Positions 1 to 64,000 of a DNA stretch of 64,000 nucleotides are shown piece after piece (positions within the stretch are counted from its first letter, which is position 1; each line of letters starts with the position of its first letter). Under the pieces are notes generated by a model. It did no database searches. It worked only from the letters and a program-made list of their open reading frames with translations, and had not been told where the DNA came from. This DNA is from an uncultured Acidobacteriota bacterium (GTDB taxonomy: Bacteria; Acidobacteriota; Thermoanaerobaculia; UBA5066). The stretch spans positions 80,904 through 144,903 of the forward strand of contig CAWDEX010000003.1 of the NCBI GenBank assembly GCA_963801475.1, given 5' to 3'. Position numbers and translations under genes: made by a program.

Positions 1-686
1 ACTTCGAGGTGGCCTACAACGATGCGCTCGCGCGCGCCACGACCCCGCTGCTGGCCTTCGTCGACACCGATGTCTTCTGGGTCTCGCGGGAAATCTGGGG
101 GCGAGTGCTCAGGAAGTTCGAACGGCCGGGCGTCGCGGCCGTCTCGTGCGTATCGCGCGAGGGCATCGGCAGCCCCGGGACCTTTGCCGTCGTGATGAGG
201 GTGGCGGCGTATCGCGACGCGCTACGTTCGGTCCCGGGAGGCTTCCTCCCGTTCGCCGAGCGCGAGGCATCGGGCCCGCCGCCGGGCCGCTGGATCGGCC
301 ACGATACCGGGGACCTCGTCGCCCGCGCCGTGCAGGCTTCAGGCTTCGAGGTCGAGTTGCTGCACCTCGAGAAGCAAGGCGACGTCGTGCGCTTTGATGC
401 GATCACCAACACGCGCCTGATCCGCGGCTGGACGGGGGAGGGGCCCTTCCTCGAGCTGGCCGTCCGGAAGCCCTACTTCCGCCGCGGCGCCCTGGGGAAC
501 CTCGTCCTCCATTCCCTCCATGATCGTCTCTTCCGGGACGGGCCGCGCTACGTGCCGCCGATTCCGGCGGGGAGGCTCTGGAGTGCGCTGGTCAGCCACC
601 CTCGCACGTTCCTTCGCGCCGTGGGGGAGTGGATTCGCTTCCGTGAGGGGGCCCGGCGAATCGAGCGGTTCCTGGCGGGCCCCTAA
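1..686 (+). CDS. 5'-truncated glycosyltransferase-like protein (possible GT2; C-terminal fragment entering the window)
   Basis: The ORF is open from the window edge, with its stop at 686. It has an 'LLAFVDTDVFW' DxD-like motif and no other recognisable signature. It overlaps the stop of the convergent GT4 gene by 4 nt. Confidence 0.3.
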   Translation, partial: FEVAYNDALARATTPLLAFVDTDVFWVSREIWGRVLRKFERPGVAAVSCVSREGIGSPGTFAVVMRVAAYRDALRSVPGGFLPFAEREASGPPPGRWIGHDTGDLVARAVQASGFEVELLHLEKQGDVVRFDAITNTRLIRGWTGEGPFLELAVRKPYFRRGALGNLVLHSLHDRLFRDGPRYVPPIPAGRLWSALVSHPRTFLRAVGEWIRFREGARRIERFLAGP

Positions 687-1801
687 CGGGACGAGACGAC
701 CTCCGCGTAGATTCTCTCGAAGCTCACCGCCGTGTGATCGGCGTCGTGCGCGAGGGCGAAGGCGCGCGCCCTGTCCCCCATCCGCCGCCGCCCCTCGCCA
801 TCGCGGAGGAGGGCGAGGATCCCCGCGGCGAGGGCGGCGTCGTCGCCCGACGGCACGGCGAGCGCCGCCTCGGGCGCGAGATCCGCGACGAGGCCGACCG
901 CCGTGCCGACCGTCGGAAGGCCGCAGAGAGCTGCCTCCAGGACGGCGACGCCCTGCGCTTCGTGGAGAGACGACTGGACGAAGAGAGCGGCGTGTCGGAA
1001 CAGGGGGACGAGCTTGCTCGAAGTGAGCGTGCCGTGAAAAGTGACACGGGTCCCGAGGCCGAGACGGCCGGCTTCGGCCTGGACGGCGCCCTCGAGCGTG
1101 TCTTCGCCGGCGACCTCGAGCGTGACTCGCGGCTCGGCGTCGACGACCCGCCGGAGGGCCCTGAGAAGCGTCGACTGGTCCTTGACCCGGTTCAGGCTCG
1201 CGACGTGGAGGAGCCGGAAAGCACTGCGTTCTTCCGGTTCACCGGGCGAAAAGAGGGAGGTTTCGGCGCCGAGGGGGACGACCTCGGTCGGGACGCCGAG
1301 AGTCGAAAGTCGCGCGGAGAGGTAGCGAGACCCGGCGGTCACGCGGACCGCCCGCGACAGGGCGAATCTCGTCTTGAGCCGTTCCCTCGGGAAGAGCCAG
1401 CCGCCGTAGCCGATCTCCGGAAGCGTGGTGACCTCGCCTCCCGCCACGTGGACGACGAGCGGCGTGCGGCTGCGAAGCGTCGCGAGGGCCGCGAGGGCGG
1501 CGGGCGACCCCGCCCAGAAGGCATGGACGACGTCGACCGGGCCCGCCTCCGCGAGGAGGCGCGCGAGGCGGGGAGCGGCGCGGAAAAGGCCCGTTCCGGG
1601 CAGGCCGTGTCCGGGCAGGCCGAGGTTGTGGACGGTCGCTCCGAGCAGGGGCCAGGTGCCGGGCTCGGCCTCCTGCCTCAGGGCGAAGACCCGGACGTCG
1701 TGCCGTCTGGCCAGACGCTCGATCAGGGAGATTAGAGCCGGAATGACGCGCTCGCTTCCCGACCTGTCGACGCCGCCGGGGACGACGAGAGCAATCCGCA
1801 T
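683..1801 (-). CDS. GT4-family glycosyltransferase
   Basis: 372 aa with the two-Rossmann GT-B architecture. The C-terminal region 'HVASLNRVKDQSTLLRA...EAQGVAVLEAALCGLPTVGTAVG' is typical of the GT4 EX7E region. Confidence 0.7.
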   Translation of the reverse strand: MRIALVVPGGVDRSGSERVIPALISLIERLARRHDVRVFALRQEAEPGTWPLLGATVHNLGLPGHGLPGTGLFRAAPRLARLLAEAGPVDVVHAFWAGSPAALAALATLRSRTPLVVHVAGGEVTTLPEIGYGGWLFPRERLKTRFALSRAVRVTAGSRYLSARLSTLGVPTEVVPLGAETSLFSPGEPEERSAFRLLHVASLNRVKDQSTLLRALRRVVDAEPRVTLEVAGEDTLEGAVQAEAGRLGLGTRVTFHGTLTSSKLVPLFRHAALFVQSSLHEAQGVAVLEAALCGLPTVGTAVGLVADLAPEAALAVPSGDDAALAAGILALLRDGEGRRRMGDRARAFALAHDADHTAVSFERIYAEVVSSR

Positions 1802-1810
1802 GGCGGGATG

Positions 1811-2977
1811 CTACCGGGCTCTTCGCGACGCCCGCTCCTCGACCAGCGCCCGGTACGCCGCCTCGGCCTGCCGTGAGATGGCGCTCCAGCTGGCGATCTC
1901 CTCGAATCGCCGTCGGACGGCCCGGCGCGCGTCGGCCGTGGACCGCGAGGCCCCGAGCCGCAGGGCGGCAGCGCAGGATTCCGCGTCCCCTGCCGGGAAG
2001 AGCTCTCCCGCGGCGCCGGCATTCGTCAGGAGGCGGTGCGGCGGGATGTCGCTCGCCACCGGGAAGGCCCCGCATGCCATCGCTTCGATGAGGGCGTAAT
2101 TCGATCCTTCGTCGGGACTCGAGGTCAGGAAGAGATCGGCCGCCGAGTACCAGGCCGGAAGCCCTTCGTGAGGAAGACGCCCCACGAGCCGGATTCGTTC
2201 CGTGAGACGCGGCGAGGAGGCGCGAAACGCCTCGACCTCGGCCAGACGCGGAGCCTCGGCATAAGCCATCGTCAGCGTCGCGCCGGGGAGGCTCTCGAGA
2301 GCACCCGCGAATCCGCGGAGCGCCGTGACCGGGTCCTTCCTCGCGTGAAGGCGTCCGACCCAGAGAATGGCGGGATCTCCGTCGAGGCCGGTCGCCGCGC
2401 GGGCGGCGTCCCGTGCGAGGGGCGCGAAGTCGCACGACCCTTCCACCACCTCGAACACCGGCCTCGCCGCAAGAACGCCTTTCTCCCGCCACGGCCGGCC
2501 GATCGCCTCGGCTGTGAAGAGGAACCCGTCGGCGAACGGATGGACGAGGCGCTGGAGACGGCCCCGCCAGCCTTCCTCCGGGCTCCCGCCGTGGTGTTGG
2601 ACGGCGAAGACGGGGCGCCGCGCCGTCAGCGCCAAAGACGCGGCGAGCTGGACGGGAAAGAGAAACCCGTTCCAGTGGACGACGTCCGGCCGATACGCGC
2701 GGAGAAGAGCGAGGAGTTCCGCCGGACGCGTCCGGGGCGTGGCGAGGTGCGCCTCCGGGTCGTCGGCGCGGAGATGGTACGAGACGCCGTCCCGGACGAG
2801 GTCCTCGTCGCGATGGAAGCGCTGAAAGGCCGTCGCGGAGACTCCCGGGCGCGCCGTGAGCGACTCGCAAAACCGTGTCGCGGTCGGAAGACGATCGAGC
2901 AGGCTCGCGCCGTCCGGTGCGTCGGAGAAGGCGAGGTTCACGTACGCGACGCGGAGACGGTTCAAGGTCCCTGTCAC
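1811..2977 (-). CDS. GT4-family glycosyltransferase
   Basis: 388 aa. The C-terminal 'GRLHARKDPVTALRGF...SPDEGSNYALIEAMACGAFPVASDI' matches the GT4 nucleotide-sugar binding region. It lies in tandem with the preceding GT4. Confidence 0.65.
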   Translation of the reverse strand: MTGTLNRLRVAYVNLAFSDAPDGASLLDRLPTATRFCESLTARPGVSATAFQRFHRDEDLVRDGVSYHLRADDPEAHLATPRTRPAELLALLRAYRPDVVHWNGFLFPVQLAASLALTARRPVFAVQHHGGSPEEGWRGRLQRLVHPFADGFLFTAEAIGRPWREKGVLAARPVFEVVEGSCDFAPLARDAARAATGLDGDPAILWVGRLHARKDPVTALRGFAGALESLPGATLTMAYAEAPRLAEVEAFRASSPRLTERIRLVGRLPHEGLPAWYSAADLFLTSSPDEGSNYALIEAMACGAFPVASDIPPHRLLTNAGAAGELFPAGDAESCAAALRLGASRSTADARRAVRRRFEEIASWSAISRQAEAAYRALVEERASRRAR

Positions 2978-3047
2978 CGTAGACGATTCCCGGCGTGACT
3001 TCCAGCGCGCCGCGCGGGCCAGCAGCGTCCGTATACTGGCTCGCTCG

Positions 3048-3713
3048 ATGAAGACGGTCCTGGCGCCGGACGCGGCGTACCGCCTCTGGGCCCCGACCTA
3101 CGAGGAGGCCGGAGCGCTAGCGGCGCTGGACGAGCTGGCGCGGACCCGCCTCGACCCCGAGCCCGCGCCGCCGCTCCTCGACGCGGCGTGCGGAACCGGC
3201 CGCCGCCTGAAGACGGCGGCGGGAGGGTGGCGCCGCGAAGCCGCCGGGATCGACGCCGTCCTCGAGATGCTCCGCGCGGGTGGGCCCGGGGGACCGGTCG
3301 CCGTCGCGGATCTTCGAAGGCTTCCCTTCGGGAGCGATTCGTTCCGGACGGCCTGGTGCCGACTCGCCGTCGGCCACCTCGGCGATCTCGCCGGCAGCTA
3401 CCGCGAGCTCTCGCGCGTCCTGTCGCCCGGAGGGCATCTGCTCGTCACCGACTTTCACCCGGAAGCGGCCCGGCGGGGAATGGCCCGGACCTTCCGGAGC
3501 GGGGGAGCGGTCTGGGAAGTTGAGCATCACATCCACGAGATCGCGGCTCATCGGCGGAAAGCCGCCGCCTCGGGTCTCGAGATCGAGGACGTTCTCGAAC
3601 TGGCCGTGGGAGAGGACGTGCGCCCCTTTTTCGACACGACGAAAGCGGTCGGGCTGTACGAGCGGGTGAAGGGCTTGCCGGTGCTTCTGGCCCTCCGGAT
3701 GCGCCGTGACTGA
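3048..3713 (+). CDS. class I SAM-dependent methyltransferase
   Basis: It carries the 'LLDAACGTGRRL' SAM-binding motif I. The first ATG that does not overlap the upstream GT4 is at 3048; the track ORF 2856-3713 extends spuriously upstream. Its stop overlaps the start of the amidohydrolase by 8 nt. Confidence 0.6.
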   Translation: MKTVLAPDAAYRLWAPTYEEAGALAALDELARTRLDPEPAPPLLDAACGTGRRLKTAAGGWRREAAGIDAVLEMLRAGGPGGPVAVADLRRLPFGSDSFRTAWCRLAVGHLGDLAGSYRELSRVLSPGGHLLVTDFHPEAARRGMARTFRSGGAVWEVEHHIHEIAAHRRKAAASGLEIEDVLELAVGEDVRPFFDTTKAVGLYERVKGLPVLLALRMRRD

Positions 3714-4917
3714 GGCGACCCTCCCGACCGGGACGCGGCCGGCTCCTCCGGTCGCGGTGGTCCTGGCGGGGATCCGGGTCGTCACGCCGAGCGGCGTCTA
3801 CCCGGGCCCGCTGAGGATTTCCGGGGGGATCGTGGACGGCGGGGCGCCGCGGCCCGGCGACCGCGTCGTCCGCCTCGAAGGACACCTCGTCCTCCCCGGG
3901 CTCCTGAACGCGCACGACCACCTGCCGCTCAACGCCTTTCCGGAGGTGCCGGACCTGGGGACGTTCGGGAACGCCGCCGACTGGATCGACGCCCTTCGAC
4001 CGGTCCTCGACTCGATCCCGTTCCGCGCGGCGCGGGCGATCGACCCGGAGGTCCGCGCGCGTCACGGGGCGCTGAAGAACCTCCTGGCGGGCGTGACGAC
4101 CGTCGCCCACCACGATCCGTGGCTCGACCCGATGGGGGGTGCGGACTTTCCGGTCCGCGTTCTCTCGCCCTATGGCTGGTGTCACTCGCCGCGCCTCGCC
4201 GGACGGTACGGTCCCGGCCTCGAGGAGAGTCACGCGATGACGCCGGCGGGCGCCCGATGGTTCATTCACCTCGCCGAAGGGACGGACGGGGAGGCCCGGG
4301 GCGAGGTGACGCTTCTCGACCGCCGGGGGCTCCTGGGTCTGGAGACGGTCGCCGTCCACGGCGTCGGATTCAGCGAGAAGGACGTCGCACGGTTCCTCGC
4401 GGCCGGCTCTTCTCTCGTCTGGTGCCCGTCCAGCAACCTGAAGATCCTCGGGAAGACGCTCGACCCCGGCCCCGTCGCGCGGGCGGGCCGCCTCGCCCTC
4501 GGGACCGACTCCCGGCTGAGCGGCTCGAGGGACCTGCTCGACGAGCTTCGCGCCGCGCGCGACGCGTCCCAGCTGCCGGCCGCCGCCCTTCTCGGGCTCG
4601 TCACGACGAATGCGGGGGAGGTCCTCGGCCTTCGGGGCGCCGGAGCGCTCGAACCCGGCTCGCCGGCCGACCTCGTCGTTCTGCGGGACCCGGGCGGCGA
4701 CCCCTGCGAGGCGATTCTCGGAACGCGGCGCGCGGACCTCCGGGCGGTCGTCACCGGCGGCGTTCCGCGGGTTGCCGATACCGATCTTCTGACGTGGCTC
4801 TCGGCCGCGGGAGCCGCGCCGCGCCCGGCCCGGCTGGACGGAGCCGCCAAGCTCGTCGACGGGAGGATCTTCGCCGGTGAGGCGGCGGCACTGGAACCGG
4901 GGCTGACGCTGTCGTGA
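3706..4917 (+). CDS. metal-dependent amidohydrolase-family hydrolase
   Basis: 403 aa with an N-terminal 'LLNAHDHLPLN' HxH metal-binding motif, characteristic of the amidohydrolase/deaminase superfamily. It is translationally coupled to the upstream methyltransferase. Confidence 0.6.
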   Translation: MTEATLPTGTRPAPPVAVVLAGIRVVTPSGVYPGPLRISGGIVDGGAPRPGDRVVRLEGHLVLPGLLNAHDHLPLNAFPEVPDLGTFGNAADWIDALRPVLDSIPFRAARAIDPEVRARHGALKNLLAGVTTVAHHDPWLDPMGGADFPVRVLSPYGWCHSPRLAGRYGPGLEESHAMTPAGARWFIHLAEGTDGEARGEVTLLDRRGLLGLETVAVHGVGFSEKDVARFLAAGSSLVWCPSSNLKILGKTLDPGPVARAGRLALGTDSRLSGSRDLLDELRAARDASQLPAAALLGLVTTNAGEVLGLRGAGALEPGSPADLVVLRDPGGDPCEAILGTRRADLRAVVTGGVPRVADTDLLTWLSAAGAAPRPARLDGAAKLVDGRIFAGEAAALEPGLTLS

Positions 4918-4933
4918 GGCGAGGGCCCGCCGC

Positions 4934-6352
4934 TCAGGAGAGGGCCGGTTCGGGAAAGAGAAGCTGGCCGAGGGCTTTCTCGAGCGGGAGGGCGAAGACG
5001 TTCCGTTCGCATCGCCACCGCGCCACGCGCTGGAGGGGGCGCTTCCACGCCGTCGGCTCCGCGTAGCCGAGGCGCTGGTAGTACTTGTACCGCTCCACCA
5101 GGCGGTTCCGCTCGGGCGTCACCCAGGGGCTGTCGGCGTCGTAGAAGTCGAACCGGGCCCACTCGTCCAGCGTCTGCGGCGGACGGTAGCCGGCCCGCAC
5201 GGCCTCCTCGGTCAGGGGCGTCCCGGGATACGGCTTGAAGTAGAAGATCGGCGTCTCGAAGAGGGGACTCATCGCCCGGAGCCGCCGGGCCGCGTCGAGG
5301 CTCATCCGGATGCTCTCGTCGCTCTCGCCGGGAAAGCAGACGATGAACGGAAACTGGACCCTCACGCCGTGGCGAAGACACTTCTCGGCGGAGAGGAAGA
5401 CCTGCTCGAGGCGGATGTCCTTCCGGATCCGGTCCAGCATCTCCTGCGAGCCGCTCTCCACGCCGAGGAGGACGCGGCGGAGGCCCGAGCGCCGGACCTT
5501 GGACATCACCTCGTCCGTGAGGCGAACGCCCTGGTCCGCGCGCAACGTGGCCGCCCAGGAGATCGGAAGCTCCCGGCGGAGGATCTCCTCGGCGATCGCG
5601 TCGACGCGCGAAAGGGAGGTGAAGAAAGTCTCGTCCTGGAAGTTGACGTCGTCGAATCGATGGGTTCGGTGGAGCCGTTCCAGCTCCTCGCCGAGGCGGC
5701 CGGGAGCAAGGCCGGTCCACTGGCGCCCGTAGACGTACGGGTCGGCACAGAAGGCGCAGCGGAAGCGGCACCCCTGCGAGGCGATGTAGTCGATCTGCCG
5801 CTTGCCCTTCTTCTCGAAGTACCGTTCGACGGGGAGGAGGCCGTAGTCGTGCGGGGCGAAGCCTTGGACCGCCGCGAACGTCCGTGCCGGGTTCCGAACC
5901 GCCGTTCCGTCCGTGTCGCGGCAGGCGCACCCGGCGCAGCCGACGAGCGAAGTCCCGGCCGCGAGCCGCTCCAGGATCTCGACGAACGTCTCCTCGCCCT
6001 GTCCCTGGACGGTCGCGTCGACGGAGGGCTCCTCGAGGCATTCCGTCCCGAAGAGCGAAGGGTGCCAGCCGCCCCAGACGACGGGGAGATCCGGGAATCG
6101 CGCCTTCGCCGCCCGTGAGACGGCCAGCGCGTCGCGGATCGGCGCCCCCGTCAGGACCGAGACGCCGAGAGCGAGTGCGCCGGGGAGCTGCGCGAGAAGC
6201 GCGGCGACCGGGTCGTCCTCGAGCCGCCCGTCGACGATCACGACCTCGTACCGGTCCTTCGGCAGGTGCGAGCCGACGGCAAGCGGCCCGAGCGGCATCG
6301 TCCAGAAGACGGCGCGGGGGTTGTAGAGGACGACCTTCCGCCGCGCGCTCAT
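4934..6352 (-). CDS. B12-binding (class B) radical SAM protein, paralog A
   Basis: N-terminal cobalamin-binding-like domain 'KVVLYNP...MPLGPLAVGSHL', then radical SAM 'SQGCRFRCAFCADP' (CxxxCxxC). The start ATG is at 6350-6352 (MSARRK). The track ORF 4934-7237 has a spurious N-terminal extension that is antisense-overlapping the next gene. Confidence 0.75.
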   Translation of the reverse strand: MSARRKVVLYNPRAVFWTMPLGPLAVGSHLPKDRYEVVIVDGRLEDDPVAALLAQLPGALALGVSVLTGAPIRDALAVSRAAKARFPDLPVVWGGWHPSLFGTECLEEPSVDATVQGQGEETFVEILERLAAGTSLVGCAGCACRDTDGTAVRNPARTFAAVQGFAPHDYGLLPVERYFEKKGKRQIDYIASQGCRFRCAFCADPYVYGRQWTGLAPGRLGEELERLHRTHRFDDVNFQDETFFTSLSRVDAIAEEILRRELPISWAATLRADQGVRLTDEVMSKVRRSGLRRVLLGVESGSQEMLDRIRKDIRLEQVFLSAEKCLRHGVRVQFPFIVCFPGESDESIRMSLDAARRLRAMSPLFETPIFYFKPYPGTPLTEEAVRAGYRPPQTLDEWARFDFYDADSPWVTPERNRLVERYKYYQRLGYAEPTAWKRPLQRVARWRCERNVFALPLEKALGQLLFPEPALS

Positions 6353-7428
6353 CGCGGGGCCTCCGTTCCGGCGGGGACGGCTTCCCTCAGGTTCAGCCGG
6401 CAGATGCAGCGAACGCAGACCGGATTTGTGGCGACATCGAGCGCCTCGCGGAAGGTGCGGGCGGCCGGAGCGTTCACGAGCGTCCCGAGAGACTCTCCTT
6501 CCCCGAGCGTTCCGTACGACCGGTGGAAGAAGCAGGGCCTCACGGAGCCGTCGACCCCGACGACCGCGGAGACCCAGGGCGCATTGCATCGCGACGGGGG
6601 AGGCGGTGCCGCACCGGCGATCGTCGCGAAGTGCCCGAGGATCCGCTCCCGGAGCTTCGCCGGGCTCTCTTCGATGAAGCCGGACTCGAAGTCGGCGGCA
6701 TGCCGTCCGGCGAGGTCCTCGAGGACGCGCTCGAGCTCGGGAAGCTCCTCGGGAGACAGGGCGAGAGCGGACGCGGGCGTCTCGCCTCGCCCGCCGGGGC
6801 GGTTGAAAGCCTCGCTCGAGACGTCGACGGCGAGAAAGCTGATGTGCCGAAACGCCAGGATCTTCGCCGCGTCTACCGTGGCCGGAAGGTGCCGGAAGTT
6901 CCCCTTCTGGACCGTGCAGCGCCCGCCGACGGGAAGCGAAGGCCGCGCGGCCGAGAGCGCGGTCACGCCGGCCGCGATCCGGTCGAAGGCGCCGGGGGTG
7001 CCTCGCAGCGCGTCGTGCACTTCGCGCGGCCCGTCGAGGCTGACGATCACCTCGTCGACCAGGGGCGCGAGGAGATGCGCCTTCCGGGGCAGGAGGGTTC
7101 CCGAGGTCAGGACCGTGACCGCGACGCCCGCTTCCTTCAGGACCCGGCAGAGCCCGCCGAGATCCGGGTGCATCAGGGGCTCGCCCCCGGTCAGAACGAC
7201 GTTCGATACGCCGAGGCGCCGCCACTCCGGAAGCCATCCGGCGACGTCGGCAACCCGGATTTCCCGCGAATCCTTCACTTTCCAGATGTCACACATGACG
7301 CAGCGGCAGTTGCACCGGCTCTGGACCTCGAGGAGGAGGACCGGCAGCCGCGTCACCGGCTCCCGCTTCGGGAGGAGCGGCCCGGTGCCCGGCCGGCGGG
7401 CGGCGGTCCGGAGCGGCGCGGCGCTCAT
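6349..7428 (-). CDS. radical SAM protein with C-terminal SPASM/twitch-like auxiliary-cluster domain
   Basis: 'SRCNCRCVMCDIW' is a CxxxCxxC motif about 35 aa from the N-terminus. The C-terminus has 'CNAPWVSAVVGVDGSVRPC' (CX13GX4C) followed by 'CVRCIC'. The start ATG at 7428 (MSAAPL) overlaps the upstream stop by 4 nt (ATGA). There is no N-terminal RRE/PqqD-like extension. Confidence 0.7.
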   Translation of the reverse strand: MSAAPLRTAARRPGTGPLLPKREPVTRLPVLLLEVQSRCNCRCVMCDIWKVKDSREIRVADVAGWLPEWRRLGVSNVVLTGGEPLMHPDLGGLCRVLKEAGVAVTVLTSGTLLPRKAHLLAPLVDEVIVSLDGPREVHDALRGTPGAFDRIAAGVTALSAARPSLPVGGRCTVQKGNFRHLPATVDAAKILAFRHISFLAVDVSSEAFNRPGGRGETPASALALSPEELPELERVLEDLAGRHAADFESGFIEESPAKLRERILGHFATIAGAAPPPPSRCNAPWVSAVVGVDGSVRPCFFHRSYGTLGEGESLGTLVNAPAARTFREALDVATNPVCVRCICRLNLREAVPAGTEAPR

Positions 7429-8207
7429 GCCGCCCTCTCGAAGCGGAGAAGGACGTGATCGGCGAGATGCGGAAGGGGCCAGGCTCCCTCCAGCCGGCGC
7501 TCGGCGCGGTCGAGGGCGTCGAGGAGCCCGGGGTGACGGTCCGCCCACCGTCCCGCGTACGTGGGCGGAAGGAGTGCGCCGATCGCGCGCGCCTCGCGAA
7601 AATTGAAGCCGGGAGCGAAGGAGCGTCGAACGAGGCCGAGGCCCGGATAGACGACGGTCAGGCCGCGCCAGGCGACGCCGCGCCGCGAATACCGGCGAAA
7701 GGCCTTTCGCGCCTCGCCGTGGAGGAAGGACCATGCCCACTCCCAGGGCACCGCCCGTCCCATGAGGACGAGGACGAGAGGCGCGCCCGGGCGGAGTATC
7801 GAGGCGAGAGCGCGCGCCGGAGCGCTGAGGTCCGCCACGCAGTTCAGGGCGCCGAAATTCGAATACGCGCCGTCGAACGGGCCGTCCCGGAGGCCACCGA
7901 GCGCCTCGATCGGGCGCGTCTCGACGCGGACGCGGCCAGCCAGCCCCTCTCGGGCGACCTTGGCGAGAGCCGCGTCGGCCATGGGGGGAGAGGCGTCGAG
8001 CGCGTGCACCGAGACGCCGCGCGCCGCGAGATGGACCGCGTCCTCGCCCGTTCCGCAGCCGAGGTCGAGGACACGGGAGCCTCCAGGGAACGCGGCGTCG
8101 AGGTGCCGCCAGACGGCGCGCCGGAGGCGCTGGCCGAGCGGCGTCGCGGTGAACTCGGCGTCGTAGTTCGCGGCGAGGGCGTCGAAGGGGGAAGCGGCCG
8201 CGGTCAT
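7425..8207 (-). CDS. class I SAM-dependent methyltransferase
   Basis: 'RVLDLGCGTGEDAVHLA' motif I. ATG at 8207 (MTAAASPFD). It has 4-nt overlaps with both neighbouring genes. Confidence 0.65.
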   Translation of the reverse strand: MTAAASPFDALAANYDAEFTATPLGQRLRRAVWRHLDAAFPGGSRVLDLGCGTGEDAVHLAARGVSVHALDASPPMADAALAKVAREGLAGRVRVETRPIEALGGLRDGPFDGAYSNFGALNCVADLSAPARALASILRPGAPLVLVLMGRAVPWEWAWSFLHGEARKAFRRYSRRGVAWRGLTVVYPGLGLVRRSFAPGFNFREARAIGALLPPTYAGRWADRHPGLLDALDRAERRLEGAWPLPHLADHVLLRFERAA

Positions 8208-9598
8208 GCCTCGACCTCGCCCGCGGCCGCGAGGAGACCGTCCCGCGCCGTCCGGGCCTCGGCCCGCTTCGCGGCCGCGGCCGCCGGATCGGAGGCGTCG
8301 AGACGGTGCGCCTCGACCTCGCTCCTGAGCCACCGGTCGGCCTGACGGTAGTAGGCGCGGCTGTGCCGCCCGGCGATCCGGTGGTCGCGGTCCGTCGCGT
8401 CCTCCCAGGCCTTATCGAGAACGACGCGTCCGGCCACCTTCCCGAAGTAGCCGGTGTTCCGGATGGGATAGGAGACCGTCGTGAAGAAGACGTCGGGCCC
8501 CGCCTGCTTGACGTGCTCGATCGTCGCCTCGATGTCCTCCACCGTCTCGCCGTCGTACCCCCACATCAGGAACATCCCGACCCCGATGCCGTGTCGCTGC
8601 GCGGCCCGGGTGGCCCACCGCACCTGCTCCACGGTCACTCCCCGTTGCATGGCGTCGAGGATCCGCTGGCTGCCGCTCTCGGAGCCGATCCAGATCCGCG
8701 AGCACCCCATCGCCGCGAGGGTCTCGAGAACCTCTTCCTTCATCATCCGGTCGGCCCGCGAGATCGTCTCGAACGGGATCCGGAGTCCGCGGGACTTCAG
8801 CTCCCGCGCGTAGGCGAAGAGCCAGCCGTGCTGCAGCGTGAAGACGTCGTCGGCGTACCAGAGCTGGTCGGGGCGGTACCGGTCGCGGATCCGCTCGACC
8901 TCGGCGGCCACGTTCGCCGGCGAGCGGCGGCGGTGCGTGAACCCGAAGACGGCGTGCGAGCACCAGTCGCACTTGTACGGACAGCCCCGGGCGGTGATCA
9001 GGTTGACGCTTCCCGCGCCGTGGTGCCTCCTCCAGACGTCGACGTACGCCGCGGTGTCGATCGCCTCGCGGTCCGGATCGGGGAGGAGGTCGAGGTCGGG
9101 GATCTGCGCCCGCTCGCCGTTCGTCACGACGCGCCCGTCCCCGTCGCGAAAGACGGTCCCCGCGACGCCGTGAAGGCGGTGCGGCCCGCGGGCGGCGAGG
9201 GCGGGCAGGAGGTCCGCCATCGTCTCCTCCCCCTCGCCGAGGACGACGACGTCCGCGCCCCGTTCCAGGTACTCCGCGGGATAGTTCGCGCTCTCCGGGC
9301 CGCCGAGGACGACCGTGAAGCCGAGCGACTTCGCCCGGGCCGCGATCTCGACGACCGGCCGCCGCGTCATGAGGTTCGTGTAGAGGCCGAGGACCTTCGT
9401 CCCCGGCCACGCCTCCAATGCGGCGTCAAGCTCGTCCCTCGTCCGGAAGGTCGTGTCGAAGACCTCGACGGCGACGCCGCGGCTCTTCAGGAAGGCCGAC
9501 ACGTAGAGAAGACCGAGAGGCGGATACGGCTTCATGATCTGCCGCTCCTTCTCGTCCTCGGCGAGGAAGTAGCCGTGCGAGAGGAGAAGGTCGCTCAC
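8204..9598 (-). CDS. B12-binding radical SAM protein, paralog B
   Basis: 'LLLSHGYFLAEDEKERQIMKPYPPLGLLYVSAFL' B12-binding-domain N-terminus and 'TARGCPYKCDWCSHA' CxxxCxxC. The start is chosen as GTG 9598 (VSDLLL) by alignment with paralog D (MAGRRLLLAHSFFL), giving a GTGA overlap with the upstream gene. An alternative ATG lies at about 9535. Confidence 0.75.
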   Translation of the reverse strand: MSDLLLSHGYFLAEDEKERQIMKPYPPLGLLYVSAFLKSRGVAVEVFDTTFRTRDELDAALEAWPGTKVLGLYTNLMTRRPVVEIAARAKSLGFTVVLGGPESANYPAEYLERGADVVVLGEGEETMADLLPALAARGPHRLHGVAGTVFRDGDGRVVTNGERAQIPDLDLLPDPDREAIDTAAYVDVWRRHHGAGSVNLITARGCPYKCDWCSHAVFGFTHRRRSPANVAAEVERIRDRYRPDQLWYADDVFTLQHGWLFAYARELKSRGLRIPFETISRADRMMKEEVLETLAAMGCSRIWIGSESGSQRILDAMQRGVTVEQVRWATRAAQRHGIGVGMFLMWGYDGETVEDIEATIEHVKQAGPDVFFTTVSYPIRNTGYFGKVAGRVVLDKAWEDATDRDHRIAGRHSRAYYRQADRWLRSEVEAHRLDASDPAAAAAKRAEARTARDGLLAAAGEVEA

Positions 9599-10971
9599 GC
9601 GTCCTCGCGGAACGCGGGCCGGAGGTGCCCGTATTCCTGCGAGTTGGCCGGCGTGAGGCCTCCGGACGCCGCGGCGAAGGCCGCCACCCGGGCCCTCAGC
9701 TCGGGCTTGAGCCACGGCACACGCGGGTCCTCGTGCGTCATCCACCCCATCCACTCGGGCTCGATCCACTCTTCGAGCGAACCGGGCGTACCGTCGATCG
9801 GATCGACGTTCCCGTACGTCCCGCGCCTCTGCGGCGTCGGCGTGTAGTAATAGGTGATCAGCTTCATCGTCGGGTTCACAGCCTTGAGACGCCGGATGAA
9901 GGCGAGTGTCTTTTCGGCCTCGGCCTCGGGGTCGTCGGGATCGCCGAACATGAAGGAGAACTCCGGAACGATGCCGTGCTCCCGGGCCCTCGCCGCAAAC
10001 GCAAGGGTCTGCTCCGTCGTCAGGTTCTTCGACATCCTCGCGAGGGTCGCGTCCGATCCCGACTCGGCGCCGAGGTAGACCATGGTGCAGCCGGAGCGGC
10101 GGATCTTCTCCCATGTCCGGTCGGAGAAGCGGAGCATGACGTCGATCCGGGCCTCGCACCACCAGCGAAGCTCCAGCGGAGTCATCCGTTCGGCGATCTC
10201 GCCGGCGTGCGCCTCGGACTGGAAGAAGTTGTTGTCGTAGAAGTGGAGACCGTCCATCCCGTGCCCCCGGACGAGGCCGGAGAGGTTCTCGACGGTCCGG
10301 GCGGGGTTCTCGAATTTCTCCCGGCTTCCGTAGACGGAGATCACGCCGCAGAAGTTGCACGTGTAAGGGCAGCCGATCGAGGCCTGGTAGACGCCGCTCC
10401 GCCGGCCGAGAAAGGTCGGTTCGAGATAGTCATCCACGTCGATTCGCCCGTACGGAGGCGGCGGCAGCTCGTCGGGACCGACCCACGGCCGTTCGGCGTT
10501 CAGCCGGACGGACCCGGCCTCCTTCCAGCCGAGACCGGCGACCGACGAGGGTTCGCGACGGCCTTCGAGAACTTCGAGAAGCTCGAGGAACGTCCGCTCA
10601 CCCTGGCCGCGCACGATCCAGTCGACGTACGGTGCGGCCAGGACCGTCCCCGGATAGAGGGAAGGAAAGTACCCGCCCCAGACGACGGGAACCCGTGGAA
10701 ACCTCTTCTTCAGCCTCTTCGTCAGCGGGACGGCGGCGGCGAGCTGCGGGCCGGGCATGACCGTGAACGCCAGCAGGCGAACGCGGTCGCCTGCCGCTTC
10801 GGCCGCTTCGGCCCGCTGGACGACGGCGTTGAAGACGTCCGGGTCCGGCCGGTTTCCGTCCACGATGTCCCACGTTTCACCCTCGGGAAGCGCGGCCCCG
10901 AGCGCCATGACGGAGAGAGGGAACCGCCGATGGAGGGGCCTCGTCGCCCGGGGGTTGATCAGGAGGATCAT
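9595..10971 (-). CDS. B12-binding radical SAM protein, paralog C
   Basis: 'MILLINPRATRPL...' N-terminus typical of B12-rSAM enzymes, and 'SIGCPYTCNFCGV' CxxxCxxC. 458 aa. Confidence 0.75.
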   Translation of the reverse strand: MILLINPRATRPLHRRFPLSVMALGAALPEGETWDIVDGNRPDPDVFNAVVQRAEAAEAAGDRVRLLAFTVMPGPQLAAAVPLTKRLKKRFPRVPVVWGGYFPSLYPGTVLAAPYVDWIVRGQGERTFLELLEVLEGRREPSSVAGLGWKEAGSVRLNAERPWVGPDELPPPPYGRIDVDDYLEPTFLGRRSGVYQASIGCPYTCNFCGVISVYGSREKFENPARTVENLSGLVRGHGMDGLHFYDNNFFQSEAHAGEIAERMTPLELRWWCEARIDVMLRFSDRTWEKIRRSGCTMVYLGAESGSDATLARMSKNLTTEQTLAFAARAREHGIVPEFSFMFGDPDDPEAEAEKTLAFIRRLKAVNPTMKLITYYYTPTPQRRGTYGNVDPIDGTPGSLEEWIEPEWMGWMTHEDPRVPWLKPELRARVAAFAAASGGLTPANSQEYGHLRPAFREDA

Positions 10972-10981
10972 GGCGCGGGCG

Positions 10982-12457
10982 CTATGACGCGTCCCGGGCG
11001 CCGGCCGCCGCGGCGCGCGGAAGACCGGCGGAGGGGAGGATCTTCCGCTCGGAGCGGAAGTCCGCCTCGCGCCAGGCGAGGTCCTTCCAGGCGTCGTCGA
11101 TCGCCGCCGGCTCCATGGGCCCTTCCCGTCCCGTGAGGACGAGCGCCTCGGCGTGCAGGAGGTCGCGCACGGTCCGGTAGAACGGGCTCGTGTAGGTCCC
11201 CTCGAAAAGCATCGCCAGCTCGTCCGTGTCGCTCCAGTTCTTCTGGTTCCGCATCTGATCCCGGACGCGGTCGTAGAACACGGTGCCCGGGAGAGGGTAA
11301 GAGACGGAGACGCCGATGTCGTGCGGCCGCTCCTCGCGGAGGAGCTGGCGCGTCGAGAGAATCTCCCCCCACGTCTCGCCCGTGTAGCCGAGCTGGAGGA
11401 ACCACGACGGGAGGATCCCGTGGCGTTTGAGGAGCCGGGTGGCCGACCGGGTCTGCTCCACGCGCGCCCCCTTGTCCATCGCGTCGAGGACCTTCTGCGA
11501 GCCCGACTCGACCCCCATCCAGACCTCCTCGCACCCGGCGTGGGAGAGGGCGGCGACGGCCGAGGGGGTCATCAGGTCGATGCGCGACTGCATCGTGAAG
11601 GGGATCCGGGCGTCCCGGCGGTCCACCTCCTCGGCGAACGACTCGATCCAGCGCGGCGTCAGGCCGAAGATGTCGTCGGCGAACCAGAGGTGGTCGGGGC
11701 GGACACGGGTCTTGAGCGCGGCCATCTCGTCGGCGACGGCCTGAGGGCTCCGCTGCGCGTACCGCGTGCCGTAGAGGGGCTTCGCGCACCAGTTGCAGCG
11801 GTAGGGGCAGCCGCGGGTCGTCACGGCGTTCCATGAGAAGCGCCCGTGCGCCCGCAGCCACGTGGCCCGGTAGCGCGCGGCGTCGACGAGGTCCCACGCG
11901 GGAAGGGGGAGGGCGTCGAGGTCCTCGAGGAACGGGCGGGGCGGTGTCCGGTGGACGAGGCCCCCCTCCGCGGGCAGGGCGAGCCCTGCGATCCCGGTGA
12001 GGCACGGCACGGGAGCGGCCCACGCGGCGACGAGCTCGGGGGCCGTCCGCTCGGTCTCGCCGAGCATCACGGCGTCGGCTCCGGCCGCGAGGTAGAGCTC
12101 CGGGCGGTCGGCCGCGTCGGGGCTGTTCACGGCCACCGGAAGGCCCCGCTCCTTCGCCGCGCGAATCATCGCGAGGGTTCCCTCCCGCATCCGGGTCGTG
12201 CACATCTTCGTCAGGAAGTTGAAACCGTCCTCGATGAGGAGAACGGCGGCGAAGCGCTCGCCCGCGAGGCGCGGCACGAACTCCTCCTCGCCGGGGGAGA
12301 GCATGGCGTCGAAGAGGGCCACCTCGTACCCGCGAGACCGGAGGACCGCCGCGGTCAGAAGCGTGGCGAGAGGCGGGTAGGGACGCATCTTTCTCGTCTG
12401 CTTCGCGTCGTGCGCCAGGAAGAAGGAATGGGCGAGGAGGAGGCGCCGGCCGGCCAT
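10982..12457 (-). CDS. B12-binding radical SAM protein, paralog D
   Basis: 'MAGRRLLLAHSFFLAHDAKQTRKMRPYPPLATLL' and 'TTRGCPYRCNWCAKP'. The ATG at 12457 is preferred by homology with paralog B over the track start at 12475. Confidence 0.75.
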   Translation of the reverse strand: MAGRRLLLAHSFFLAHDAKQTRKMRPYPPLATLLTAAVLRSRGYEVALFDAMLSPGEEEFVPRLAGERFAAVLLIEDGFNFLTKMCTTRMREGTLAMIRAAKERGLPVAVNSPDAADRPELYLAAGADAVMLGETERTAPELVAAWAAPVPCLTGIAGLALPAEGGLVHRTPPRPFLEDLDALPLPAWDLVDAARYRATWLRAHGRFSWNAVTTRGCPYRCNWCAKPLYGTRYAQRSPQAVADEMAALKTRVRPDHLWFADDIFGLTPRWIESFAEEVDRRDARIPFTMQSRIDLMTPSAVAALSHAGCEEVWMGVESGSQKVLDAMDKGARVEQTRSATRLLKRHGILPSWFLQLGYTGETWGEILSTRQLLREERPHDIGVSVSYPLPGTVFYDRVRDQMRNQKNWSDTDELAMLFEGTYTSPFYRTVRDLLHAEALVLTGREGPMEPAAIDDAWKDLAWREADFRSERKILPSAGLPRAAAAGARDAS

Positions 12458-12464
12458 AATGAGA

Positions 12465-13391
12465 CTATATCTCACTTGATCGCGCGATGGTTTCGAGACG
12501 GCGGAGGGCTCCGGCGAGGTCCCGGGCGCCGTCCAGCCGGAATCCGCCCCGGGCCCCCCAGGCGCGGGCGAGGACGTCCGGGTCCGCCCCGTCCCGCTCC
12601 TGCGGGATCTCCCCGTCCCGGAACGCCGCGGCGAACGCCTCGGCCGGGAGCGACACGAGCGCTGCCGGCGTCCGATCGCGATCTCCGAGAAGAACCGCGG
12701 CGGCGAGCCGGGCGTGGCGGGCTACGGGCGACGTCCCGGTCCAGAGGTCGACCCGCCGCTTCGCCTCGCCGCCTGTAAACGCGGGCTCCGTCCGGTCGAA
12801 GAGGCCGAGAAGCTCCGCGCCGTCGGGAAGGAGCGTCAGGTCACGGACGCCGGCGGCCAGTTCCTCCGGGTCCTCGCGGGCCACGAGGAGGCTCTCGTCG
12901 GCCAGGACGGAAAGGCCCTCGCCGGCGAGCGCCGCCGCGAGGGTCGACTTTCCGGCTCCCGGACCGCCGCGGATCACGATTGTGCCTCGTGGCCCGACGA
13001 TGGCGGCCGCGTGAAGGATCTGCCACTTCCGGCGGGAGAGGAGCGCCGTCGCCGGCGCCTCGAAAAGGTAACGCGCCGCAAGGGCCGGATCCCGCGAGAG
13101 GAGAGCGCGGGACACACGCGCCTCGACACGCGCCGCCGTCACATCGATCCGCGCGCGGAGGAGATCGCCAAGGGCCAGCTCCCAGCCGTCACGTCTCCTC
13201 TTCCAGACGAGTCCGCGCTCCGGGAGCTGGCCTGCCTCCGGGCCCTCGAGAACGGCAACGTCGAACCGGATCGCGTCCGGATCGGCCTCCCGAGCGGGCT
13301 CCCAGAGCGTCTCGGCGAGGACAAACGGCAACGGGTCGTCCGAAGTGAGGACGAGTCGGTCGCGGGGCGGAGCGAAGACTCTGACGGGCAA
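12465..13391 (-). CDS. HPr-kinase-C-terminal-domain-like P-loop kinase (HprK-related)
   Basis: 'VIRGGPGAGKSTLAAALAGEGLSVLADESLLV' matches the HprK C-domain Walker-A pattern plus 'L(V/A)(A)DE'. It has no HprK N-domain. It is the first gene of the rSAM operon. Its start codon is uncertain (TTG/GTG). Confidence 0.55.
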   Translation of the reverse strand: MPVRVFAPPRDRLVLTSDDPLPFVLAETLWEPAREADPDAIRFDVAVLEGPEAGQLPERGLVWKRRRDGWELALGDLLRARIDVTAARVEARVSRALLSRDPALAARYLFEAPATALLSRRKWQILHAAAIVGPRGTIVIRGGPGAGKSTLAAALAGEGLSVLADESLLVAREDPEELAAGVRDLTLLPDGAELLGLFDRTEPAFTGGEAKRRVDLWTGTSPVARHARLAAAVLLGDRDRTPAALVSLPAEAFAAAFRDGEIPQERDGADPDVLARAWGARGGFRLDGARDLAGALRRLETIARSSEI

Positions 13392-13450
13392 TCAGGGAAA
13401 CTCGCGCAACCTTTTCCGGGGTATCGGCGTCCATACTCTCACGGAGAGGA

Positions 13451-16400
13451 TTGCCTGTGAGAGCCGCACGCCACGTCCTGCTTCCCGTCCTCGTTTCGGC
13501 CGTTCTCCTCCCGGTCGCGGCGCCGGCGGCCGCCGGCGAGATCCGGGGCCGGCTCCTCGTCGGCGAGAAGCCGGCGTCGGGCGTCTCGGTGACGGCTCTT
13601 CACTACGAGCCGCCTCTCGAGGCGGCCCGGCGACAGGCTCGGGGCGGCGGGGAGCCGAAAGCGGTCGTCGGCGCGACCACCGGGGCGGACGGCCGGTTCG
13701 CGCTGGCCGTTCCTTCGGAGCCGCCCGGGGGATTCGTCGTCCGCCTGTCCGGCGCCGATGTCCGGGCGGCCGAGGTCGAAGGCGTGTTCGACGCCTCCGA
13801 GGTCGTCGATCTCGGCGATCACGTTCTCGCGATCGGAGAGGCGCTCGCCGGAACCGTTCTCGACCGGACGGGCCGGCCGGTGGCGGGAGCGGAGGTGACG
13901 CTGCTCGCCGCGACGCCGGGCGGCGGGGATCTGGTCGCGGTGCCGGTCCGGACGACGACGGGAGCGGACGGCACCTTCCGGCTGGACGGTGCGGCGGGAG
14001 ACCGGGGGACGAACGCCCTCCGGGTCGAGATGAAGGGATTCGCGCCCTTTGCGGAGACCCTCGCGAAGGCGGGCGCCCTGTCGACGCCGGTCGTCCTCGC
14101 CCCGGGCGTCACCCTTTCCGGAACCGTCAGGCCGCTTCCCGGAAGAACCGCCGCGGGAGCCCTCGTCCGCTTCGAAGGGCGAGCGGAGACGCGCTGGGTC
14201 GAGACCGGTCCGGACGGGACCTTCACGATTCCGGATGCGCCGCCGGGCAGAGGCCGTCTCGTCGCCGACGCCGGAGAAGCGGGATTCGGCGAAGCGACGG
14301 GCCTCGTTCTACCGCTCGCGGAGGGGAAGGGCGCCACCGTCGCCCTCATGCGGCCCGCCTCGCTCGAGGGGCGCGTCGTGGACGCGAAGACGCTCCGGGC
14401 CGTCGCGCGTGCGAAGGTGAGCGTCAGCCGGGGCGCCCTCCGGCGGACGGTCCGCTCCGGACCGGATGGCCGGTACGTCCTCGCCCCGGTTCCTCCGGGG
14501 ACGTGGAGCTTCCAGGCCGACGAGCCGCGATTCGTTCTCTTGCGGAAGAACGTCACGATCGCCCCGGGCGAGACGATGAAGCTGGACGCCCCGCTCGTCC
14601 CCGGCGCCACGCTCGCCGGACGCGTGACGGACGAGAACGGTCAGCCGGTCGCCGGAGCGCAGGGAACGTTCGCCCCGGCCACCATGACCGGAATTGCGGC
14701 GCTGCTCCGCCAGGCCCGGGCCGGGGGAGGGGCGACCGCTTTCCGGACGGCCGCCGACGGGACCTTCCGGGCGTCGCGTCTCGCCCCGGGCGAGAACCAG
14801 CGGCTCACCGTCGGCCACCCCGACTACGCCGCGACGACGGTGGGCGGAATCAACCTTCTCTCCGGCCAGTCGTCGGCCAACCTGGCCATCGTTCTGCGGC
14901 GCGGGACCGTCGTCGCCGGCGTCGTCCGGGACAAGGACGGCGCGCCCGTGGAGGGAGCCGAGGCCGAAGTCCAGCTGGGGATGAGCTTCCGCGGAGGGCG
15001 CGGCGGTGCTGCGGCCCAGATCAACGTCCTGCCGGGCCCCGGCGGCGTGCGCGGGCGCCCGCCCGTGAGGACCGGCGCGGACGGCCGGTTCGAGCTCCGC
15101 GGCCTCTCTCCGGGGGACTACACGCTCTGGATCAGGAAGAGCGGATTCGCCACCGAGCGGATCGATCCCGTGAAGGTGCCGGAGAACGGCTCGCCCGAGG
15201 CGATCACGGTCACGCTGGGGCCGGGCGCGGCGATCGCGGGAATCGTCCGCCAGAAGAGCGGCACCCCCGCCGAAGGGTGGTCCGTTCTCGCGAGCGAGGC
15301 CGGCACGTCGGCGATCGGGCCGCGGGCCCGTGCCAACCTAAACCCGACGGGCGCGGACGGCCTCTTCGTTCTCGAAGGGCTCAAGCCCGGGCAGGCGTAC
15401 GACCTCCAGCTCGTCGGCGGGCCGGGGATCGGCCCGTCGCGAAAAGGCGTCGTCCCGCCCGCCGACGGCGTCGAGATCGTCGTCGCGGGAGGCGGGCGGA
15501 TCGCGGGGCGCGCCGTGGACGCACAGTCGGGACGCCCGATCCCGGAATACGCCGTCTCCTACGAGCCGGAGCGGACGGGCGGCGGCGGCGTCTTCCGGAT
15601 CGTGAACCGGATGGCGGGGCAGCGCCTGACCGGGATGGGAGAGAAGACCGAGGTCCGGTCGGACGACGGGACGTTTCTCCTCGAGGACGTCCCGCCCGGG
15701 ACGTGGTCCGTCGTCGTCGAAGCGAAGGGATACCAGCCTGCGCGCGCCGGAAACGTCGTCGTCGAGGAAGGGAAGACCGTGGGAGACGTCGAGGTGAAGG
15801 CCTCCCTCGGAAGCTTTCTCAAGGGGCGCGCTCTCGACTCGGTCTCGGGCCGTCCGGTTCCCGGCGCCACCGTGACGCACGGCACGGGGGGCGCCGGTGG
15901 CGGTCCTCTCGCCCTTCTGGCCGGTGCGGCGAGCGACGAAGAGACCACGACCGACGCGGACGGGGCGTTCAACCTCGACGGCCTCGTCCCCGGAAAGGTC
16001 ACGCTGACCGTGAAGCATCCGGATTACGCCGACGCGACCCAGACGATCGACGTGAGGGAAGGAACGGCGGCCGTCGACATCAAGCTGGCGCCGGGAAGCG
16101 CTCTCGGCGGTCTCGTCCTCTCCGACGGGCAGCAGCCGCTCCCGGGCGCCAGCGTCGCCCTTCAGTCGGCGGGCGACGCCGGCTTCGGCCGCGGCCTGCT
16201 CGCCGGGGGGCAGACCGTCGTGACCGACGCCTCGGGGCGCTTCCGCTTCGACCACCTCCCGTCGGGGCGATACGGCCTCGTCGCGTCGATCCAGAACCGG
16301 TCCAGCGCGACCCAGACGATCGTCCTTCAGGACGGCCAGGCTCGCGACGACGCCGTCCTTAAGATCGCGGCCGGCGCGACGCTGCAGGGGGTCGTGAGCG

Positions 16401-17668
16401 GAATCCCCGATTCCTGGAAGAACGGGATGACGATCACGGCGAGCGGCGCCGAGTCGTTCAGCGGATCGACGCGGACCGGCGCGGACGGGAGCTTCCAGTT
16501 CGCCGGCGTACCGGCCGGGACCGTGACGCTTCGCGCGACGGCGGGGGACTTCGCCGGCTCGTCCCGCAGCGTCCTCAAGCAGGTCGAGATGCCCGACGGC
16601 CAGCCGGTCGTCCAGACCGAGATCGTCTTCGATCCGGGCTACGTTCTGTCGGGACGGGTCACGCGGTCCGGCGAGCCGCTCCCGAACGTCACGGTCATCG
16701 CGAGCCTGATCGGCGGCGGCGGACGGCAGGCCTCCTCGAGAACGGACGACGGCGGCTCGTACCGGATGGAGGGGCTCGCCGAGGGAACGTACAACGTCAT
16801 GGCGGCGGCGAACGTCCTCGGCGGGTCGATGCACAGTCAGCAGGTGGTCCTGAACGGGGACCAGAGCGTCGACATCGCCTTCCCGTCCGGGAAGATCGGC
16901 GGGACGGTCGTGGACTCGCAGGCCTCGAAGCCTCTTTCGGAGGCCGTCGTCCAGATTACGCCGGCCGACCCGAACGCGGCTCCCGCCGGAGGGCGGACGA
17001 CCCGTTCGGCCACGACCGACAGCAACGGAGCCTTCGTGATCACGGACCTCGATCCCGTCAGCTACACCCTGAACATCCAGAAGCCCGACTACGTCTTCCA
17101 CAGGCTCAGCATCACGGCTGCCGAGCAGGGGACCGACGGACTCACCTTCCAGATGAGCCGCGGCCAGGGGATCGGAGTCGTCGGGCGGGATGGCGTCTAC
17201 GGCGTCCCGCTCCACGGCCTGATGGCCCGCGTCCTCGACGGCGCCGGCGCTCCCGCGTTCACGGGCGCGATCCCTCTCGATGGAAACGGGGTCGGCGAGA
17301 TCCCGTCGCTCCCGCCGGGGAGCTACACGCTGATGGCGAGCGCGAGCGGCTACGCCGTCACGACGATCCCGAACGTCTCCGTTCCCTCAGCTCCCGTCAC
17401 GGTCTCGCTGACACCGGGCGGGAGCGCGGAGATCCGTTCCGGACCGAAGACGCTCGCGACCGGGACCGCCCGGATGCAGATCCTGACGGCCGCGGGAACG
17501 CCGTACCCGTTCAATCTCTTCAGCGCGGACGGGACCTTCGCCGTCTCGACCCCGGTCCGGCGGATCGACAACCTCGCGCCCGGCAGCTACGTCCTCGCCG
17601 TGACGGGAGGCGCCCCGAAGGGCTTCGCCGTCCGGGAAGGGGGCGTCACGCCCGTCGAGCTGCCCTAG
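13451..17668 (+). CDS. secreted giant protein of ~14 tandem carboxypeptidase-regulatory-like (CarboxypepD_reg-like) domains
   Basis: N-terminal signal peptide 'RAARHVLLPVLVSAVLLPVAAPAAAGE'. A ~90-100 aa module recurs with the motif '(G)xVxDxxGxPVxGAxV...tDxxGxFxL...PGxYxL', for example 'GRVVDAKTLRAVARAKVSV', 'GRVTDENGQPVAGAQGTF' and 'GVVRDKDGAPVEGAEAEV'. There is an RBS 'GGAGAGGA' before GTG 13457. Confidence 0.65.
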   Translation: MPVRAARHVLLPVLVSAVLLPVAAPAAAGEIRGRLLVGEKPASGVSVTALHYEPPLEAARRQARGGGEPKAVVGATTGADGRFALAVPSEPPGGFVVRLSGADVRAAEVEGVFDASEVVDLGDHVLAIGEALAGTVLDRTGRPVAGAEVTLLAATPGGGDLVAVPVRTTTGADGTFRLDGAAGDRGTNALRVEMKGFAPFAETLAKAGALSTPVVLAPGVTLSGTVRPLPGRTAAGALVRFEGRAETRWVETGPDGTFTIPDAPPGRGRLVADAGEAGFGEATGLVLPLAEGKGATVALMRPASLEGRVVDAKTLRAVARAKVSVSRGALRRTVRSGPDGRYVLAPVPPGTWSFQADEPRFVLLRKNVTIAPGETMKLDAPLVPGATLAGRVTDENGQPVAGAQGTFAPATMTGIAALLRQARAGGGATAFRTAADGTFRASRLAPGENQRLTVGHPDYAATTVGGINLLSGQSSANLAIVLRRGTVVAGVVRDKDGAPVEGAEAEVQLGMSFRGGRGGAAAQINVLPGPGGVRGRPPVRTGADGRFELRGLSPGDYTLWIRKSGFATERIDPVKVPENGSPEAITVTLGPGAAIAGIVRQKSGTPAEGWSVLASEAGTSAIGPRARANLNPTGADGLFVLEGLKPGQAYDLQLVGGPGIGPSRKGVVPPADGVEIVVAGGGRIAGRAVDAQSGRPIPEYAVSYEPERTGGGGVFRIVNRMAGQRLTGMGEKTEVRSDDGTFLLEDVPPGTWSVVVEAKGYQPARAGNVVVEEGKTVGDVEVKASLGSFLKGRALDSVSGRPVPGATVTHGTGGAGGGPLALLAGAASDEETTTDADGAFNLDGLVPGKVTLTVKHPDYADATQTIDVREGTAAVDIKLAPGSALGGLVLSDGQQPLPGASVALQSAGDAGFGRGLLAGGQTVVTDASGRFRFDHLPSGRYGLVASIQNRSSATQTIVLQDGQARDDAVLKIAAGATLQGVVSGIPDSWKNGMTITASGAESFSGSTRTGADGSFQFAGVPAGTVTLRATAGDFAGSSRSVLKQVEMPDGQPVVQTEIVFDPGYVLSGRVTRSGEPLPNVTVIASLIGGGGRQASSRTDDGGSYRMEGLAEGTYNVMAAANVLGGSMHSQQVVLNGDQSVDIAFPSGKIGGTVVDSQASKPLSEAVVQITPADPNAAPAGGRTTRSATTDSNGAFVITDLDPVSYTLNIQKPDYVFHRLSITAAEQGTDGLTFQMSRGQGIGVVGRDGVYGVPLHGLMARVLDGAGAPAFTGAIPLDGNGVGEIPSLPPGSYTLMASASGYAVTTIPNVSVPSAPVTVSLTPGGSAEIRSGPKTLATGTARMQILTAAGTPYPFNLFSADGTFAVSTPVRRIDNLAPGSYVLAVTGGAPKGFAVREGGVTPVELP

Positions 17669-17674
17669 GCCGGG

Positions 17675-18208
17675 CTACTCGCGGACCCAGACGTTCGAGG
17701 CCGGATTCCAGCGGAACGCGGCGACGGCTCCGGACGGGCAGCAGTTCGCGTCGCCGTCCTGGTAGACGGGGAAGCGCCGCCGGAGGACGCCGCCCGCGGC
17801 CGTGTACGTGTCGTGTCCCCGGTATCCGGTCTGCTGGTCGGGCATCAGGTCGGCGACGATCCCGCCGTGGAACCGCTCTCTCTTCCACTCCCAGATGTCG
17901 AGTCGCCCGTACGCACCGCTCCCGGACGACGAGATGAAGACGACCAGGTCGCGATTTCCGTCGCCGGTGACGTCCTCGAAGAAGACGTTCGTGATCGTCC
18001 CGTCGCGCTTGAGCTTCACGACCTGGGGCCTCATCCCTTTCCCGGTGATCGTGACCGTGTAGCTCCCGATGGCGCACGGTTCTTTCGGCGGCACCGTCAC
18101 GTGGACGGTGACGCCGTCACCCGCCAGCATCGAGTCGTACGCGCAGCCCGCGCCGGCGAGAGCCCGGGAGGCGAGGGACAAGACGACGGCGGCGACGGTG
18201 CGTCGCAT
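17675..18208 (-). CDS. putative lipoprotein, function unknown
   Basis: It has a lipobox 'LAGAGC' after an h-region, a 'DVTGDGNRDLVVF' FG-GAP-like segment and a C-terminal Cys pair 'ANCCPSG'. Function is unknown. Confidence 0.4.
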   Translation of the reverse strand: MRRTVAAVVLSLASRALAGAGCAYDSMLAGDGVTVHVTVPPKEPCAIGSYTVTITGKGMRPQVVKLKRDGTITNVFFEDVTGDGNRDLVVFISSSGSGAYGRLDIWEWKRERFHGGIVADLMPDQQTGYRGHDTYTAAGGVLRRRFPVYQDGDANCCPSGAVAAFRWNPASNVWVRE

Positions 18209-18249
18209 GGTGGTGGGGGAGTCTAGCGCCGCCGGTCATAATCCCCCCC

Positions 18250-21200
18250 GTGCAGCGGCGGGGGGATCCGCTCCATCACGCGATCGCCGCCGCGGAACCG
18301 GTGGCGCGCCTCGCGGCGCGGCTCGAGGAGGGAGTCCTCGGGACGCGGACGGGACTCGTGTCTCTCGTCGGGGCGCCCCCGGGGCTCCTGCCGTACCTCC
18401 TCGACGCGGCGGGGGCGGCGGCCGGCCTCCGCTTCACGGTCGTCTTCGCCCACGAGCGCGATGCCCTCGCCTTCCGGCGCGACGCCGAGGCCGTGCTCGG
18501 TCTCTCGAGGGTGGCCTACTTTCCCGCCCCGTCCCTGACGCCCTATCAGGGGATCGCGCCCTCTCTGAAGGTGCGGCGCGAGGAGTTCGGTGCGCTCGCC
18601 CGACTGCGGCTCAGGGAGCCCGACCTTCTCGTCGTCCCCGCCCGCGCGCTCTTCCGCATCCTCCCTCCTCCGGAGGACTTCGCCCGCCGCTGTCTCCGGT
18701 TGGCGGCGGGCGACGCGGGTGCGCCGGCGCAGCTCGTCGCGCCGCTCCTGACCGAGGGATACCTCCGGGCGGACCTCGTGACGGAGTGCGGCGACGTGGC
18801 GGTTCGCGGCGGGCTCGTCGACGTCTTCCCGCCGCACCTCGGAGAGCCGGTCCGGATCGAGTTCGACGGCGACCGGGTGGCGTCGCTCCGGACCTTCGAT
18901 CCCGACACGCAGCGGTCGACGGGAACGCTCGAGACCGTCCTTCTGCCGCCGATGGCCTCGACGCCCGACACCGCCGGGACGCGGGACGCGGCCCGACGGG
19001 TCCTCGACGACTGCCGGACGGGAGACGACGAGCCGCCGGTGCCGCGCGATCCCTCGCTCGCCCGGAAGAGCGACGGGCTGGAGGAGCTGCTGCCGCTCCT
19101 GGCCGGCTCCGGCGCGGCCTCGCACGTCCTCGATCACGCGGGCTCGTTCCTCCTCGCGGTGGACGACCCCGACGCCGTCGCGCAGGAGCTGTTGGCCGCC
19201 GCCGACCTCCTCCGGCTCGACTACGAGCGGGCCCGCGCGTCGGGACGGGTGGTCCCCGACCCGATCCGGCTCGGCGGCGACCCGGGGGCCGTGGCGGACC
19301 AGGTGGCGGCCCGGACGCTCCTCGCTTTCGCGCCCGCCGTCCCGGTCGGAGAGGTCGTCGCGCTGGGCGCCGAGTCGGTCGTCTCGTTCGAGGACCGTCT
19401 CCCCGACGCTCCGAAGGAGATCGCCCGCGCGCGCCGCGACGGCCTCGCCGTCGTCCTCGCCGCGCCGTCGAAGGGGGAGCGCGAGCACGTCGAGCGGCTC
19501 CTGTCGGAGTACGACGTGGACCATGCCGGCGAGGCGATCTCACCCCTCGCGCCCGGCTCGTGCCGCGTCGCGGACGGCGGGCCGGCATCCGGCTTCACCT
19601 TCCGCGCCGCCGGGCTGCTCCTGCTCACCGCATCCGACCTGTTCGGCGAGCCGCGGGCGTGGGCGCCGAAGCGGAAGGCGGCCTCCGAGGCGTTCCTCTC
19701 GGACCTCCGCGACCTGAAGCCGGGCGACGTCGTCGTCCACCGCGACTACGGCCTCGGGAAGTTCGCGGGCCTCGTCACGATCGACGACGCCGGCGTCCTT
19801 CGCGAGATGGTCGACCTCCGCTACGCCGGGGAGGCGAAGCTCCTCGTCCCGGTCGAGCGGCTCGACCTGATCCAGAAGTACTCCTCGGCCGGCGACGGCG
19901 CGCCGCCGCCGCTCGACCGACTCGGCGGGGCCGGCTGGGAGAAGCGGAAGTCGAAGGTGCGGAAGGCCGTCCGCGATCTGGCCGACCAGCTCGTGAAGCT
20001 CTACGCGCAGCGCGCCGCCGCGGCGGGGCACGCCTTCTCGAAGGACTCGCCGTGGCAGAAGGAGTTCGAGGACGCCTTCGAATTCACGGAGACGCCGGAC
20101 CAGGCGGCCGCCATCCGCGACGTGAAGCACGACATGGAGTCGGAGCGGCCGATGGACCGGCTCCTCTGCGGAGACGTCGGCTACGGCAAGACCGAGGTCG
20201 CCATGCGGGCGGTCTTCAAGTGCGTCCTCGACGGGAAGCAGGCCGCCTTCCTCGCGCCGACGACGATCCTGGCCGACCAGCATTTCCGGACGCTGAAACG
20301 CCGCTTTGCGGCCTTTCCGGTCACGATCGACCTCCTCTCGCGCTTCCGCTCCCCCGACGAGATCAAAGGGGTGCTCCGCCGCCTTTCGGAAGGGACGCTC
20401 GACGTCGTCGTCGGCACCCACCGGCTCCTCTCGAAGGACGTCGCGTTCCGCGACCTCGGCCTCCTGGTCGTCGACGAGGAGCAGCGCTTCGGCGTGGCGC
20501 AGAAGGAGCGGATCAAGGAGATGCGGACCTCGGTCGACGTCCTCTCGATGTCCGCGACGCCGATCCCGCGCTCGCTTCACCTCTCGCTCGCGGGGATCCG
20601 CGAGCTGTCGGTCATCGAGACGCCGCCGAAGGACCGGCTCGCCGTCGCGACGCACGTCGTCCCCCTGGGTGACGAGGTCGTGCGGGAGGCCGTCGCCGCG
20701 GAGCTCGAGCGGGGCGGCCAGGTCTACGTGGTCCACAACCGGATCGGCGGCCTCGGCGCCTGGCGCGAGAGGCTGGCGGAGCTGGCGCCGCGGGCGAAGG
20801 TGGCGGTCGCCCACGGCCAGATGTCCGAAGGGGAGCTCGAACGGGCCATGCGGGCGTTCGTGACGCGGGCGGCCGACCTCCTCCTCGCCACGACGATCGT
20901 CGAGAACGGGCTCGACATCCCCGCGGCGAACACGATGCTCATCGACCGGGCCGATCTCTACGGCCTGGCCCAGCTCTACCAGCTCCGCGGGCGGGTCGGG
21001 CGGAGCGACAAGCCGGCCTCGTGCTGGCTCCTCGTCCCGCCGGGTGCGCCGCTCTCGGACGACGCGCGGCGGCGCCTCCGCGTCCTGCAGGAGTTCTCGG
21101 ACCTCGGCGCGGGTTTCCGGATCGCCGCGAAAGACCTCGAGATCCGCGGGGCGGGCTCGCTCCTCGGGGCCGAGCAGTCGGGGCACATCGAATCGGTCGG

Positions 21201-21765
21201 CTTCGAGACCTACGTCCGGCTCCTCGAGGAGGCGATGGCGGAGACCCGGGGCGAACCCGCTCCCGAGACGCGCGACGTCACGCTGCAGCTCGGCCTTCCG
21301 CTCGCGCTCCCGCCCTCGTGGATCCCGGACGAGAGCCTCCGGATGGCGCTCTACAAGCGGATCGCGGCGGCTCCCGATTCCGCCGCGCTCGAGGCCGAGG
21401 CGGCCGGGGCCGCGGACCGGTACGGCGCCCCGCCCCCGGAGTTTTCCCGGCTCCTCGACGTGGCCCGGTTACGCTTGTTCGCGCGGGCGCTCGGCGTGAA
21501 GGCCGTCCAGCGCCGCGGCGACGAGATGCACGCGACCCTCGAAAAGGACCACCGGCTCGACCCGGACCGGGTGCTCGCGCTCCTCCGGAAGGGAGAGCTC
21601 GCTGCCGCGGGTCCGGACGCGTTCCGCCTGCCGCGGGCCTTCGCCGGCGCGGCGCCGCACGGCGAAGAGGTCTGCGTTCGGGCGGCGCGGCTCCTCGCGT
21701 CGCTGTCGCGCCCCGCCGCCCGCGACACGCTCCCGGCGGCCTTCGCCGGGGGGGAGGCGGCGTGA
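18250..21765 (+). CDS. mfd: transcription-repair coupling factor Mfd
   Basis: 1171 aa. It has superfamily-2 helicase motifs 'LLCGDVGYGKTEVAMRA', 'LLVVDEEQRFGV', 'VLSMSATPIPRSL' and 'QLRGRVGRS', and the TRCF C-terminal region. Confidence 0.9.
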   Translation: MQRRGDPLHHAIAAAEPVARLAARLEEGVLGTRTGLVSLVGAPPGLLPYLLDAAGAAAGLRFTVVFAHERDALAFRRDAEAVLGLSRVAYFPAPSLTPYQGIAPSLKVRREEFGALARLRLREPDLLVVPARALFRILPPPEDFARRCLRLAAGDAGAPAQLVAPLLTEGYLRADLVTECGDVAVRGGLVDVFPPHLGEPVRIEFDGDRVASLRTFDPDTQRSTGTLETVLLPPMASTPDTAGTRDAARRVLDDCRTGDDEPPVPRDPSLARKSDGLEELLPLLAGSGAASHVLDHAGSFLLAVDDPDAVAQELLAAADLLRLDYERARASGRVVPDPIRLGGDPGAVADQVAARTLLAFAPAVPVGEVVALGAESVVSFEDRLPDAPKEIARARRDGLAVVLAAPSKGEREHVERLLSEYDVDHAGEAISPLAPGSCRVADGGPASGFTFRAAGLLLLTASDLFGEPRAWAPKRKAASEAFLSDLRDLKPGDVVVHRDYGLGKFAGLVTIDDAGVLREMVDLRYAGEAKLLVPVERLDLIQKYSSAGDGAPPPLDRLGGAGWEKRKSKVRKAVRDLADQLVKLYAQRAAAAGHAFSKDSPWQKEFEDAFEFTETPDQAAAIRDVKHDMESERPMDRLLCGDVGYGKTEVAMRAVFKCVLDGKQAAFLAPTTILADQHFRTLKRRFAAFPVTIDLLSRFRSPDEIKGVLRRLSEGTLDVVVGTHRLLSKDVAFRDLGLLVVDEEQRFGVAQKERIKEMRTSVDVLSMSATPIPRSLHLSLAGIRELSVIETPPKDRLAVATHVVPLGDEVVREAVAAELERGGQVYVVHNRIGGLGAWRERLAELAPRAKVAVAHGQMSEGELERAMRAFVTRAADLLLATTIVENGLDIPAANTMLIDRADLYGLAQLYQLRGRVGRSDKPASCWLLVPPGAPLSDDARRRLRVLQEFSDLGAGFRIAAKDLEIRGAGSLLGAEQSGHIESVGFETYVRLLEEAMAETRGEPAPETRDVTLQLGLPLALPPSWIPDESLRMALYKRIAAAPDSAALEAEAAGAADRYGAPPPEFSRLLDVARLRLFARALGVKAVQRRGDEMHATLEKDHRLDPDRVLALLRKGELAAAGPDAFRLPRAFAGAAPHGEEVCVRAARLLASLSRPAARDTLPAAFAGGEAA

Positions 21766-22625
21766 GGCTGCGGCCCTTCCTCGGCGTGCTCGTTCTCCCG
21801 GGGGTCGTCCTCCTTCCGGCCTGCACGAAGCGGGTGCCGCGGCCGGCGGCCGACCCCTCCGTGGTCGCGCTCGTCGGCGGCCGTCCGGTGAAGTGGGACG
21901 ACGTGGCGGTCTACCTGAAGGCCGCGGCCGGCGAGGAGCCGAAGGACGTGGCGCCGCGCGTCGCCTCGAGCCTTCTCGACCAGTATCTCGACGAGCTTCT
22001 CCTCGACCGGGCGGAGGAGGACGCGGTGCCGCCTCCGGAGGGGAACACGGCGGCCGAACGGCGACGTTCCCTGATCGCGCGACAGGCCGGCGTGGAGGCG
22101 ATCTCGGAAGACGACCTCCGGAGGGAGTACGCCTCTCACGCGGACCGGTACCGCCGACCCGCGCTCATCCGCGTCTCGCAGCTCTTCTTCCGGAGCCGGG
22201 AGGCAGCCGAAGCCGCCCAGAAACGGCTCCAGGCGGGGGAGCCGTGGCCGGAGATCTCACGGACGCTGAGCCTCGCCCCGAACGCGGCGACGGGGGGCGC
22301 GCTCGGGCTTCTCTCGCGGACCGACCTGCCGCGCGAGTTCGAGAAGGTGCTCTGGGGCCTGTCCGCCGGCCAGACGACCGGGATCGTCGCGGCCCCCCAT
22401 GGCTTTCACATCCTCCGGGTGGACGAACGCTTCGAGTCGCGCGACATCCCCTTCGACGAGGCGAGATCGGCCCTCCGCCTCTCCCTCGCCGAGGATCGGA
22501 GCCTGAAAGCCGCGGCGGATCTCATCTCCGGGGCGCGGCAGCGGCATCCGGTGACGGTCGTGGAGGAGCACCTGCCGTTTCCGTACGTCGGGACGAATCC
22601 GCGGTACGTGGCGTCCTTACGGTGA
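21762..22625 (+). CDS. PpiC/parvulin-type peptidyl-prolyl isomerase lipoprotein (PrsA/SurA-like)
   Basis: Its GTG start overlaps the mfd stop (GTGA). It has a lipobox 'LLPAC' and a parvulin domain 'RVSQLFFRS...GGALGLLSRTDLPREFE...GIVAAPHGFHILRV'. Confidence 0.65.
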   Translation: MRLRPFLGVLVLPGVVLLPACTKRVPRPAADPSVVALVGGRPVKWDDVAVYLKAAAGEEPKDVAPRVASSLLDQYLDELLLDRAEEDAVPPPEGNTAAERRRSLIARQAGVEAISEDDLRREYASHADRYRRPALIRVSQLFFRSREAAEAAQKRLQAGEPWPEISRTLSLAPNAATGGALGLLSRTDLPREFEKVLWGLSAGQTTGIVAAPHGFHILRVDERFESRDIPFDEARSALRLSLAEDRSLKAAADLISGARQRHPVTVVEEHLPFPYVGTNPRYVASLR

Positions 22626-22655
22626 GCGGGCCCCGAGTTCGCTAGACTCCGCGCC

Positions 22656-24302
22656 GTGACGCCGAACCGGCACGCCCGTCAGACCTTGTCGATCGTCCTC
22701 GCGCTCCTCGCGGCGGCTTCCGCGCCGGCCGCGGAGACCGTCGAGCGCATCCTCGCCCACGTCAACTCCCGGATCGTCACACAGAGCACCTTCGACGCCC
22801 GCTACGAGCAGGCGATCCGGGAGCAGGGACCGCCGGCCAACGCCGCGCGCGCCGACGAACTGAAGAAGGCCCTCTTTAACACGCTCGTCAACGAGGCGCT
22901 CCTCGAAGACCGGGCGCGCGACCTGGACCTGATCACGAACGACAAGGAGATCGAGGAGCAGATCCGGCGCCTCAAGGAGGAGAACAAGATCACGAGCGAC
23001 GCGGACTTCGAGAAGGCCCTGGAGTCCCAGGGGCTGACGCTCGAGAAGCTCCGCGACCAGCTCCGGAACGCGGGAACCGTGCAGCGCGTCGTCGGCCGCG
23101 AGGTTCAGAGCAAGGTCGACACGTCGGACGACGCCCTCCGCATCATCTACGAACGGGAAAAGGAGTCTTACCGGATCCCGGAGAAGGCCCGGCTCGCCGA
23201 GATCCTCGTGTCGCGCGGGGACGACCCAGCCGCCGCGCAGCTGCGTGTCCAGGCCGCCGTGGACAAGCTTCGGAGCGGCGCGAAGTTCGAGGAGGTCGTG
23301 AGGGAGTATTCCGACGGATCGACGAAGAACCGCGGGGGCGACCTCGGATGGGTGAGCCGCGGCGAGCTGGTCGTCGAGATCGACAAGACGGTCTTCTCCC
23401 TCCCGGTGAACACCGTCTCGGACCCGATCGCGACCAAGTTCGGCTGGCACCTCGTCAAGGTGCTCGAGAAGGCTCCCGTCTCGTACAGGCCCTTCTCCGA
23501 GGTGAAGGCGGAGATCCTGAAACGGGAGCAGGAGACGCAGTTCCAGAAGAAGCTCGCCGAATACCTCGAGAAGCTGAAGCGGGACGCCGTCATCCGGGTG
23601 GCGCCCGAGATGGCCGCCTACTACACTCCGCCGGCGCCGTCCCCCGATGCCGCAGTCTCGGTCCTGGCGCCGGGCGCCACCCCGTACGACGTGCCGCCTG
23701 TCACGCCGGGAAAAGCCCCGCGGGACTACGGTTTCGAGATCACGCCGACGGTCGGCTATCGCTTCGGCGGCACGACCTCGCAGCTGGCGAACTCGTACAT
23801 CGAGATGATCGGCGTGCCCGCCTCGATGAGCTGGGGCGCCACCGTGGAGTACCGCCTCTCCGACAAGTGGAACCTGGAGCTGCTCTGGAGCCACCAGGAC
23901 ACGGAGCTCCAGGCCAGGTTCACCTCGCTCGGGGAGGGCTACGACCGGAAGATCTCGCACCTGAACATCGACACTTTCCAGATCGGCGCCATGTGGCTGT
24001 CGGGAGACTCCTCGAACTCCGCGCGGCTCTACCTGGACCTGCTCTTCGGAGCGACGCTCCTCACGCCGTCTCCCGAGTTCACGTCGGTGCTGCGCTTTTC
24101 GGGGACTTTCGGCGGCGGGGTCAAGTACTACTTCACCGACCATCTCGGCGCCCGGCTCGGAATCCGTTGGATGCCCGTCTACATCAACTCGAAGAGCGCC
24201 GGCTACGGCAGCTGCAGTCCGTATTACGGCTGCTACACGTACTGGGGCTCGAACTACCTGTCGCAGGGCGACGCCTATTCGGGCCTCATCCTGAAGTTCT
24301 GA
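22656..24302 (+). CDS. SurA-like chaperone/parvulin PPIase fused to a C-terminal outer-membrane beta-barrel-like domain
   Basis: It has a signal peptide, a SurA-N-like region 'ILAHVNSRIVTQSTFDARYEQ', a parvulin domain 'AEILVSRG...GGDLGWVSRGELV...FGWHLVKV' and a Pro-rich linker. A ~190-aa C-terminal region follows, with alternating-hydrophobic beta-strand patterns and an aromatic-rich end '...YSGLILKF' (terminal Phe). Confidence 0.65.
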   Translation: MTPNRHARQTLSIVLALLAAASAPAAETVERILAHVNSRIVTQSTFDARYEQAIREQGPPANAARADELKKALFNTLVNEALLEDRARDLDLITNDKEIEEQIRRLKEENKITSDADFEKALESQGLTLEKLRDQLRNAGTVQRVVGREVQSKVDTSDDALRIIYEREKESYRIPEKARLAEILVSRGDDPAAAQLRVQAAVDKLRSGAKFEEVVREYSDGSTKNRGGDLGWVSRGELVVEIDKTVFSLPVNTVSDPIATKFGWHLVKVLEKAPVSYRPFSEVKAEILKREQETQFQKKLAEYLEKLKRDAVIRVAPEMAAYYTPPAPSPDAAVSVLAPGATPYDVPPVTPGKAPRDYGFEITPTVGYRFGGTTSQLANSYIEMIGVPASMSWGATVEYRLSDKWNLELLWSHQDTELQARFTSLGEGYDRKISHLNIDTFQIGAMWLSGDSSNSARLYLDLLFGATLLTPSPEFTSVLRFSGTFGGGVKYYFTDHLGARLGIRWMPVYINSKSAGYGSCSPYYGCYTYWGSNYLSQGDAYSGLILKF

Positions 24303-24312
24303 CCGGAGAGGC

Positions 24313-25449
24313 TCAGAGAGCGAGCAGGCCGGCCCGCCAGCGCGAGATGCCGGCGGCGGCGGCGAGGCGCTCGGGGCTCGAGGGCCGCTCCACGAGGAGG
24401 GCGCGCGCCGCGGCCGTCAGGACGGCCCGAGACGCGAGGACGCCGGGGTCGAGGCCGAGCGCCCGGGCCTTCCGGTCGCGCTGCTTCTTCATCTGATCGA
24501 CGGTGCGCTCGAGCTCGGGATCGGCCTCGGCCGCCTCGCCGCGCCGCGGGGCCGGCCAGGCCGACGGCGGCAGCCGGCGCGTCGCGTCGAGAACGCGCCG
24601 GAGCTCGGTGGCCAGGGCGCCCGGGAGCGGGCGAGGGCCGGGAAAGAGCCTCAGGAGGTCGCCCTCGCCCGCGGCGGCGAGCCGGGCGGCCGGGAGGAGG
24701 CGCTCGTTCGTCATCACGCGGAAGGGGGGGAGGTCGAGGTCCCGCGCCCGGGCCTCGCGGACCTCCCAGAGAGCGCGGACGAAGGCGCGCTCTTTCGCCG
24801 AGAGCGCGTTCGTCCCCTTGAGCCGCCAGTCGTTCTCCGTGTCCGCCGCGCGCTCGCGGGGAAACGGGGCGGCCGCGAGACGGGCGCATTCCTCCTCGTG
24901 CCAGGCGAGCCGCCCGAGGGCCGCGAGGTCGCTCTCGAGCGACGCCACGAGCGCGGGGAGGTACGCCACGTCGGCCGCGGCATAGGCGACCATGCCGGGC
25001 GGCAGCGGCCGCGCGCTCCAGTCGGCCCGCTGATGCACCTTGTCGAGCGCCACCCCGAGCCGCTTCGACAGGAGGGCCGAGAGGCCGATTTCCCGTTCGC
25101 CGAGGAGCTGCGCCGCGATCATCGTGTCGAAGAGCGTGCCGGCGCGGAAGGCATGGTCGCGATAGAGGAGGCGGAGGTCGTAGTCGGCGCCGTGCATCAG
25201 GAGACGCCGCGGCACGAGGCGTTCGAGGAGCGGTGCCAGCGCGACCGGGCCGAGCGGGTCGACGAGGAAGACCTCTCCCGCCACCTCGAGCTGCACGAGG
25301 CAGATCTTCTCGAAGTAGTGGTGGAACGAGTCGGCCTCGGTGTCGAGCGAGACCGGAGCCGGAGCGAGCGCGTCCAGCCGGGCCAGGAGCGCCGGGAGAG
25401 AGGCGGGATCGTCCACGAGGGCGGCGGGGCGCGGGGCGTCGGAGGTCAC
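24313..25449 (-). CDS. rnd: ribonuclease D (DEDDy 3'-5' exonuclease + HRDC)
   Basis: 'VSLDTEADSFHHYFEKICLVQL', 'HGADYDLRLL' and 'YAAADVAYL' exonuclease motifs, and an HRDC-like C-terminus. The start is uncertain; the GTG near 25449 is preferred over the track ATG at 25563. Confidence 0.7.
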   Translation of the reverse strand: MTSDAPRPAALVDDPASLPALLARLDALAPAPVSLDTEADSFHHYFEKICLVQLEVAGEVFLVDPLGPVALAPLLERLVPRRLLMHGADYDLRLLYRDHAFRAGTLFDTMIAAQLLGEREIGLSALLSKRLGVALDKVHQRADWSARPLPPGMVAYAAADVAYLPALVASLESDLAALGRLAWHEEECARLAAAPFPRERAADTENDWRLKGTNALSAKERAFVRALWEVREARARDLDLPPFRVMTNERLLPAARLAAAGEGDLLRLFPGPRPLPGALATELRRVLDATRRLPPSAWPAPRRGEAAEADPELERTVDQMKKQRDRKARALGLDPGVLASRAVLTAAARALLVERPSSPERLAAAAGISRWRAGLLAL

Positions 25450-25511
25450 GGGAACGGGGAGGGTAGCACCCCGCAAAACCTTCCACAGCGGGACCTTCGT
25501 TCCTTTTCTCC

Positions 25512-25540
25512 TTGACGGGGGGACCCTGGGGTTCGATACT
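25512..25540 (+). promoter_or_regulatory. sigma70-like promoter of the dcw operon (TTGACG-N17-GATACT)
   Basis: TTGACG at 25512-25517 and GATACT at 25535-25540 with a 17-nt spacer, about 92 nt upstream of the mraZ ATG. Seen directly in the sequence. Confidence 0.5.
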
Positions 25541-25545
25541 CGCCG

Positions 25546-25580
25546 GTGGAAAAAAGTGGTCATCTGTGGTGCATCGTGGG
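25546..25580 (+). promoter_or_regulatory. putative MraZ operator: four direct GTGG(N) repeats at exact 10-bp spacing
   Basis: gGTGGaaaaaaGTGGtcatctGTGGtgcatcGTGGGctg, with repeat starts at about 25546, 25556, 25566 and 25576. It sits between the predicted -10 and mraZ. MraZ operators are described as TGGGN-type direct repeats with 10-bp periodicity. Confidence 0.55.
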
Positions 25581-25631
25581 CTGCGGAGGCTCCCGAGGGC
25601 CCACAGGGGCTCCCGTTTTCCGGGAAGGAAC

Positions 25632-26078
25632 ATGGAGCGGCTTCGAGGCAGCGCGGAGACGACGGTGGACGAGAAGGGCCGGTTCAAGGTGCCGGCCATC
25701 TTCCGCGAGCCGATCGAGGAAACGTGGGGGCCAGATTTCTTCCTGACCTCGATCACCGGAGGCGACGTGCTCGTCTATCCGATGCCGGTCTGGAACGTCT
25801 TCGAGGAGAAGCTCGCGGCGCTGCCGCCGGTCCACCGGGCGCGCTCGAAGTTCCTGGAGCGGTTCAACACCTTCGGCCAGCCCGTGAAGATGGACCCGCA
25901 GGGGCGCCTCCTCATTCCGTCGCTCCTCAGGGACGTGGCCGGCATCTCCGGCGAGGCGCTGGTACTCGGGCAGACGGACCACCTGAAGCTGGTGAACAAG
26001 ACGAAGCACCTGAAGGCCCTCCGGGCCGAGAAGCTGACGGATGAGGACTACGACGCGCTGTCGCGCCACCTGCTCTGA
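25632..26078 (+). CDS. mraZ: transcriptional regulator MraZ
   Basis: It starts at the internal ATG (MERLRG...). It has two MraZ/SpoVT-AbrB-like repeats with 'DEKGRFKVP' and 'DPQGRLLIP' (the DxxxR motif occurs twice). The track ORF 25512-26078 has a spurious leader. Confidence 0.85.
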   Translation: MERLRGSAETTVDEKGRFKVPAIFREPIEETWGPDFFLTSITGGDVLVYPMPVWNVFEEKLAALPPVHRARSKFLERFNTFGQPVKMDPQGRLLIPSLLRDVAGISGEALVLGQTDHLKLVNKTKHLKALRAEKLTDEDYDALSRHLL

Positions 26079-26093
26079 GGACGGAGGAGACCG

Positions 26094-27047
26094 GTGCACG
26101 TTCCGGTCCTGCTCGGCGAGGTCGTCGCGCTCCTCCGGCCGGAGCGGGGCGGGACCTTCGTCGACGCGACGCTCGGCCTCGGCGGGCACGCCGAGGCGCT
26201 TCTCGAGGCGTCGCCCGGCGTCCGCGTGGTCGGAATCGACGCGGACCCCGAGGCGCTCCTCCTGGCGCGCGAACGCCTGGCCCGATTCGGAAGCCGTCTC
26301 GTTCCCGTCGAAGGGCGCTACGAGGAGCTCACGGCCCACCTCGACCGCCTCGGGATCGCCGAGGTGGACGGCGTCCTGGCCGATCTCGGGGTGTCTTCGC
26401 TTCAGCTCGACCGCGCGGAGCGGGGGTTCTCGTTCATGAAGGACGGGCCGCTCGACATGCGGATGTCGAAGGCGGGACCGTCCGCGGCGGATCTCGTCAA
26501 CAGGCTGCCTCGGGAGGAACTCTCGCGGATCTTCCGCGAGTACGGGGAGGAGCGAATGGCCGGACGCATCGCCCGGGAGATCGCGGAGGCGCGCGCGGCG
26601 GCACCGGTGTCCACCACGGGGGAGCTTCGGCGCCTCGTGTTGAAGGCCACGGGGCCGAAGCGGGAGCGCCACAAGGACCCGGCGACGCGCGTCTTCCAGG
26701 CTCTCCGGATCGCGACGAACCGCGAGCTGATCGACCTCGAACGATTTCTCGACGACGCCATCGCGCGGCTCGCGCTCGGCGCTCGCGTCGCGGTGCTCTC
26801 GTACCATTCGCTCGAGGACCGGATCGTCAAGCGCGTCTTCGCGCGCCACACGGCCGGCTGTACCTGCCCGCCGTCCTTTCCCGTCTGCGTCTGCCCCCGG
26901 CGCCGGGTGATGGCGCTCGTCACGAAGAAGCCGATCCGCCCCTCGCTCCCCGAGCTGGCCCAGAACCCCCGCGCCCGCTCCGCGCGCCTGAGGGTCCTGG
27001 AGCACGCCCTCGAGGAGAACGGGCGGCCGGGTCCGCCGCCGCGGTGA
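26094..27047 (+). CDS. rsmH: 16S rRNA (cytosine1402-N4)-methyltransferase RsmH (MraW)
   Basis: 'VPVLLGEVV', 'FVDATLGLGGHA' and 'LADLGVSSLQLD' match the canonical RsmH motifs. GTG start. Confidence 0.9.
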   Translation: MHVPVLLGEVVALLRPERGGTFVDATLGLGGHAEALLEASPGVRVVGIDADPEALLLARERLARFGSRLVPVEGRYEELTAHLDRLGIAEVDGVLADLGVSSLQLDRAERGFSFMKDGPLDMRMSKAGPSAADLVNRLPREELSRIFREYGEERMAGRIAREIAEARAAAPVSTTGELRRLVLKATGPKRERHKDPATRVFQALRIATNRELIDLERFLDDAIARLALGARVAVLSYHSLEDRIVKRVFARHTAGCTCPPSFPVCVCPRRRVMALVTKKPIRPSLPELAQNPRARSARLRVLEHALEENGRPGPPPR

Positions 27048-27060
27048 GGGGGGGCGGCCC

Positions 27061-27486
27061 ATGGCCTACGCGGTCCGCCGGCCCGTCGAGAACGTCTACC
27101 TCGTCCGCGAGCGCGACCGGAAGAGGACGCGGGAGTTCGCGGCTCTCGCCCTCGCGGCCGTGCCGCCGATGCTCGTTCTCTTTGCCGCCATCTGGGCGAA
27201 TCTCGAGACGGTCCGCCTCGGCTACCAGCTCGCGACGGTGGGAAAGCAGCGCGAGATGCTCCTGGAGCGGAACCGCCAGCTCCGGATGGACCGGGCCCAG
27301 GCCACGTCGCTCGCACGGGTCGACGAGATGGCGCGGCGGAGCCTGGGCCTCGTACCGCCCGCTCCCGAGCAGATTCTCCTGATCGGGCGCGGGACGTCCG
27401 GCGCGGCGGGAACCGTGCCGACGCCGCGCCGGGCCGCACCCGCGGCACCGCCCCCGACGCCCGACTCGACGGAGGAGGGCTTCTGA
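27061..27486 (+). CDS. ftsL: cell division protein FtsL-like
   Basis: 141 aa. It has a single TM segment 'ALALAAVPPMLVLFAAIWA' followed by a coiled-coil-like region, and it sits in the ftsL position between rsmH and ftsI. Confidence 0.55.
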   Translation: MAYAVRRPVENVYLVRERDRKRTREFAALALAAVPPMLVLFAAIWANLETVRLGYQLATVGKQREMLLERNRQLRMDRAQATSLARVDEMARRSLGLVPPAPEQILLIGRGTSGAAGTVPTPRRAAPAAPPPTPDSTEEGF

Positions 27487-29525
27487 CGGCGACCGGCCGC
27501 CCGGACGCGTCCCGCCGCGCGCTGGTCCTTCTGGCCGGCGCGGGGCTCTGGATCTTCGTCCTCCTGTTCCGGCTCGTGGACCTGCAGGTGCTCCGGAAGG
27601 AGGAGTTCGCCCGGCGCGCGAAGAAGCAGCAGGAGCGGACCGTGGAACTCGCGCCGTGGCGCGGCGCGATCCTCGACGCGCAGGGGAAGTCTCTCGCCGT
27701 CACGGTCTACGCGGACTCGGTCTTCGCGATCCCTTCCGACGTCGAGAACCCGAAGGCGACCGCGACGACCCTGGCGCCGCTCCTGGGCGTGCCCGCCCGC
27801 GAACTCGAACGGCGGCTCTCGAACGTCGAGAAGGACTTCGTCTGGCTGGCCCGCCGGGTCTCCGAGGAGACGGCTGCGAAGGTCACGCGGACGCGCCTGC
27901 CCGGCGTGAAGCTCTGGAAGGAGTCGGCGCGGCGTTACCCGGAGGGGACCCTCGCCGCGGCGATCCTCGGCTACGTCGGAACGGACAACGTGGGGCTCGC
28001 GGGCCTGGAGCACCGCTACGACGCCGAGATCCGCGGGCAACCGGTCCGCATCACGCTCCTGCGCGACGCCGTCCAACGCCACTACGCCACGCGGCAGCCC
28101 GTCCGGTCCGCGGAGCGGGGGGGCGCCGGAGCGGGGACCGAGGGGTCCACCCTCGTCCTGACGCTGGACGCCTCGATCCAGCACGTGGCGGAGCGCGAGA
28201 TCGAGACGGCCCGGCGCGAGCACGCCGCGCGTTCGGTCTCGGTCGCCGTGCTCGACCCGAAGACCGGCGCGGTGCTGGCGCTCGCCACCACCCCGGGTTT
28301 CGACCCGAATCACTACGGCGACGTGGACGCCGAGACGCGCCGCTGCCGGCCCCTCGCCGACGCCTTCGAGCCGGGATCCACCTTCAAGGTGATCACCTTC
28401 GCCGCGGCGCTCGACGCCGGCGCCGTCGCGGAGAACGACGTCATCGACTGCGGGAACGGGGCGCTGACGATCGGAACGACGACGATCCACGAGCACGGAC
28501 GGAAGGCCTGGGCGACGCTGCCGCTCCCGGCCGTTCTCGCGCACTCCTCGAACATCGGGAGCGCGCGAATCGGGCTCTCGCTCGGCCGGGGGCCGTTCTA
28601 CCGCGCCGTCCGCGCGTTCGGATTCGGCCAGCGGACGGGAATCGACCTGGACGGGGAGACGAGCGGCCTTCTGGCCGATGTCGCCTCCTGGAGCGCTCTC
28701 TCCCTCCCGACGATCTCGTTCGGACAGGAGATCGGCGTGACCCTTCTTCAGATGGCCCGCGGCTACGCCGCTGTCGCGAACGACGGCCTTCTTCCGACGC
28801 CGTACCTCGTCCAGGAGATCCGCCGGAGCGAGAGCGACATCCGGCGGATCACGCCGCGGGCGCCCGTCCGGGTCGTCTCGCCGGCGACGGCGGCCATCCT
28901 CCGGCGGCTCATGGCGGGCGTCGTCGAGGAAGGTACGGGGAAGCTCGCAGCCGTTCCCGGATATACGGCCGCGGGGAAGACCGGAACGGCTCAGAAGGCG
29001 ATGCCGGGCGGCGGCTACGCGAAGGACAGACACGTCGCCTCCTTCGTCGGCTTCAGCCCGGTGGAGGCGCCCCGTCTCGTCGTGGCCGTCGTGGTCGACG
29101 AACCCCGGGGGAAGTACTACGGCGGCGACGTCGCCGCGCCCGTCTTCTCGGCCGTGATGGGCGAGTCGCTCCGGCTCCTCGGCGTGCCCCCCGGCCTCCC
29201 CGACCAGGCGCCGGCAATCCTGACGGCGGACCTCTCGGCCGGCGCCCGCGTCGCCGGCCCGGCGCCGCTTCTCGTTCCGGCCGCGAACCGGTTCGATGCC
29301 GGTGGCGCCGAGCCTGCCGAAGGAACGGTTCCGGAACTCGCCGGCCTCTCGGCCCGCGACGCCGTCCGGGCGCTCGCCCGAGCCGGGCTGACCGCGCGTC
29401 TTTCCGGGCGCGGCTTCGTCGTGGCGCAGGACCCTCCGGCCGGAACGGCTGCCGGGCGCGGCGGCACCTGCCTCGTGGCGCTGGCGCCGGCCGCCCCGGG
29501 CGGCCGGGGCGGGGCCGCGCCGTGA
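27483..29525 (+). CDS. ftsI: peptidoglycan D,D-transpeptidase FtsI (PBP3) with C-terminal PASTA domain
   Basis: It has the PBP dimerisation domain and the transpeptidase motifs 'STFK', 'SSN' and 'KTGT', plus a PASTA-like C-terminus. The track ORF starts at GTG 27576, but the TM anchor 'RRALVLLAGAGLWIFVLLF' is encoded in-frame immediately upstream with no ATG, GTG or TTG. An inferred CTG start at 27483 overlaps the ftsL TGA. Confidence 0.8.
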   Translation: MTATGRPDASRRALVLLAGAGLWIFVLLFRLVDLQVLRKEEFARRAKKQQERTVELAPWRGAILDAQGKSLAVTVYADSVFAIPSDVENPKATATTLAPLLGVPARELERRLSNVEKDFVWLARRVSEETAAKVTRTRLPGVKLWKESARRYPEGTLAAAILGYVGTDNVGLAGLEHRYDAEIRGQPVRITLLRDAVQRHYATRQPVRSAERGGAGAGTEGSTLVLTLDASIQHVAEREIETARREHAARSVSVAVLDPKTGAVLALATTPGFDPNHYGDVDAETRRCRPLADAFEPGSTFKVITFAAALDAGAVAENDVIDCGNGALTIGTTTIHEHGRKAWATLPLPAVLAHSSNIGSARIGLSLGRGPFYRAVRAFGFGQRTGIDLDGETSGLLADVASWSALSLPTISFGQEIGVTLLQMARGYAAVANDGLLPTPYLVQEIRRSESDIRRITPRAPVRVVSPATAAILRRLMAGVVEEGTGKLAAVPGYTAAGKTGTAQKAMPGGGYAKDRHVASFVGFSPVEAPRLVVAVVVDEPRGKYYGGDVAAPVFSAVMGESLRLLGVPPGLPDQAPAILTADLSAGARVAGPAPLLVPAANRFDAGGAEPAEGTVPELAGLSARDAVRALARAGLTARLSGRGFVVAQDPPAGTAAGRGGTCLVALAPAAPGGRGGAAP

Positions 29526-31027
29526 GGCTCTCTCTCCTCGCGGCAGAGCTGCCGCACGAGCGGACGGGGGGGGGCGGCGACCCGGAGATCCTCGCCATCA
29601 CGCACGACTCGCGGCAGGCCGTCCCCGGTTCGCTCTTCGCCGCTCTGCCCGGCCTCGTCGTCGACGGCCGGACCTACGTCGCCGACGCCGTGTCGCGAGG
29701 TGCCGTAGCGGCGCTGGGGCTGCCTCCGTCGCCCCCGGCCTCCGGCGTCCCGTACCTCGGCGTCGGCAACCCGCGGCGGGCGGCGGGCCTCCTCGCGGCG
29801 AAGCTCGCGGGGTTCCCGGCCGGCCGCCTCGTCATGGCGGGCGTCACCGGGACCAGCGGCAAGACGACGACGACACTCCTCCTCGACCGGGTTCTCTCGG
29901 TCCGCCACCCGAAACGGGGGCTCTTCGGAACCCTCGTCTGGCGGGGCGCGGACGGTCGGGAGGTCGCCGCCTCCCGGACGACGCCGGAAGCGACCGAGCT
30001 GCAGCCGATGCTCGCCGAGCTCGCGGCCGACGGCGGCACGGCCGCGGCGATGGAATGCTCCTCGCACGCGTTGACGCTCGAGCGCCTCGCCGGGTGCGCG
30101 TTCGACGTGGGGGTCTTCCTGAATCTCTCGCGCGAGCACCTCGACTTCCACGGGGACATGGACCGCTACTTCGAGGCGAAGGCCCGGCTCTTCGGCCTCC
30201 TGAAGCCGGGCGGCAAGGCCGTCGTGAACCTCGCCGACCCGTGGGGACGCCGGCTCCTTCCGCGCATTCCGGGACCGTCCCGCTTCGCGTTCTCGCTCGA
30301 AGGCCACGCGGCCGCCGACGTCCGCGGGCGGATCCGCGCCGCCGCGCCGCGAATCTCCCTCGAAGTCATGATCGCGGCGACGGAGCAGACGTTCGATCTC
30401 CGGTCCCCGCTCCTCGGCCGCCCGAACGCCGAGAACCTTCTCGCCGCCGTCGCCGCCGGTCTCGCTCTGGGGCTTCCGGCTTCGGAGATCCTCCGCGCTC
30501 TCGCCCAGGTCGACCGGATTCCCGGCCGGCTCGAACGCGTTCCGAACAACCGGGGTCTCCACGTTCTCGTCGACTACGCCCACAAGCCGGGAGCGCTCGA
30601 AGGGGTCCTCCTCACGGCGCGCGAGCTGGCGAAGACGACGAGCGGGCGCGTCCTCGTCGTCTTCGGCTGCGGCGGCGACCGCGACAAGGGCAAGCGCCCG
30701 GACATGGGGAAGATCGCGGCCATGCTCGCGGACGACGTCCTCGTGACGTCCGACAACCCGCGGACCGAGCAACCGGAGGCGATCCTCGCCGACATCCGGG
30801 CCGGCGTCCAGGCCGCCGGCAAGTCGGCCGACTACATCGTCGACCGGCGCGAGGCGATCGCCGAGGCGCTCCGGCGGGCGCGCCCGGGGGACGTCGTCCT
30901 GATCGCGGGCAAGGGGCACGAAGCCGAACAGGTCTTCGCCGACCGGCGGGTGCCGTTCGACGATCGCGAGGTGGCGGGCGAGCTCCTCCGGGGCCTGGCC
31001 GACCCCGACACGGGAGGGGCGGGATGA
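29522..31027 (+). CDS. murE: UDP-N-acetylmuramoyl-L-alanyl-D-glutamate--2,6-diaminopimelate ligase MurE
   Basis: Mur ligase with the 'GVTGTSGKTTTT' P-loop. 'DNPR' near the C-terminus, which is characteristic of meso-DAP-adding MurE. GTG start in a GTGA overlap with ftsI. Confidence 0.9.
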   Translation: MRLSLLAAELPHERTGGGGDPEILAITHDSRQAVPGSLFAALPGLVVDGRTYVADAVSRGAVAALGLPPSPPASGVPYLGVGNPRRAAGLLAAKLAGFPAGRLVMAGVTGTSGKTTTTLLLDRVLSVRHPKRGLFGTLVWRGADGREVAASRTTPEATELQPMLAELAADGGTAAAMECSSHALTLERLAGCAFDVGVFLNLSREHLDFHGDMDRYFEAKARLFGLLKPGGKAVVNLADPWGRRLLPRIPGPSRFAFSLEGHAAADVRGRIRAAAPRISLEVMIAATEQTFDLRSPLLGRPNAENLLAAVAAGLALGLPASEILRALAQVDRIPGRLERVPNNRGLHVLVDYAHKPGALEGVLLTARELAKTTSGRVLVVFGCGGDRDKGKRPDMGKIAAMLADDVLVTSDNPRTEQPEAILADIRAGVQAAGKSADYIVDRREAIAEALRRARPGDVVLIAGKGHEAEQVFADRRVPFDDREVAGELLRGLADPDTGGAG

Positions 31028-32112
31028 TTCCCTGGCTCCTTGCGCCCCTCGCCGGGAAGCTCCCCGTCGTCGGCGTATTTCGCTACATCACGTTCCGCGC
31101 CGCCATGGCGGCGTTGATCGCGCTCATCCTGTCGATCATCCTCGGGCCCGGCCTGATCCGGTGGCTGAAGGACCGGCAGATCGGGCAGTCCATCCGCGAG
31201 GAAGGGCCGAAGGCCCACCAGGCGAAGGCCGGGACCCCGACGATGGGAGGGGTCCTCATCAACCTCGCCGTGGCCCTCCCGACGCTCCTCTTCGCCGACC
31301 TCGCGAACCGCTACGTCTGGGTGGCGCTCGCCGCGATGCTCCTCGCCATGGGCGTCGGCGTCGGGGACGACTGGCGGAAGGTCTCCCGCCAGCACAACCG
31401 GGGCCTCTCGGGCCGCCAGAAGATCTTCCTTCAGGCGCTGATCGGACTCGGCGTGGGACTCGCCTCGCTCATGCTCTTCCCGGGTCGGCCCGATCCGACC
31501 CACCTCTCCTTCCCCTTCCTGAAGAACGTCCACCCCGACCTCGGCACCGCGGGCTACCTCGTCTTCGCGACGATCGTCGTCGTCGGCGCCTCGAACGCGG
31601 TGAACCTGACAGACGGCCTGGACGGGCTCGCGATCGGCTCGACGCTCATCGCGGCGGCGACGCTGGCCCTTCTGGCCTACATCGCAGGAAACGTCCGCGC
31701 CGCCAGCTACCTCCTCGTCCCCTCGGTTCCCGGCACCGGCGAGCTCTCGGTCTTCCTTGCCGCCCTCGTCGGGGCGTCGCTGGGCTTCCTCTGGTTCAAC
31801 GCGCATCCGGCCGAGGTCTTCATGGGCGACACGGGCTCCCTGGCGCTCGGCGCGGCGCTCGGAACCGTCGCCATCCTGATCAGGCAGGAGATCCTTCTCG
31901 TCTTCGTCGGCGGACTCTTTGTCGTGGAGGCGCTCTCGGTCATCCTCCAGGTCGGCTCGTTCAAGCTGACGGGACGGCGCGTCTTCCGGATGGCGCCGCT
32001 GCATCATCACTTCGAGCTCCTCGGCTGGGCCGAATCCAAGGTCATCATCCGGTTCTGGATCGTCGCCATCATCTTCGCCCTCTTCTCCCTTTCCACCCTG
32101 AAGCTGCGATGA
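31024..32112 (+). CDS. mraY: phospho-N-acetylmuramoyl-pentapeptide transferase MraY
   Basis: A 10-TM protein with the 'NAVNLTDGLDGLA' and 'FMGDTGSLALG' MraY motifs. ATGA overlap with murE. Confidence 0.92.
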   Translation: MIPWLLAPLAGKLPVVGVFRYITFRAAMAALIALILSIILGPGLIRWLKDRQIGQSIREEGPKAHQAKAGTPTMGGVLINLAVALPTLLFADLANRYVWVALAAMLLAMGVGVGDDWRKVSRQHNRGLSGRQKIFLQALIGLGVGLASLMLFPGRPDPTHLSFPFLKNVHPDLGTAGYLVFATIVVVGASNAVNLTDGLDGLAIGSTLIAAATLALLAYIAGNVRAASYLLVPSVPGTGELSVFLAALVGASLGFLWFNAHPAEVFMGDTGSLALGAALGTVAILIRQEILLVFVGGLFVVEALSVILQVGSFKLTGRRVFRMAPLHHHFELLGWAESKVIIRFWIVAIIFALFSLSTLKLR

Positions 32113-33500
32113 GCCTCTCCCTCGGACCCGACCTCCCGGAGATCGGCCGCGCGGCGGTGTTCGGCCTCGCCCGGTCGGGCCGCGCGGCCGTGGAGGTGCT
32201 CCTCTCGCGCGGGGTCGAGGTCGTCGCCACGGACGCGAAGAGCCGCGAGGAGCTGGGCGACCTTCCGGAGCGGGACGGCGTACGGTACGTGCTCGGGGGG
32301 CACCCGGAGTCGCTCCTGTCCTCCGTCGACGTCGTCGTCGTCTCGCCCGGCATCCCGCTCCTCCTTCCGGTCTTCGACGCGGCGCGATCGCGCGCTCTTC
32401 CGGTCATCTCTGAGGTCGAGCTGGCCTCGCGCCTCCTCGCCGGCGTGGTCGTCGGCATTACCGGGACGAACGGAAAGTCGACGACGACGGCGCTGGCGGC
32501 GGCGCTCCTGAAGGCCGCCGGGCGGGTCGCCGTACCCTGCGGAAATTTCGGCACGCCGTGGATCTCCTTCGCGGCGCCGGGCGCCCGCCCGGCGGAGGCG
32601 CCTCCTCCGATCTGGGTCGTGGAGCTCTCGTCCTTCCAGCTGGAGGGGATCCGGCGCCTCGCGCCCGACGTGGCGGTCCATCTCAACCTGACGCCCGACC
32701 ACCTCGATCGTTACCGCTCGCTCGACGACTACGGAGCGGCGAAGGCGCGGATCTTCGAGAACCAACGCGAGGCGCAGGTCGCCGTGCTGAATGCGGATGA
32801 CCCGGCCGTGGCCCGCATCCGGCCGCGCGCCCGCCGCTTCGAGTTCTCCCGGAGGACCCTGCCCGCGCGCGGTGTGGCGCTCGTCGGCGACGCCTTCCTC
32901 GCCGACCTGGACGGGGCCGGCGCGCGCCCCGTGGCGCGGCGGGACGACCTGACGCTCCCCGGCGCGCACAACGTCGAGAACGCCCTCGCAGCGCTCGCGG
33001 CGACGCTTCCCCTCGGCGTGACGCCCGAAGCCGCCGTCGCGACCTTCCGCTCCTTCCGCGGTCTGCCCCACCGGACGGAGCTGGTCCGGGTCCTGCGGGG
33101 CGTGACCTGGTACGACGACTCGAAGGGGACGAACGTCGACGCGACGCTCAAGAGCCTAGAGGGATTCCCCGACGGGACGGTCCACCTGATCCTCGGCGGG
33201 AAGGAGAAGGGGGACGACTTCCGGCGCCTCGCCCCGCTCGTCCGCGTCAAGGCGCGGCGCGTCCTGACGATCGGCGCGGCGGGAGACCGGATCGCCGCCG
33301 CGCTCGAGGGAACGCGCGGCATCACGGTCATCCGGTGCGGGACGCTGGAGCGCGCCGTTCAGGAATCGGCGACCGCCGCCGCGCCGGGAGAGTTCGTCCT
33401 CCTGTCGCCCGCCTGCGCCTCCTTCGACCAGTTCCGGAACTACGAGCACCGGGGCGAGGTCTTCGCCCGGCTCGCCCAGGCGCTTCCGGAGGCCGGGTAG
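32109..33500 (+). CDS. murD: UDP-N-acetylmuramoylalanine--D-glutamate ligase MurD
   Basis: 'GITGTNGKSTTT' P-loop, Mur ligase central and C-terminal domains, and an N-terminal Rossmann fold 'VFGLARSGRAAVEVL'. ATGA overlap with mraY. Confidence 0.9.
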   Translation: MSLSLGPDLPEIGRAAVFGLARSGRAAVEVLLSRGVEVVATDAKSREELGDLPERDGVRYVLGGHPESLLSSVDVVVVSPGIPLLLPVFDAARSRALPVISEVELASRLLAGVVVGITGTNGKSTTTALAAALLKAAGRVAVPCGNFGTPWISFAAPGARPAEAPPPIWVVELSSFQLEGIRRLAPDVAVHLNLTPDHLDRYRSLDDYGAAKARIFENQREAQVAVLNADDPAVARIRPRARRFEFSRRTLPARGVALVGDAFLADLDGAGARPVARRDDLTLPGAHNVENALAALAATLPLGVTPEAAVATFRSFRGLPHRTELVRVLRGVTWYDDSKGTNVDATLKSLEGFPDGTVHLILGGKEKGDDFRRLAPLVRVKARRVLTIGAAGDRIAAALEGTRGITVIRCGTLERAVQESATAAAPGEFVLLSPACASFDQFRNYEHRGEVFARLAQALPEAG

Positions 33501-34604
33501 ATGGCGAAGAAGCTGGCCTCCGACCGCGTCCTCTTCGTGGCCGTCGTCCTCCTCGTCCTGACGGGTCTCTTGATGATCTACAGCGCCTCCGCGATGCAGA
33601 TCTATCTCCCGGCGGCCGGAGCGCCCGCGCTCCCGTACTTCTTCCTCGTCAAGCAGGGAATCGCCGTTCTCCTCGGGGCGGGCCTGATGACGGGGGCGCT
33701 TCTCGTGGACTACCGCCACCTGAACCGGCCCCGCCTCGTCGCTCTGGGGCTCGTCGTCCTCGCCGGGACCCTCGTCGCCGTCCTCTTCCGGGCGCCGATC
33801 AACGGCACGCGCCGCTGGATCGACCTGGGCGTCCTCTCGGTCCAGCCCTCGGAGTTCGCCAAGCTCGGCCTCGTCGTGGCGCTGGCCGCGTTCCTCTCCC
33901 GGCGCGAGACGGAGATCGCCCACCCGACGCGAACGCTTCTCCCGGTCGCCGGCCTTCTCGCCTTCTTCGCCGGTCTCGTCCTCCTCCAGCCCGATTTCGG
34001 GACGGCCGTGACCTACTTCGTCATCGCGGCCGCGATGCTCTTCTTCGCCGGGCTGCCGTTCCGGTGGTTCGCCCTCGCGACCGTTCTCGTCCTGCCGACG
34101 CTCACGGCCTATGTCCTCTCGGCCCAGTACCGGCGGGACCGGATCCTGGCCTTCCTCCATCCCGAAGCCGACCCGCTCGGCAAGGGATTCCAGGCCGTCC
34201 AGTCGCTCATCGCGGTCGGCACGGGCGGCCTCACGGGCCTCGGCCTCGGCGAGGGGAAGCAGAAGCTCTTCTTCCTGCCCTATCCCTACACCGACTTCAT
34301 CTACGCGATCGTCGGCGAGGAACTCGGCCTGATCGGCTGCGTCAGCGTCCTGGCCCTCTTCGGCATCGTCTTCGCCCGCGGCATCCGCGCCGCCGCCAAC
34401 GCCCCGGATTCGTTCGGACGCCTGCTGGGCGTGGGCCTGTCGGTGATGATCGTCGCGCAGGCCCTCGTCAACATCTCCGTCGTCCTCGCCCTCCTGCCCA
34501 CCAAGGGGATCCCCCTCCCGTTCCTGTCGTACGGCGGTTCGGCCCTCTGGACGAACCTCCTCGCGGTCGGGGTCCTCCTCAACCTCTCGCAGCACGCCTC
34601 ATGA
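33501..34604 (+). CDS. ftsW: SEDS-family peptidoglycan glycosyltransferase FtsW
   Basis: A 367-aa polytopic protein with 'YSASAM' and 'PTKGIPLPFLSYGGSA' SEDS signatures. Confidence 0.9.
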   Translation: MAKKLASDRVLFVAVVLLVLTGLLMIYSASAMQIYLPAAGAPALPYFFLVKQGIAVLLGAGLMTGALLVDYRHLNRPRLVALGLVVLAGTLVAVLFRAPINGTRRWIDLGVLSVQPSEFAKLGLVVALAAFLSRRETEIAHPTRTLLPVAGLLAFFAGLVLLQPDFGTAVTYFVIAAAMLFFAGLPFRWFALATVLVLPTLTAYVLSAQYRRDRILAFLHPEADPLGKGFQAVQSLIAVGTGGLTGLGLGEGKQKLFFLPYPYTDFIYAIVGEELGLIGCVSVLALFGIVFARGIRAAANAPDSFGRLLGVGLSVMIVAQALVNISVVLALLPTKGIPLPFLSYGGSALWTNLLAVGVLLNLSQHAS

Positions 34605-35716
34605 GCGGCGCCTTCGGCATCCTGATCGCGGGCGGGGGAACCGGAGGGCACGTCTTTCCGGCGCTCGCGCTCGCGGCGGAACTCTCGCGGCGCCGGCCGG
34701 AGGAGCCCGTCGTCTTCGTCGGAACGCGCGCGGGCCTCGAGAAGGACCTCGTCCCGAAGGCGGGCTACCCGCTGGAGTTCGTCCGGGCGCGCGGGATCGT
34801 CGGCAAGGGACTCGGGGCCCGCCTGAGGGGGACCGCCGCCCTCGGGCCCGCCCTTCTCGACTCGTGGCGGATCCTCTCGCGGCGCGCGCCGCGCGCCGTC
34901 GTCGGCGTCGGCGGATACGCCTCGGGGCCCGTCGTCGCCACGGCGTGGCTCCGCCGCATCCCGACGATCGTCCACGAGGCGAACGCCGTGCCCGGTGTGA
35001 CGAACCGCCTCCTGGCGCGCGTCGCGACCCGCGTCGCCGCCGGGACGCCTGCCGCCGTGGAGGCGCTCCCGGGCGCCGTCGTCACGGGGAATCCCGTGCG
35101 CGAGGCGTTCTTCCGGATTCCCCCGCTCGCCGGACGTCCGGCGGCCCGTCGGATGCGCGTCCTGGTCGTCGGGGGGAGCCAGGGAGCGCAGATTCTCAAC
35201 CGGCTCGTCCCCGACGCGCTTGCGGCCGTCGCGGAGCGCGGCCTGGCGCTCGAGGTCGTCCACCAGGCGGGACGCGCGCGCCGCGGCCTCGGCCACGATG
35301 CCGCCGACCTGCGGGCCCGCTACGAGGCACTCGGATTCGGCGCCGGGGCCGTGCGCGAGTTTCTCGACGACATCCCGGAGGAGTACGCCTCGGCCGATCT
35401 CCTCGTCGCGCGCTCCGGCGCCATGACGGTGGCCGAAATGGCCGCCGCGGGCCGGCCGGCGCTCCTCGTCCCGTTCGCCGGGGCGACGCACGGCCACCAG
35501 GAGGCGAACGCCCGGGCGCTCGAACGCGCCGGTGCCGCCGTCGTCGTGACGGAGGCGGAGGCGACGGTTCCGCGGCTCGCGGAGACGATCGCGGCGCTCC
35601 TCTCCGACGCCGGAAGACTCCTCGCGATGGGCGGGGCGGCCCGCCGGGCGGCCGTACCGGACGCCGCCGCGCGTCTCGCGGACCTCGTGCTCGGCGCGGC
35701 GGGGGGGGCGGCGTGA
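34601..35716 (+). CDS. murG: UDP-N-acetylglucosamine--N-acetylmuramyl-(pentapeptide) pyrophosphoryl-undecaprenol N-acetylglucosamine transferase MurG
   Basis: 'GGGTGGHVFPALALA' N-terminus and a GT28 C-terminal domain. ATGA overlap with ftsW. Confidence 0.9.
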   Translation: MSGAFGILIAGGGTGGHVFPALALAAELSRRRPEEPVVFVGTRAGLEKDLVPKAGYPLEFVRARGIVGKGLGARLRGTAALGPALLDSWRILSRRAPRAVVGVGGYASGPVVATAWLRRIPTIVHEANAVPGVTNRLLARVATRVAAGTPAAVEALPGAVVTGNPVREAFFRIPPLAGRPAARRMRVLVVGGSQGAQILNRLVPDALAAVAERGLALEVVHQAGRARRGLGHDAADLRARYEALGFGAGAVREFLDDIPEEYASADLLVARSGAMTVAEMAAAGRPALLVPFAGATHGHQEANARALERAGAAVVVTEAEATVPRLAETIAALLSDAGRLLAMGGAARRAAVPDAAARLADLVLGAAGGAA

Positions 35717-37089
35717 ACTTCCTTCGCGTCCGGCAGATCCACTTCGTGGGCATCGGGGGAATCGGCATGTCGGGCCTCGCCGAGCTGCTCCGGACCGTCG
35801 GCCTGCGCGTCACGGGCTCCGACGCGAAGGAGTCGGAGACGACCCGTCGCCTCTCGGGCCTCGGGATCACGGTGTTCGAGGGCCACCGCCCGGAGCACGT
35901 CACGGGCGCCGACGTCGTCGTCTATTCCTCCGCCGTGTCCGAGGAGAACGTCGAGGTCTCGGCAGCGCGCGCGGCGGGCATCCCCGTGATCAAGCGGGCC
36001 GAAATGCTCGCCGAGGTGATGCGGTTCAAGCGGGGGATCGCCATTGCCGGGACGCACGGCAAGACGACGACCACGTCGATGACGGGCGCGATTCTCCTGG
36101 CGGCCGGACTCGATCCGACCATCATCGTCGGCGGACGGATGCGCGACGTCGGGAGCGCCCGGCTCGGGCGGGGCGAGTGGCTCGTGGCCGAAGCGGACGA
36201 ATTCGACCGTTCTTTCCTCGAGCTCCGGCCCGTCCTCGCCGTCGTCACCAACGTCGACCTCGAACACCTCGACACCTACCGCGACCTCAACGACCTGCAG
36301 GACGCCTTCGCCCGCTTCTCGCACAGCGTCCCGTTCTTCGGTGCGGCGCTCCTCGGCCTCGACGACCCGAACGTCCAGGAGATCCGGCCGCTCATCCGGC
36401 GGCGCGTCGTGACGTGGGGCCTGACGCCGCAGGCGGACGTCACGGCCCGGGACCTCGTCCTCGAACGGGGAGGCTCACGCTTCGTCGCCGTGGCGGAGCG
36501 GACGGTCCTCGGACCGGTCGCCCTCTCCGTGCCGGGGCTTCACAACGTCAAGAACGCCCTCGCGGCCCTCGCCGTCTCGCGGGAGCTGGAGATCCCCTTC
36601 CTCCTGGCGGCCCGCGCGCTCGGGGATTTCGCCGGCGTCATCCGACGGTTCGAACGGAAGGGAGAGCGGGACGGCGTGCTCGTCTACGACGACTACGCCC
36701 ACCACCCGACCGAGGTCGCCGCGACGCTCGCGGCGGCCCGGCAGTTCTATCCGGAGCGGCGTCTCGTGGCCCTCTTCCAGCCGCACCTCTACTCGCGGAC
36801 GCGCGATTTCGCGCCGCAATTCGGCGCGGCGTTCCTCGCGGCCGATGTCCTTCTCGTGACGCCGGTCTACGGCTCCCGCGAGGCGCCGATCGCCGGCGTC
36901 ACGGGCGCTCTCGTGGCCGACGCGGCGACGGCGCGCGGGCACCGGAGCGTCCACTTCCTCGCGTCCCGGGAGGAGGTCCTTCCCGCCCTCGAGGAGACGC
37001 TCCGGGAGGGAGACCTCCTCGTCACGATGGGGGCCGGCGACGTCCTTCACTTCGGCGAGGAGTGGCTCCGGGCGGGAGGTGGCGCGTGA
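35712..37089 (+). CDS. murC: UDP-N-acetylmuramate--L-alanine ligase MurC
   Basis: 'IHFVGIGGIGMSGLA' and 'AIAGTHGKTTTT'. GTG start overlapping the murG stop. About 459 aa, so it is not fused to ddl or murB. Confidence 0.9.
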
Positions 37090-37901
37090 GCGGCTTCTAC
37101 CGGCCCCCGGCCACGCGGCTCGTCCGTCCGACCCGCCGGCGCCCGGCGTTTCGGGCGTTCGGTCCGACGCTCGGCTTGCTCGCGCTGGCGCTCGCCGCGC
37201 TGGTGGGCGCCCTCGTCCTCACCCGCCATCCACGGTTCGCCGTGAAGCGCGTCGTCCTCGAGGGTGTCCCCGAGGCCCGCCGCGCCGAGGCCGAAGAGGT
37301 GACGGACGCTTTCCTGGGCCGCCCGCTCCTCTTCGTGGACCTGGACACGGCGGTAGACGGCCTCGCGAAGCGGCCCTGGGTGGCACGGGTCGCGGCCCGG
37401 CGGATCATCCCGGACACGCTCGTCGTCCGGGTCGAGGCGCGCCCGCCGGTGGCCCTGGCCCGGCGCGGGGCCGGCCTGTGGGTGGTCGACCGGAGCGGCT
37501 CGTGGCTGGGGCCGTACTCCGGCCGGGCCCTCTCGGGCGAGGACGACTATCCGATCATCTCGCCGGCCGCCGGAGGGCCGGGGAACGAGGACGGCGTCTC
37601 GCGCGGCGCCGCGTTCCTCGTGGCCCTCAAGGCCGAGGATCCGGCGCTCCATTCCCGCATCTCGGAGGTCATCGTGTCTTCCGACGGATTTGCCGTCACC
37701 GACCGCGTCGCGCGTGCGCGCCTCTTGCTTCCGGGCGACCCCGCCGAGACGCCGCGAGCCGCGGCGGCATGGCGGGCGTGGCTCGCTCTCGTCCCCGACC
37801 TCGGACGCCGCGGCCTGCCCGTGGACGCGGCGGACCTCCGCTTCGACGGGCGCATCGTCCTGAATGCACCGCCCGAGCTTCTCGGGCGCGGAAAGACCTG
37901 A
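37086..37901 (+). CDS. ftsQ: cell division protein FtsQ/DivIB-like (POTRA)
   Basis: GTG start overlapping the murC stop. It has a single TM segment 'LGLLALALAALVGALVL' followed by a POTRA-like region 'FAVKRVVLEG...'. It sits in the ftsQ position before ftsA. Confidence 0.65.
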   Translation: MSGFYRPPATRLVRPTRRRPAFRAFGPTLGLLALALAALVGALVLTRHPRFAVKRVVLEGVPEARRAEAEEVTDAFLGRPLLFVDLDTAVDGLAKRPWVARVAARRIIPDTLVVRVEARPPVALARRGAGLWVVDRSGSWLGPYSGRALSGEDDYPIISPAAGGPGNEDGVSRGAAFLVALKAEDPALHSRISEVIVSSDGFAVTDRVARARLLLPGDPAETPRAAAAWRAWLALVPDLGRRGLPVDAADLRFDGRIVLNAPPELLGRGKT

Positions 37902-37911
37902 GGAACATCCC

Positions 37912-39159
37912 ATGCCGAAGAACGCTTCCTATCTCGTCAGCCTCGACATCGGCTCCACCAAGGTCTGCGCCCTCATCGCCGAGCCGCAGACAGGCGGGCG
38001 CGTCGACGTCCTCGGGAAAGGGACGGCGTCGCACAAGGGGGCGCGGCGGGGCGCCATCATCGACGTGCCGGCCACGGTCGACGCCATCAAGCGGGCCACC
38101 GAGGAGGCGGAGATCATGGCGGGAGCGCAGATCGAGCGCGCCATCGTCGGCGTCTCCGGCCCCTCGATCAAGTCGTTCAACAGCCGGCAGGTCGTGGCCG
38201 TCTCCGCGAAGAGCCGGGAGATCTCGCGCGAGGACATCCAGCGCTCCCTCGACGCGGCGCGCTCGGTACCGATCCCGGCGGAGTTCGAGGTGCTTCACGT
38301 CCTCCCGCGCGAGTTCGTCGTGGACGGGCAGGAGGGGGTGGCCGATCCGCTCGGCATGGTCGGGAGCCGGCTGGAAGCCGATGTCCATGTCGTCACCGTC
38401 CCGGTCGCGACGGTCCAGAACCTGCTGAACTGCGTGAACCGCGCGGGGATCGAGGTCATCGAGCTGGTTCTCGAGCCGCTCGCCGCCAGCGAGGCGGTCC
38501 TGACGCCGGACGAGAAGGAGCTGGGGATCGTCCTGGCCGACATCGGCGGAGGGACGACCGAACTCGCCGTCTGGAGCGGCGGGACGCTGGTGCACACCTC
38601 GGTCCTTCCGATCGGCGGGGACCACTTCACCAACGACATCGCCGTCGTCAAGAAGGCGCCGGTCCCGGACGCCGAGCGGCTCAAGCGGAAGTACGGCTCG
38701 GCCCTGCCGGCGCTCGTCCCCGAGGAGGAGACCATCGACATGCCCCAGACCGGCGGACGGGGGGTCCACCCGGTCCGCCGCCGGGAGATCGCGGAGATTC
38801 TGAACGCTCGCGCCGACGAGCTCCTGCAACTCGTCTGGGACGACGCCGTCCGGGAGATTCCCGCCAAGGAGCTGCGGGCCGGCCTCGTCCTGACGGGCGG
38901 CGGCGCCGACCTCGACGGTCTCGTGGAGGTCGCCGAGCAGATCGTCGGCCTCCCGGTCCGACGGGGCATCCCGCAGAACGTCGGAGGCCTGAAGGACATC
39001 GTCTCCGCACCAGAGTGGGCCTGCTCCGTGGGCCTTCTCCTCTACGGGAGCGCTGCCGCCGCGGCGCCGGCGCGGCGCGGAAAGTCGGGACCGGCCGGTC
39101 TCGTCGCGAAACTGAAGAACTCGCTGAAGAACCTCTTCCCCTCCTCGGCCAGCGTGTGA
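37912..39159 (+). CDS. ftsA: cell division protein FtsA
   Basis: 'YLVSLDIGSTKVCALIAE' actin-like phosphate-1 motif, plus 'VLADIGGGTTEL'. There is an RBS GAGGA before ATG 37912. The track ORF starts at an earlier in-frame ATG at 37864. Confidence 0.9.
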   Translation: MPKNASYLVSLDIGSTKVCALIAEPQTGGRVDVLGKGTASHKGARRGAIIDVPATVDAIKRATEEAEIMAGAQIERAIVGVSGPSIKSFNSRQVVAVSAKSREISREDIQRSLDAARSVPIPAEFEVLHVLPREFVVDGQEGVADPLGMVGSRLEADVHVVTVPVATVQNLLNCVNRAGIEVIELVLEPLAASEAVLTPDEKELGIVLADIGGGTTELAVWSGGTLVHTSVLPIGGDHFTNDIAVVKKAPVPDAERLKRKYGSALPALVPEEETIDMPQTGGRGVHPVRRREIAEILNARADELLQLVWDDAVREIPAKELRAGLVLTGGGADLDGLVEVAEQIVGLPVRRGIPQNVGGLKDIVSAPEWACSVGLLLYGSAAAAAPARRGKSGPAGLVAKLKNSLKNLFPSSASV

Positions 39160-39178
39160 TAACAACGGAGGAAATAAG

Positions 39179-40375
39179 ATGATCCTGTTCGACGATCCTG
39201 CGCCCGGGCCGCTTTCCATCACCCTTGGCGAAGAGACCCCCCCGCCGGCCCGGATCCGCGTCATCGGAGTGGGCGGCGGCGGCGGCAACGCCGTCAACCG
39301 GATGATCCAGGCGGGCATTCGCGGCGTGGACTTCATCGCCGCAAACACCGACCTGCAGGTCCTCCGGGTCAACAAGGCGTCGGCCAAGCTTCAGCTCGGG
39401 ATCACCACGGCCCGCGGCATGGGCGCCGGGTCGAACCCCGAGATCGGAAAGAACGCCGCCCTGGAGGACGCCGAGAGGATCTCCCAGATGCTCGCCGGCT
39501 CGGACATGGTCTTCGTGACAGCTGGCATGGGCGGCGGCACCGGTACGGGCGCGGCCCCCGTCATCGCGCGACTGGCCTCCGAGGCGGGGGCCCTGGTCGT
39601 GGCGATCGTCTCCAAGCCCTTCGCCTTCGAAGGGCGCCGCAAGCTCCGCTATGCCGAGGACGGCATCGCCGAGCTTCGCGAGTACGTCGACACGCTCATC
39701 ACGATCCCGAACGAACGGCTCTACGCCTTCGTCGACCGGAACGTGACGACCTGGGAGGCCTTCCGGCAGGCCGACGACGTCCTCCGGCAGGCGGTCCAGG
39801 GAATCAGCGACCTGATCGTCGTCCCGGGCGAGGTGAACCTCGACTTCGCCGACGTCAAGACCGTCATGGAGAACATGGGGATGGCCCTCATGGGGACCGG
39901 GACGGCGTCGGGCGAACACCGCGCGGTGGAGGCGGCGCAGCGCGCCATCTCGAACCCGCTTCTCGAGGAGCAGTCGATCCAGGGAGCGCGCGCCATCCTG
40001 ATCAACATCACGGGGGGCGACGACCTGACGATGTCCGAGGTGGGGGAGGCCTGCAACGTGATCCAGCAGGCGGCCGACGACGAGGCCAACATCATCTTCG
40101 GCCTCGTGAAGGACGCCGAGCTTCGCGACCAGGTGAAGATCAGCGTCATCGCGACGGGCTTCGACGCGCCGGCGGCGCTCGCCTCGCGGCGGGAGGTTTC
40201 GCTTCCGGTGACGCCGCAGGGGACGCGCGGGGAGAAGAGCCGGCCGAAGACGGTCCCCGATGCGGTGATCCCGCCCCCCGAGGACGGCGGCTACGGGGTC
40301 AACCTCCTGACGCAGCGCGACCCGCGCGAGGACATCTTCGACATCCCGACCTTCCTCCGGCGGCAGATGGACTGA
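39179..40375 (+). CDS. ftsZ: cell division GTPase FtsZ
   Basis: 'IRVIGVGGGGGNAVNRM' tubulin signature, 'TAGMGGGTGTGAAPV' and 'NVDFADV'. There is a strong RBS GGAGGAAATAAG before the ATG. Confidence 0.95.
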   Translation: MILFDDPAPGPLSITLGEETPPPARIRVIGVGGGGGNAVNRMIQAGIRGVDFIAANTDLQVLRVNKASAKLQLGITTARGMGAGSNPEIGKNAALEDAERISQMLAGSDMVFVTAGMGGGTGTGAAPVIARLASEAGALVVAIVSKPFAFEGRRKLRYAEDGIAELREYVDTLITIPNERLYAFVDRNVTTWEAFRQADDVLRQAVQGISDLIVVPGEVNLDFADVKTVMENMGMALMGTGTASGEHRAVEAAQRAISNPLLEEQSIQGARAILINITGGDDLTMSEVGEACNVIQQAADDEANIIFGLVKDAELRDQVKISVIATGFDAPAALASRREVSLPVTPQGTRGEKSRPKTVPDAVIPPPEDGGYGVNLLTQRDPREDIFDIPTFLRRQMD

Positions 40376-40430
40376 CCGTCCGGCGGCCGAACCGGCGCGC
40401 GTTGCGGCGCGGCGATTCCGGACCTAAATT

Positions 40431-40457
40431 GGCGGAGGCCCCCCACCGGGGGGGGCG
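40431..40457 (+). terminator. GC hairpin downstream of ftsZ (possible intrinsic terminator without a U-tract)
   Basis: ggcggaGGCCCCCCaccGGGGGGGGcgagg: a C6 run and a G6-8 run that can pair, 55 nt after the ftsZ stop. There is no T-run. Confidence 0.2.
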
Positions 40458-40462
40458 AGGTT

Positions 40463-40846
40463 GTGATGTCCGTTCCTCACCCGCTGGCCCACGGAACGTC
40501 TATGGCGCTTCTCTGGTTCGGAAGGATCCTCGGATTCCTCCTCGTCCTTCTGATTCTCGCCCTCTGGGCCGAAGACGGAGGGCCCGTCCGGCCGGGGATG
40601 ACCGGGCACGAGATCGTGCTGGCGGCCTGCCTCGCCGGGGCGGCGGTCGGGATGCTCCTCGGCTGGCACTGGACGCGGACCGGCGGCGTCGTCAACGTCG
40701 TCGCGGTCGTCTTTTTCCTCTCCGTCGAGTGGGCGGTAACGGGCGGCGCGTCGCGCGCCGTCTGGGTCGTCTTCCTGGCCGTGCCGGGCGTCCTGTACCT
40801 GGCCTCGGCGCTCGTCGTGCGGGAGCCGGAGGCGCATCCGGCCTAG
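40463..40846 (+). CDS. small polytopic membrane protein (4 predicted TM), unknown function
   Basis: 127 aa with four hydrophobic segments (LWFGRILGFLLVLLILAL, IVLAACLAGAAVGMLLGW, VVNVVAVVFFLSV, VVFLAVPGVLYLASALV). Confidence 0.4.
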   Translation: MMSVPHPLAHGTSMALLWFGRILGFLLVLLILALWAEDGGPVRPGMTGHEIVLAACLAGAAVGMLLGWHWTRTGGVVNVVAVVFFLSVEWAVTGGASRAVWVVFLAVPGVLYLASALVVREPEAHPA

Positions 40847-40862
40847 GACTCGCGGCCCCAGG

Positions 40863-41168
40863 TCAGCCGGGAGGCGCCGGCCGGGCGCGGCGCGCCTTCC
40901 GCCGCTCACGGAACCAGACTCGCGCCCGGATCCATGCCCGCTCCACCTTCGGATGGTGTTGCCGCCAGCGCCGGACCTTGCGCTGCACCCAGCGACTCTC
41001 CACGTACAGGATCGCGGCGCCGGCGATGCCGAAGGGCCAGCCCTGGATGATCGGGAGAAGCCCTCCGATGAATCCGAGGACGAGAAGCGTCCAGCCGAGC
41101 GTCAGGAGGGCGATTCGGACGAGGCGCGGGCGGCGCCGGCCGAGCCCGCGCGGCGCCGGCGCCGTCAC
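40863..41168 (-). CDS. PGPGW-domain small membrane protein
   Basis: 'IALLTLGWTLLVLGFIGGLLPIIQGWPFGIAGAAILYVESRWVQR' matches the PGPGW (putative transmembrane) family pattern. A GTG start is inferred; the track ORF extends upstream into the exonuclease gene. Confidence 0.4.
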   Translation of the reverse strand: MTAPAPRGLGRRRPRLVRIALLTLGWTLLVLGFIGGLLPIIQGWPFGIAGAAILYVESRWVQRKVRRWRQHHPKVERAWIRARVWFRERRKARRARPAPPG

Positions 41169-42016
41169 GGCCGTTTCTTCGGGAAAATCCCGAGGCGTGC
41201 GTTCCGCGCGATCTCCTTGGCCGGCTCCGGAAAGTCGCCGCGGATCATCCAGTCGAGATAATCCGGCTTCGTCTCGGCCACGAGGGCGAGGCTCTTTCCC
41301 CGGAGGTTTCCGAAGGCGAAAACGGCCTCGCCGTCCCGCCAGAAGAAGCGCTTGTCGGGATCCACCCATCGCCCCTCCGCGGGCGAGGAGAACTCCTGGA
41401 GTCCGTTGAGCGATCGGGGGAGATCCGGATAGCGGCGGAGCTGGCCCGCGAGCACCTCCGCCGCCGCAACGACGTCGGCGAGAGCCGCGTGGGCTCCGGC
41501 ATGGTCGCGTCCGGCGAAGAGCCGGAGCGCCGCGGCGAGGTCGCGCGGCTCCTTCTTGAAGAAGATCGTCTGCATGTCGACGATCCGCCGCCCCTCGAGC
41601 GGGAAGGGAACGCCGATCCGCTCGAACTCCTTCAGGAGCACGGGGACGTCGAAGGCCCGGACGTTGTAACCCGCGAGGTCGGCGTCGCCGAGGAAGGTGA
41701 GGAGCTCCGGCGCGAGGTCGCGGAACGACGGAGCGTCCTTCACGTCGGTGTCGGAGATTCCGTGGATCGCCGTCGCCTCGCTCGGGATCCTGACGCCGGG
41801 ATTCACGAGCCGGTCGAAGACGCGGGGCGGTCCTTCGGGCGAGACGGCCACGGCGGCGATCTCGACGATCCGGTCGAGCATCTTCTCGGTTCCGGTCGTC
41901 TCGAGGTCGAAAAAGACGATCGGCCGGCCTTCGCAGAGCGGCCGGAGGAGCTCCAGGACCTCGGGCGGCAAGGCGGGGGCGTCGGCCGACGGTCGCACCA
42001 TGCGGCCCGCCGTCAT
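41165..42016 (-). CDS. DnaQ-like (DEDDh) 3'-5' exonuclease domain protein
   Basis: 'IVFFDLETTGTE' Exo I motif, 'AIHGISD' and 'YNVRAFDVPVL' Exo II, and 'HAGAHAALADV' Exo III with His. The start is the ATG at 42016 (MTAGRM). Confidence 0.6.
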   Translation of the reverse strand: MTAGRMVRPSADAPALPPEVLELLRPLCEGRPIVFFDLETTGTEKMLDRIVEIAAVAVSPEGPPRVFDRLVNPGVRIPSEATAIHGISDTDVKDAPSFRDLAPELLTFLGDADLAGYNVRAFDVPVLLKEFERIGVPFPLEGRRIVDMQTIFFKKEPRDLAAALRLFAGRDHAGAHAALADVVAAAEVLAGQLRRYPDLPRSLNGLQEFSSPAEGRWVDPDKRFFWRDGEAVFAFGNLRGKSLALVAETKPDYLDWMIRGDFPEPAKEIARNARLGIFPKKRP

Positions 42017-42285
42017 CCCTTCGAACGGAACCGGAGCGCCGAGAGGATCACGGCGAGGTTCCCCGCGATGTTGGCGCCCATCCCGACGATGAGCGGCCAC
42101 TGGGAGATCTGGATGCCGTACACGAGGTAGATCGCCTGGCCTCCCAGAAAGAGGAGATAGGTGACGATCGAGACGTCGTCGGAGCTTTGGCGCTTCCAGA
42201 TCCGGACGGCCTGGGGGACGTAGGCGCCTCCCGTGGCGATGCCGACCACGGAGACGAGGAGGCCGAGGGCCTGATCGAACGTCAT
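42013..42285 (-). CDS. SemiSWEET / PQ-loop sugar transporter (3-TM)
   Basis: 90 aa with three TM segments and a 'YVPQAVRIWK' PQ-loop motif after TM1. The track ORF 42013-45324 is a spurious antisense extension. Confidence 0.55.
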   Translation of the reverse strand: MTFDQALGLLVSVVGIATGGAYVPQAVRIWKRQSSDDVSIVTYLLFLGGQAIYLVYGIQISQWPLIVGMGANIAGNLAVILSALRFRSKG

Positions 42286-42336
42286 GATGCGAACGGAGGA
42301 TACCCGACGGGGCGGGCCCCCCCGTAGCCTCCGTCC

Positions 42337-42798
42337 ATGAAACAGATCCGCTTCGTTGCCGCGATCGCCCTTGCAGGGGCGCTGGCTCTGCCGCTGGCCG
42401 CCGCCGTCGAGAAGTTCGGAGCGCCGCTCGGGAAATCCGAGACCGTCTCCCTCGCCGACCTCGTCAAGGCCCCGGACACCTGGAAGGGAAGAACCGTCAG
42501 GACGGAAGGGACTGTTTCCGCCGTCTGTCAGGAAAAGGGGTGCTGGATGACCTTGAAGGCCGGCGAGACGACGGTCCGCGTCCGGTTCAAGGACTATGCC
42601 TTCTTCGTTCCGAAAGACGCCACCGGCGCGACCGTCACCCTCGAGGGAACGTTCGAGGTGAAGACCGTTCCCGAGAAGACGGCGAAGCACTATGCGGAAG
42701 AGACGCCCGGCGGGAAGGCCGCCGAGATCAAGGGAGACCAGAAGGAGTACTCGTTCCTGGCGTCCGGCGTCGAACTCGTCCGGGCGGCGAAGCCGTAA
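42337..42798 (+). CDS. secreted DUF4920-like protein
   Basis: It has a signal peptide and a 'CQEKGCWM' motif typical of the DUF4920 family. Family assignment is from memory. Confidence 0.4.
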   Translation: MKQIRFVAAIALAGALALPLAAAVEKFGAPLGKSETVSLADLVKAPDTWKGRTVRTEGTVSAVCQEKGCWMTLKAGETTVRVRFKDYAFFVPKDATGATVTLEGTFEVKTVPEKTAKHYAEETPGGKAAEIKGDQKEYSFLASGVELVRAAKP

Positions 42799-42822
42799 CG
42801 TCCCGCTTCGTATACTCCCGCC

Positions 42823-44319
42823 GTGAAGCTGGGAATCGACTTCGGCACGACGCACACCGTCGTCGCGCTGGTCGACCGGGGGAACTACCCGGTCGTCGCC
42901 TTCGACGGCGTCGAGGCGATTCCCTCGCTGGTGGCGATGCGGCACGAGGACGGCGCCCTCCGGTTCGGCGCCGAGGCGGCCGCCGTCCGCCACCAGCCCC
43001 ACTGGACGACCCTCCGCTCCTTCAAGCGCCTGCTCGACGAGGCGAAGCTCGGAACGGAGGTGGCGATGGGGCCGCGAGGAGTCCCGCTCCTGGACGTTCT
43101 GGTCGGCTTTTTCTCGCAGCTCCACAGGGACCTCGTCGGAGCGTCCAACGCCGGACTCACGGTGGACGAGCCGCTCGAGGCGGCGGTCAGCGTCCCGGCC
43201 AGCGCCTCGACGGCTCAGCGGTTTCTGACGCTCGAGGCGTTCCGCCGGGCGGGGTTCGACGTCAAGGCGCTTCTGAACGAGCCCTCGGCCGCCGGGCTCG
43301 AATACGCCCACCGGTACCGGAGCACGCTGACGGCCCGACGGGAACACATCGTCGTCTACGACCTCGGCGGCGGCACGTTCGACGCCTCCCTCGTGAAGAT
43401 GTCCGGCCGGGCGCACGAGGTCATGGCGACGCGGGGGGCGAAGCGGCTCGGCGGAGACGACTTCGACGAGGCGATCCTCGCGTTCGTCATCGAGAAGTAC
43501 CGAATCGAGAGGTTCACCGACGTTCAGAGGGCCCTCCTCCTCGAGGAGTGCGCCCGGCAGAAGGAGTCGGTCGGGCCGAACACGAAGCGGTTCCTCATCG
43601 ACCTTTCGGCGGTGGGCGGCGAGGCGCTGGCCGTCCCGATGGAGGAGGTCTACCTCGCCTGCGAGCCGCTCGTCCAGGAGACGATCGACGCCGTGGCGCC
43701 GCTCCTCGAGGAACCGGGGGCCGGTGTCTCCTGGGAGGAGGTGGCGGGTCTCTACGTCGTCGGCGGCGGGGGAGCGTTCCCCCTCGTGGCCCGGCGCTTG
43801 AGGGAGCGGTTCGGTGAACGGCGCGTCCGGCGATCGCCGTATCCGTTCGCGGCGACGGCCATCGGCCTCGCGGCGTTCCTCGACGAGGAGACCGGCTGGA
43901 CGCTGACCGAGCGCCTGACGCGGAATTTCGGCGTCTTTCGCGAGGCCGAGCAGGGCGGGACCGTCAGCTTCGACCTGATCTTCCCGGAAGGGACGCCTCT
44001 GCCGAAGACGGGAGAGCCGCCGCTCGTGGCGACCCGCCGGTACGGCGCGGTCCACAACATCGGACACCTGCGGTACCTCGAGTGCAGCCGGGTGACGGGA
44101 GGACGCCCCGACGGCGACGTGACGCCGTGGGAGGAGATCCTCTTCCCGTACGATCCGTCCCTTCGCGACCGGGCCGACCTCGCGAGCCTTCCGGTCGTCC
44201 GGACCGAGCACGGCCCCGAGGTCGAGGAGACGTACGTCTGCGGGCCGGAAGGCGCCGTGACCGTCACCGTCGCCCTCGTCGAGGACGGGTTCCGGAGGAC
44301 GTACTCGCTTCGCCGCTAG
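42823..44319 (+). CDS. Hsp70-family (DnaK-like actin-fold ATPase) protein, orphan
   Basis: 'KLGIDFGTTHTVVALV' phosphate-1 motif, 'VVYDLGGGTFDASLV' phosphate-2 and 'LYVVGGGGAFPLV' adenosine motif. It is short (498 aa), with no canonical substrate-binding or lid region. Confidence 0.7.
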   Translation: MKLGIDFGTTHTVVALVDRGNYPVVAFDGVEAIPSLVAMRHEDGALRFGAEAAAVRHQPHWTTLRSFKRLLDEAKLGTEVAMGPRGVPLLDVLVGFFSQLHRDLVGASNAGLTVDEPLEAAVSVPASASTAQRFLTLEAFRRAGFDVKALLNEPSAAGLEYAHRYRSTLTARREHIVVYDLGGGTFDASLVKMSGRAHEVMATRGAKRLGGDDFDEAILAFVIEKYRIERFTDVQRALLLEECARQKESVGPNTKRFLIDLSAVGGEALAVPMEEVYLACEPLVQETIDAVAPLLEEPGAGVSWEEVAGLYVVGGGGAFPLVARRLRERFGERRVRRSPYPFAATAIGLAAFLDEETGWTLTERLTRNFGVFREAEQGGTVSFDLIFPEGTPLPKTGEPPLVATRRYGAVHNIGHLRYLECSRVTGGRPDGDVTPWEEILFPYDPSLRDRADLASLPVVRTEHGPEVEETYVCGPEGAVTVTVALVEDGFRRTYSLRR

Positions 44320-45581
44320 GACGTCCGGCCGCCGTCGTCCGGACGCCGGCGAGCGACCCACGCCGCGAGCCCGAGCAGCAGAACGAGGGCATAGGTCTTC
44401 GCCGGAAGCAGGAGCGAGAGCGGCCGTCTCACGAGGCCCGCGTACTCCTCCCTCGACTGGAGCGCGAACGCCCAGACGGCAAACGAGGCGCCCAGAAGGG
44501 CCAGGGCCGTGCGCGACGGCGCGCCGTCCTCCGCGCGGAGTGCGGCGTAGAGAGCGACGAAAGCGGGGAGAAGGAAGACTCCGTAGTGTTCCCAGGACTT
44601 CGGAGCCAGGAGGAGGCCAAGGGCGAGGGCCGCGCCGAAGCCGATTCCCGGCCGGACGATTGCCGCGGAAGGCGGACGGAGCGCCGCGAGCGCCAGAAGG
44701 CCCGCGAGCGCGCCGGCGATGATCACGAAGGGGAGGACGAGCGCAGGCGCCGTGACGACCGGCTCGACCCCGCCTCCGGGCGAGAAGAGAGCGAGCGCCG
44801 CCGACGGGAGCGAGTGGTTCCGCCACTCGAACGATCCGAGCGCGTTGTGGCGAGAAATCTGGCCCCACCAGAGCCGCCAGCCGTCGGGGCCGCCCGCCAC
44901 GACGCCGAGAAGCCCGAGCGCCGCGGTGCCCGCCGCGAATCCGGCGAGCGCGCCCCACGCTTTCCGTGCGAGGAAGCCGAGCGCGGGAAGGGCGAGAAAC
45001 GGCTTGGCGAGGGCAGCGGGAGCGAGGAGAAGGCCGGCCGCGAAGGCGCGTCCGTTTCGGAAGAGAAGGAGGGAGCCGGCGACGAGGAGCAGCAGGACGC
45101 CGTTCGCCTGCCCCGTCATGAGCCCGTAGAAGACCGGGAAGAAGAAGGCGGCGGCCGCCAGGGAGGAGAGCGCGAGGTCGCGCTCCTCGGCCGCGTCTCG
45201 CGCCGTCGCCTTCGCCAGGAGGATCAGCGCGAGAACGATCGCGGCAGCCGACAGGAAGAACCAGACGACGCGAGCGACTTCCCACGGCAGGAGGGCGAGC
45301 GGGGCGTACGCCACCGGGACCCACGGCGGGTAGATGAAATTGAGTACCGCGTCCCCCGGCCCCGCCGGCCCGTGGAGCCCGAGCGTGGCGCCGGCTGCCC
45401 CGACGACGGCATCGTCGTAGAAGCGCCGGTCGCCGCCGAGGAGAAGCCTTGCGGCGAGGTACGGCGGGGCGAGATCGAGTCCCTGCTTGGGGTGAAACAA
45501 CGCGCGTCCGGTCTGGATCGCGGCCTCCGTCGCCGCGACGGAGGCCAGGAAGAGGCCGGCGGCGCGGCGGGCGTCAGCCAT
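44316..45581 (-). CDS. polytopic membrane glycosyltransferase-like protein (GT87/DUF2029-like)
   Basis: About 420 aa with at least 10 TM segments. 'FIYPPWVPVAYAPLALLP' and the topology resemble the DUF2029/GT87 mannosyltransferase-like family. The start is the ATG at 45581 (MADARR). Confidence 0.5.
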   Translation of the reverse strand: MADARRAAGLFLASVAATEAAIQTGRALFHPKQGLDLAPPYLAARLLLGGDRRFYDDAVVGAAGATLGLHGPAGPGDAVLNFIYPPWVPVAYAPLALLPWEVARVVWFFLSAAAIVLALILLAKATARDAAEERDLALSSLAAAAFFFPVFYGLMTGQANGVLLLLVAGSLLLFRNGRAFAAGLLLAPAALAKPFLALPALGFLARKAWGALAGFAAGTAALGLLGVVAGGPDGWRLWWGQISRHNALGSFEWRNHSLPSAALALFSPGGGVEPVVTAPALVLPFVIIAGALAGLLALAALRPPSAAIVRPGIGFGAALALGLLLAPKSWEHYGVFLLPAFVALYAALRAEDGAPSRTALALLGASFAVWAFALQSREEYAGLVRRPLSLLLPAKTYALVLLLGLAAWVARRRPDDGGRTS

Positions 45582-47604
45582 TCGCGGGGGCGCTCCCGAT
45601 CCTGAGGACGATGAGGGTCCTGTCGTCGACCGGATCATCTCCTCCGGTGAAGGCGCGCCATGCGGCCAGGATGCGGTCCCGCGCGGCCACGGCCGTGCCC
45701 CCGGCCGTTTCGGCGAGCACGGCCTCCAGCCGTGCGAAGCCGAACTCCTCGTCGCTTCCCGGGCGCGTCGCCTCGACGATTCCGTCCGAGAGGAGAACCC
45801 AGAGGTCTCCCGCCTCGAGGGGAGCTTCGACCGTCCGGAAATGGACTGGCAGGCCGAGCCCCAGCGGGCGCGCCGGGTTTGCCAGGGGGGTGGCGGCGCC
45901 GGCGGGGGTGACGCGATACGGGTAGACGTGCCCGGCGTTCGTGTAGAGGACCTTCCGCTCGGTGAGGAGGATGCGGAGGTAGGCCATCGTCACGAACGTC
46001 CGGCTGTCGGTCGTCCGGGCGATCTCGGCGTCGAGGTCCGTGAGCAGCTCCTCGCCTGCCGCCCCCGATCGGACGAGGGCGGTGAGCGACGCCTTCGCCG
46101 AGGCCATGACGATTCCGGTCGGCAGGCCGTGCCCCGAGACGTCGGCGAGGACCACGGTCAGCGCGCCGGGGGGATCGCTGGCCACGAGATCGTAGAAGTC
46201 GCCGCCGATGGCCGCGGCCGGATGGAAGTCGATGGCGATCTCCACGCCGGGGCAGGCGAAGTCGGCGGGCGGGAGGAGCCGCCGCTGGAGGTCGCGCGCG
46301 AGCTGCAGCTCATGCTCGAGGGCCTGCTTCTCGGCCCGCTCCGCGACGCTCGCCTCGAGGTGGGAGGCCATGTCGTTGAAGCCGGAGACGAGGCGTGCGA
46401 GCTGGTCGCTCCCTTTCAGGACGACGCGGTGCGCGAAGTTCCCCGTTTCGATCTCGGCGACCCCCTGCGACAGCCGCCGCGTGGCCCGTGAGATCCGGAG
46501 GACCAGGACGGCGGCGGTCAGCGTCGCGAGGAGGAAGACGGCGAGCGCGGCGCCTCCGAGGAACCTCATGACGGCGAGGGCGACGTCGGACGAGCGGGTC
46601 GCGGCCCTCCCGACCCGGATCTCGCCGAAGAGGTGATCGGCCTCCTCGGCGATGGACGACTGCAGGAGGACGACGAGGCGCTCCCCGGGAAGCGGCTGAC
46701 CGGTCGCCCAGTCCACGTGGTCCACCGTGAGGGCCACGGGATAGAGGATCCAGCGGCCGAAGATCGGGCCGGAGCCGGCAGGGGGCGCTGCCGACGCGAG
46801 CGAGCCTTTGGCGCTCGCCTCGGTCCGCTCCAGGTCGAAGCGCTCCTTTCCGAGCGAAAGCCTCGCCCTGGATCCGCCCGCGGGGGCCTCCTCGGGCGCG
46901 GGACGCGCCCGCCGGATGTCGAGCTCCATGCCCAGATCGCGCTCGAGGGCCGCGCGGAACGCCGCGCCCGTCCGGAGCGTCAGGACGAGGACACCGCTCT
47001 TGCGCCGCTCGATGGCTGCGAAGAAGTTGCGCGTCCCGTCGTGGCCGATGAGGAGGGCGGGAACCCGGGGGAGCCAGTCCCGCGGCAGGAGCGAGGTGCC
47101 GTCCGGCGTGCCGAGCGACTCCTCGCGGCCGCCGGCCGGAACGTAGTCGTAGCCGGCGTCGCCGAAGAACCTGACGGGACCGGCCAGCTCTTCGAAGGCC
47201 GCCCGGCGCGCGGCCGCGTCCGGCGCGTCCTCGAAGCGGTCCGCGAGCAGCCGGGCCGTCTTCAGAAGAGTTTCGCGCCGCGCCTCGAGCGCCCGCTCGG
47301 CCCGCTGGCCGGCCACCTGCGCCGCCACGAGCCAGGCTCCCGCGTAGGCCACGACGACCAGGAAGAGGAGCGGCGTGACGAGGAGAAGGTACGAGACGAC
47401 GAGTCGGCTACCGACGCGCCAGAGGAGCCCGCGCGCCAGGTGGCGGAAGGCGCTCGCCGCGAAGACGGTCCCTGCGACGGCGACGATGAGGGCGCCGGCG
47501 GGACTCCAGAAGCCGCCCGGAAGGCCGGCCGCCCCCGCCGAGAGAAGCACGACGCCGGCGAGGACCGAAAGGCCGCTCCGGCGAAAGGTCTTCGTCAGCG
47601 TCAT
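45574..47604 (-). CDS. membrane-anchored HAMP-domain PP2C-type (SpoIIE/RsbU-like) serine/threonine phosphatase
   Basis: It has two TM segments flanking a periplasmic-like region, a HAMP domain 'LSQGVAEIETGNFAHRVVLKGSDQLARLVSGFNDMASHL', and a PP2C domain 'GGDFYDL...ADVSGHG...LLSDGIVE'. An 8-nt overlap with the downstream GT87-like gene. Confidence 0.7.
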   Translation of the reverse strand: MTLTKTFRRSGLSVLAGVVLLSAGAAGLPGGFWSPAGALIVAVAGTVFAASAFRHLARGLLWRVGSRLVVSYLLLVTPLLFLVVVAYAGAWLVAAQVAGQRAERALEARRETLLKTARLLADRFEDAPDAAARRAAFEELAGPVRFFGDAGYDYVPAGGREESLGTPDGTSLLPRDWLPRVPALLIGHDGTRNFFAAIERRKSGVLVLTLRTGAAFRAALERDLGMELDIRRARPAPEEAPAGGSRARLSLGKERFDLERTEASAKGSLASAAPPAGSGPIFGRWILYPVALTVDHVDWATGQPLPGERLVVLLQSSIAEEADHLFGEIRVGRAATRSSDVALAVMRFLGGAALAVFLLATLTAAVLVLRISRATRRLSQGVAEIETGNFAHRVVLKGSDQLARLVSGFNDMASHLEASVAERAEKQALEHELQLARDLQRRLLPPADFACPGVEIAIDFHPAAAIGGDFYDLVASDPPGALTVVLADVSGHGLPTGIVMASAKASLTALVRSGAAGEELLTDLDAEIARTTDSRTFVTMAYLRILLTERKVLYTNAGHVYPYRVTPAGAATPLANPARPLGLGLPVHFRTVEAPLEAGDLWVLLSDGIVEATRPGSDEEFGFARLEAVLAETAGGTAVAARDRILAAWRAFTGGDDPVDDRTLIVLRIGSAPANG

Positions 47605-47648
47605 GGGTTCGTCGCCGATTCTGACAGAGCCGTTTCTATACTGCGGGA

Positions 47649-49646
47649 ATGTCCGGGAGCCCGTTCCTTCGGGACCTGATCGTCGTCCTCGTGGCGTCGT
47701 TCCCGGTCCTCTGGCTCTGCCGGCGGCTGAAGCTCCCCCAGATCGTCGGGTTCCTCGTGACCGGCGTCGTTCTCGGACCGCACGCTCTGGGCTGGGTGCG
47801 GGAGGCCGCGCGCGTCGAGGCGGTCGCCGAGTTCGGCGTCGCGCTGATCCTCTTCTTCGTCGGGCTGGAGTTCCCGCTCCGGCGGCTTCGAGCGCTCGGA
47901 AGGACCTCGCTCCTGGGCGGCGCGCTCCAGATGACGCTGACGGCGGCGGCGGCGGGAGCGGCCGCGGTGGCGGCCGGCTTCCCGGCGAACACCGCTTTCC
48001 TCCTCGGCCTCCTCGTCTCCGTCTCCTCGACGGCCGTCGTCCTGCCGCTCCTGAAGGAGCGCGACGAGCTGGCGAGTCCCTATGGGCGGACCTTTCTCGC
48101 CGTCGCTCTCTTCCAGGACCTCGCGGTCATTCCGATCCTCCTCCTCCTCCCCGCGCTCGCGCCCGGGTCGGTCGGGGCCTCGCTCCTCGGCGTCGTCTCC
48201 CGCGTCGGCCTCGCCGTGGCGGCCGTCGTCCTCCTCGTGGCCGTGGCCCGGAACGTCGCGCCGCGGCTTCTCGACGGCGTTGCGCGTATGGGGAGCCGCG
48301 AGATCTTCACGGGGGCGGTCGTCGTCATCGTCCTCGGGATGATTACCGCGGGCGAGCGGGCGGGCGTCTCGGCGGCGATGGGCGCTTTCGCGGCCGGCAT
48401 CGTCCTCGGCGAGAGCGACCACGTCCATGAGGTCGCCGCCACGCTCGCGCCGCTTCGCGACCTCCTCTCGAGTCTCTTCTTCGTCTCGGTGGGGATGCTC
48501 CTCTCGCCGGGCTTCCTGATCGAACACCCCCTCGAGGTGGCGGGCGCGGTCGTGCTCCTCGTGGTCCTGAAGACGGGCGCCGCCTTCGGCGCTCTCCGCC
48601 TGGCCGGTGTCGTCCCTCGGACGGCGCTCCGGGCGGCGCTCGCGCTCGCCTCGATCGGCGAGTTCTCCTTCCTCCTTTCGCGGGCCGCCCGGTCGCTGGG
48701 CCTCGTCTCGGACGAGACGGGGCAGATCGTCGTCGCGGCGGCCGTTCTCACGATGGCGCTCGTGCCGCTCCTCGTCGCCGCCGGGCCCCGTGTGGCGGTC
48801 CGGATGCCGGAGCAGGTCGAGGCGGCCGCCGAGGGAGAGGAGCCGCGGCTTCAGCGCCACATCGTCGTCGTCGGGGCCGGTCTCAACGGCACGAACGTGG
48901 CGCGCGTCCTCGCCGAGACGCGAATCCCCTACGTCGTCATCGACCTGGACGTCGAGAGGATCGCCGAGGCCCGGCGCGAGGGCCTCCGGACCGTACGGGC
49001 CGATGCGACGGGCATCGAGGGGCTCGAGGCGGCGGGCGTGGCCCGGGCCCTGGGCTTCGTCGTGACGATTCCGGACCCCGACGCGGCCCGCCGCGTCGTC
49101 CGCCTCTGCCGCCAGAAGAACGCCTCGGCGCGCGTCATCGTCCGGACCCGCTACATCCGCGAGGTCGAGGCGCTCCGGGCCGTCGGCGCGGACGAGGTGA
49201 TCCCGGAGGAGTACGAGACCTCGATCGAGCTCGTTTCGAGGGTCCTCCATCTGCTGCACGTGCCGGGGAACGTCATCGGGACGCAGATCCGGATCCTCCG
49301 CGACGAGGCGTACCGGAAGCTCCGCGACCCGCAGGCGCGGACCGCGGGGGGCCGGCGCCTCTCGGCCCTCGTGGCCGCGGGGACGAGCGAGCTGTTTCTC
49401 GTCATGCCCGAGATGGCGGCCGAGGGTCGCACGCTGGCCGAGCTGAACCTCGCGCGGCAGCAGATCGCAGTCCCTGCCATCCTCCGCGACGGCGTCCCGC
49501 ACGCGCCCCCGCCTCCGGACTGGACCCTCGCCGCCGGGGACACGATCGTCCTCGTCGGCGCCCACGAGGACCTGACGGCCGCCATCGCGCAGCTCGAGGC
49601 GCCGACGGCGCCCGCTCAGGCGGACGGAGCGTCTTTTCCCAGGTAG
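47649..49646 (+). CDS. Kef-type cation:proton antiporter (CPA2) with TrkA-N/TrkA-C (RCK) domains
   Basis: A 12-13 TM Na_H_Exchanger-like core, then 'IVVVGAGLNGTNVARVL' Rossmann (TrkA-N) and a TrkA-C-like C-terminus. Confidence 0.8.
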   Translation: MSGSPFLRDLIVVLVASFPVLWLCRRLKLPQIVGFLVTGVVLGPHALGWVREAARVEAVAEFGVALILFFVGLEFPLRRLRALGRTSLLGGALQMTLTAAAAGAAAVAAGFPANTAFLLGLLVSVSSTAVVLPLLKERDELASPYGRTFLAVALFQDLAVIPILLLLPALAPGSVGASLLGVVSRVGLAVAAVVLLVAVARNVAPRLLDGVARMGSREIFTGAVVVIVLGMITAGERAGVSAAMGAFAAGIVLGESDHVHEVAATLAPLRDLLSSLFFVSVGMLLSPGFLIEHPLEVAGAVVLLVVLKTGAAFGALRLAGVVPRTALRAALALASIGEFSFLLSRAARSLGLVSDETGQIVVAAAVLTMALVPLLVAAGPRVAVRMPEQVEAAAEGEEPRLQRHIVVVGAGLNGTNVARVLAETRIPYVVIDLDVERIAEARREGLRTVRADATGIEGLEAAGVARALGFVVTIPDPDAARRVVRLCRQKNASARVIVRTRYIREVEALRAVGADEVIPEEYETSIELVSRVLHLLHVPGNVIGTQIRILRDEAYRKLRDPQARTAGGRRLSALVAAGTSELFLVMPEMAAEGRTLAELNLARQQIAVPAILRDGVPHAPPPPDWTLAAGDTIVLVGAHEDLTAAIAQLEAPTAPAQADGASFPR

Positions 49647-51220
49647 AGGGTCTGCGAGGGGAACGCCAGGCTCGCCCCGGCGGCGGCGACGGCGTCCAGG
49701 ACCTGGAACAGGAGCTCCTCCTGCACCTCGAGAAAGCCGGCCCAGTCGGAGGCGAGGACATAGGCGCGGATCTCCACGTCGAGTGAGGAGGCGCCGAACC
49801 GGAGGAACCGGGCGCGGGCATCCTCCGGCGCGACGCGCGGGTGGTCGGCAAGGACCTTCCGGAGCGACTCGAGGACGGTCTTCAGCTGCGCCGGCGACGT
49901 CTCGTACCGGAGCCCGAGGACGTGGCTGAAGAGGAATCGGTCGCGGCTGGAGAGGTTCTCGATCTCCCGGGTCAGAAGCGTCCCGTTCGGGATCGATACG
50001 ACGGTGCGGGTTTCGGTGCGAACGCGCGTCGCGAAGAGCGTGATGTCCTCGACCGTCCCCGTGAAGGTCCCGATTCGGCAGGCGTCGCCGACCCGGAGGA
50101 TCTTGTCGCCGAGGACCGTGAAGCCGCCGAAGATGTTCTCGATGCTCGTCCGGGCGGCGAAGGCGAGGGCGACGCCTCCGATTCCGAGCCCGGCGACGGC
50201 CGCCGTGAGATTGACCCCGAGACCCGAGAGCCCGGCGAGGAGGGCGAAGAGAAGGACCGTTCCCTTCAGGATTCTCCGGCCCAGGGTGATCGTCGGGACG
50301 GCTGACGAGCCCGCCGCCGTGAAGCGCTCCCGCGCCGTCCCGGAGAAGGCGTCGATCAGCCGGAGGAGGAGCCAGGCCGAGGCGGCGACGAGCGAGACCG
50401 TGAACCACTGGCCGTAGCGGTAGCGGAACAGGAGCGGCAGCGAGAGGTACGGAACGAAGAGCTTGTGAAGGACGAGGGCGACGAGAAGTGCGACCGGGGT
50501 CCGCGCCGTCTTCATCGCTTCGCGGAGGTCGCCCTGCCGGCCGCGCTTTTCGAGCCGGCGCCAGAGGGGTTTCATGGCCACCGTGAGGCCGAACCATGCG
50601 ACGACGAAGAAGAGGGGAACGAGGCCCAGGAAGCCGATGAGCTGCCAGAGCTTGAGGGATCCCACCGGCTTCTTGAGCACCTCGGGGAGCGACTCCTCGA
50701 TCTCCGGGACGTTCAGCTCGTGGTAGAGGCGCGGGACGTCCCGGAGCGTCTGGGTGGAGAAGCGCCAGATCGGCGGACCCTCTTCCGGAGTTTCCCGGAC
50801 CAGGACGACGTCCACCCTCTCGTCGCCGACGACGATCTGTCCCGCCCGCTCGAGGTCCGGAGGAAGCCCGTCTGCGACGTTGCCGACGGCCGACGCGGAA
50901 AGGGCCTGGAAGTCGCCCGAGAACGCGTGGTTCAGCACGGCCTCGAGCTGCCGCGCCAGCGTCTGCCGGGCGGCGGGGACCGGGTTTCCGCGAAACTGGA
51001 GGAACTCGACGGCTTCGGCCCAGTTCGAGCGTGACGCCGCCTGGGCAAAGCCGATGAAGGTGCCGCGAGGGGTCTCGCGATGGTAGGGATCTCCCGCGAA
51101 CGGCTCGGGGGTCGGGGCCGGAGCCGGCGTGGGCTGGAGGGCCGGCAGCTGCCCCGCGGCGGGGGCGGCGAGGCCCGCCAGAAGGGTCAGGCCGGCGAGA
51201 AGGCGGCGGATCCGGCGCAT
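49616..51220 (-). CDS. mechanosensitive ion channel (MscS-family) protein with N-terminal periplasmic extension
   Basis: It has a signal peptide and an MscS TM3/beta-domain 'GGFTVLGDKILRVGDACRIGTFTGTVEDITLFATRVRTETRTVVSIPNG'. Its 3' end overlaps the convergent Kef gene by 31 nt. Confidence 0.7.
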   Translation of the reverse strand: MRRIRRLLAGLTLLAGLAAPAAGQLPALQPTPAPAPTPEPFAGDPYHRETPRGTFIGFAQAASRSNWAEAVEFLQFRGNPVPAARQTLARQLEAVLNHAFSGDFQALSASAVGNVADGLPPDLERAGQIVVGDERVDVVLVRETPEEGPPIWRFSTQTLRDVPRLYHELNVPEIEESLPEVLKKPVGSLKLWQLIGFLGLVPLFFVVAWFGLTVAMKPLWRRLEKRGRQGDLREAMKTARTPVALLVALVLHKLFVPYLSLPLLFRYRYGQWFTVSLVAASAWLLLRLIDAFSGTARERFTAAGSSAVPTITLGRRILKGTVLLFALLAGLSGLGVNLTAAVAGLGIGGVALAFAARTSIENIFGGFTVLGDKILRVGDACRIGTFTGTVEDITLFATRVRTETRTVVSIPNGTLLTREIENLSSRDRFLFSHVLGLRYETSPAQLKTVLESLRKVLADHPRVAPEDARARFLRFGASSLDVEIRAYVLASDWAGFLEVQEELLFQVLDAVAAAGASLAFPSQTLYLGKDAPSA

Positions 51221-51281
51221 CGGGCTCGCCGGAGATTACCTTGCCTCGCCCCGGCGCCGCGCTCGTGCGCCGATCCTGCGC

Positions 51282-51920
51282 TCAGTTGAGCTCGTCGTCC
51301 CTCGAGTACCAGGTGGAGGAAATGTCGAGACTCGCCATCAGGCCGCCCTGGTTGAGCTGGAAGATGGCGAGGCCGTTGACGAAGGCGGTCCCCGAGGCGC
51401 CTCCTTCATTCCCGGCGGCCGCGCGGGCCGACGCGTCGGCGTACCACCCGCTCGTCACGAAGCGCTCGAAGGTCTCGCTGTCCTGCATCAGGAAGACGAC
51501 GTGGTACTTCTGGCCGCCGAGCGTCAGGCCGATGCCGGCGCTCCCCATCTTCATGTAGATCCGCTTGCCGGTCTTCCGGTCGACCGCCACGCCCGTCCCG
51601 CCCGCGCCGGACAGGCCGACGCCGAACTTGAAGTTGTCGAAGACGGCATAGCCGAAGGCCTTCTCCAGCAGCTCCTTCGCTTTCGGCTCGCGGACCGTCA
51701 GCCGCTCGAGCGTCTCTCCGGCCATTGCGTCGACGGCCTTTCGCTTCGAATCGAGCCGCATCTCGGCCCACTGGTCCCGCGGCGTGGCCGCCGGCGCGGC
51801 CGCGGCCGGGGTGACGCTCGTTTCCTTGGCCGGCTCCTGGGCCCCGGCGGGGACGGTGGCGACCGCGAAGGGCGCGGCCAGGGCGAGGACGAGGGACGGG
51901 AAGCGTCGAAATCGACTCAT
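51282..51920 (-). CDS. secreted SYLF/DUF500 (Ysc84-like lipid-binding) domain protein
   Basis: It has a signal peptide and 'AFGYAVFDNFKFGVGLSGAGGTGVAV...GSAGIGLTLGGQKYHVVFLM', typical of the SYLF domain. Confidence 0.5.
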   Translation of the reverse strand: MSRFRRFPSLVLALAAPFAVATVPAGAQEPAKETSVTPAAAAPAATPRDQWAEMRLDSKRKAVDAMAGETLERLTVREPKAKELLEKAFGYAVFDNFKFGVGLSGAGGTGVAVDRKTGKRIYMKMGSAGIGLTLGGQKYHVVFLMQDSETFERFVTSGWYADASARAAAGNEGGASGTAFVNGLAIFQLNQGGLMASLDISSTWYSRDDELN

Positions 51921-51988
51921 GGGCAGACCTCCGGGAGGGAGGTTAACAAGTCCGGCGCCCGCGCGGCGCGACGGGGATCACAGGAGCT

Positions 51989-53984
51989 TCAGGGAGATTC
52001 GGCCGGGGCGTTGCCGGTTCGCGGCGGACGGAGGAAATCGAGCGGGGACCGGAGGGCATGGCGGCCGACGTGCCGGAGGACGCCGACCAGCTCGGAGAGC
52101 GGCATCTCGTAGGCCTGCGCGGCGTTCAGGAGGGAAAGGGAGAAGGCGACCGAGAGGTTCAGGACGAACATGACGCCGATCCCGGCGAGCCCGCGGAAGA
52201 ACCAGCCGCCGAAGAGCCACCGTTCCCCGAGGCTCGCGGCGGCGAGGGCCAGCGTGCCGGTGGAGAGCGTCACGTGGCGGACGTCGAAGGGAACGCCGAA
52301 GAAGCGGCCCACGGCGGGCGCGAAGCCGAGGAGAAAACCGAGCGCCACGTTCGTGGCCCAGCCGGAGGCGTTGTGCCGGAGCGACGCCGCCCATCGCTGC
52401 ATCCGCTCGCGGCCGAGGGTGTCGCCGAGACGGTGCTGTGCGAGCCCCTCCGGGATCCGGTGGACCGTGGCCCAGTTCTCGAACCAGCCGCCCGCGAGGC
52501 TTCCGAGCCAGAGGAGGACGCCGGTCAGCGCCGCGAAGAAGACGGTGCCGCTGTCGAGCGGACTGAGCGTCTCGAACGTCTGCCGCGCCTCCTCCTCGGC
52601 GAGAAAAGGCCGGCCGGCAAGGAGCCGGAAAGAGAATTCGAAGAACGTCGCGCCGAGGCCGACGACGCAGACGTTCGAGATGGCCGCGGCGAACTGGGAG
52701 CTGGTCAGGTTCGCAAAGACGACGGCGATCCGCTCCTCGCGGTCCTCTCCCTTCGTCTCCCGGATGATGCTGGCCAGCGTGGCCGCCGTCATGGCCGGCT
52801 GCTTCGTCGCGAGGACGAATCCGAAGGCCTGCAGGGCGAGGAAGCTGACGGCGTAGTTCAGGCCGAAAAGAAAGCTCTCGGGAAACGGGGCGAGATGCCA
52901 GCCGTGGACGGCCATCTTGATGGCGGCGGTGAAGACGGTCAGCGCTCCGCCTCCGGCCGCCGCGAGCCAGATGAGGCGGTACTCGCTCCGGGTCGCGGCG
53001 ATGTAGTGCTCGCCCGTCTCCCCGGAACGGTCCACGATCTTCCGGTCGAGGAGGCGGAGGTTCCATCGCACGAGGTGCAGGAGGCTCCGGTCCTGGTGGG
53101 CGAAGACGGCGAGGCGCGACAGCAGCCGGTGGAGAGCGCGCGACGTTTCCACGCCGTCGGGCGCCTCGATGACGTCGGCCATGAGGGCCATTCGCGTGAG
53201 GCACCGGTCGATCACCTCGAGGCCGAAGACGATCTCCACGCTGACGCCGGCGGTCTCGAGGTGCTGCTGGATGACTCTCATCTCCTTCCGGCAGTCGCCC
53301 GAGTCGCGACGGAAGGCCTTCGACGCGGAGGCGACGTCGCCGTCGCCGAGCCATGCCGTGAGGAAGGCGTCGCTGGACCTCGCGATCCGGGAGAACGGAG
53401 AGTCGGCGACGGAGACCGGCGTGGCGCGGGCGCGGAGCTTTCGGGACAGTCCCTGCGCCTGTACCCGCGTGGCGAGGAGCCGGAAGCCGTCGGCGAAGGC
53501 GCCGCGCACCGGCGCCCAGGCGGCGCGGCTCCGGGGCGTTGCGGAAGAGCCGGACGAGGCGGTGAAAGTCGTCGAGCGGGCGCTCGCGGAACCGCCGGAC
53601 CTCGGCTTCGGTCCGGAAGAGGCGCCGGAGCGCGCGGGACGGGTCGCGGTCGTCGCGGGGAGCGGGGACGAGGCGGGCCGAGAGGCGGTCTCCGAACTCG
53701 GCGAGGAAGCCGCGTTCGCCGGGGATGCCGGTGTCGCCGAAGAGATTCGTGGCGTCGGTCTGGGTGAAGAATCCGGTCAACGCCCGGCCGAACAGGTCGC
53801 GGCGCTCTCCCGGCGACTCGAGCATCTCGATCGCGGCGGCGAGGGGCCGGGCCCCGGCGGCGCTCTCTTCGACCGCGCGAAGCGCCCGGACGAGACGGAC
53901 GAAGCCGTCGGACCTCTCGCCGGCAGTCGCCGCGGAGGTAAAGGCCGCGAGCGCGGCGTCGAGATCGTCGGGTGTCTGCGCCAT
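51989..53984 (-). pseudogene. polytopic membrane protein (PF10136 'site-specific recombinase'-annotated family-like), apparently frameshifted near 53510-53560
   Basis: The C-terminal ORF 51989-53509 has at least 6 TM segments. A plausible N-terminal 160-aa portion (ATG about 53984, MAQTPDDLDAALAAF...) is open in a different frame of the same strand and runs into the start of the downstream ORF. Family assignment is from memory and is low-confidence. Confidence 0.3.
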
Positions 53985-54058
53985 GCGACGGCGCATTCTA
54001 GGGAATCGCCGCCGCGCCAGGGGGCCGGTCCGGCCAGACGTCAGACGGCGGTGGCGGT

Positions 54059-55141
54059 TCAGGCGCCGGCCGGCGGGATTCCCCGCCAATATTGCGGCGG
54101 GATGCGGAGGCTCTTCGTCTGGCCGAGGACGCGCGCCGCGTGGACCGGCCAGTAGGGACTTCGCAGCTCCTCCCGCGCCAGGAGGACGAGGTCGGCGCGG
54201 CCGTTCCGGACGATCTCGTCCGCCTGCATCGGCTCGGTGATCAGACCCACGGCAGCGGTGAGGATCCCGGCCCCGCGCCGCACCGCCTCGGAGAGCGGAA
54301 CCTGGTATCCCGCGCCGACGGGGACCTTCGCGTCGGGGACGAGGCCGCCCGAGCTGCAGTCGACGAGGTCGGCGCCTTCCTCCTTCAGCCGCCGCGCGAG
54401 GTCGACGCTCTCCTCGAGTGTCCAGCCTCCCTGGGCCCAGTCGGTGCACGAGAGGCGGACCGAGACCGGCCGGTCCTCCGGCCACGCCGACCGGACGGCA
54501 CGGAGCGCCGCGAGGACGAAGCGGATCCGGTTCTCGAAGGAGCCGCCGTACTCGTCTTCCCTTCGGTTCGAGAGGGGCGAGAGAAAGCTGTGGGCGAGGT
54601 AGCCGTGCGCGGCGTGCAGCTCGACGAGCCCGAAGCCCGCCTCGCGCGCGCGGACGGCCGCCGCGTGGAAGGCGTCGAGGATGGCCGCGATGTCGCTCTT
54701 CGTCATCTCCGCGGGGACCCGGTCCTTCGGCGAGAACGGGATCGCGCTCGGCGCCACCGTCGGCCACCCGCCGTCGGCATCGGCGAGGGATCCGCCTCCC
54801 GCCCACGGCACGGCCGTGGACGCCTTCCGCCCGGCGTGGGCGAGCTGGATGCCGGGGACGGCCCCCTGCTCCTTCACGAAGCGCGCGATCCGGGCGAGCG
54901 GCTGGGCGTGCGCGTCGGACCAGAGGCCCATGTCGGCGGGGGAGATCCGGCCGCGCGGCTCGACGGCGGAAGCTTCCACCATGACGAGCCCGGCGCCGCC
55001 GACGGCGCGCGAGCCGAGGTGGACGAGGTGCCAGTCGGTTGCCATCCCGTCCGTACAGCTGTACTGGCACATCGGCGAGACGCCGATCCGGTTCCGGAGC
55101 GTCGCGCCCCGAAGGGTCAGGGGGTCGAAGAGGTGCGGCAT
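54059..55141 (-). CDS. NADH:flavin oxidoreductase, Old Yellow Enzyme family (YqjM/NamA-like ene-reductase)
   Basis: 'GVSPMCQYSCTDGMATDWHLVHLGSRAVGGAGLVMVEASAV', 'HAGRKAS' and 'ELHAAHGYLAHSFLSPLSNRREDEYGGS' are OYE signature regions. Confidence 0.8.
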   Translation of the reverse strand: MPHLFDPLTLRGATLRNRIGVSPMCQYSCTDGMATDWHLVHLGSRAVGGAGLVMVEASAVEPRGRISPADMGLWSDAHAQPLARIARFVKEQGAVPGIQLAHAGRKASTAVPWAGGGSLADADGGWPTVAPSAIPFSPKDRVPAEMTKSDIAAILDAFHAAAVRAREAGFGLVELHAAHGYLAHSFLSPLSNRREDEYGGSFENRIRFVLAALRAVRSAWPEDRPVSVRLSCTDWAQGGWTLEESVDLARRLKEEGADLVDCSSGGLVPDAKVPVGAGYQVPLSEAVRRGAGILTAAVGLITEPMQADEIVRNGRADLVLLAREELRSPYWPVHAARVLGQTKSLRIPPQYWRGIPPAGA

Positions 55142-55435
55142 GAGGGGAGATTAGCGTCTCGGCGATTTCCGAGGCTCTGCGGGGAGGATCGCGCCCCATT
55201 AGCAACGCACGTACGAGCCGCTCCGGCTGGCCGCAGGCCCGCGTTCAGCGGCGAGCGGAGCGGGTTCGCCGGAACGCGGGGTCAGGCGCCTCCACCGATC
55301 GGCGGAGGATCGCCCGGCGTGGAGCGTTCAGCCGGAAAGCAGCAGATACCCGGCGAGCTGCAAGGCGGCCGGGGTCGTCGAAGAGACAAGAGGCGAGTCT
55401 GTGTGCCACGACCGTCCTGTTAGAGTTTCGGCCGG

Positions 55436-56943
55436 ATGCCACCTGGAAGAGAGGAACCGCGTAGACACGCGACAGGCGCGGCGGGCGTCGTGCTCGCTGC
55501 GGCGCTACTCCTTACTCTCCGGGCGCACACATACGACGAGCCGCTCGAGCGTGACATCACGACGTATGCGGTCGTGGGACATGAGCTACTCGCCGGTCGA
55601 GCGCTGTACGCGGACCTCTGGGACCACAAGCCGCCGCTCATCCACGCTCTCTTCGCCGGCGCGGAGGCGCTTGCGGGATACGGGCCCCGAGCGGTGTTCC
55701 TGTTGAACGCACTGGGTGGCCTCGCCGCGCTGGCGGGCATCGCGTCCGCGGTCCACCGCGCGACGGGAATGTGGTGGTTGTCTGCGTGGGCGGCCACGGC
55801 ATGGGCGCTGGCCGGCGGCGACCTCGGGCTGCAGGCGAACCAGCCGAACACGGAGCTGTTCATGAGCGCGCTCGTGGCGTGGACCTGGGCCGTCGCCGTC
55901 CGACCGGGGCCGGCTTCTGCCGCAGTAGTCGGCGCGATGGGACTGGCCGCCAGCCTGCTCAAACCGGTCTTCCTGATTCCAATAGCTCCGCTCTTCATCG
56001 GGTCTATGGCCGGGCTGCCGCGTGCCACCCGCACGCGCCGGGCGGTGCTTTCGGCGGCGATCGTGCCGCTCGGGTGGATCTTCCTGTCGCTTTGGTTCGT
56101 GGCACGAGGCAGCTTCCCCGCCTTCTACGATGCCGTCTTCTCGTTCAATCGCGCCTACGCGGGCTCGCAGGCGCAGAATTTCTTCGAGGCGATGGAGCCG
56201 CCGCGTCTCGTGCCCGGACAGGTGCGGTTCCTGCTGCCGCTCGGCGTCGCCGCGCTTGCCGGGGCGATCCTCGGATGGCGTGCCCGGCGCAGGTCTTGGG
56301 CCCTCTTCGCCGCTGTCTGCGTTGCAATCGAGTTTGCAATTCTACGCCCGGAAAGTTCTATCCTCACTACTACCAGCTCTGGCTCGTGCCGGCTGTCCTC
56401 GGCGCGGCGTTCGCCCTCAACGAGGTTGCCGTCCAGTTCCGAGTAGTGGCGACCCCGGTCGCCGGTCTCGCGCTTCTTGCGTGGCTTGGCTGGTGCGAAC
56501 TCCCGTCGTACGCGCTTCCCGCCGAAGAATGGAGCCGGCGTAAGTACGGGGAGTTGTTCGTGGACGAACGTGCCCAAGGAGAGCGGCTTGGGAAGATGCT
56601 CGTGCCCGGCGAATCGCTTCTCGTCTGGGGTTCGGCTCCCGGCCTCTATTTCTATTCGGGGCGGGCCCCCGCGACCGGCTTCCTGTACATCTCGCCACTG
56701 CAGAAGTACTCCGGCCAGGAGGCGAACGTCGCCCGTTTCTGCCGGGAGGCGGAGAAGGCGACGGCCGAGGCCGTGGTGATCGACGGACGCCCGCGAACGG
56801 ACCCTCCCGCGGCGTGCCTGCGTGCGGTGCTCGAGGCGCGCTACGTTCGAGCGCCGGATCTGGCTGGCGGCGCAGTGATGAGGGAACTCTGGCTCAAGAA
56901 GGACGGAGCATTCGCGAAGCGGCTCGGGCGTGCAGAGCGATAG
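55436..56943 (+). pseudogene. GT-C-fold membrane glycosyltransferase (ArnT/PMT-like), frameshifted near 56320-56360
   Basis: The N-terminal polytopic part (55436-56446) and the C-terminal part 'FYPHYYQLWLVPAVL...LLVWGSAPGLYFYSGRAPATGFLY...' (to 56943) are in frames differing by 1 nt. The switch maps to an atypically AT-rich stretch 'gcgttgcaatcgagtttgcaattctacgcccggaaagttctatcc'. Confidence 0.45.
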
Positions 56944-57235
56944 CGCGCAGCGCGCCCGGATTCTCCTTGACCGGCCAGGATGAAAAGTACTGCACCCCGC
57001 TACGGGCCGCACCTCGAGAGGTGTCGACGCGGCCAGGATGGGCGTGAGAAAAGAGGGTTCCCGGGTGACGAAGGTGCACCGGGGAGCGGGCGCTCTTCTC
57101 CATCGGAAGGCGGGAGATCACGACGGTGTTCGACGGTCCGGGCGACGTCCAACGCGGCGGCACTTCTTCTGCTACGAACCGCTCCGGAGAATAGGGGCCG
57201 CTCTTCGGAATGGCCGTAAGGCCTCCGGGATCAGG

Positions 57236-57311
57236 TGGTAGCGCATACGGGACTCGAACCCGTGTTTCCGCCGTGAGAGGGCGGCGTCCTGGACCGCTAG
57301 ACGAATGCGCC
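57236..57311 (-). tRNA. tRNA-Glu (anticodon CTC)
   Basis: The reverse complement GGCGCATTCGTCTAGCGGTCCAGGACGCCGCCCTCTCACGGCGGAAACACGGGTTCGAGTCCCGTATGCGCTACCA folds as a cloverleaf. It has a 7-bp acceptor stem, anticodon stem CCGCC/GGCGG with loop CTCTCAC, a T-loop GGTTCGAGTCC and an encoded CCA. It closely resembles bacterial tRNA-Glu. Confidence 0.8.
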
Positions 57312-57351
57312 GTGTCCCGGGCGGCGGGGCTCGTCCCCGCGCGGACCGCGG

Positions 57352-57380
57352 AATCTAGCATGCGGCCGGCGCGCGGACAA
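57352..57380 (-). promoter_or_regulatory. possible sigma70-like promoter for tRNA-Glu (TTGTCC-N17-TAGATT on the minus strand)
   Basis: The reverse complement reads TTGTCCgcgcgccggccgcatgcTAGATT, about 40 nt upstream of the tRNA 5' end. Confidence 0.3.
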
Positions 57381-57421
57381 CCGGGGACGGTGCCGCGGAG
57401 GCGATGGCCCGGTCGGAAACC

Positions 57422-58666
57422 TCAGGACTCGACGAGAGCGGCCGGCTCGCTTCGGGGGACCGTCCGCACCCAGCCGCCGAACTGCTTCAGCTCCTCCATC
57501 CGGCACGACCAGACCAGTTCGCCATTCCACATCGTCATGTCCGGACAGCCGTCGCACATGTTCTGCGCGCCGTTCGGGAGGAAGTCGACGGGCTGGATGA
57601 TCATGATCGACTGGAGGTGCATCTTTCGGAAGAGCCGGAGGGGGTTCGTGAGGAGCGACCCGAGCCAGCGCTTCGCGATGGCCCGGACGGCCGGGTCGAA
57701 GGGGGAGAGGAGGAGCATCGTCCGGCCCCTGGAGGTCAGGCTCGGCGACGCGTAGGCCAGGTAGCGCCCGGTGCCGACGTGGTGGCCGGCCTGCATGAGC
57801 TCCATGTACTTCGGCCCGACGTACCCGTAGTCCCGTTCGGTCGTCCCGATGCGGGCGGAGAGGAGCCACTTGTAGCTGTCGGCCTTCTCCGTCCCGTTGA
57901 GATAGGCGCAGGGAGTGAAGTCCGGAAAGCGCTTGCGGATCTCCGCGACGACCTCGGGGGACTTCATGTCCACCCGCCGCTCGCCTTGTTCGCTGTAGAC
58001 GAGGGCGTTCATGTCGACCTTCGTCGCGCCCGCGTACCAGTCGAAGGGGATCTGGGGAACGGCGGCGCGGTAGAGGATGAAGACCATCGTGTGGACGATG
58101 TCGATGTGCTTCCCGGCCCAGGCGACCATCTCGGGGACCTGCTCGAGGGTGTCTTCGTAGACCGTCGAGTTGAAGGAGCAGCAGATGTTCCCCGCCTCCT
58201 TCAGCATCGTGGCGTACTCGAGGCGCAGCTCGTTCAGCTCGATCTCGCTCTTTCCCTTCCAGCCCGGGCGTCCCTGCTTGCTGTCGACGTGGAGGGTGAA
58301 GCCGTAGACGCCGGCCTTCTTCAGCTCGCGGAGCATCTCCTTCGTGAGCCGGCCCCCGTTCGTGTTGACGATCGGCTTCATCCCCGTCTCGCGGACCGCC
58401 CGGACGATCTCCACGATCTCGGGGTGCATCAGGGGGTCGCCGCCGGCGATGGAGATGCCGTCGGAGTTGCGCAGGCGCTTGAACGCGGCGATCTCCTCTC
58501 GGACCTGATCGAGCGGCTTGTGGCTGCTTGCGACGTTCTCCCGGTAGCACCCGTCGCAGGAGAGGTTGCAGGCCGACGTCGGCTCGAGCCAGGAGATCGC
58601 GTTGTCCGGCAGCGTCCAGGGGAGCCGGTAGAGCGCGCGGGGGTCGATCGTGGCGGCCGTGGTCAT
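57422..58666 (-). CDS. radical SAM protein (HpnH-like fold; CxxxCxxC plus C-terminal Cys-rich region)
   Basis: 'LEPTSACNLSCDGCY' CxxxCxxC and 'SIAGGDPLMHPEIVEIVRAV' resemble the adenosylhopane-synthase HpnH / DUF3463-type family. The C-terminus is 'NMCDGCPDMTMWNGELVWSC'. 414 aa. Confidence 0.65.
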   Translation of the reverse strand: MTTAATIDPRALYRLPWTLPDNAISWLEPTSACNLSCDGCYRENVASSHKPLDQVREEIAAFKRLRNSDGISIAGGDPLMHPEIVEIVRAVRETGMKPIVNTNGGRLTKEMLRELKKAGVYGFTLHVDSKQGRPGWKGKSEIELNELRLEYATMLKEAGNICCSFNSTVYEDTLEQVPEMVAWAGKHIDIVHTMVFILYRAAVPQIPFDWYAGATKVDMNALVYSEQGERRVDMKSPEVVAEIRKRFPDFTPCAYLNGTEKADSYKWLLSARIGTTERDYGYVGPKYMELMQAGHHVGTGRYLAYASPSLTSRGRTMLLLSPFDPAVRAIAKRWLGSLLTNPLRLFRKMHLQSIMIIQPVDFLPNGAQNMCDGCPDMTMWNGELVWSCRMEELKQFGGWVRTVPRSEPAALVES

Positions 58667-58742
58667 CGGGCTCCTCGAGACGGAAGTCGTTCCGAGCGCT
58701 CGAGATGGTACCGCACGCGGCGACGGCCGAGGGAACGCGCGA

Positions 58743-60062
58743 TCAGTCCGCCTGCCGCGCCCAGCGGAAGATCTCGGGCAGGGTCGGCTTCTTGCCGTAC
58801 ATCAGGATCCCGACCCGGTAGATGCGCCCCGCGAACCACGCCACGCCCCAGATCGAGACGAGGAGGATCGCGATCGAGAGGGCGATCTGCCAGAGGGGCG
58901 GCATCTGGACCGTGATCCGCATGAACATGATGAGCGGGGAGGTGAAGGGGACCATGGAGAGGACGAGCGCAAGCGTTCCGTCCGGGCTGTTGAAGGCGAA
59001 GAACCATGTCGTTGCCGCGAGAATCAGGAAACTCATCGGGATCATGATGAACTGCTGCGCCTCGGCTTCCGTGTTGAAGGGCGCCGCGAAGGCGGCATAG
59101 AGCGACGCGTAGAGGAAGTAGCCGAGGACGAAGAAGACCACGAAGGCGACGAGCGTGCTGACGGGGAGGCGGGGGGCGTCCACGACCCCCATGAGGGCGA
59201 CGACGGCCGGTGCGGAGAGAAGAACGGCCATCGTCGTCCAGATCGCGTACTGCAGGAGCCCGGCGCAGCCGATGCCGAGGATCTTTCCGAGCATCAGCGT
59301 CGTCGGCCGGACGGAGGAGACGATCACCTCCACGATTCGGTTGTTCTTTTCCTCGAGGACGCCGCGCATGACGGCGGCGCCCCACGCGAAGAGCGAGCCG
59401 TAGATCAGGAAGAACAGGATGACGGAAACGGCGAGGTTGTAGCCGACGTTCTTCCCGGTCTCGCCCGTCTCGACGTCCTTCGCCTCGCGGACGTCCAGTT
59501 CCGTCCGGACGCGCGCCGCCTCGTAGAGCGCGGGGTCGACTCCCTTGTCCTTCAGCCGTTCCTTGGTCAGCGCGCGCGAGAGCCATGCCGAGAGCTGCTC
59601 CCTGAGGACGATGTCCGACTTGACGGACTTGGCGCGGTACTCGGCGGCGCCGGTTTCGAGGGTCCTGGCGTCGAGAATCAGGTACGACTTAAGCGTTTCC
59701 AACCGGACGTCGGCGTTCAGCTTCTTCCGGACCTCGGGAAGGGTCTCCGCCGTCGCCTCGGTGCGGACGAACTCGAGGGCGGCCGTCCGAGCCGGACGCG
59801 AGTCCTTCTTTCGCTCTTCGTCGTCGCGCGTCCGCTGCTCGGAGGCGAGCGAGTCGTAGAGGCGCCCCGTCAGATCGACGACGGCGATTCGCCCCTTCGC
59901 CTCGAGCGAGCGGTTCAGGAGGATCTGCACGCCGACGAAGACGAGGCCGATGGCCGGGATGAGGAACGTCGCGATCCAGAACCCTTTCGTCCGGACGTGC
60001 TGGAGGAACTCGCGGCGGATGATGATGGCGAGCTTCGCGTTCACGGCATCACCGCAGCTCAT
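58743..60062 (-). CDS. ABC-2 family transporter permease
   Basis: About 430 aa. It has an N-terminal TM segment, a large extracytoplasmic loop and a C-terminal 5-TM bundle, the typical topology of ABC-2 exporter permeases. It overlaps the ATPase gene by 14 nt. Confidence 0.6.
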   Translation of the reverse strand: MSCGDAVNAKLAIIIRREFLQHVRTKGFWIATFLIPAIGLVFVGVQILLNRSLEAKGRIAVVDLTGRLYDSLASEQRTRDDEERKKDSRPARTAALEFVRTEATAETLPEVRKKLNADVRLETLKSYLILDARTLETGAAEYRAKSVKSDIVLREQLSAWLSRALTKERLKDKGVDPALYEAARVRTELDVREAKDVETGETGKNVGYNLAVSVILFFLIYGSLFAWGAAVMRGVLEEKNNRIVEVIVSSVRPTTLMLGKILGIGCAGLLQYAIWTTMAVLLSAPAVVALMGVVDAPRLPVSTLVAFVVFFVLGYFLYASLYAAFAAPFNTEAEAQQFIMIPMSFLILAATTWFFAFNSPDGTLALVLSMVPFTSPLIMFMRITVQMPPLWQIALSIAILLVSIWGVAWFAGRIYRVGILMYGKKPTLPEIFRWARQAD

Positions 60063-60831
60063 CGGCGGTCGGAGCCTGGCGGCCCGACTCCTGGACGGCT
60101 TTGATGAAGATCTTCTCCAGCTCCGGCTCCGGCTCGACGGGGGGCGGGAGCGGCACGCGGTCCCGGAAAGAGTTCTTGATCTCCCGGAGCGGGCCGTCGA
60201 GGAGCTTCACGGAGCGGTAGAGGAGGCAGATCCGCTCGCAGAGCCGCTCGGCCTGTTCGAGAACGTGGGTCGAGAAGACGACGGTCTTTCCCTGCCGCTT
60301 GAACTCCGCGAAGAAGTCCTTCACGAGGAGGACGTTGATCGGGTCGAGGCCGGAGAACGGCTCGTCCATGATCAGGATCTCGGGGTCGTGGACGATCGTC
60401 CCCAGGAACTGGACCTTCTGCTGCATCCCCTTCGACAGCTCCTCGGTCTTCTTCTGGAGCCAGGGGCGGAGGTCCATCGAGTCGATCCACGGCGAAAGCC
60501 GCTTCATCGCCGTGTCGCGGTCGACCCCCTTTATCGCCGCGAAGAACAGGAGCTGGTCGACGACCTTCATCTTCCGGTAGAGGCCCCGCTCCTCCGGGAG
60601 GTAGCCGATCCGTCCCTGGAGGGCTTCTCCCATCGGCTCCCCGAGGACGGAGATCGTTCCCTCGTCGGGCTTCGTGATGTTCATGATCATCCGGAGCGTC
60701 GTCGTCTTACCGGCGCCGTTGGGGCCGAGGAGGCCGAAGGTGACGCCCCGGGGGACCGCGAGGTCGAGGCCGTCCACGGCCGTGAACTTCCCGAACCGCT
60801 TGACGACGCCTTTCAGCTCGATGGCGTTCAT
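60049..60831 (-). CDS. ABC transporter ATP-binding protein
   Basis: Walker A 'GLLGPNGAGKTTTLRMI', signature 'LSKGMQQKV' and Walker B 'ILIMDEPFSGLD'. There is an RBS before the ATG. Confidence 0.85.
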   Translation of the reverse strand: MNAIELKGVVKRFGKFTAVDGLDLAVPRGVTFGLLGPNGAGKTTTLRMIMNITKPDEGTISVLGEPMGEALQGRIGYLPEERGLYRKMKVVDQLLFFAAIKGVDRDTAMKRLSPWIDSMDLRPWLQKKTEELSKGMQQKVQFLGTIVHDPEILIMDEPFSGLDPINVLLVKDFFAEFKRQGKTVVFSTHVLEQAERLCERICLLYRSVKLLDGPLREIKNSFRDRVPLPPPVEPEPELEKIFIKAVQESGRQAPTADELR

Positions 60832-60915
60832 GGCCGGCCTGCTCCTTCCGGGGACCCCTTCTATACGGGAACGGTGAAGAGAAGTTGAAGGAGGAGGTCC
60901 CGGATGCCGGCCGAC

Positions 60916-60944
60916 TTGAAAGCCGGGGCCGTCTCGGCTACGCT
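60916..60944 (+). promoter_or_regulatory. possible sigma70-like promoter for tRNA-Arg (TTGAAA-N17-TACGCT)
   Basis: TTGAAAgccggggccgtctcggcTACGCT, about 25 nt upstream of the tRNA 5' end. Confidence 0.35.
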
Positions 60945-60968
60945 CCGCCCTCCTGCGCGATCGCGCGT

Positions 60969-61046
60969 GCGCCCATAGCTCAACTGGATTAGAGCGTTTG
61001 ACTACGGATCAAAAGGTTGCGGGTTCGACTCCTGCTGGGCGCACCA
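60969..61046 (+). tRNA. tRNA-Arg (anticodon ACG)
   Basis: GCGCCCATAGCTCAACTGGATTAGAGCGTTTGACTACGGATCAAAAGGTTGCGGGTTCGACTCCTGCTGGGCGCACCA. It has acceptor stem GCGCCCA/TGGGCGC, anticodon stem TTTGA/TCAAA with loop CTACGGA, a T-loop GGTTCGACTCC and an encoded CCA. Confidence 0.85.
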
Positions 61047-61254
61047 TCCTAATTCCCGGCCACAGAAGAAGATAGGAAGCGTCACGCTCGGCCTTCCGTT
61101 GCTCCGGAGGCCCGATTGTCCGTGAGATGTCCGTGTCCGGCGATCCCGGTGACGCTCCGTGCCGAGGAAATGGTCGCGAGGCGTACCTCGGTGCCGCTCA
61201 GAGAGCGGTGCCCGGTCCTCTCAGATTCTAAACATTTTTCAGTTTCTGCCGCTG

Positions 61255-61614
61255 TCAATTCTCGGCCGAGAAGGTCAGTGAGCCGACGAGACACGTCCCG
61301 GCTTCCCGGATGACGAGGACGTAGATTCCATCCCGCCGGTCGTCGAGCACGACGGCTTCCTCCGGCGGGCGGAACGTGGTCAGGGCCACGAAGATCCAGT
61401 CGAGCAGCCGCTTCGCGTCCGGCTCGTCCCCGAGCCTCTCCTCGAGCTCCTCCCGGAAGGCGTAGAGCGGCTCTTCCCGGCCCTCCATGAGGAGTAGAAC
61501 GCCGTGGCCGAACTCGCGGTACGCCTCGCCAGCGCGTCGCAGGAGCTCTCTCCGGTCCGGGTGTGGCATCTGCTGGCCCTGACCTGTTAGTGACGGTCGC
61601 GACAGGGACCTCAC
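61255..61614 (-). CDS. hypothetical protein (~105-119 aa)
   Basis: It is an open frame with coding-like composition and no recognisable motifs. The start is ambiguous (GTG 61614 or ATG about 61569). Confidence 0.3.
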   Translation of the reverse strand: MRSLSRPSLTGQGQQMPHPDRRELLRRAGEAYREFGHGVLLLMEGREEPLYAFREELEERLGDEPDAKRLLDWIFVALTTFRPPEEAVVLDDRRDGIYVLVIREAGTCLVGSLTFSAEN

Positions 61615-61785
61615 TTCGCGTCGGAGCGGGCAGGCCCTTGTCGCTCGCCGTCACAAGACGCCCGGCAGCCTTAGACTTTGATCCGGTCGGCGGCAGCCGA
61701 GAGGCAGGTCCTCACGGTCGAACGGTGACGCTTTCCGCGAAGTCCCGGCGGTCTTTCTCGGCGCGAGAGGGATTGGGAGGGTCAG

Positions 61786-62286
61786 ATGAAGATCGGAGGA
61801 CCAGGGTCGGAAACCGACGGGCCGCACTCCCACGAGCATCTCTGCCCGCTGTGCGAGAAGCGGTTCCCATGCTCCTGCACGGTCGCGGCCTCGGATCGTT
61901 TCATGATCGACGAGGCCTGCGCCGCGGCCCGGATCTTCAGCGGCCTGAGTCGAACGGTGAGGGGAGACGTCGCCATCCTCGCGCAGTCGCTCGGTAGTTA
62001 CGGCGGCCCCACCGCGATGGAGGTCCTCGCCGAGGCCTGGCAGCGCGAAAGGCGGACCTACGCGCGAGAGAAAGCTCCGGGGCGGATCGGCCCGCCGGCA
62101 TCCGAACTACGGCGGCTGCGGAAGAAGGAGCGGGAGGCGGTGGCGCGCGCCTACCTCCAGGCGCGGCGCTCCGGGATGGAGGAAGTTGCCGCCGCGCGGA
62201 AAGCCGCGCGCCTCTCCCCGGATGCGTTCGATACGGTCAAGGATCTCAAGACATACGCACACCGGTTGAGAAATCCGAAACCATAG
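61786..62286 (+). CDS. hypothetical Cys-rich protein
   Basis: There is a good RBS GGGAGGG 5 nt before the ATG. The N-terminal 'HSHEHLCPLCEKRFPCSC' cluster suggests a small metal-binding ribbon. It has no known family. Confidence 0.35.
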   Translation: MKIGGPGSETDGPHSHEHLCPLCEKRFPCSCTVAASDRFMIDEACAAARIFSGLSRTVRGDVAILAQSLGSYGGPTAMEVLAEAWQRERRTYAREKAPGRIGPPASELRRLRKKEREAVARAYLQARRSGMEEVAAARKAARLSPDAFDTVKDLKTYAHRLRNPKP

Positions 62287-62426
62287 CTGCCGAGACGAGT
62301 CCTGTCCGAGCCAAAGAAGGACACGGAACGCGCCGGCCCCTTCAGCGCTCGGCTGCCGGAGTCCGCCCCGGTGAAGCAGGCGCGGCGGAGAGGGACTCCG
62401 CCGCGCCTCGGACGGAGCTCAGAAGC

Positions 62427-62640
62427 TCAAGGCCACTGAAGGCCGAGCGCCTTGGCCAGGAAAACGGCCATCTGGGCGCGGGTGACGGGGGATTCGGGCT
62501 CGTACGTCGTGGGCGTGACGCCGCCGGTGATCCCCGAGGCCTTCAGCGCTTCGATGTACTGGAAGGCCCAGTAGTTCGTCGGGACGTCAGTGAAGCTCGC
62601 CACGCCGGGCGCCGGAGAGACCTGGAGCTTGTACCGGACC
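62427..62640. repeat. ~210-bp segment duplicated (about 85-90% identity by eye) at 63560-63775: the SLH-domain-encoding 3' ends of tandem paralogs
   Basis: Direct comparison of 62427-62640 with 63560-63775 shows long identical runs, for example 'ggccatctgggcgcgggt', 'gccttcagcgc', 'tcgatgtactggaaggcccagtag' and 'tcgtcgggacgtc'. Confidence 0.6.
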
Positions 62641-63278
62641 CGGACCCCGCGCCACTTGAGGTCGGAAACCGGCGTCGCTCCGGTCGCGATCCACGCCCAG
62701 TAGCTGTTCACATTGTTGTTGACGGTGTGAGGAGTCGTCAGGTTGAGCGAAACCGATCCGAAACCGGCAGAGCCGCTGCTAACCAACGTGGTTCCGATCT
62801 GCGAGAACCCTCCCGTGGAGTCGACCTCCCAGAGGATAGCGGAGAGGTCCTGCGTGGCATTTGCATCGTAGTAGTAGAAGTCGTATCCCGTGATTGCCGC
62901 GCCCTGCGGGAGGTTGATGGGCGCCCAGGCGTAGGAGGATCCCGTTCCGGAGAAATATGCGGAGCCGCTGAAGTCATCAACGACGTAGACGTCCGGAGCG
63001 GCGCCGTGAAACGCCGGGGGCCCGACGTAATACGAAGTCTCCGTCGTAATTCCCCATGTGGGCTCCTGGGGCGCGGGCGTGGACCTGGCCTCCTCTACAG
63101 CAGCTGGCGGGGTCAGATCCCACATCGATCGGGGCGCCGTCCCCCGGTCCTCGCGCATTGCGGCGCCGACCCGCCCGGCGGGGGCGGACGGCGACTGCGC
63201 CAGGGCTGGGAGCGCCCCACCGAGGATGAGCGTTAACGCCATTGCATGTCTCACGAGACGATCGCAGGGTGCAGTCAT
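62427..63278 (-). CDS. secreted SLH (S-layer homology) domain protein
   Basis: It has a signal peptide 'MALTLILGGALPALAQSP' and a C-terminal 'FTDVPTNYWAFQYIEALKASGITGGVTPTTYEPESPVTRAQMAVFLAKALGL' matching the SLH consensus (FxDV...W...I..L...GI..G...F.P....TRAE.A). Confidence 0.6.
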   Translation of the reverse strand: MTAPCDRLVRHAMALTLILGGALPALAQSPSAPAGRVGAAMREDRGTAPRSMWDLTPPAAVEEARSTPAPQEPTWGITTETSYYVGPPAFHGAAPDVYVVDDFSGSAYFSGTGSSYAWAPINLPQGAAITGYDFYYYDANATQDLSAILWEVDSTGGFSQIGTTLVSSGSAGFGSVSLNLTTPHTVNNNVNSYWAWIATGATPVSDLKWRGVRVRYKLQVSPAPGVASFTDVPTNYWAFQYIEALKASGITGGVTPTTYEPESPVTRAQMAVFLAKALGLQWP

Positions 63279-63559
63279 GATCCCTTCCTCCTTCGGCGAT
63301 TCTTCTGAAGGTCCCCGGGGCTGCCGTAAGCGCCGGGGCCGGTGGGCTGAACGTGTTGCGAGAAGGCCGCGCGTGCCCGCGGGGCCGAATTATCTCTTAC
63401 TGAGACTCTATATCAAACGTTCGGTATCTTGCGGGAGCTTCCCACCCCTGTCCTGGGCGGCCGGGTATCTGTCGGCTTCCGGAAAAGCCGGGCCGGAATG
63501 GAAAACGCCCGCCGGGGTCTCCGGCGGGCGCGGGGGGGACTGACGGCGAAGACGAGGAA

Positions 63560-64000
63560 TCAGTTCGGGAAGTGGAGGCCGAGGGCCTTGGCCAGGAAGA
63601 CGGCCATCTGGGCGCGGGTCACGTTGGATTCCGGTTCGAACGTCGTCGGCGTGACGCCCTGGGTGATCCCAGAGGCCTTCAGCGCCTCGATGTACTGGAA
63701 GGCCCAGTAGCTCGTCGGGACGTCGGTGAAGCTGGCCACGGCCGGGGCCGGCGAGACCTGAAGATGGTAGTAGATGCGGAACCCGGCTACTTTGAGCGCA
63801 CTGGAGTTGGTCGACCAGTCTACGAAGAGCCAGTAATTCGAAAGATTGTTGTCGATGACGAGCGTGGAGAAAGGGGTGACCGTGAAGAAGCCGTACCCCG
63901 GGACCGCGGCGGTGCCGGTCGTCCCGACGGGAGTGACGTTTGAGCCGGTGGCGGCTCCCGCATCGGCCCGTGCCAAGCCGAACTGAATTTGGCCGGTGGC
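63560..64000 (-). CDS. SLH-domain protein paralog (3' part; N-terminus beyond window end)
   Basis: Its C-terminal about 70 aa are nearly identical to those of the preceding SLH protein ('FTDVPTSYWAFQYIEALKASGITQGVTPTTFEPESNVTRAQMAVFLAKALGL'). The ORF is open to the window edge. Confidence 0.55.
   Translation of the reverse strand, partial: ATGQIQFGLARADAGAATGSNVTPVGTTGTAAVPGYGFFTVTPFSTLVIDNNLSNYWLFVDWSTNSSALKVAGFRIYYHLQVSPAPAVASFTDVPTSYWAFQYIEALKASGITQGVTPTTFEPESNVTRAQMAVFLAKALGLHFPN

Follow-up and report, generated by a model that had tools for sequence, protein, structure and literature searches.

In carboxypeptidase D and in SusC-type N-terminal extensions, the CarboxypepD_reg-type module occurs once, as an accessory to a peptidase and to a plug and barrel, respectively. 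In NOMO, tandem Ig-like domains form a flexible "beads on a string" rod by which the ER membrane/lumen spacing is set (PMC8327139), and the lattice protein Kustd1514 carries heavy O-glycosylation (PMC5088730). The window analyzed here, a 64-kb stretch of acidobacterial DNA taken as a whole, contains a gene for a giant protein that, unlike carboxypeptidase D or the SusC extension, consists entirely of 15 such copies, with no catalytic or transport domain.

Gene and predicted export

The following features define the gene and its leader:

13457..17668, + strand: coding sequence of the giant protein including the stop codon (open reading frame and full-length collinear orthologues)
13443..13450, + strand: ribosome-binding site GGAGAGGA, 6 nt 5' of GTG 13457 (sequence inspection)
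13457..13534, + strand: predicted Sec-type signal peptide, residues 1-26 (hydrophobicity and orthologue alignment)

The open reading frame on the + strand extends from TTG 13451 or GTG 13457 to the stop codon at 17668, and its reality is upheld by a GC3 of 0.88, which is a coding signature, as well as by domain matches and orthologues. GTG 13457 is the likely start, giving a product of 1403 aa; GGAGG is found at the matching distance from the start in the orthologues. The length of 1405 aa in the initial annotation applies to the maximal frame only, because TTG 13451 directly abuts GGAGAGGA; similarly, the divergent gap to the minus-strand TTG 13391 is 59 bp, as annotated, when counted to TTG 13451, but 65 bp from GTG 13457.

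The leader comprises MRAARH, a hydrophobic core, and AAA/GEIRGR (the slash marks the junction). The top Kyte-Doolittle 15-mer (residues 7-21) is the sole strongly hydrophobic stretch of the protein, and the AxA/GEIRGR junction is conserved among orthologues while the leader upstream of it varies; this core and junction support the signal peptide proposed initially. The leader has no lipobox cysteine, no hydrophobic segment follows it, and the mature protein is Cys-free, as are 94 of 119 orthologues. Searches for a membrane anchor, a sorting signal or a known secretion partner of the protein found none.

Modular architecture

Pfam assigns 13 stretches of the protein to PF13620 (CarboxypepD_reg, E=5e-131), and a repeat HMM derived from the protein's own sequence resolves 15 modules that tile residues 31-1401. 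Both agree on tandem CarboxypepD_reg-like repeats behind the signal peptide, and the earlier estimate of about 14 domains was close to the count of 15 obtained with the protein's own HMM. The modules, with their i-E values in this HMM, are as follows:

13547..13795, + strand: module 1 (residues 31-113), with a helix/Gly-rich insert (5e-14)
13847..14083, + strand: module 2 (residues 131-209) (2e-20)
14102..14335, + strand: module 3 (residues 216-293) (2e-17)
14366..14581, + strand: module 4 (residues 304-375) (2e-19)
14615..14875, + strand: module 5 (residues 387-473), with an Arg-rich helix/Gly insert (3e-23)
14915..15199, + strand: module 6 (residues 487-581), with an FRGGRGG insert (6e-25)
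15236..15472, + strand: module 7 (residues 594-672) (2e-19)
15503..15781, + strand: module 8 (residues 683-775), with a GGGG/helix insert (5e-25)
15821..16072, + strand: module 9 (residues 789-872), the best PF13620 match (4e-31)
16106..16345, + strand: module 10 (residues 884-963) (3e-24)
16370..16591, + strand: module 11 (residues 972-1045) (8e-15)
16649..16867, + strand: module 12 (residues 1065-1137) (2e-17)
16898..17140, + strand: module 13 (residues 1148-1228) (1e-24)
17192..17404, + strand: module 14 (residues 1246-1316), degenerate and under the Pfam threshold (2e-13)
17411..17659, + strand: module 15 (residues 1319-1401), degenerate, then the conserved C-terminal ...V-x-L-P (2e-12)

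Structure prediction is in line with this delineation, the AF2 models being nearly all beta for residues 27-1226 (pLDDT 80, pTM 0.66) and essentially all-beta for residues 1101-1403 (pLDDT 92.8); module 1 is modeled with beta strands and, at model residues 27-35, a helix. Scans of the protein with Pfam and NCBIfam detected no plug, and they bear out the annotated absence of a TonB barrel and of a catalytic domain.

A conserved acidobacterial family

We identified more than 115 full-length, collinear orthologues of 1366-1437 aa with 44-80% identity and a coverage of 93-100% (98-100% in nearly all) in Thermoanaerobaculia, Vicinamibacteria, and other Acidobacteriota MAGs. The whole length of the protein is evenly conserved, and the dN/dS values of 0.22-0.43 indicate purifying selection. 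The modules are 27% identical among themselves vs. 41-59% to the orthologous module, and for every module the orthologous counterpart is nearer than the 14 neighbors are. The giant protein is a conserved, uncharacterised protein of Acidobacteriota, and it is the local member of an old family with a single architecture, in which all 15 positions are individually conserved.

In acidobacterial TonB-dependent receptors, CarboxypepD_reg domains are common ahead of the plug and barrel, and the giant protein could be read as the N-terminal part of such a receptor, cut off by a frameshift or an assembly error; the initial annotation had named truncation by a frameshift as an outcome that would refute it. 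This reading has a negligible probability and is refuted by more than 115 orthologues from independent assemblies that share both the length and the ...V-x-L-P C-terminus. Moreover, the stop codon at 17668 is followed 6 nt further on by that of a convergent PliI-like gene, plug or barrel similarity occurs nowhere in the protein, and the 64-kb window contains no second copy of its sequence.

Relation to the divergent operon

The divergent neighbor was annotated as an rSAM operon, and an operon it is; however, its first gene encodes an HprK-related P-loop protein and not an rSAM enzyme. The seven genes (4934-13391, minus strand), called from Pfam, NCBIfam, frame plot, and start codons, encode this protein, four B12-rSAM enzymes, a methyltransferase, and a SPASM-rSAM enzyme:

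12465..13391, - strand: HprK-related P-loop protein, first operon gene (TIGR04352 HprK_rel_A)
12475-10982, - strand: B12-rSAM (Pfam/NCBIfam)
10971-9595, - strand: B12-rSAM (Pfam/NCBIfam)
~9610-8204, - strand: B12-rSAM (Pfam/NCBIfam)
8333-7425, - strand: SAM methyltransferase (Pfam/NCBIfam)
7428-6349, - strand: rSAM-SPASM (Pfam/NCBIfam)
6352-4934, - strand: B12-rSAM, last operon gene (Pfam/NCBIfam)

The HprK-related protein scores 36 bits against TIGR04352, the cut-off of which is 200, carries the P-loop motif HAGA..G..G....G..GAGKST, and has orthologues of 47-55% identity in L001, L002, and L006.

One explanation of this arrangement, which we consider highly unlikely, holds that the giant protein is a substrate, carrier or scaffold of the operon, modified in the cytoplasm by methylation, cross-linking or phosphorylation prior to export and co-regulated through the 65-bp gap. 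The giant gene adjoins the operon in 7 of 10 operon loci of species-representative genomes, the divergent pairing recurs among orthologues down to 45% identity, and the head-to-head layout is kept at 45-49% identity while the downstream genes change. The operon genes overlap or nearly abut, leaving no space for a small precursor gene, and thus the substrate would be encoded elsewhere. B12-rSAM enzymes are known to act on a large protein, C-methylating residues in methyl-coenzyme M reductase; the rSAM proteins of the operon match TIGR04014 weakly, and the giant family has conserved Arg/Gly-rich surface loops. However, these candidate loops are alike in paired and unpaired proteins, and the pairing, the constancy of which had been put forward as a check on a functional link, is not obligatory in either direction. 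The giant gene is not within 10 kb in the remaining 3 of the 10 operon loci, and one genome has gene and operon ~80 kb apart on the same contig. Conversely, the operon is next to the giant gene in only 8 of ~43 metagenomic orthologues (~35 unpaired) and in three of five looked-up contigs, being missing in the other two, and whole clades of giant-gene loci have no adjoining operon. Near-identical relatives (97.8% at the nucleotide level) differ by a clean operon indel of 7,204 bp, bounded by GCGGAG microhomology, with the giant gene intact and its dN/dS at ~0.2-0.3; operon losses are nested repeatedly inside the paired clade, and dN/dS of the giant gene is equal with and without the operon. Adjacency to the operon is frequent but dispensable, and a partnership with the giant protein is weakly supported: of the functional link proposed earlier, the recurrent divergent pairing stands, but not as an obligatory one. 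The giant protein would then work independently of the HprK-like/rSAM operon, which may be a dispensable cassette beside the giant gene in one lineage.

Promoter-like motif of the giant gene

The region between the two divergent genes contains one further feature:

13404..13439, + strand: putative ECF-sigma-like promoter motif (PWM, orthologue recurrence, and literature consensus)

Its putative -35 element is GCGCAACC, with AACC at 13408-13411, and a 16-nt spacer separates it from the putative -10 element, CGTC at 13428-13431, which is followed by CATACT. This matches the described ECF consensus (-35 AAC, -10 CGT(C), spacer 16+/-1; PMC3426412). The motif is the sole strong PWM match in the 64-kb window (24.7 bits); the second-best match is intragenic and scores 18.1 bits. 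The strict form AACC-N15/16-CGTC is found ahead of orthologues from 4 of 11 other clades (P=5.6e-5, against a background of 2.1% per 290-nt window), or in 5 of 12 clades counting its own, whether the operon is present or not. Among 52 distinct upstream regions, 33 carry the motif, vs. a background of 8.6%, in paired and unpaired loci alike, while about a third of the regions and several clades lack it; with a PWM built from the five closest relatives alone, other clades did not rise above background. A crude motif search found no ECF sigma gene in the 64-kb window.

From these sequence patterns, we infer that the giant gene carries its own ECF-sigma-type promoter; the divergent gap contains no sigma-70-like promoter. 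The annotated sharing of promoter elements, with co-regulation of the two units, is not borne out: the motif upstream of the giant gene does not depend on the operon, and the operon lacks an ECF-like motif of this kind on its own side, both of which also count against the giant protein as the operon's substrate.

Genomic context and proposed role

The chromosomal setting of the giant gene is envelope-rich: mfd, a SurA-like PPIase gene, and the dcw cluster (rsmH, ftsI, ftsW) are located downstream, and in 12 loci mfd recurs 3' of the giant gene. Other neighbors vary by clade and include GH57, acetyl-CoA synthetase, TspO, TPR proteins, and unknowns. Genes for TonB-dependent transporters, SusD-like proteins or glycoside hydrolases are not among the consistent neighbors, which argues against the giant protein as a periplasmic or surface accessory that binds glycans or other polymers for TonB-dependent transporters. 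The same domain type does form the N-terminal extension of transporters in Acidobacteriota and Bacteroidota, and there are matches to the putative carbohydrate-binding proteins 3qec and 4iyk and to a PL4 fn3_3 domain; however, among the invariant columns, mostly Gly/Asp/Phe/Tyr/Pro fold residues, we noted no conserved aromatic platform for binding, and we regard such an accessory function as distinctly improbable.

We give about an even chance to the proposal that the giant protein is a Sec-exported, non-enzymatic, ECF-controlled structural protein of the envelope that is independent of the operon. Transcription from its own ECF-sigma-type promoter would make the gene a member of an envelope-related regulon, and Sec export with cleavage of the signal peptide would release a Cys-free protein consisting only of 15 transthyretin-like (CarboxypepD_reg) modules.

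Comparison with known systems

TIGR04134, "radical SAM-associated putative lipoprotein", reaches a summed 46.1 bits on the giant protein vs. a cut-off of 39.8 bits, the score being made by summed repeats, as no single stretch passes alone. The family is a nominal precedent for the rSAM adjacency, because it describes a small CarboxypepD_reg-like protein beside rSAM genes, as is the giant gene; its model, however, spans 150 residues vs. 1403 aa, and the giant protein has no lipobox cysteine.

The Kustd1514-family S-layer glycoprotein of anammox bacteria is likewise large, exported, and composed of many beta-sandwich modules. The corresponding NCBIfam model NF052345 matches six stretches of the giant protein with 93 bits, which is a domain-level match only, because it is far under the 1400-bit family cut-off, and the giant protein is not a member of this family. 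The top multi-domain Foldseek matches of the predicted structure are CnaB-type stalks of tandem prealbumin-like sandwiches (BaTIE, BcpA, SpaA, SdrD B), and fold matches to the SlaB S-layer protein and to pilins were also obtained from the models; the Pfam SpaA, SdrD_B, and PEGA-domain models match the protein as well. Together with a moderate dN/dS of 0.2-0.4, which is compatible with a surface protein, these matches point to an extracellular lattice, matrix or adhesin, i.e., an S-layer-like or biofilm-matrix component similar to Kustd1514 or to the adhesin and pilin stalks of Gram-positive bacteria, a reading that we consider unlikely but worth weighing. Against this reading, scans of the giant protein turned up no outer-membrane translocation signal, anchor, LPXTG, PEP-CTERM or type IX C-terminal domain. 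Unlike the CnaB stalks, it also has no Lys/Asn(Asp)/Glu isopeptide residues among its invariant columns and, being devoid of Cys, no thioester; its host phylum, Acidobacteriota, is conventionally regarded as diderm. Its fixed number of individually conserved modules is unlike fast-evolving repeat adhesins.

For the preferred reading as a structural envelope protein, the closest comparison is NOMO, a subunit of the BOS complex (PDB 9c7v_B) and the only solved protein retrieved by sequence search, with NOMO2 as the nearest solved relative (E=3.5e-6 with the single sequence, 5.7e-22 with the family profile). NOMO, a eukaryotic protein, has a transmembrane anchor and a cytosolic tail at its C-terminal end, whereas the giant protein has only its signal peptide as a hydrophobic segment. 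The two align non-collinearly, in two- or three-domain pieces in shifted registers, and global superposition of the model is poor (TM <0.1); the likeness is at the domain level only. Nevertheless, both have ~1200-1400 aa and consist almost entirely of tandem transthyretin/CarboxypepD_reg-like sandwiches behind a signal peptide. By analogy with NOMO, the giant protein may form an elongated multi-domain array, periplasmic or on the cell surface, with a structural or scaffolding role in the envelope.

Reading Frame and Domain Architecture of the Giant Protein

The giant gene is an open reading frame on the + strand that runs from TTG 13451 or GTG 13457 to a stop at 17668; in a window of ~72% G+C, its GC3 of 0.88 is the third-position signature of a real gene. 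The motif GGAGAGGA (13443-13450) leaves 6 nt to GTG 13457 and none to TTG 13451, therefore GTG 13457 is the likely start; GGAGG stands at an equal distance from the start codons of the orthologous genes. The initial annotation had called the reading frame correctly, with the product now shortened from 1405 to 1403 aa, and its divergent arrangement with the rSAM operon stands, with the gap of 59 bp corrected to 65 bp. No paralogue of this gene occurs elsewhere in the window.

A Pfam search matched PF13620 (CarboxypepD_reg) at 427.7 bits (cut-off 32.3, E = 5e-131) in 13 stretches of the protein and PF13715 at 181.6 bits in 4 stretches; all matches other than PF13620 are to related β-sandwich families (PF13715, EMC7, SpaA, SdrD_B, PEGA, and others). 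The protein thus belongs to the CarboxypepD_reg family both by its score above the gathering threshold and by its ~80-residue transthyretin-like β-sandwich. An iterated HMM of its internal repeats delineated 15 modules that tile residues 31-1401, which bears out the description as a pure CarboxypepD_reg array and raises its count of ~14 modules by one. AlphaFold2 (AF2) models, built on 67-sequence alignments, are essentially all-β for both residues 27-1226 (pLDDT 80, pTM 0.66) and residues 1101-1403 (pLDDT 92.8). Short helices are limited to low-confidence Gly/Arg-rich loops, which occupy the same insertion place in several modules:

Residues ~52-70, 404-428, 506-536, 700-730, and 806-830 (window ~13610-15946), + strand, Arg/Gly-rich inserts of modules 1, 5, 6, 8, and 9

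Each insert combines a short Arg-rich amphipathic helix with a Gly run at one common loop position of its module (EAARRQARGGG, IAALLRQARAGGG, FRGGRGG, ERTGGGGVFRIVNR, and GGAGGGPLALLAG), and the inserts are conserved family-wide, AF2 confidence being low there.

Pfam finds no plug, barrel, or catalytic domain in the protein; the initial annotation had likewise seen no barrel or catalytic domain, and had named the case that would overturn its description, namely the N-terminal part of a TonB-dependent receptor truncated by a frameshift. A truncated receptor of the SusC/Oar type is rejected: there is no match to PF07715 or PF00593 at E up to 0.1, the C-terminal 303 residues are modelled as sandwich modules, and the orthologues end at the same position.

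The first 26 residues form a typical Sec leader, and strongly hydrophobic 15-mers occur at residues 6-25 and nowhere else. The leader varies among the orthologues, with the AxA|GEIRGR junction at its end always conserved. The mature protein is free of Cys, as are 94 of 119 orthologues, and the leader also lacks Cys. At the other end, the orthologues conserve a C-terminal ...V-x-L-P, which in the giant protein reads ...GVTPVELP. An exported protein made purely of CarboxypepD_reg domains is thus real and was correctly described.

A Widespread Orthologous Family

At least 120 matches are listed from a large protein collection, nearly all of them full-length (1366-1437 aa), sharing 44-80% identity with the query and covering 93-100% of it (98-100% in almost every case). 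Named sources include Thermoanaerobaculia, Vicinamibacteria, 'Acidobacteriia', and other Acidobacteriota MAGs. None of the listed matches exceeds 80% identity, therefore the window's own genome is absent from the collection searched. Conservation is even along the full length, and dN/dS between relatives is 0.22-0.43. Modules within the protein share 27% identity on average, as compared with 41-59% between a module and its same-position orthologous counterpart; therefore, the array is old and each position has been kept individually, unlike in rapidly expanding repeat adhesins. The giant protein is one of the tandem transthyretin-like domain proteins, a known kind, and belongs to a widespread but uncharacterised orthologue family.

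We found no curated full-length family for the protein and no specific paper on multi-repeat CarboxypepD_reg proteins of Acidobacteria. Many orthologues are annotated by JGI as 'protocatechuate 3,4-dioxygenase beta subunit'. PF00775 matches the giant protein at residues 130-154 only; the name is a misannotation at fold level, as the dioxygenase also has the transthyretin-like sandwich. For annotation, neither the dioxygenase label, which reflects a shared fold, nor the description as a broken TonB receptor applies to the giant protein.

A Predicted ECF-Type Promoter Upstream of the Giant Gene

Within the 65-bp gap there is no sigma-70-like promoter, and neither sigma-70 promoters nor intrinsic terminators were found around either end of the giant gene. 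Instead, the gap carries the following element:

13404-13437, + strand, ECF-like bipartite motif GCGCAACC-N16-CGTCCATACT (core AACC-N16-CGTC at 13408-13431)

ECF-sigma promoters have AAC at -35 and CGT(C) at -10, with a spacer of 16+/-1 (PMC3426412). The motif of the giant gene has the AAC and CGT(C) elements and a spacer within this range, is conserved across orthologues, and is the only strong match in the window; its position in the gap would put the transcription start ~20 nt 5' of the start codon. Among 52 distinct regions upstream of orthologues, 33 have [AG]AC[CT]-N15/16-CGTC oriented as the giant gene is, as compared with a background of 8.6% of 290-nt windows, and the motif sits at -36 to -174 from the start codons in loci with and without the operon. 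In a regular-expression test at the clade level, 4 of 11 other clades have the strict form AACC-N15/16-CGTC, as read from the clade of the window (background 2.1%; P = 5.6e-5), and 6 of 11 have the relaxed form (P = 1.4e-4). We relied on this test in place of a leave-clade-out PWM from the five closest relatives, which was overfitted: 4 of 47 regions scored above the 95th percentile, and the other clades did not separate from background. The joint consensus of the promoter motif is GCGTAACCTTTC...GCGTC(A/T)TAC.

At 22 loci no such motif was seen ahead of the operon on the operon's strand, and a crude region-2 regular expression applied to six-frame translations matched no ECF sigma gene in the window. 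The motif suggests that transcription of the giant gene depends on an ECF sigma factor.

Relationship Between the Giant Gene and the rSAM Operon

The operon standing head-to-head with the giant gene has the following content:

4934-13391, - strand, divergent operon of seven tightly packed genes, starting at TTG 13391
Gene 1, - strand, HprK-related P-loop protein (TIGR04352, 36 bits; motif HAGA..G..G....G..GAGKST)
Subsequent genes in order, - strand, three B12-binding rSAM proteins, a SAM methyltransferase, an rSAM-SPASM protein, and a fourth B12-rSAM protein that ends at 4934

The gene junctions overlap or nearly abut, and therefore leave no room for a small precursor gene. In relatives the operon content varies, with more methyltransferases or an amidohydrolase. 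With five rSAM enzymes, an HprK-like protein, and no precursor gene, the operon is a more unusual feature than the giant gene; a literature search on HprK/B12-rSAM clusters returned nothing specific.

The initial annotation had proposed a functional link between the two units, to be checked by their joint conservation in related genomes. Loci of relatives with the giant gene and/or the operon are numbered with the prefix L, and are termed paired where the two adjoin. On the contigs of five giant orthologues, the operon lies divergently upstream in three (L001, L002, and L006) and is absent upstream at L004, from a Vicinamibacteria MAG, and at L005. An alignment search with the HprK-like protein against species-representative genomes gave at least 13 loci and at least 10 orthologous operons, a small sample; the giant gene is divergently adjacent in 7 of 10 operons among the matches listed, the exceptions being L007, L011 (Holophagales), and L015. 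In the genome of L015, the giant gene is found ~80 kb from the operon on the same 200,940-bp contig, still beside mfd, PPIase, and SurA. Conversely, in a metagenome scan the operon adjoins the giant gene in 8 of ~43 loci having enough upstream sequence. The pair is often retained, but it is not obligatory, and consistent co-location of the kind that would mark a substrate and its maturase was not found in the loci compared. Lack of joint conservation in related genomes, which the initial annotation had named as a ground for refuting its proposal, is thus seen in part.

In the tree of giant proteins, paired loci form one large clade with unpaired loci nested within it. Over 14.4 kb that include the giant gene, the unpaired L023 and the paired L025 share 97.8% identity, and L025 has an extra 7,204 bp that are exactly the operon, bounded by GCGGAG microhomology; the indel junction falls 38 nt 5' of the promoter motif of the giant gene. 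The same pattern of presence and absence is seen for L042 versus L025 and for L044 versus L002. Constraint on the giant gene is equal with or without the operon (dN/dS 0.22-0.34 vs. 0.32). The operon is a dispensable cassette, and the giant gene is independent of it; the divergent pairing is probably the ancestral state of one acidobacterial lineage, in which it has often been kept. Given the adjacency counts and the clean indel between near-identical loci, functional coupling of the giant protein to the rSAM operon is unlikely, and adjacency to the operon is no ground for inferring the protein's function.

One form of coupling would make the operon a facultative decoration cassette, with the HprK-like kinase, the B12-rSAM/SPASM enzymes, and the methyltransferase acting on the giant protein ahead of its Sec export. 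Modules 1, 5, 6, 8, and 9 would offer the candidate sites in their conserved Arg/Gly-rich loops, the candidate chemistry would be C-methylation, cross-linking, or phosphorylation, and strains that have lost the cassette would make an undecorated form. No sequence difference was detected in these loops between paired and unpaired giant proteins, and we consider such decoration improbable. If true, a 150-kDa envelope protein would join small peptides and methyl-coenzyme M reductase as targets of rSAM maturation. The operon itself, present or absent between near-identical strains, deserves its own analysis.

Genomic Neighborhood of the Giant Gene

All-against-all clustering of the flank genes from 68 loci revealed no universal gene partner, the best clusters covering at most 17 loci in a clade-dependent manner; in other clades the neighbours of the giant gene include GH57, acetyl-CoA synthetase, TspO, and TPR proteins as well as unknowns. 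In the window, the giant gene is followed by a convergent gene and, over 18250-34604, by an envelope/division neighbourhood that begins with mfd:

17675-18208, - strand, PliI-like gene (periplasmic I-type lysozyme inhibitor)
22626-24302, SurA-like PPIase
24313-25683, - strand, RNase D-like gene
26079-27047, rsmH/mraW (dcw cluster)
27048-29525, ftsI-type PBP (dcw cluster)
33501-34604, ftsW (dcw cluster)

Between the stop codons of the PliI-like and giant genes there are 6 nt, with no terminator-like hairpin found, and this convergence is kept in the closest relatives (L001, L008, and L020-L022). At 12 loci mfd follows the giant orthologue; unlike the rSAM operon, it recurs there irrespective of whether that operon is present. 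Further along, the final 8 kb of the window (56000-64000) have a G+C of 0.65-0.67, down from ~0.72.

Two other clades have their own arrangements. In one (L002, 14483-17791; equivalents in L013, L023, L025, L026, L030, L040, L042, and L044), a ~670-aa gene with no Pfam match follows the giant gene by 15-80 nt on the same strand, and in most of these loci a ~385-aa TPR protein comes next; in L002 and L013 the TPR gene lies ~200 nt beyond the ~670-aa gene, with a small ORF between them. These three genes may form a clade-specific operon. In the second clade (L036, L037, L039, L041, L073, and L075), another very large protein of ~1350-1390 aa with C-terminal TPR repeats converges on the giant gene (e.g., L036, 14216-18388, - strand), and genes for GH57 and acetyl-CoA synthetase are found upstream.

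Comparison with Known Systems

In soil, Acidobacteriota count among the most abundant bacteria, and to our knowledge their envelope proteins are almost unstudied. We propose, at about an even chance, that the giant protein has a structural or scaffolding, non-enzymatic role in the acidobacterial envelope, is located in the periplasm or at the surface, and is expressed from its own putative ECF-type promoter. A widespread family with 15 fixed, individually conserved modules and apparent ECF-type control makes it a candidate major structural element of this envelope.

Several known systems were considered and set aside. Kustd1514 forms an O-glycosylated two-dimensional surface lattice (PMC5088730); against its S-layer family (NF052345) the giant protein scores 93.2 bits, as compared with a curated cut-off of 1400 bits. 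For TIGR04134, an rSAM-associated putative lipoprotein, the score of 46.1 bits exceeds the cut-off of 39.8 by summed repeats only, no stretch passing alone; moreover, that family has ~150 aa and a lipobox cysteine, whereas the giant protein has 1403 aa and is Cys-free including its leader. A CnaB pilin or adhesin stalk of Gram-positive bacteria is disfavored, as the C-terminus has no LPXTG with a hydrophobic tail. The intradomain isopeptide triad (Lys, Asn/Asp, Glu/Asp) is likewise rejected, a 36-sequence alignment having no invariant or near-invariant Lys and two near-invariant Asn. An alpha-2-macroglobulin-like thioester protein (CxEQ) does not fit the zero Cys of the mature protein or the model, which has no helical domain; Foldseek matches to A2ML1 and A2M have a TM of ~0.06-0.08.

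The nearest relatives of the eukaryotic protein NOMO have been sought among bacterial Ig-fold proteins. Human NOMO2 is the only solved relative of the giant protein by sequence (E = 3.5e-6 with the single sequence, 5.7e-22 with the family profile), and it is matched in shifted registers (e.g., profile 1003-1192 vs. NOMO2 270-454; profile 918-1074 vs. NOMO2 904-1070). The match therefore reflects a tandem domain type in common, not collinear orthology, and without collinear full-length homology identity with this NOMO/BOS-complex subunit is rejected. NOMO also has a C-terminal transmembrane anchor, which is lacking in the giant protein, with its hydrophobic 15-mers confined to the signal peptide. 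NOMO forms a 'beads on a string' rod and contributes to setting the width of the ER lumen (PMC8327139). The giant protein would be a bacterial counterpart, in build, of this eukaryotic ER spacer.

Follow-up and report, generated by a model that had tools for sequence, protein, structure and literature searches.

The locus analyzed here raises the question of whether four short GTGG repeats, located between a predicted promoter and the mraZ gene, constitute an operator through which MraZ could regulate its own synthesis. A candidate MraZ autoregulatory operator had been proposed at this site in a preliminary description of the DNA, and the proposal was followed up by computational analysis of the window (i.e., the whole stretch of 64,000 nucleotides, with a G+C content of 71%), of related genomes and of metagenomes. 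The MraZ homologues and the genome matches place the organism in the Acidobacteriota, class Thermoanaerobaculia, and all of its relatives are represented by metagenome-assembled genomes.

Promoter, phased repeats and gene context

A consensus scan of positions 25000-26200 detected a single sigma-70-like site, TTGACG-N17-GATACT, which agrees with the consensus at 9 of 12 positions (0.0 such sites in 50 shuffles). This predicted dcw (mra) promoter is composed of a -35 hexamer, TTGACG, at 25512-25517 and a -10 hexamer, GATACT, 17 nt further on at 25535-25540, both on the forward strand. The promoter had already been noted in the preliminary description, where it was called near-consensus; in numbers, the -35 hexamer matches the consensus at 5 of 6 positions and the -10 hexamer at 4 of 6. 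A T-rich block at 25490-25511 abuts the -35 element on its upstream side and holds GGGACCTTCGTTCC and, after it, TTTTCTCC, a weak terminator-like hairpin for which 0.6 sites are expected by chance. The block may represent an UP-like element or mark where an upstream transcript ends, and the relatives keep GGGATTTC(N)C ahead of TTGAC.

Downstream of the -10 element, four candidate MraZ boxes with the sequence GTGG can be read on the forward strand, at 25546-25549 (box 1, in or beside which the transcription start is predicted), 25556-25559 (box 2), 25566-25569 (box 3) and 25576-25579 (box 4, which reads GTGGG). Their period is exactly 10 bp across all four boxes, as originally described, and the gap between the -10 element and box 1 consists of five bases, CGCCG, rather than the six given in the preliminary description. 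Spacer 1 (25550-25555, forward strand) reads AAAAAA, which is unusual in itself because the window has such a high G+C content. A weak fifth phased position, GAGG, is located at 25586-25589 on the same strand and may represent a degenerate extra box. The 10-bp phase persists weakly past box 4, with GAGG at 25586, AGGG at 25596 and GGGG at 25606.

The end of the -10 element and the mraZ ATG (25632) are 91 nt apart, and a leader beginning at the predicted start, 6-8 nt past the -10 element, would measure approximately 84-86 nt; both values replace the 92-nt leader reported earlier. A purine-rich ribosome-binding region, GGGAAGGA, can be read at 25622-25629 on the forward strand, upstream of the ATG, and a purine tract resembling GGGAAGGA or GGGGAAGA is also present in the relatives.

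The four-box GTGG-N6 pattern occurs only once in the 64-kb window when both strands are searched, and it occurred in none of 100 dinucleotide-preserving shuffles of the window. Given the frequency of GTGG in the window (503 in 128 kb), chance alone would produce 3e-5 four-box runs. The operator is also the sole occurrence of the three-box pattern in the window. The two-box pattern GTGG-N6-GTGG has seven matches compared with 1.25 expected; three of the seven are the operator itself, and the remaining ones, at 10860, 21893, 45311 and 54754, are close to the chance level in number.

The gene that follows, mraZ (25632-26078, forward strand), encodes a protein of 148 amino acids that matches Pfam PF02381 in two stretches (E 2.5e-14), and a protein search retrieved 305 homologues, called MraZ by their sources. 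Two DXXXR motifs, D13-E-K15-G-R17 and D88-P-Q-G-R92, were identified. Residues D13, K15, R17, D88 and R92 align with their counterparts in M. pneumoniae MraZ (1n0e), which was the sole match in a search of solved-structure sequences (E 9e-4), and they are invariant in an alignment that includes E. coli MraZ. The second gene, rsmH (mraW; 26094-27047, forward strand; Pfam Methyltransf_5, E 1.3e-108), is presumed to belong to the same operon. It is followed by a small frame of the size of FtsL, lacking a Pfam match, and by FtsI, with transpeptidase, PBP dimer and PASTA domains; MurE-, MurD- and MurC-like ligases, FtsW, FtsA and FtsZ are encoded farther along on the same strand. The cluster is thus a canonical dcw cluster, with the promoter and the boxes at its head.

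On the other side of the promoter, an RNase D-like gene with 3'-5' exonuclease and HRDC domains (24313-25449, minus strand) is divergently oriented and begins with GTG. The sequence GGTGCTACCCT (25447-25470, minus strand) resembles a TGn-extended -10 element ending 10 nt ahead of this start codon, which is not preceded by a Shine-Dalgarno sequence; in 31 of the 35 relatives described below, TACCCT is located 5-10 nt ahead of the RNase D-like start codon. These observations suggest that the mRNA of this gene may be leaderless and transcribed back-to-back with the dcw promoter.

Conservation of the boxes and their association with mraZ

From species-representative genomes, 41 loci with relatives of the MraZ of the window were taken. 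The conservation set consisted of 35 Thermoanaerobaculia loci for which upstream DNA was available and whose MraZ is 72-97% identical to that of the window; these relatives share ancestry, and the counts given below are not independent events. TTGAC-N17/18-GATACT is present in 35/35 relatives, and box 1 begins 4-5 nt past the -10 element in all of them. Boxes 1 and 2 are both GTGG in 35/35 relatives, box 3 in 31/35 (TGGG, ATGG or GCGG in the others) and box 4 in 34/35 (TTGG in one), and the fifth phased position is NNGG in 34/35.

When identity to the window was calculated (34-35 relatives), a value of 98.7% was obtained for the 16 box positions and 95% for spacer 1, which is nearly invariant (AAAWAA, i.e., AAAAAA or AAATAA), whereas spacers 2 and 3 gave only 48-52%. 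Identity was 46% for the 26 nt past box 4, and within mraZ it was 61% at third codon positions and 86.5% at first and second codon positions. Conservation of the boxes therefore exceeds that of the sites that determine the amino acids of MraZ, and the boxes are under stronger constraint than these coding sites. Spacers 2 and 3 have drifted to saturation, and since the spacers and the third codon positions are saturated, there has been ample time for the boxes to change. Comparison of the leader in related genomes had been put forward in the preliminary description as a check that could refute the operator, and the repeats come through it strongly. Conservation extends beyond these close relatives: five more distant acidobacterial loci, with MraZ 47-54% identical, each contain three to four phased GTGG boxes, which in three of the five are clearly located past a TTGAC...TA...T promoter.

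The association between the boxes and mraZ was also approached from the opposite direction, by a scan of metagenomes for the pattern GTGGAAAWAAGTGG-N6-GTGG-N6-GTGG that was blind to genes and yielded at least 120 loci. Among the matches listed, 103 had at least 300 nt of downstream DNA, and a MraZ homologue was found directly downstream on the same strand in 81 of these, and mraZ can thus be predicted well from the four-box pattern. Where at least 500 nt of downstream DNA was available, the MraZ-linked loci comprised, again among the matches listed, approximately 35 close and 43 distant relatives of the MraZ of the window. The distant relatives (hmmsearch E values from 1e-5 to 1e-47) include low-G+C lineages, and in the distant lineages hexamers resembling TTGAC and TATAGT typically end 4-8 nt ahead of box 1. 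The four-box form is thus widespread in diverse environmental bacteria, beyond this genome and the mycoplasmas.

The 22 listed loci without mraZ mostly contain long 10-bp tandem arrays of five to nine copies with near-identical spacers, and are mostly another kind of sequence than the operator. Arrays of the form (GTGGAAnnAA), repeated five to nine times, were observed in L093 (3891-3950) and in L044, L052, L070, L090, L094, L097, L134 and L151, and no mraZ was found within approximately 750 nt downstream of the arrays in any of these contigs. The array-bearing contigs partly share sample sets, and the array of L093, the one contig read, sits in repeat-rich DNA. Such arrays are the main false positives of four-box searching.

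Proposed function and alternative explanations

All of the sequence-level features that define an MraZ operator are present at this site. Taking together the position of mraZ at the head of the dcw cluster, the conservation of the boxes and the link from motif to gene, the candidate operator of the preliminary description is supported at the level of sequence, and we consider it highly probable (approximately 0.88) that the element is the operator by which MraZ represses its own synthesis at the dcw promoter. According to the mechanism proposed, RNA polymerase containing the housekeeping sigma factor would use TTGACG-N17-GATACT and would start transcription approximately 6-8 nt past the -10 element, which, judging from this distance, would fall in or beside the first GTGG. 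An MraZ oligomer would then bind in such a manner that the beta-sheet "cradle" of one subunit (K15, R17 and R92) would occupy the major groove at each GTGG, with the four boxes lying 10 bp apart on one face of the helix and spanning about +1 to +34. If the boxes were occupied cooperatively, MraZ would overlap the footprint of the polymerase and block initiation or promoter escape, and the predicted outcome is negative autoregulation of mraZ together with rsmH, ftsL, ftsI and perhaps further genes of the cluster. We infer the start site, the binding and its stoichiometry from what is known of the MraZ family. That the regulation is negative is an assumption, made by analogy with E. coli, B. subtilis and M. 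genitalium, because MraZ of M. gallisepticum has been reported as an activator (as cited within PMC12957436).

Two conserved features, the near-invariant A6 spacer and the GG at the fifth phased position, are left unexplained by a simple model of four GTGG boxes. The invariance of A6 may possibly reflect an extended box 2 consensus, AAAGTG, an A-tract bend or the initially transcribed sequence. A more elaborate view, which seems rather improbable to us, is that the two features mark an extended or bent assembly of at least five MraZ subunits on DNA, with wrapping assisted by the A-tract, or alternatively that the same 40 nt also encode an RNA hairpin formed by the 5' end and a U-tract.

The latter idea leads to an explanation of the repeats at the RNA level, in which a hairpin of the leader, with the G-rich boxes paired to C-rich segments farther downstream, would stabilize the mRNA or control translation, or in which an RNA-binding protein would recognize the GUGG repeats. 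In most of the 35 leaders, the minimum-free-energy fold pairs the 5' end with a U-tract ahead of the ribosome-binding site, which is consistent with this explanation, as are the z-scores of the leaders, mostly from -1 to -4 (35 leaders, mononucleotide shuffles), and an inverted repeat, GTGGGC (25576-25581) and GCCCAC (25599-25604), that is kept in the nearest relatives. However, the fold of the leader of the window is not significant (z = -1.14, with 24 of 200 shuffles folding equally well), and RNAalifold applied to 32 leaders yielded no consensus structure (4 pairs, -1.35 kcal/mol). Moreover, the boxes are invariant without covariation with pairing partners, the distant lineages have the same four boxes and the A-rich spacer with no U-tract, and the strict 10-nt period is that of the DNA helical repeat. 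No Rfam match at E <= 1 was found in 25300-25800 on either strand. The RNA-level explanation is consequently regarded as unlikely to account for the boxes, and an RNA fold might exist alongside the operator, at a secondary level. In the window itself, the predicted leader (25546-25631) folds as a long imperfect hairpin in which GGAAAA (25548-25553) pairs with UUUUCC (25616-25621), just ahead of the ribosome-binding site, and which takes in the GTGGGC/GCCCAC inverted repeat.

It is very unlikely that the G-rich repeats downstream of this promoter modulate dcw expression through a G-quadruplex, formed either in the DNA or in the RNA of the leader. A parallel G-quadruplex formed by a G-rich region downstream of PmraZ has been described in S. 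aureus, and conserved motifs have been claimed in other bacteria (PMC11796246). The coding strand analyzed here does contain four or more GG runs, but the canonical motif (four G-runs, each of 3 or more, joined by loops of up to 7 nt) is absent from 25400-25700, the boxes hold GG only and are connected by loops of 8 nt, and the operator reaches a G4Hunter score of just 0.63, the usual threshold being 1.2. In addition, the whole GTGG, including the T, is kept at the exact 10-bp phase, which fits recognition by a protein on one face of the helix and not G-tetrads.

Such a protein could in principle be different from MraZ and control the dcw promoter by binding to the boxes; in some bacteria, regulators other than MraZ are known to act on dcw promoters. 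The motif, its spacing, number, orientation and position all agree with experimentally defined MraZ sites (E. coli, B. subtilis and Mycoplasma), and the pattern and mraZ occur together in the large majority of the listed metagenome loci (81/103), the remainder being mostly simple tandem arrays, both of which make another binding protein highly improbable. Finally, although long (GTGGAAnnAA)n arrays without mraZ exist in metagenomes, chance and functionless tandem duplication are excluded by the shuffles and the expected frequency given above, by the differences of the spacers from one another and by the conservation of the boxes while spacers 2 and 3 diverged, and their probability is practically negligible.

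Comparison with known MraZ operators

An MraZ operator has been defined as a set of GTG(G/T) boxes located 6 nt apart beside the transcription start (PMC12957436). The layout found here, with its predicted start, agrees with this published definition, and to this extent the operator architecture recognized in the preliminary description stands. The boxes had been designated there as TGGGN-type, which is wording used for the MraZ repeats of E. coli and is less apt here than GTGG.

The closest counterpart is the operator of M. genitalium, which consists of four boxes, three of them AAAGTGT-N3 and the last AAAGTGG, with the start site inside box 1; the A-rich bases 5' of the boxes are part of the consensus AAAGTGT (PMC12957436). 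In the cryo-EM complex, four MraZ subunits are bound to the four boxes, Lys13, Arg15 and Arg86 contact TG(T/G), and Asp11 and Asp82 hold these residues in place, while box-by-box mutation caused a stepwise loss of binding and repression (PMC12957436). The site described here likewise has four direct boxes with a 10-bp period immediately after the -10 element and a start, here predicted, in or beside box 1; its box 2 reads AAAGTGG, identical to the extended consensus of M. genitalium, and its MraZ retains both Asp residues along with the Lys/Arg/Arg contacts. On the other hand, the boxes are GTGG here and GTGT (three of them) in M. genitalium, only the first spacer is A-rich here and the others are variable, and box 4 is followed by a weak GG at a fifth phased position. 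Furthermore, the genome here has a G+C content of 71%, and the dcw cluster is complete, whereas that of M. genitalium is reduced to four genes. The four-box form has been presented as special to some mycoplasmas (PMC12957436). Its common occurrence beyond them makes the four-subunit cryo-EM model slightly broader in relevance.

Repression of the mra promoter of B. subtilis requires three GTGG[A/T]G repeats separated by 4-nt spacers, and the sole triple repeat of the genome is located at mraZ (White et al., bioRxiv 10.1101/2022.02.09.479790). The GTGG core, the 10-bp period and the location at the mra promoter are shared with the present site, where three- and four-box runs are similarly unique in the window. 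The two sites differ in the number of boxes (four here and three in B. subtilis) and in the two positions past GTGG, which are not conserved here.

The Pmra region of E. coli K-12 MG1655, which was read directly, has the sequence TTGACA-N18-TAAACT followed, after 7 nt, by GTGGG-aaatt-GTGGG-gcaaa-GTGGG. In both organisms, a promoter is followed by boxes on the coding strand with a 10-bp period, upstream of mraZ-rsmH-ftsL-ftsI. Unlike the present site, E. coli has three exact GTGGG boxes, and its fourth phased position is just GGGG. The gap between the -10 element and box 1 is 5 nt here and 7 nt in E. coli. The leader of E. coli is also much shorter than the present one, in which the last box is located farther from the start codon, with 52 nt between the end of box 4 and the ATG here, compared with 19 nt after box 3 in E. 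coli.

Few members of the Acidobacteriota have been cultured, and our literature search found no experimental studies of division control in this phylum; the present locus would provide a clean and phylogenetically well-supported sequence example of MraZ autoregulation in its class Thermoanaerobaculia. It goes slightly past the textbook description in three respects, i.e., the four-box form outside the mycoplasmas, the near-invariant A6 and the fifth phased GG, all of which leave the general picture unchanged. Compared with the operators already known, the site is ordinary in architecture and exceptional just in its clarity; it is of a kind already described, and the mechanism proposed for it is the known one.
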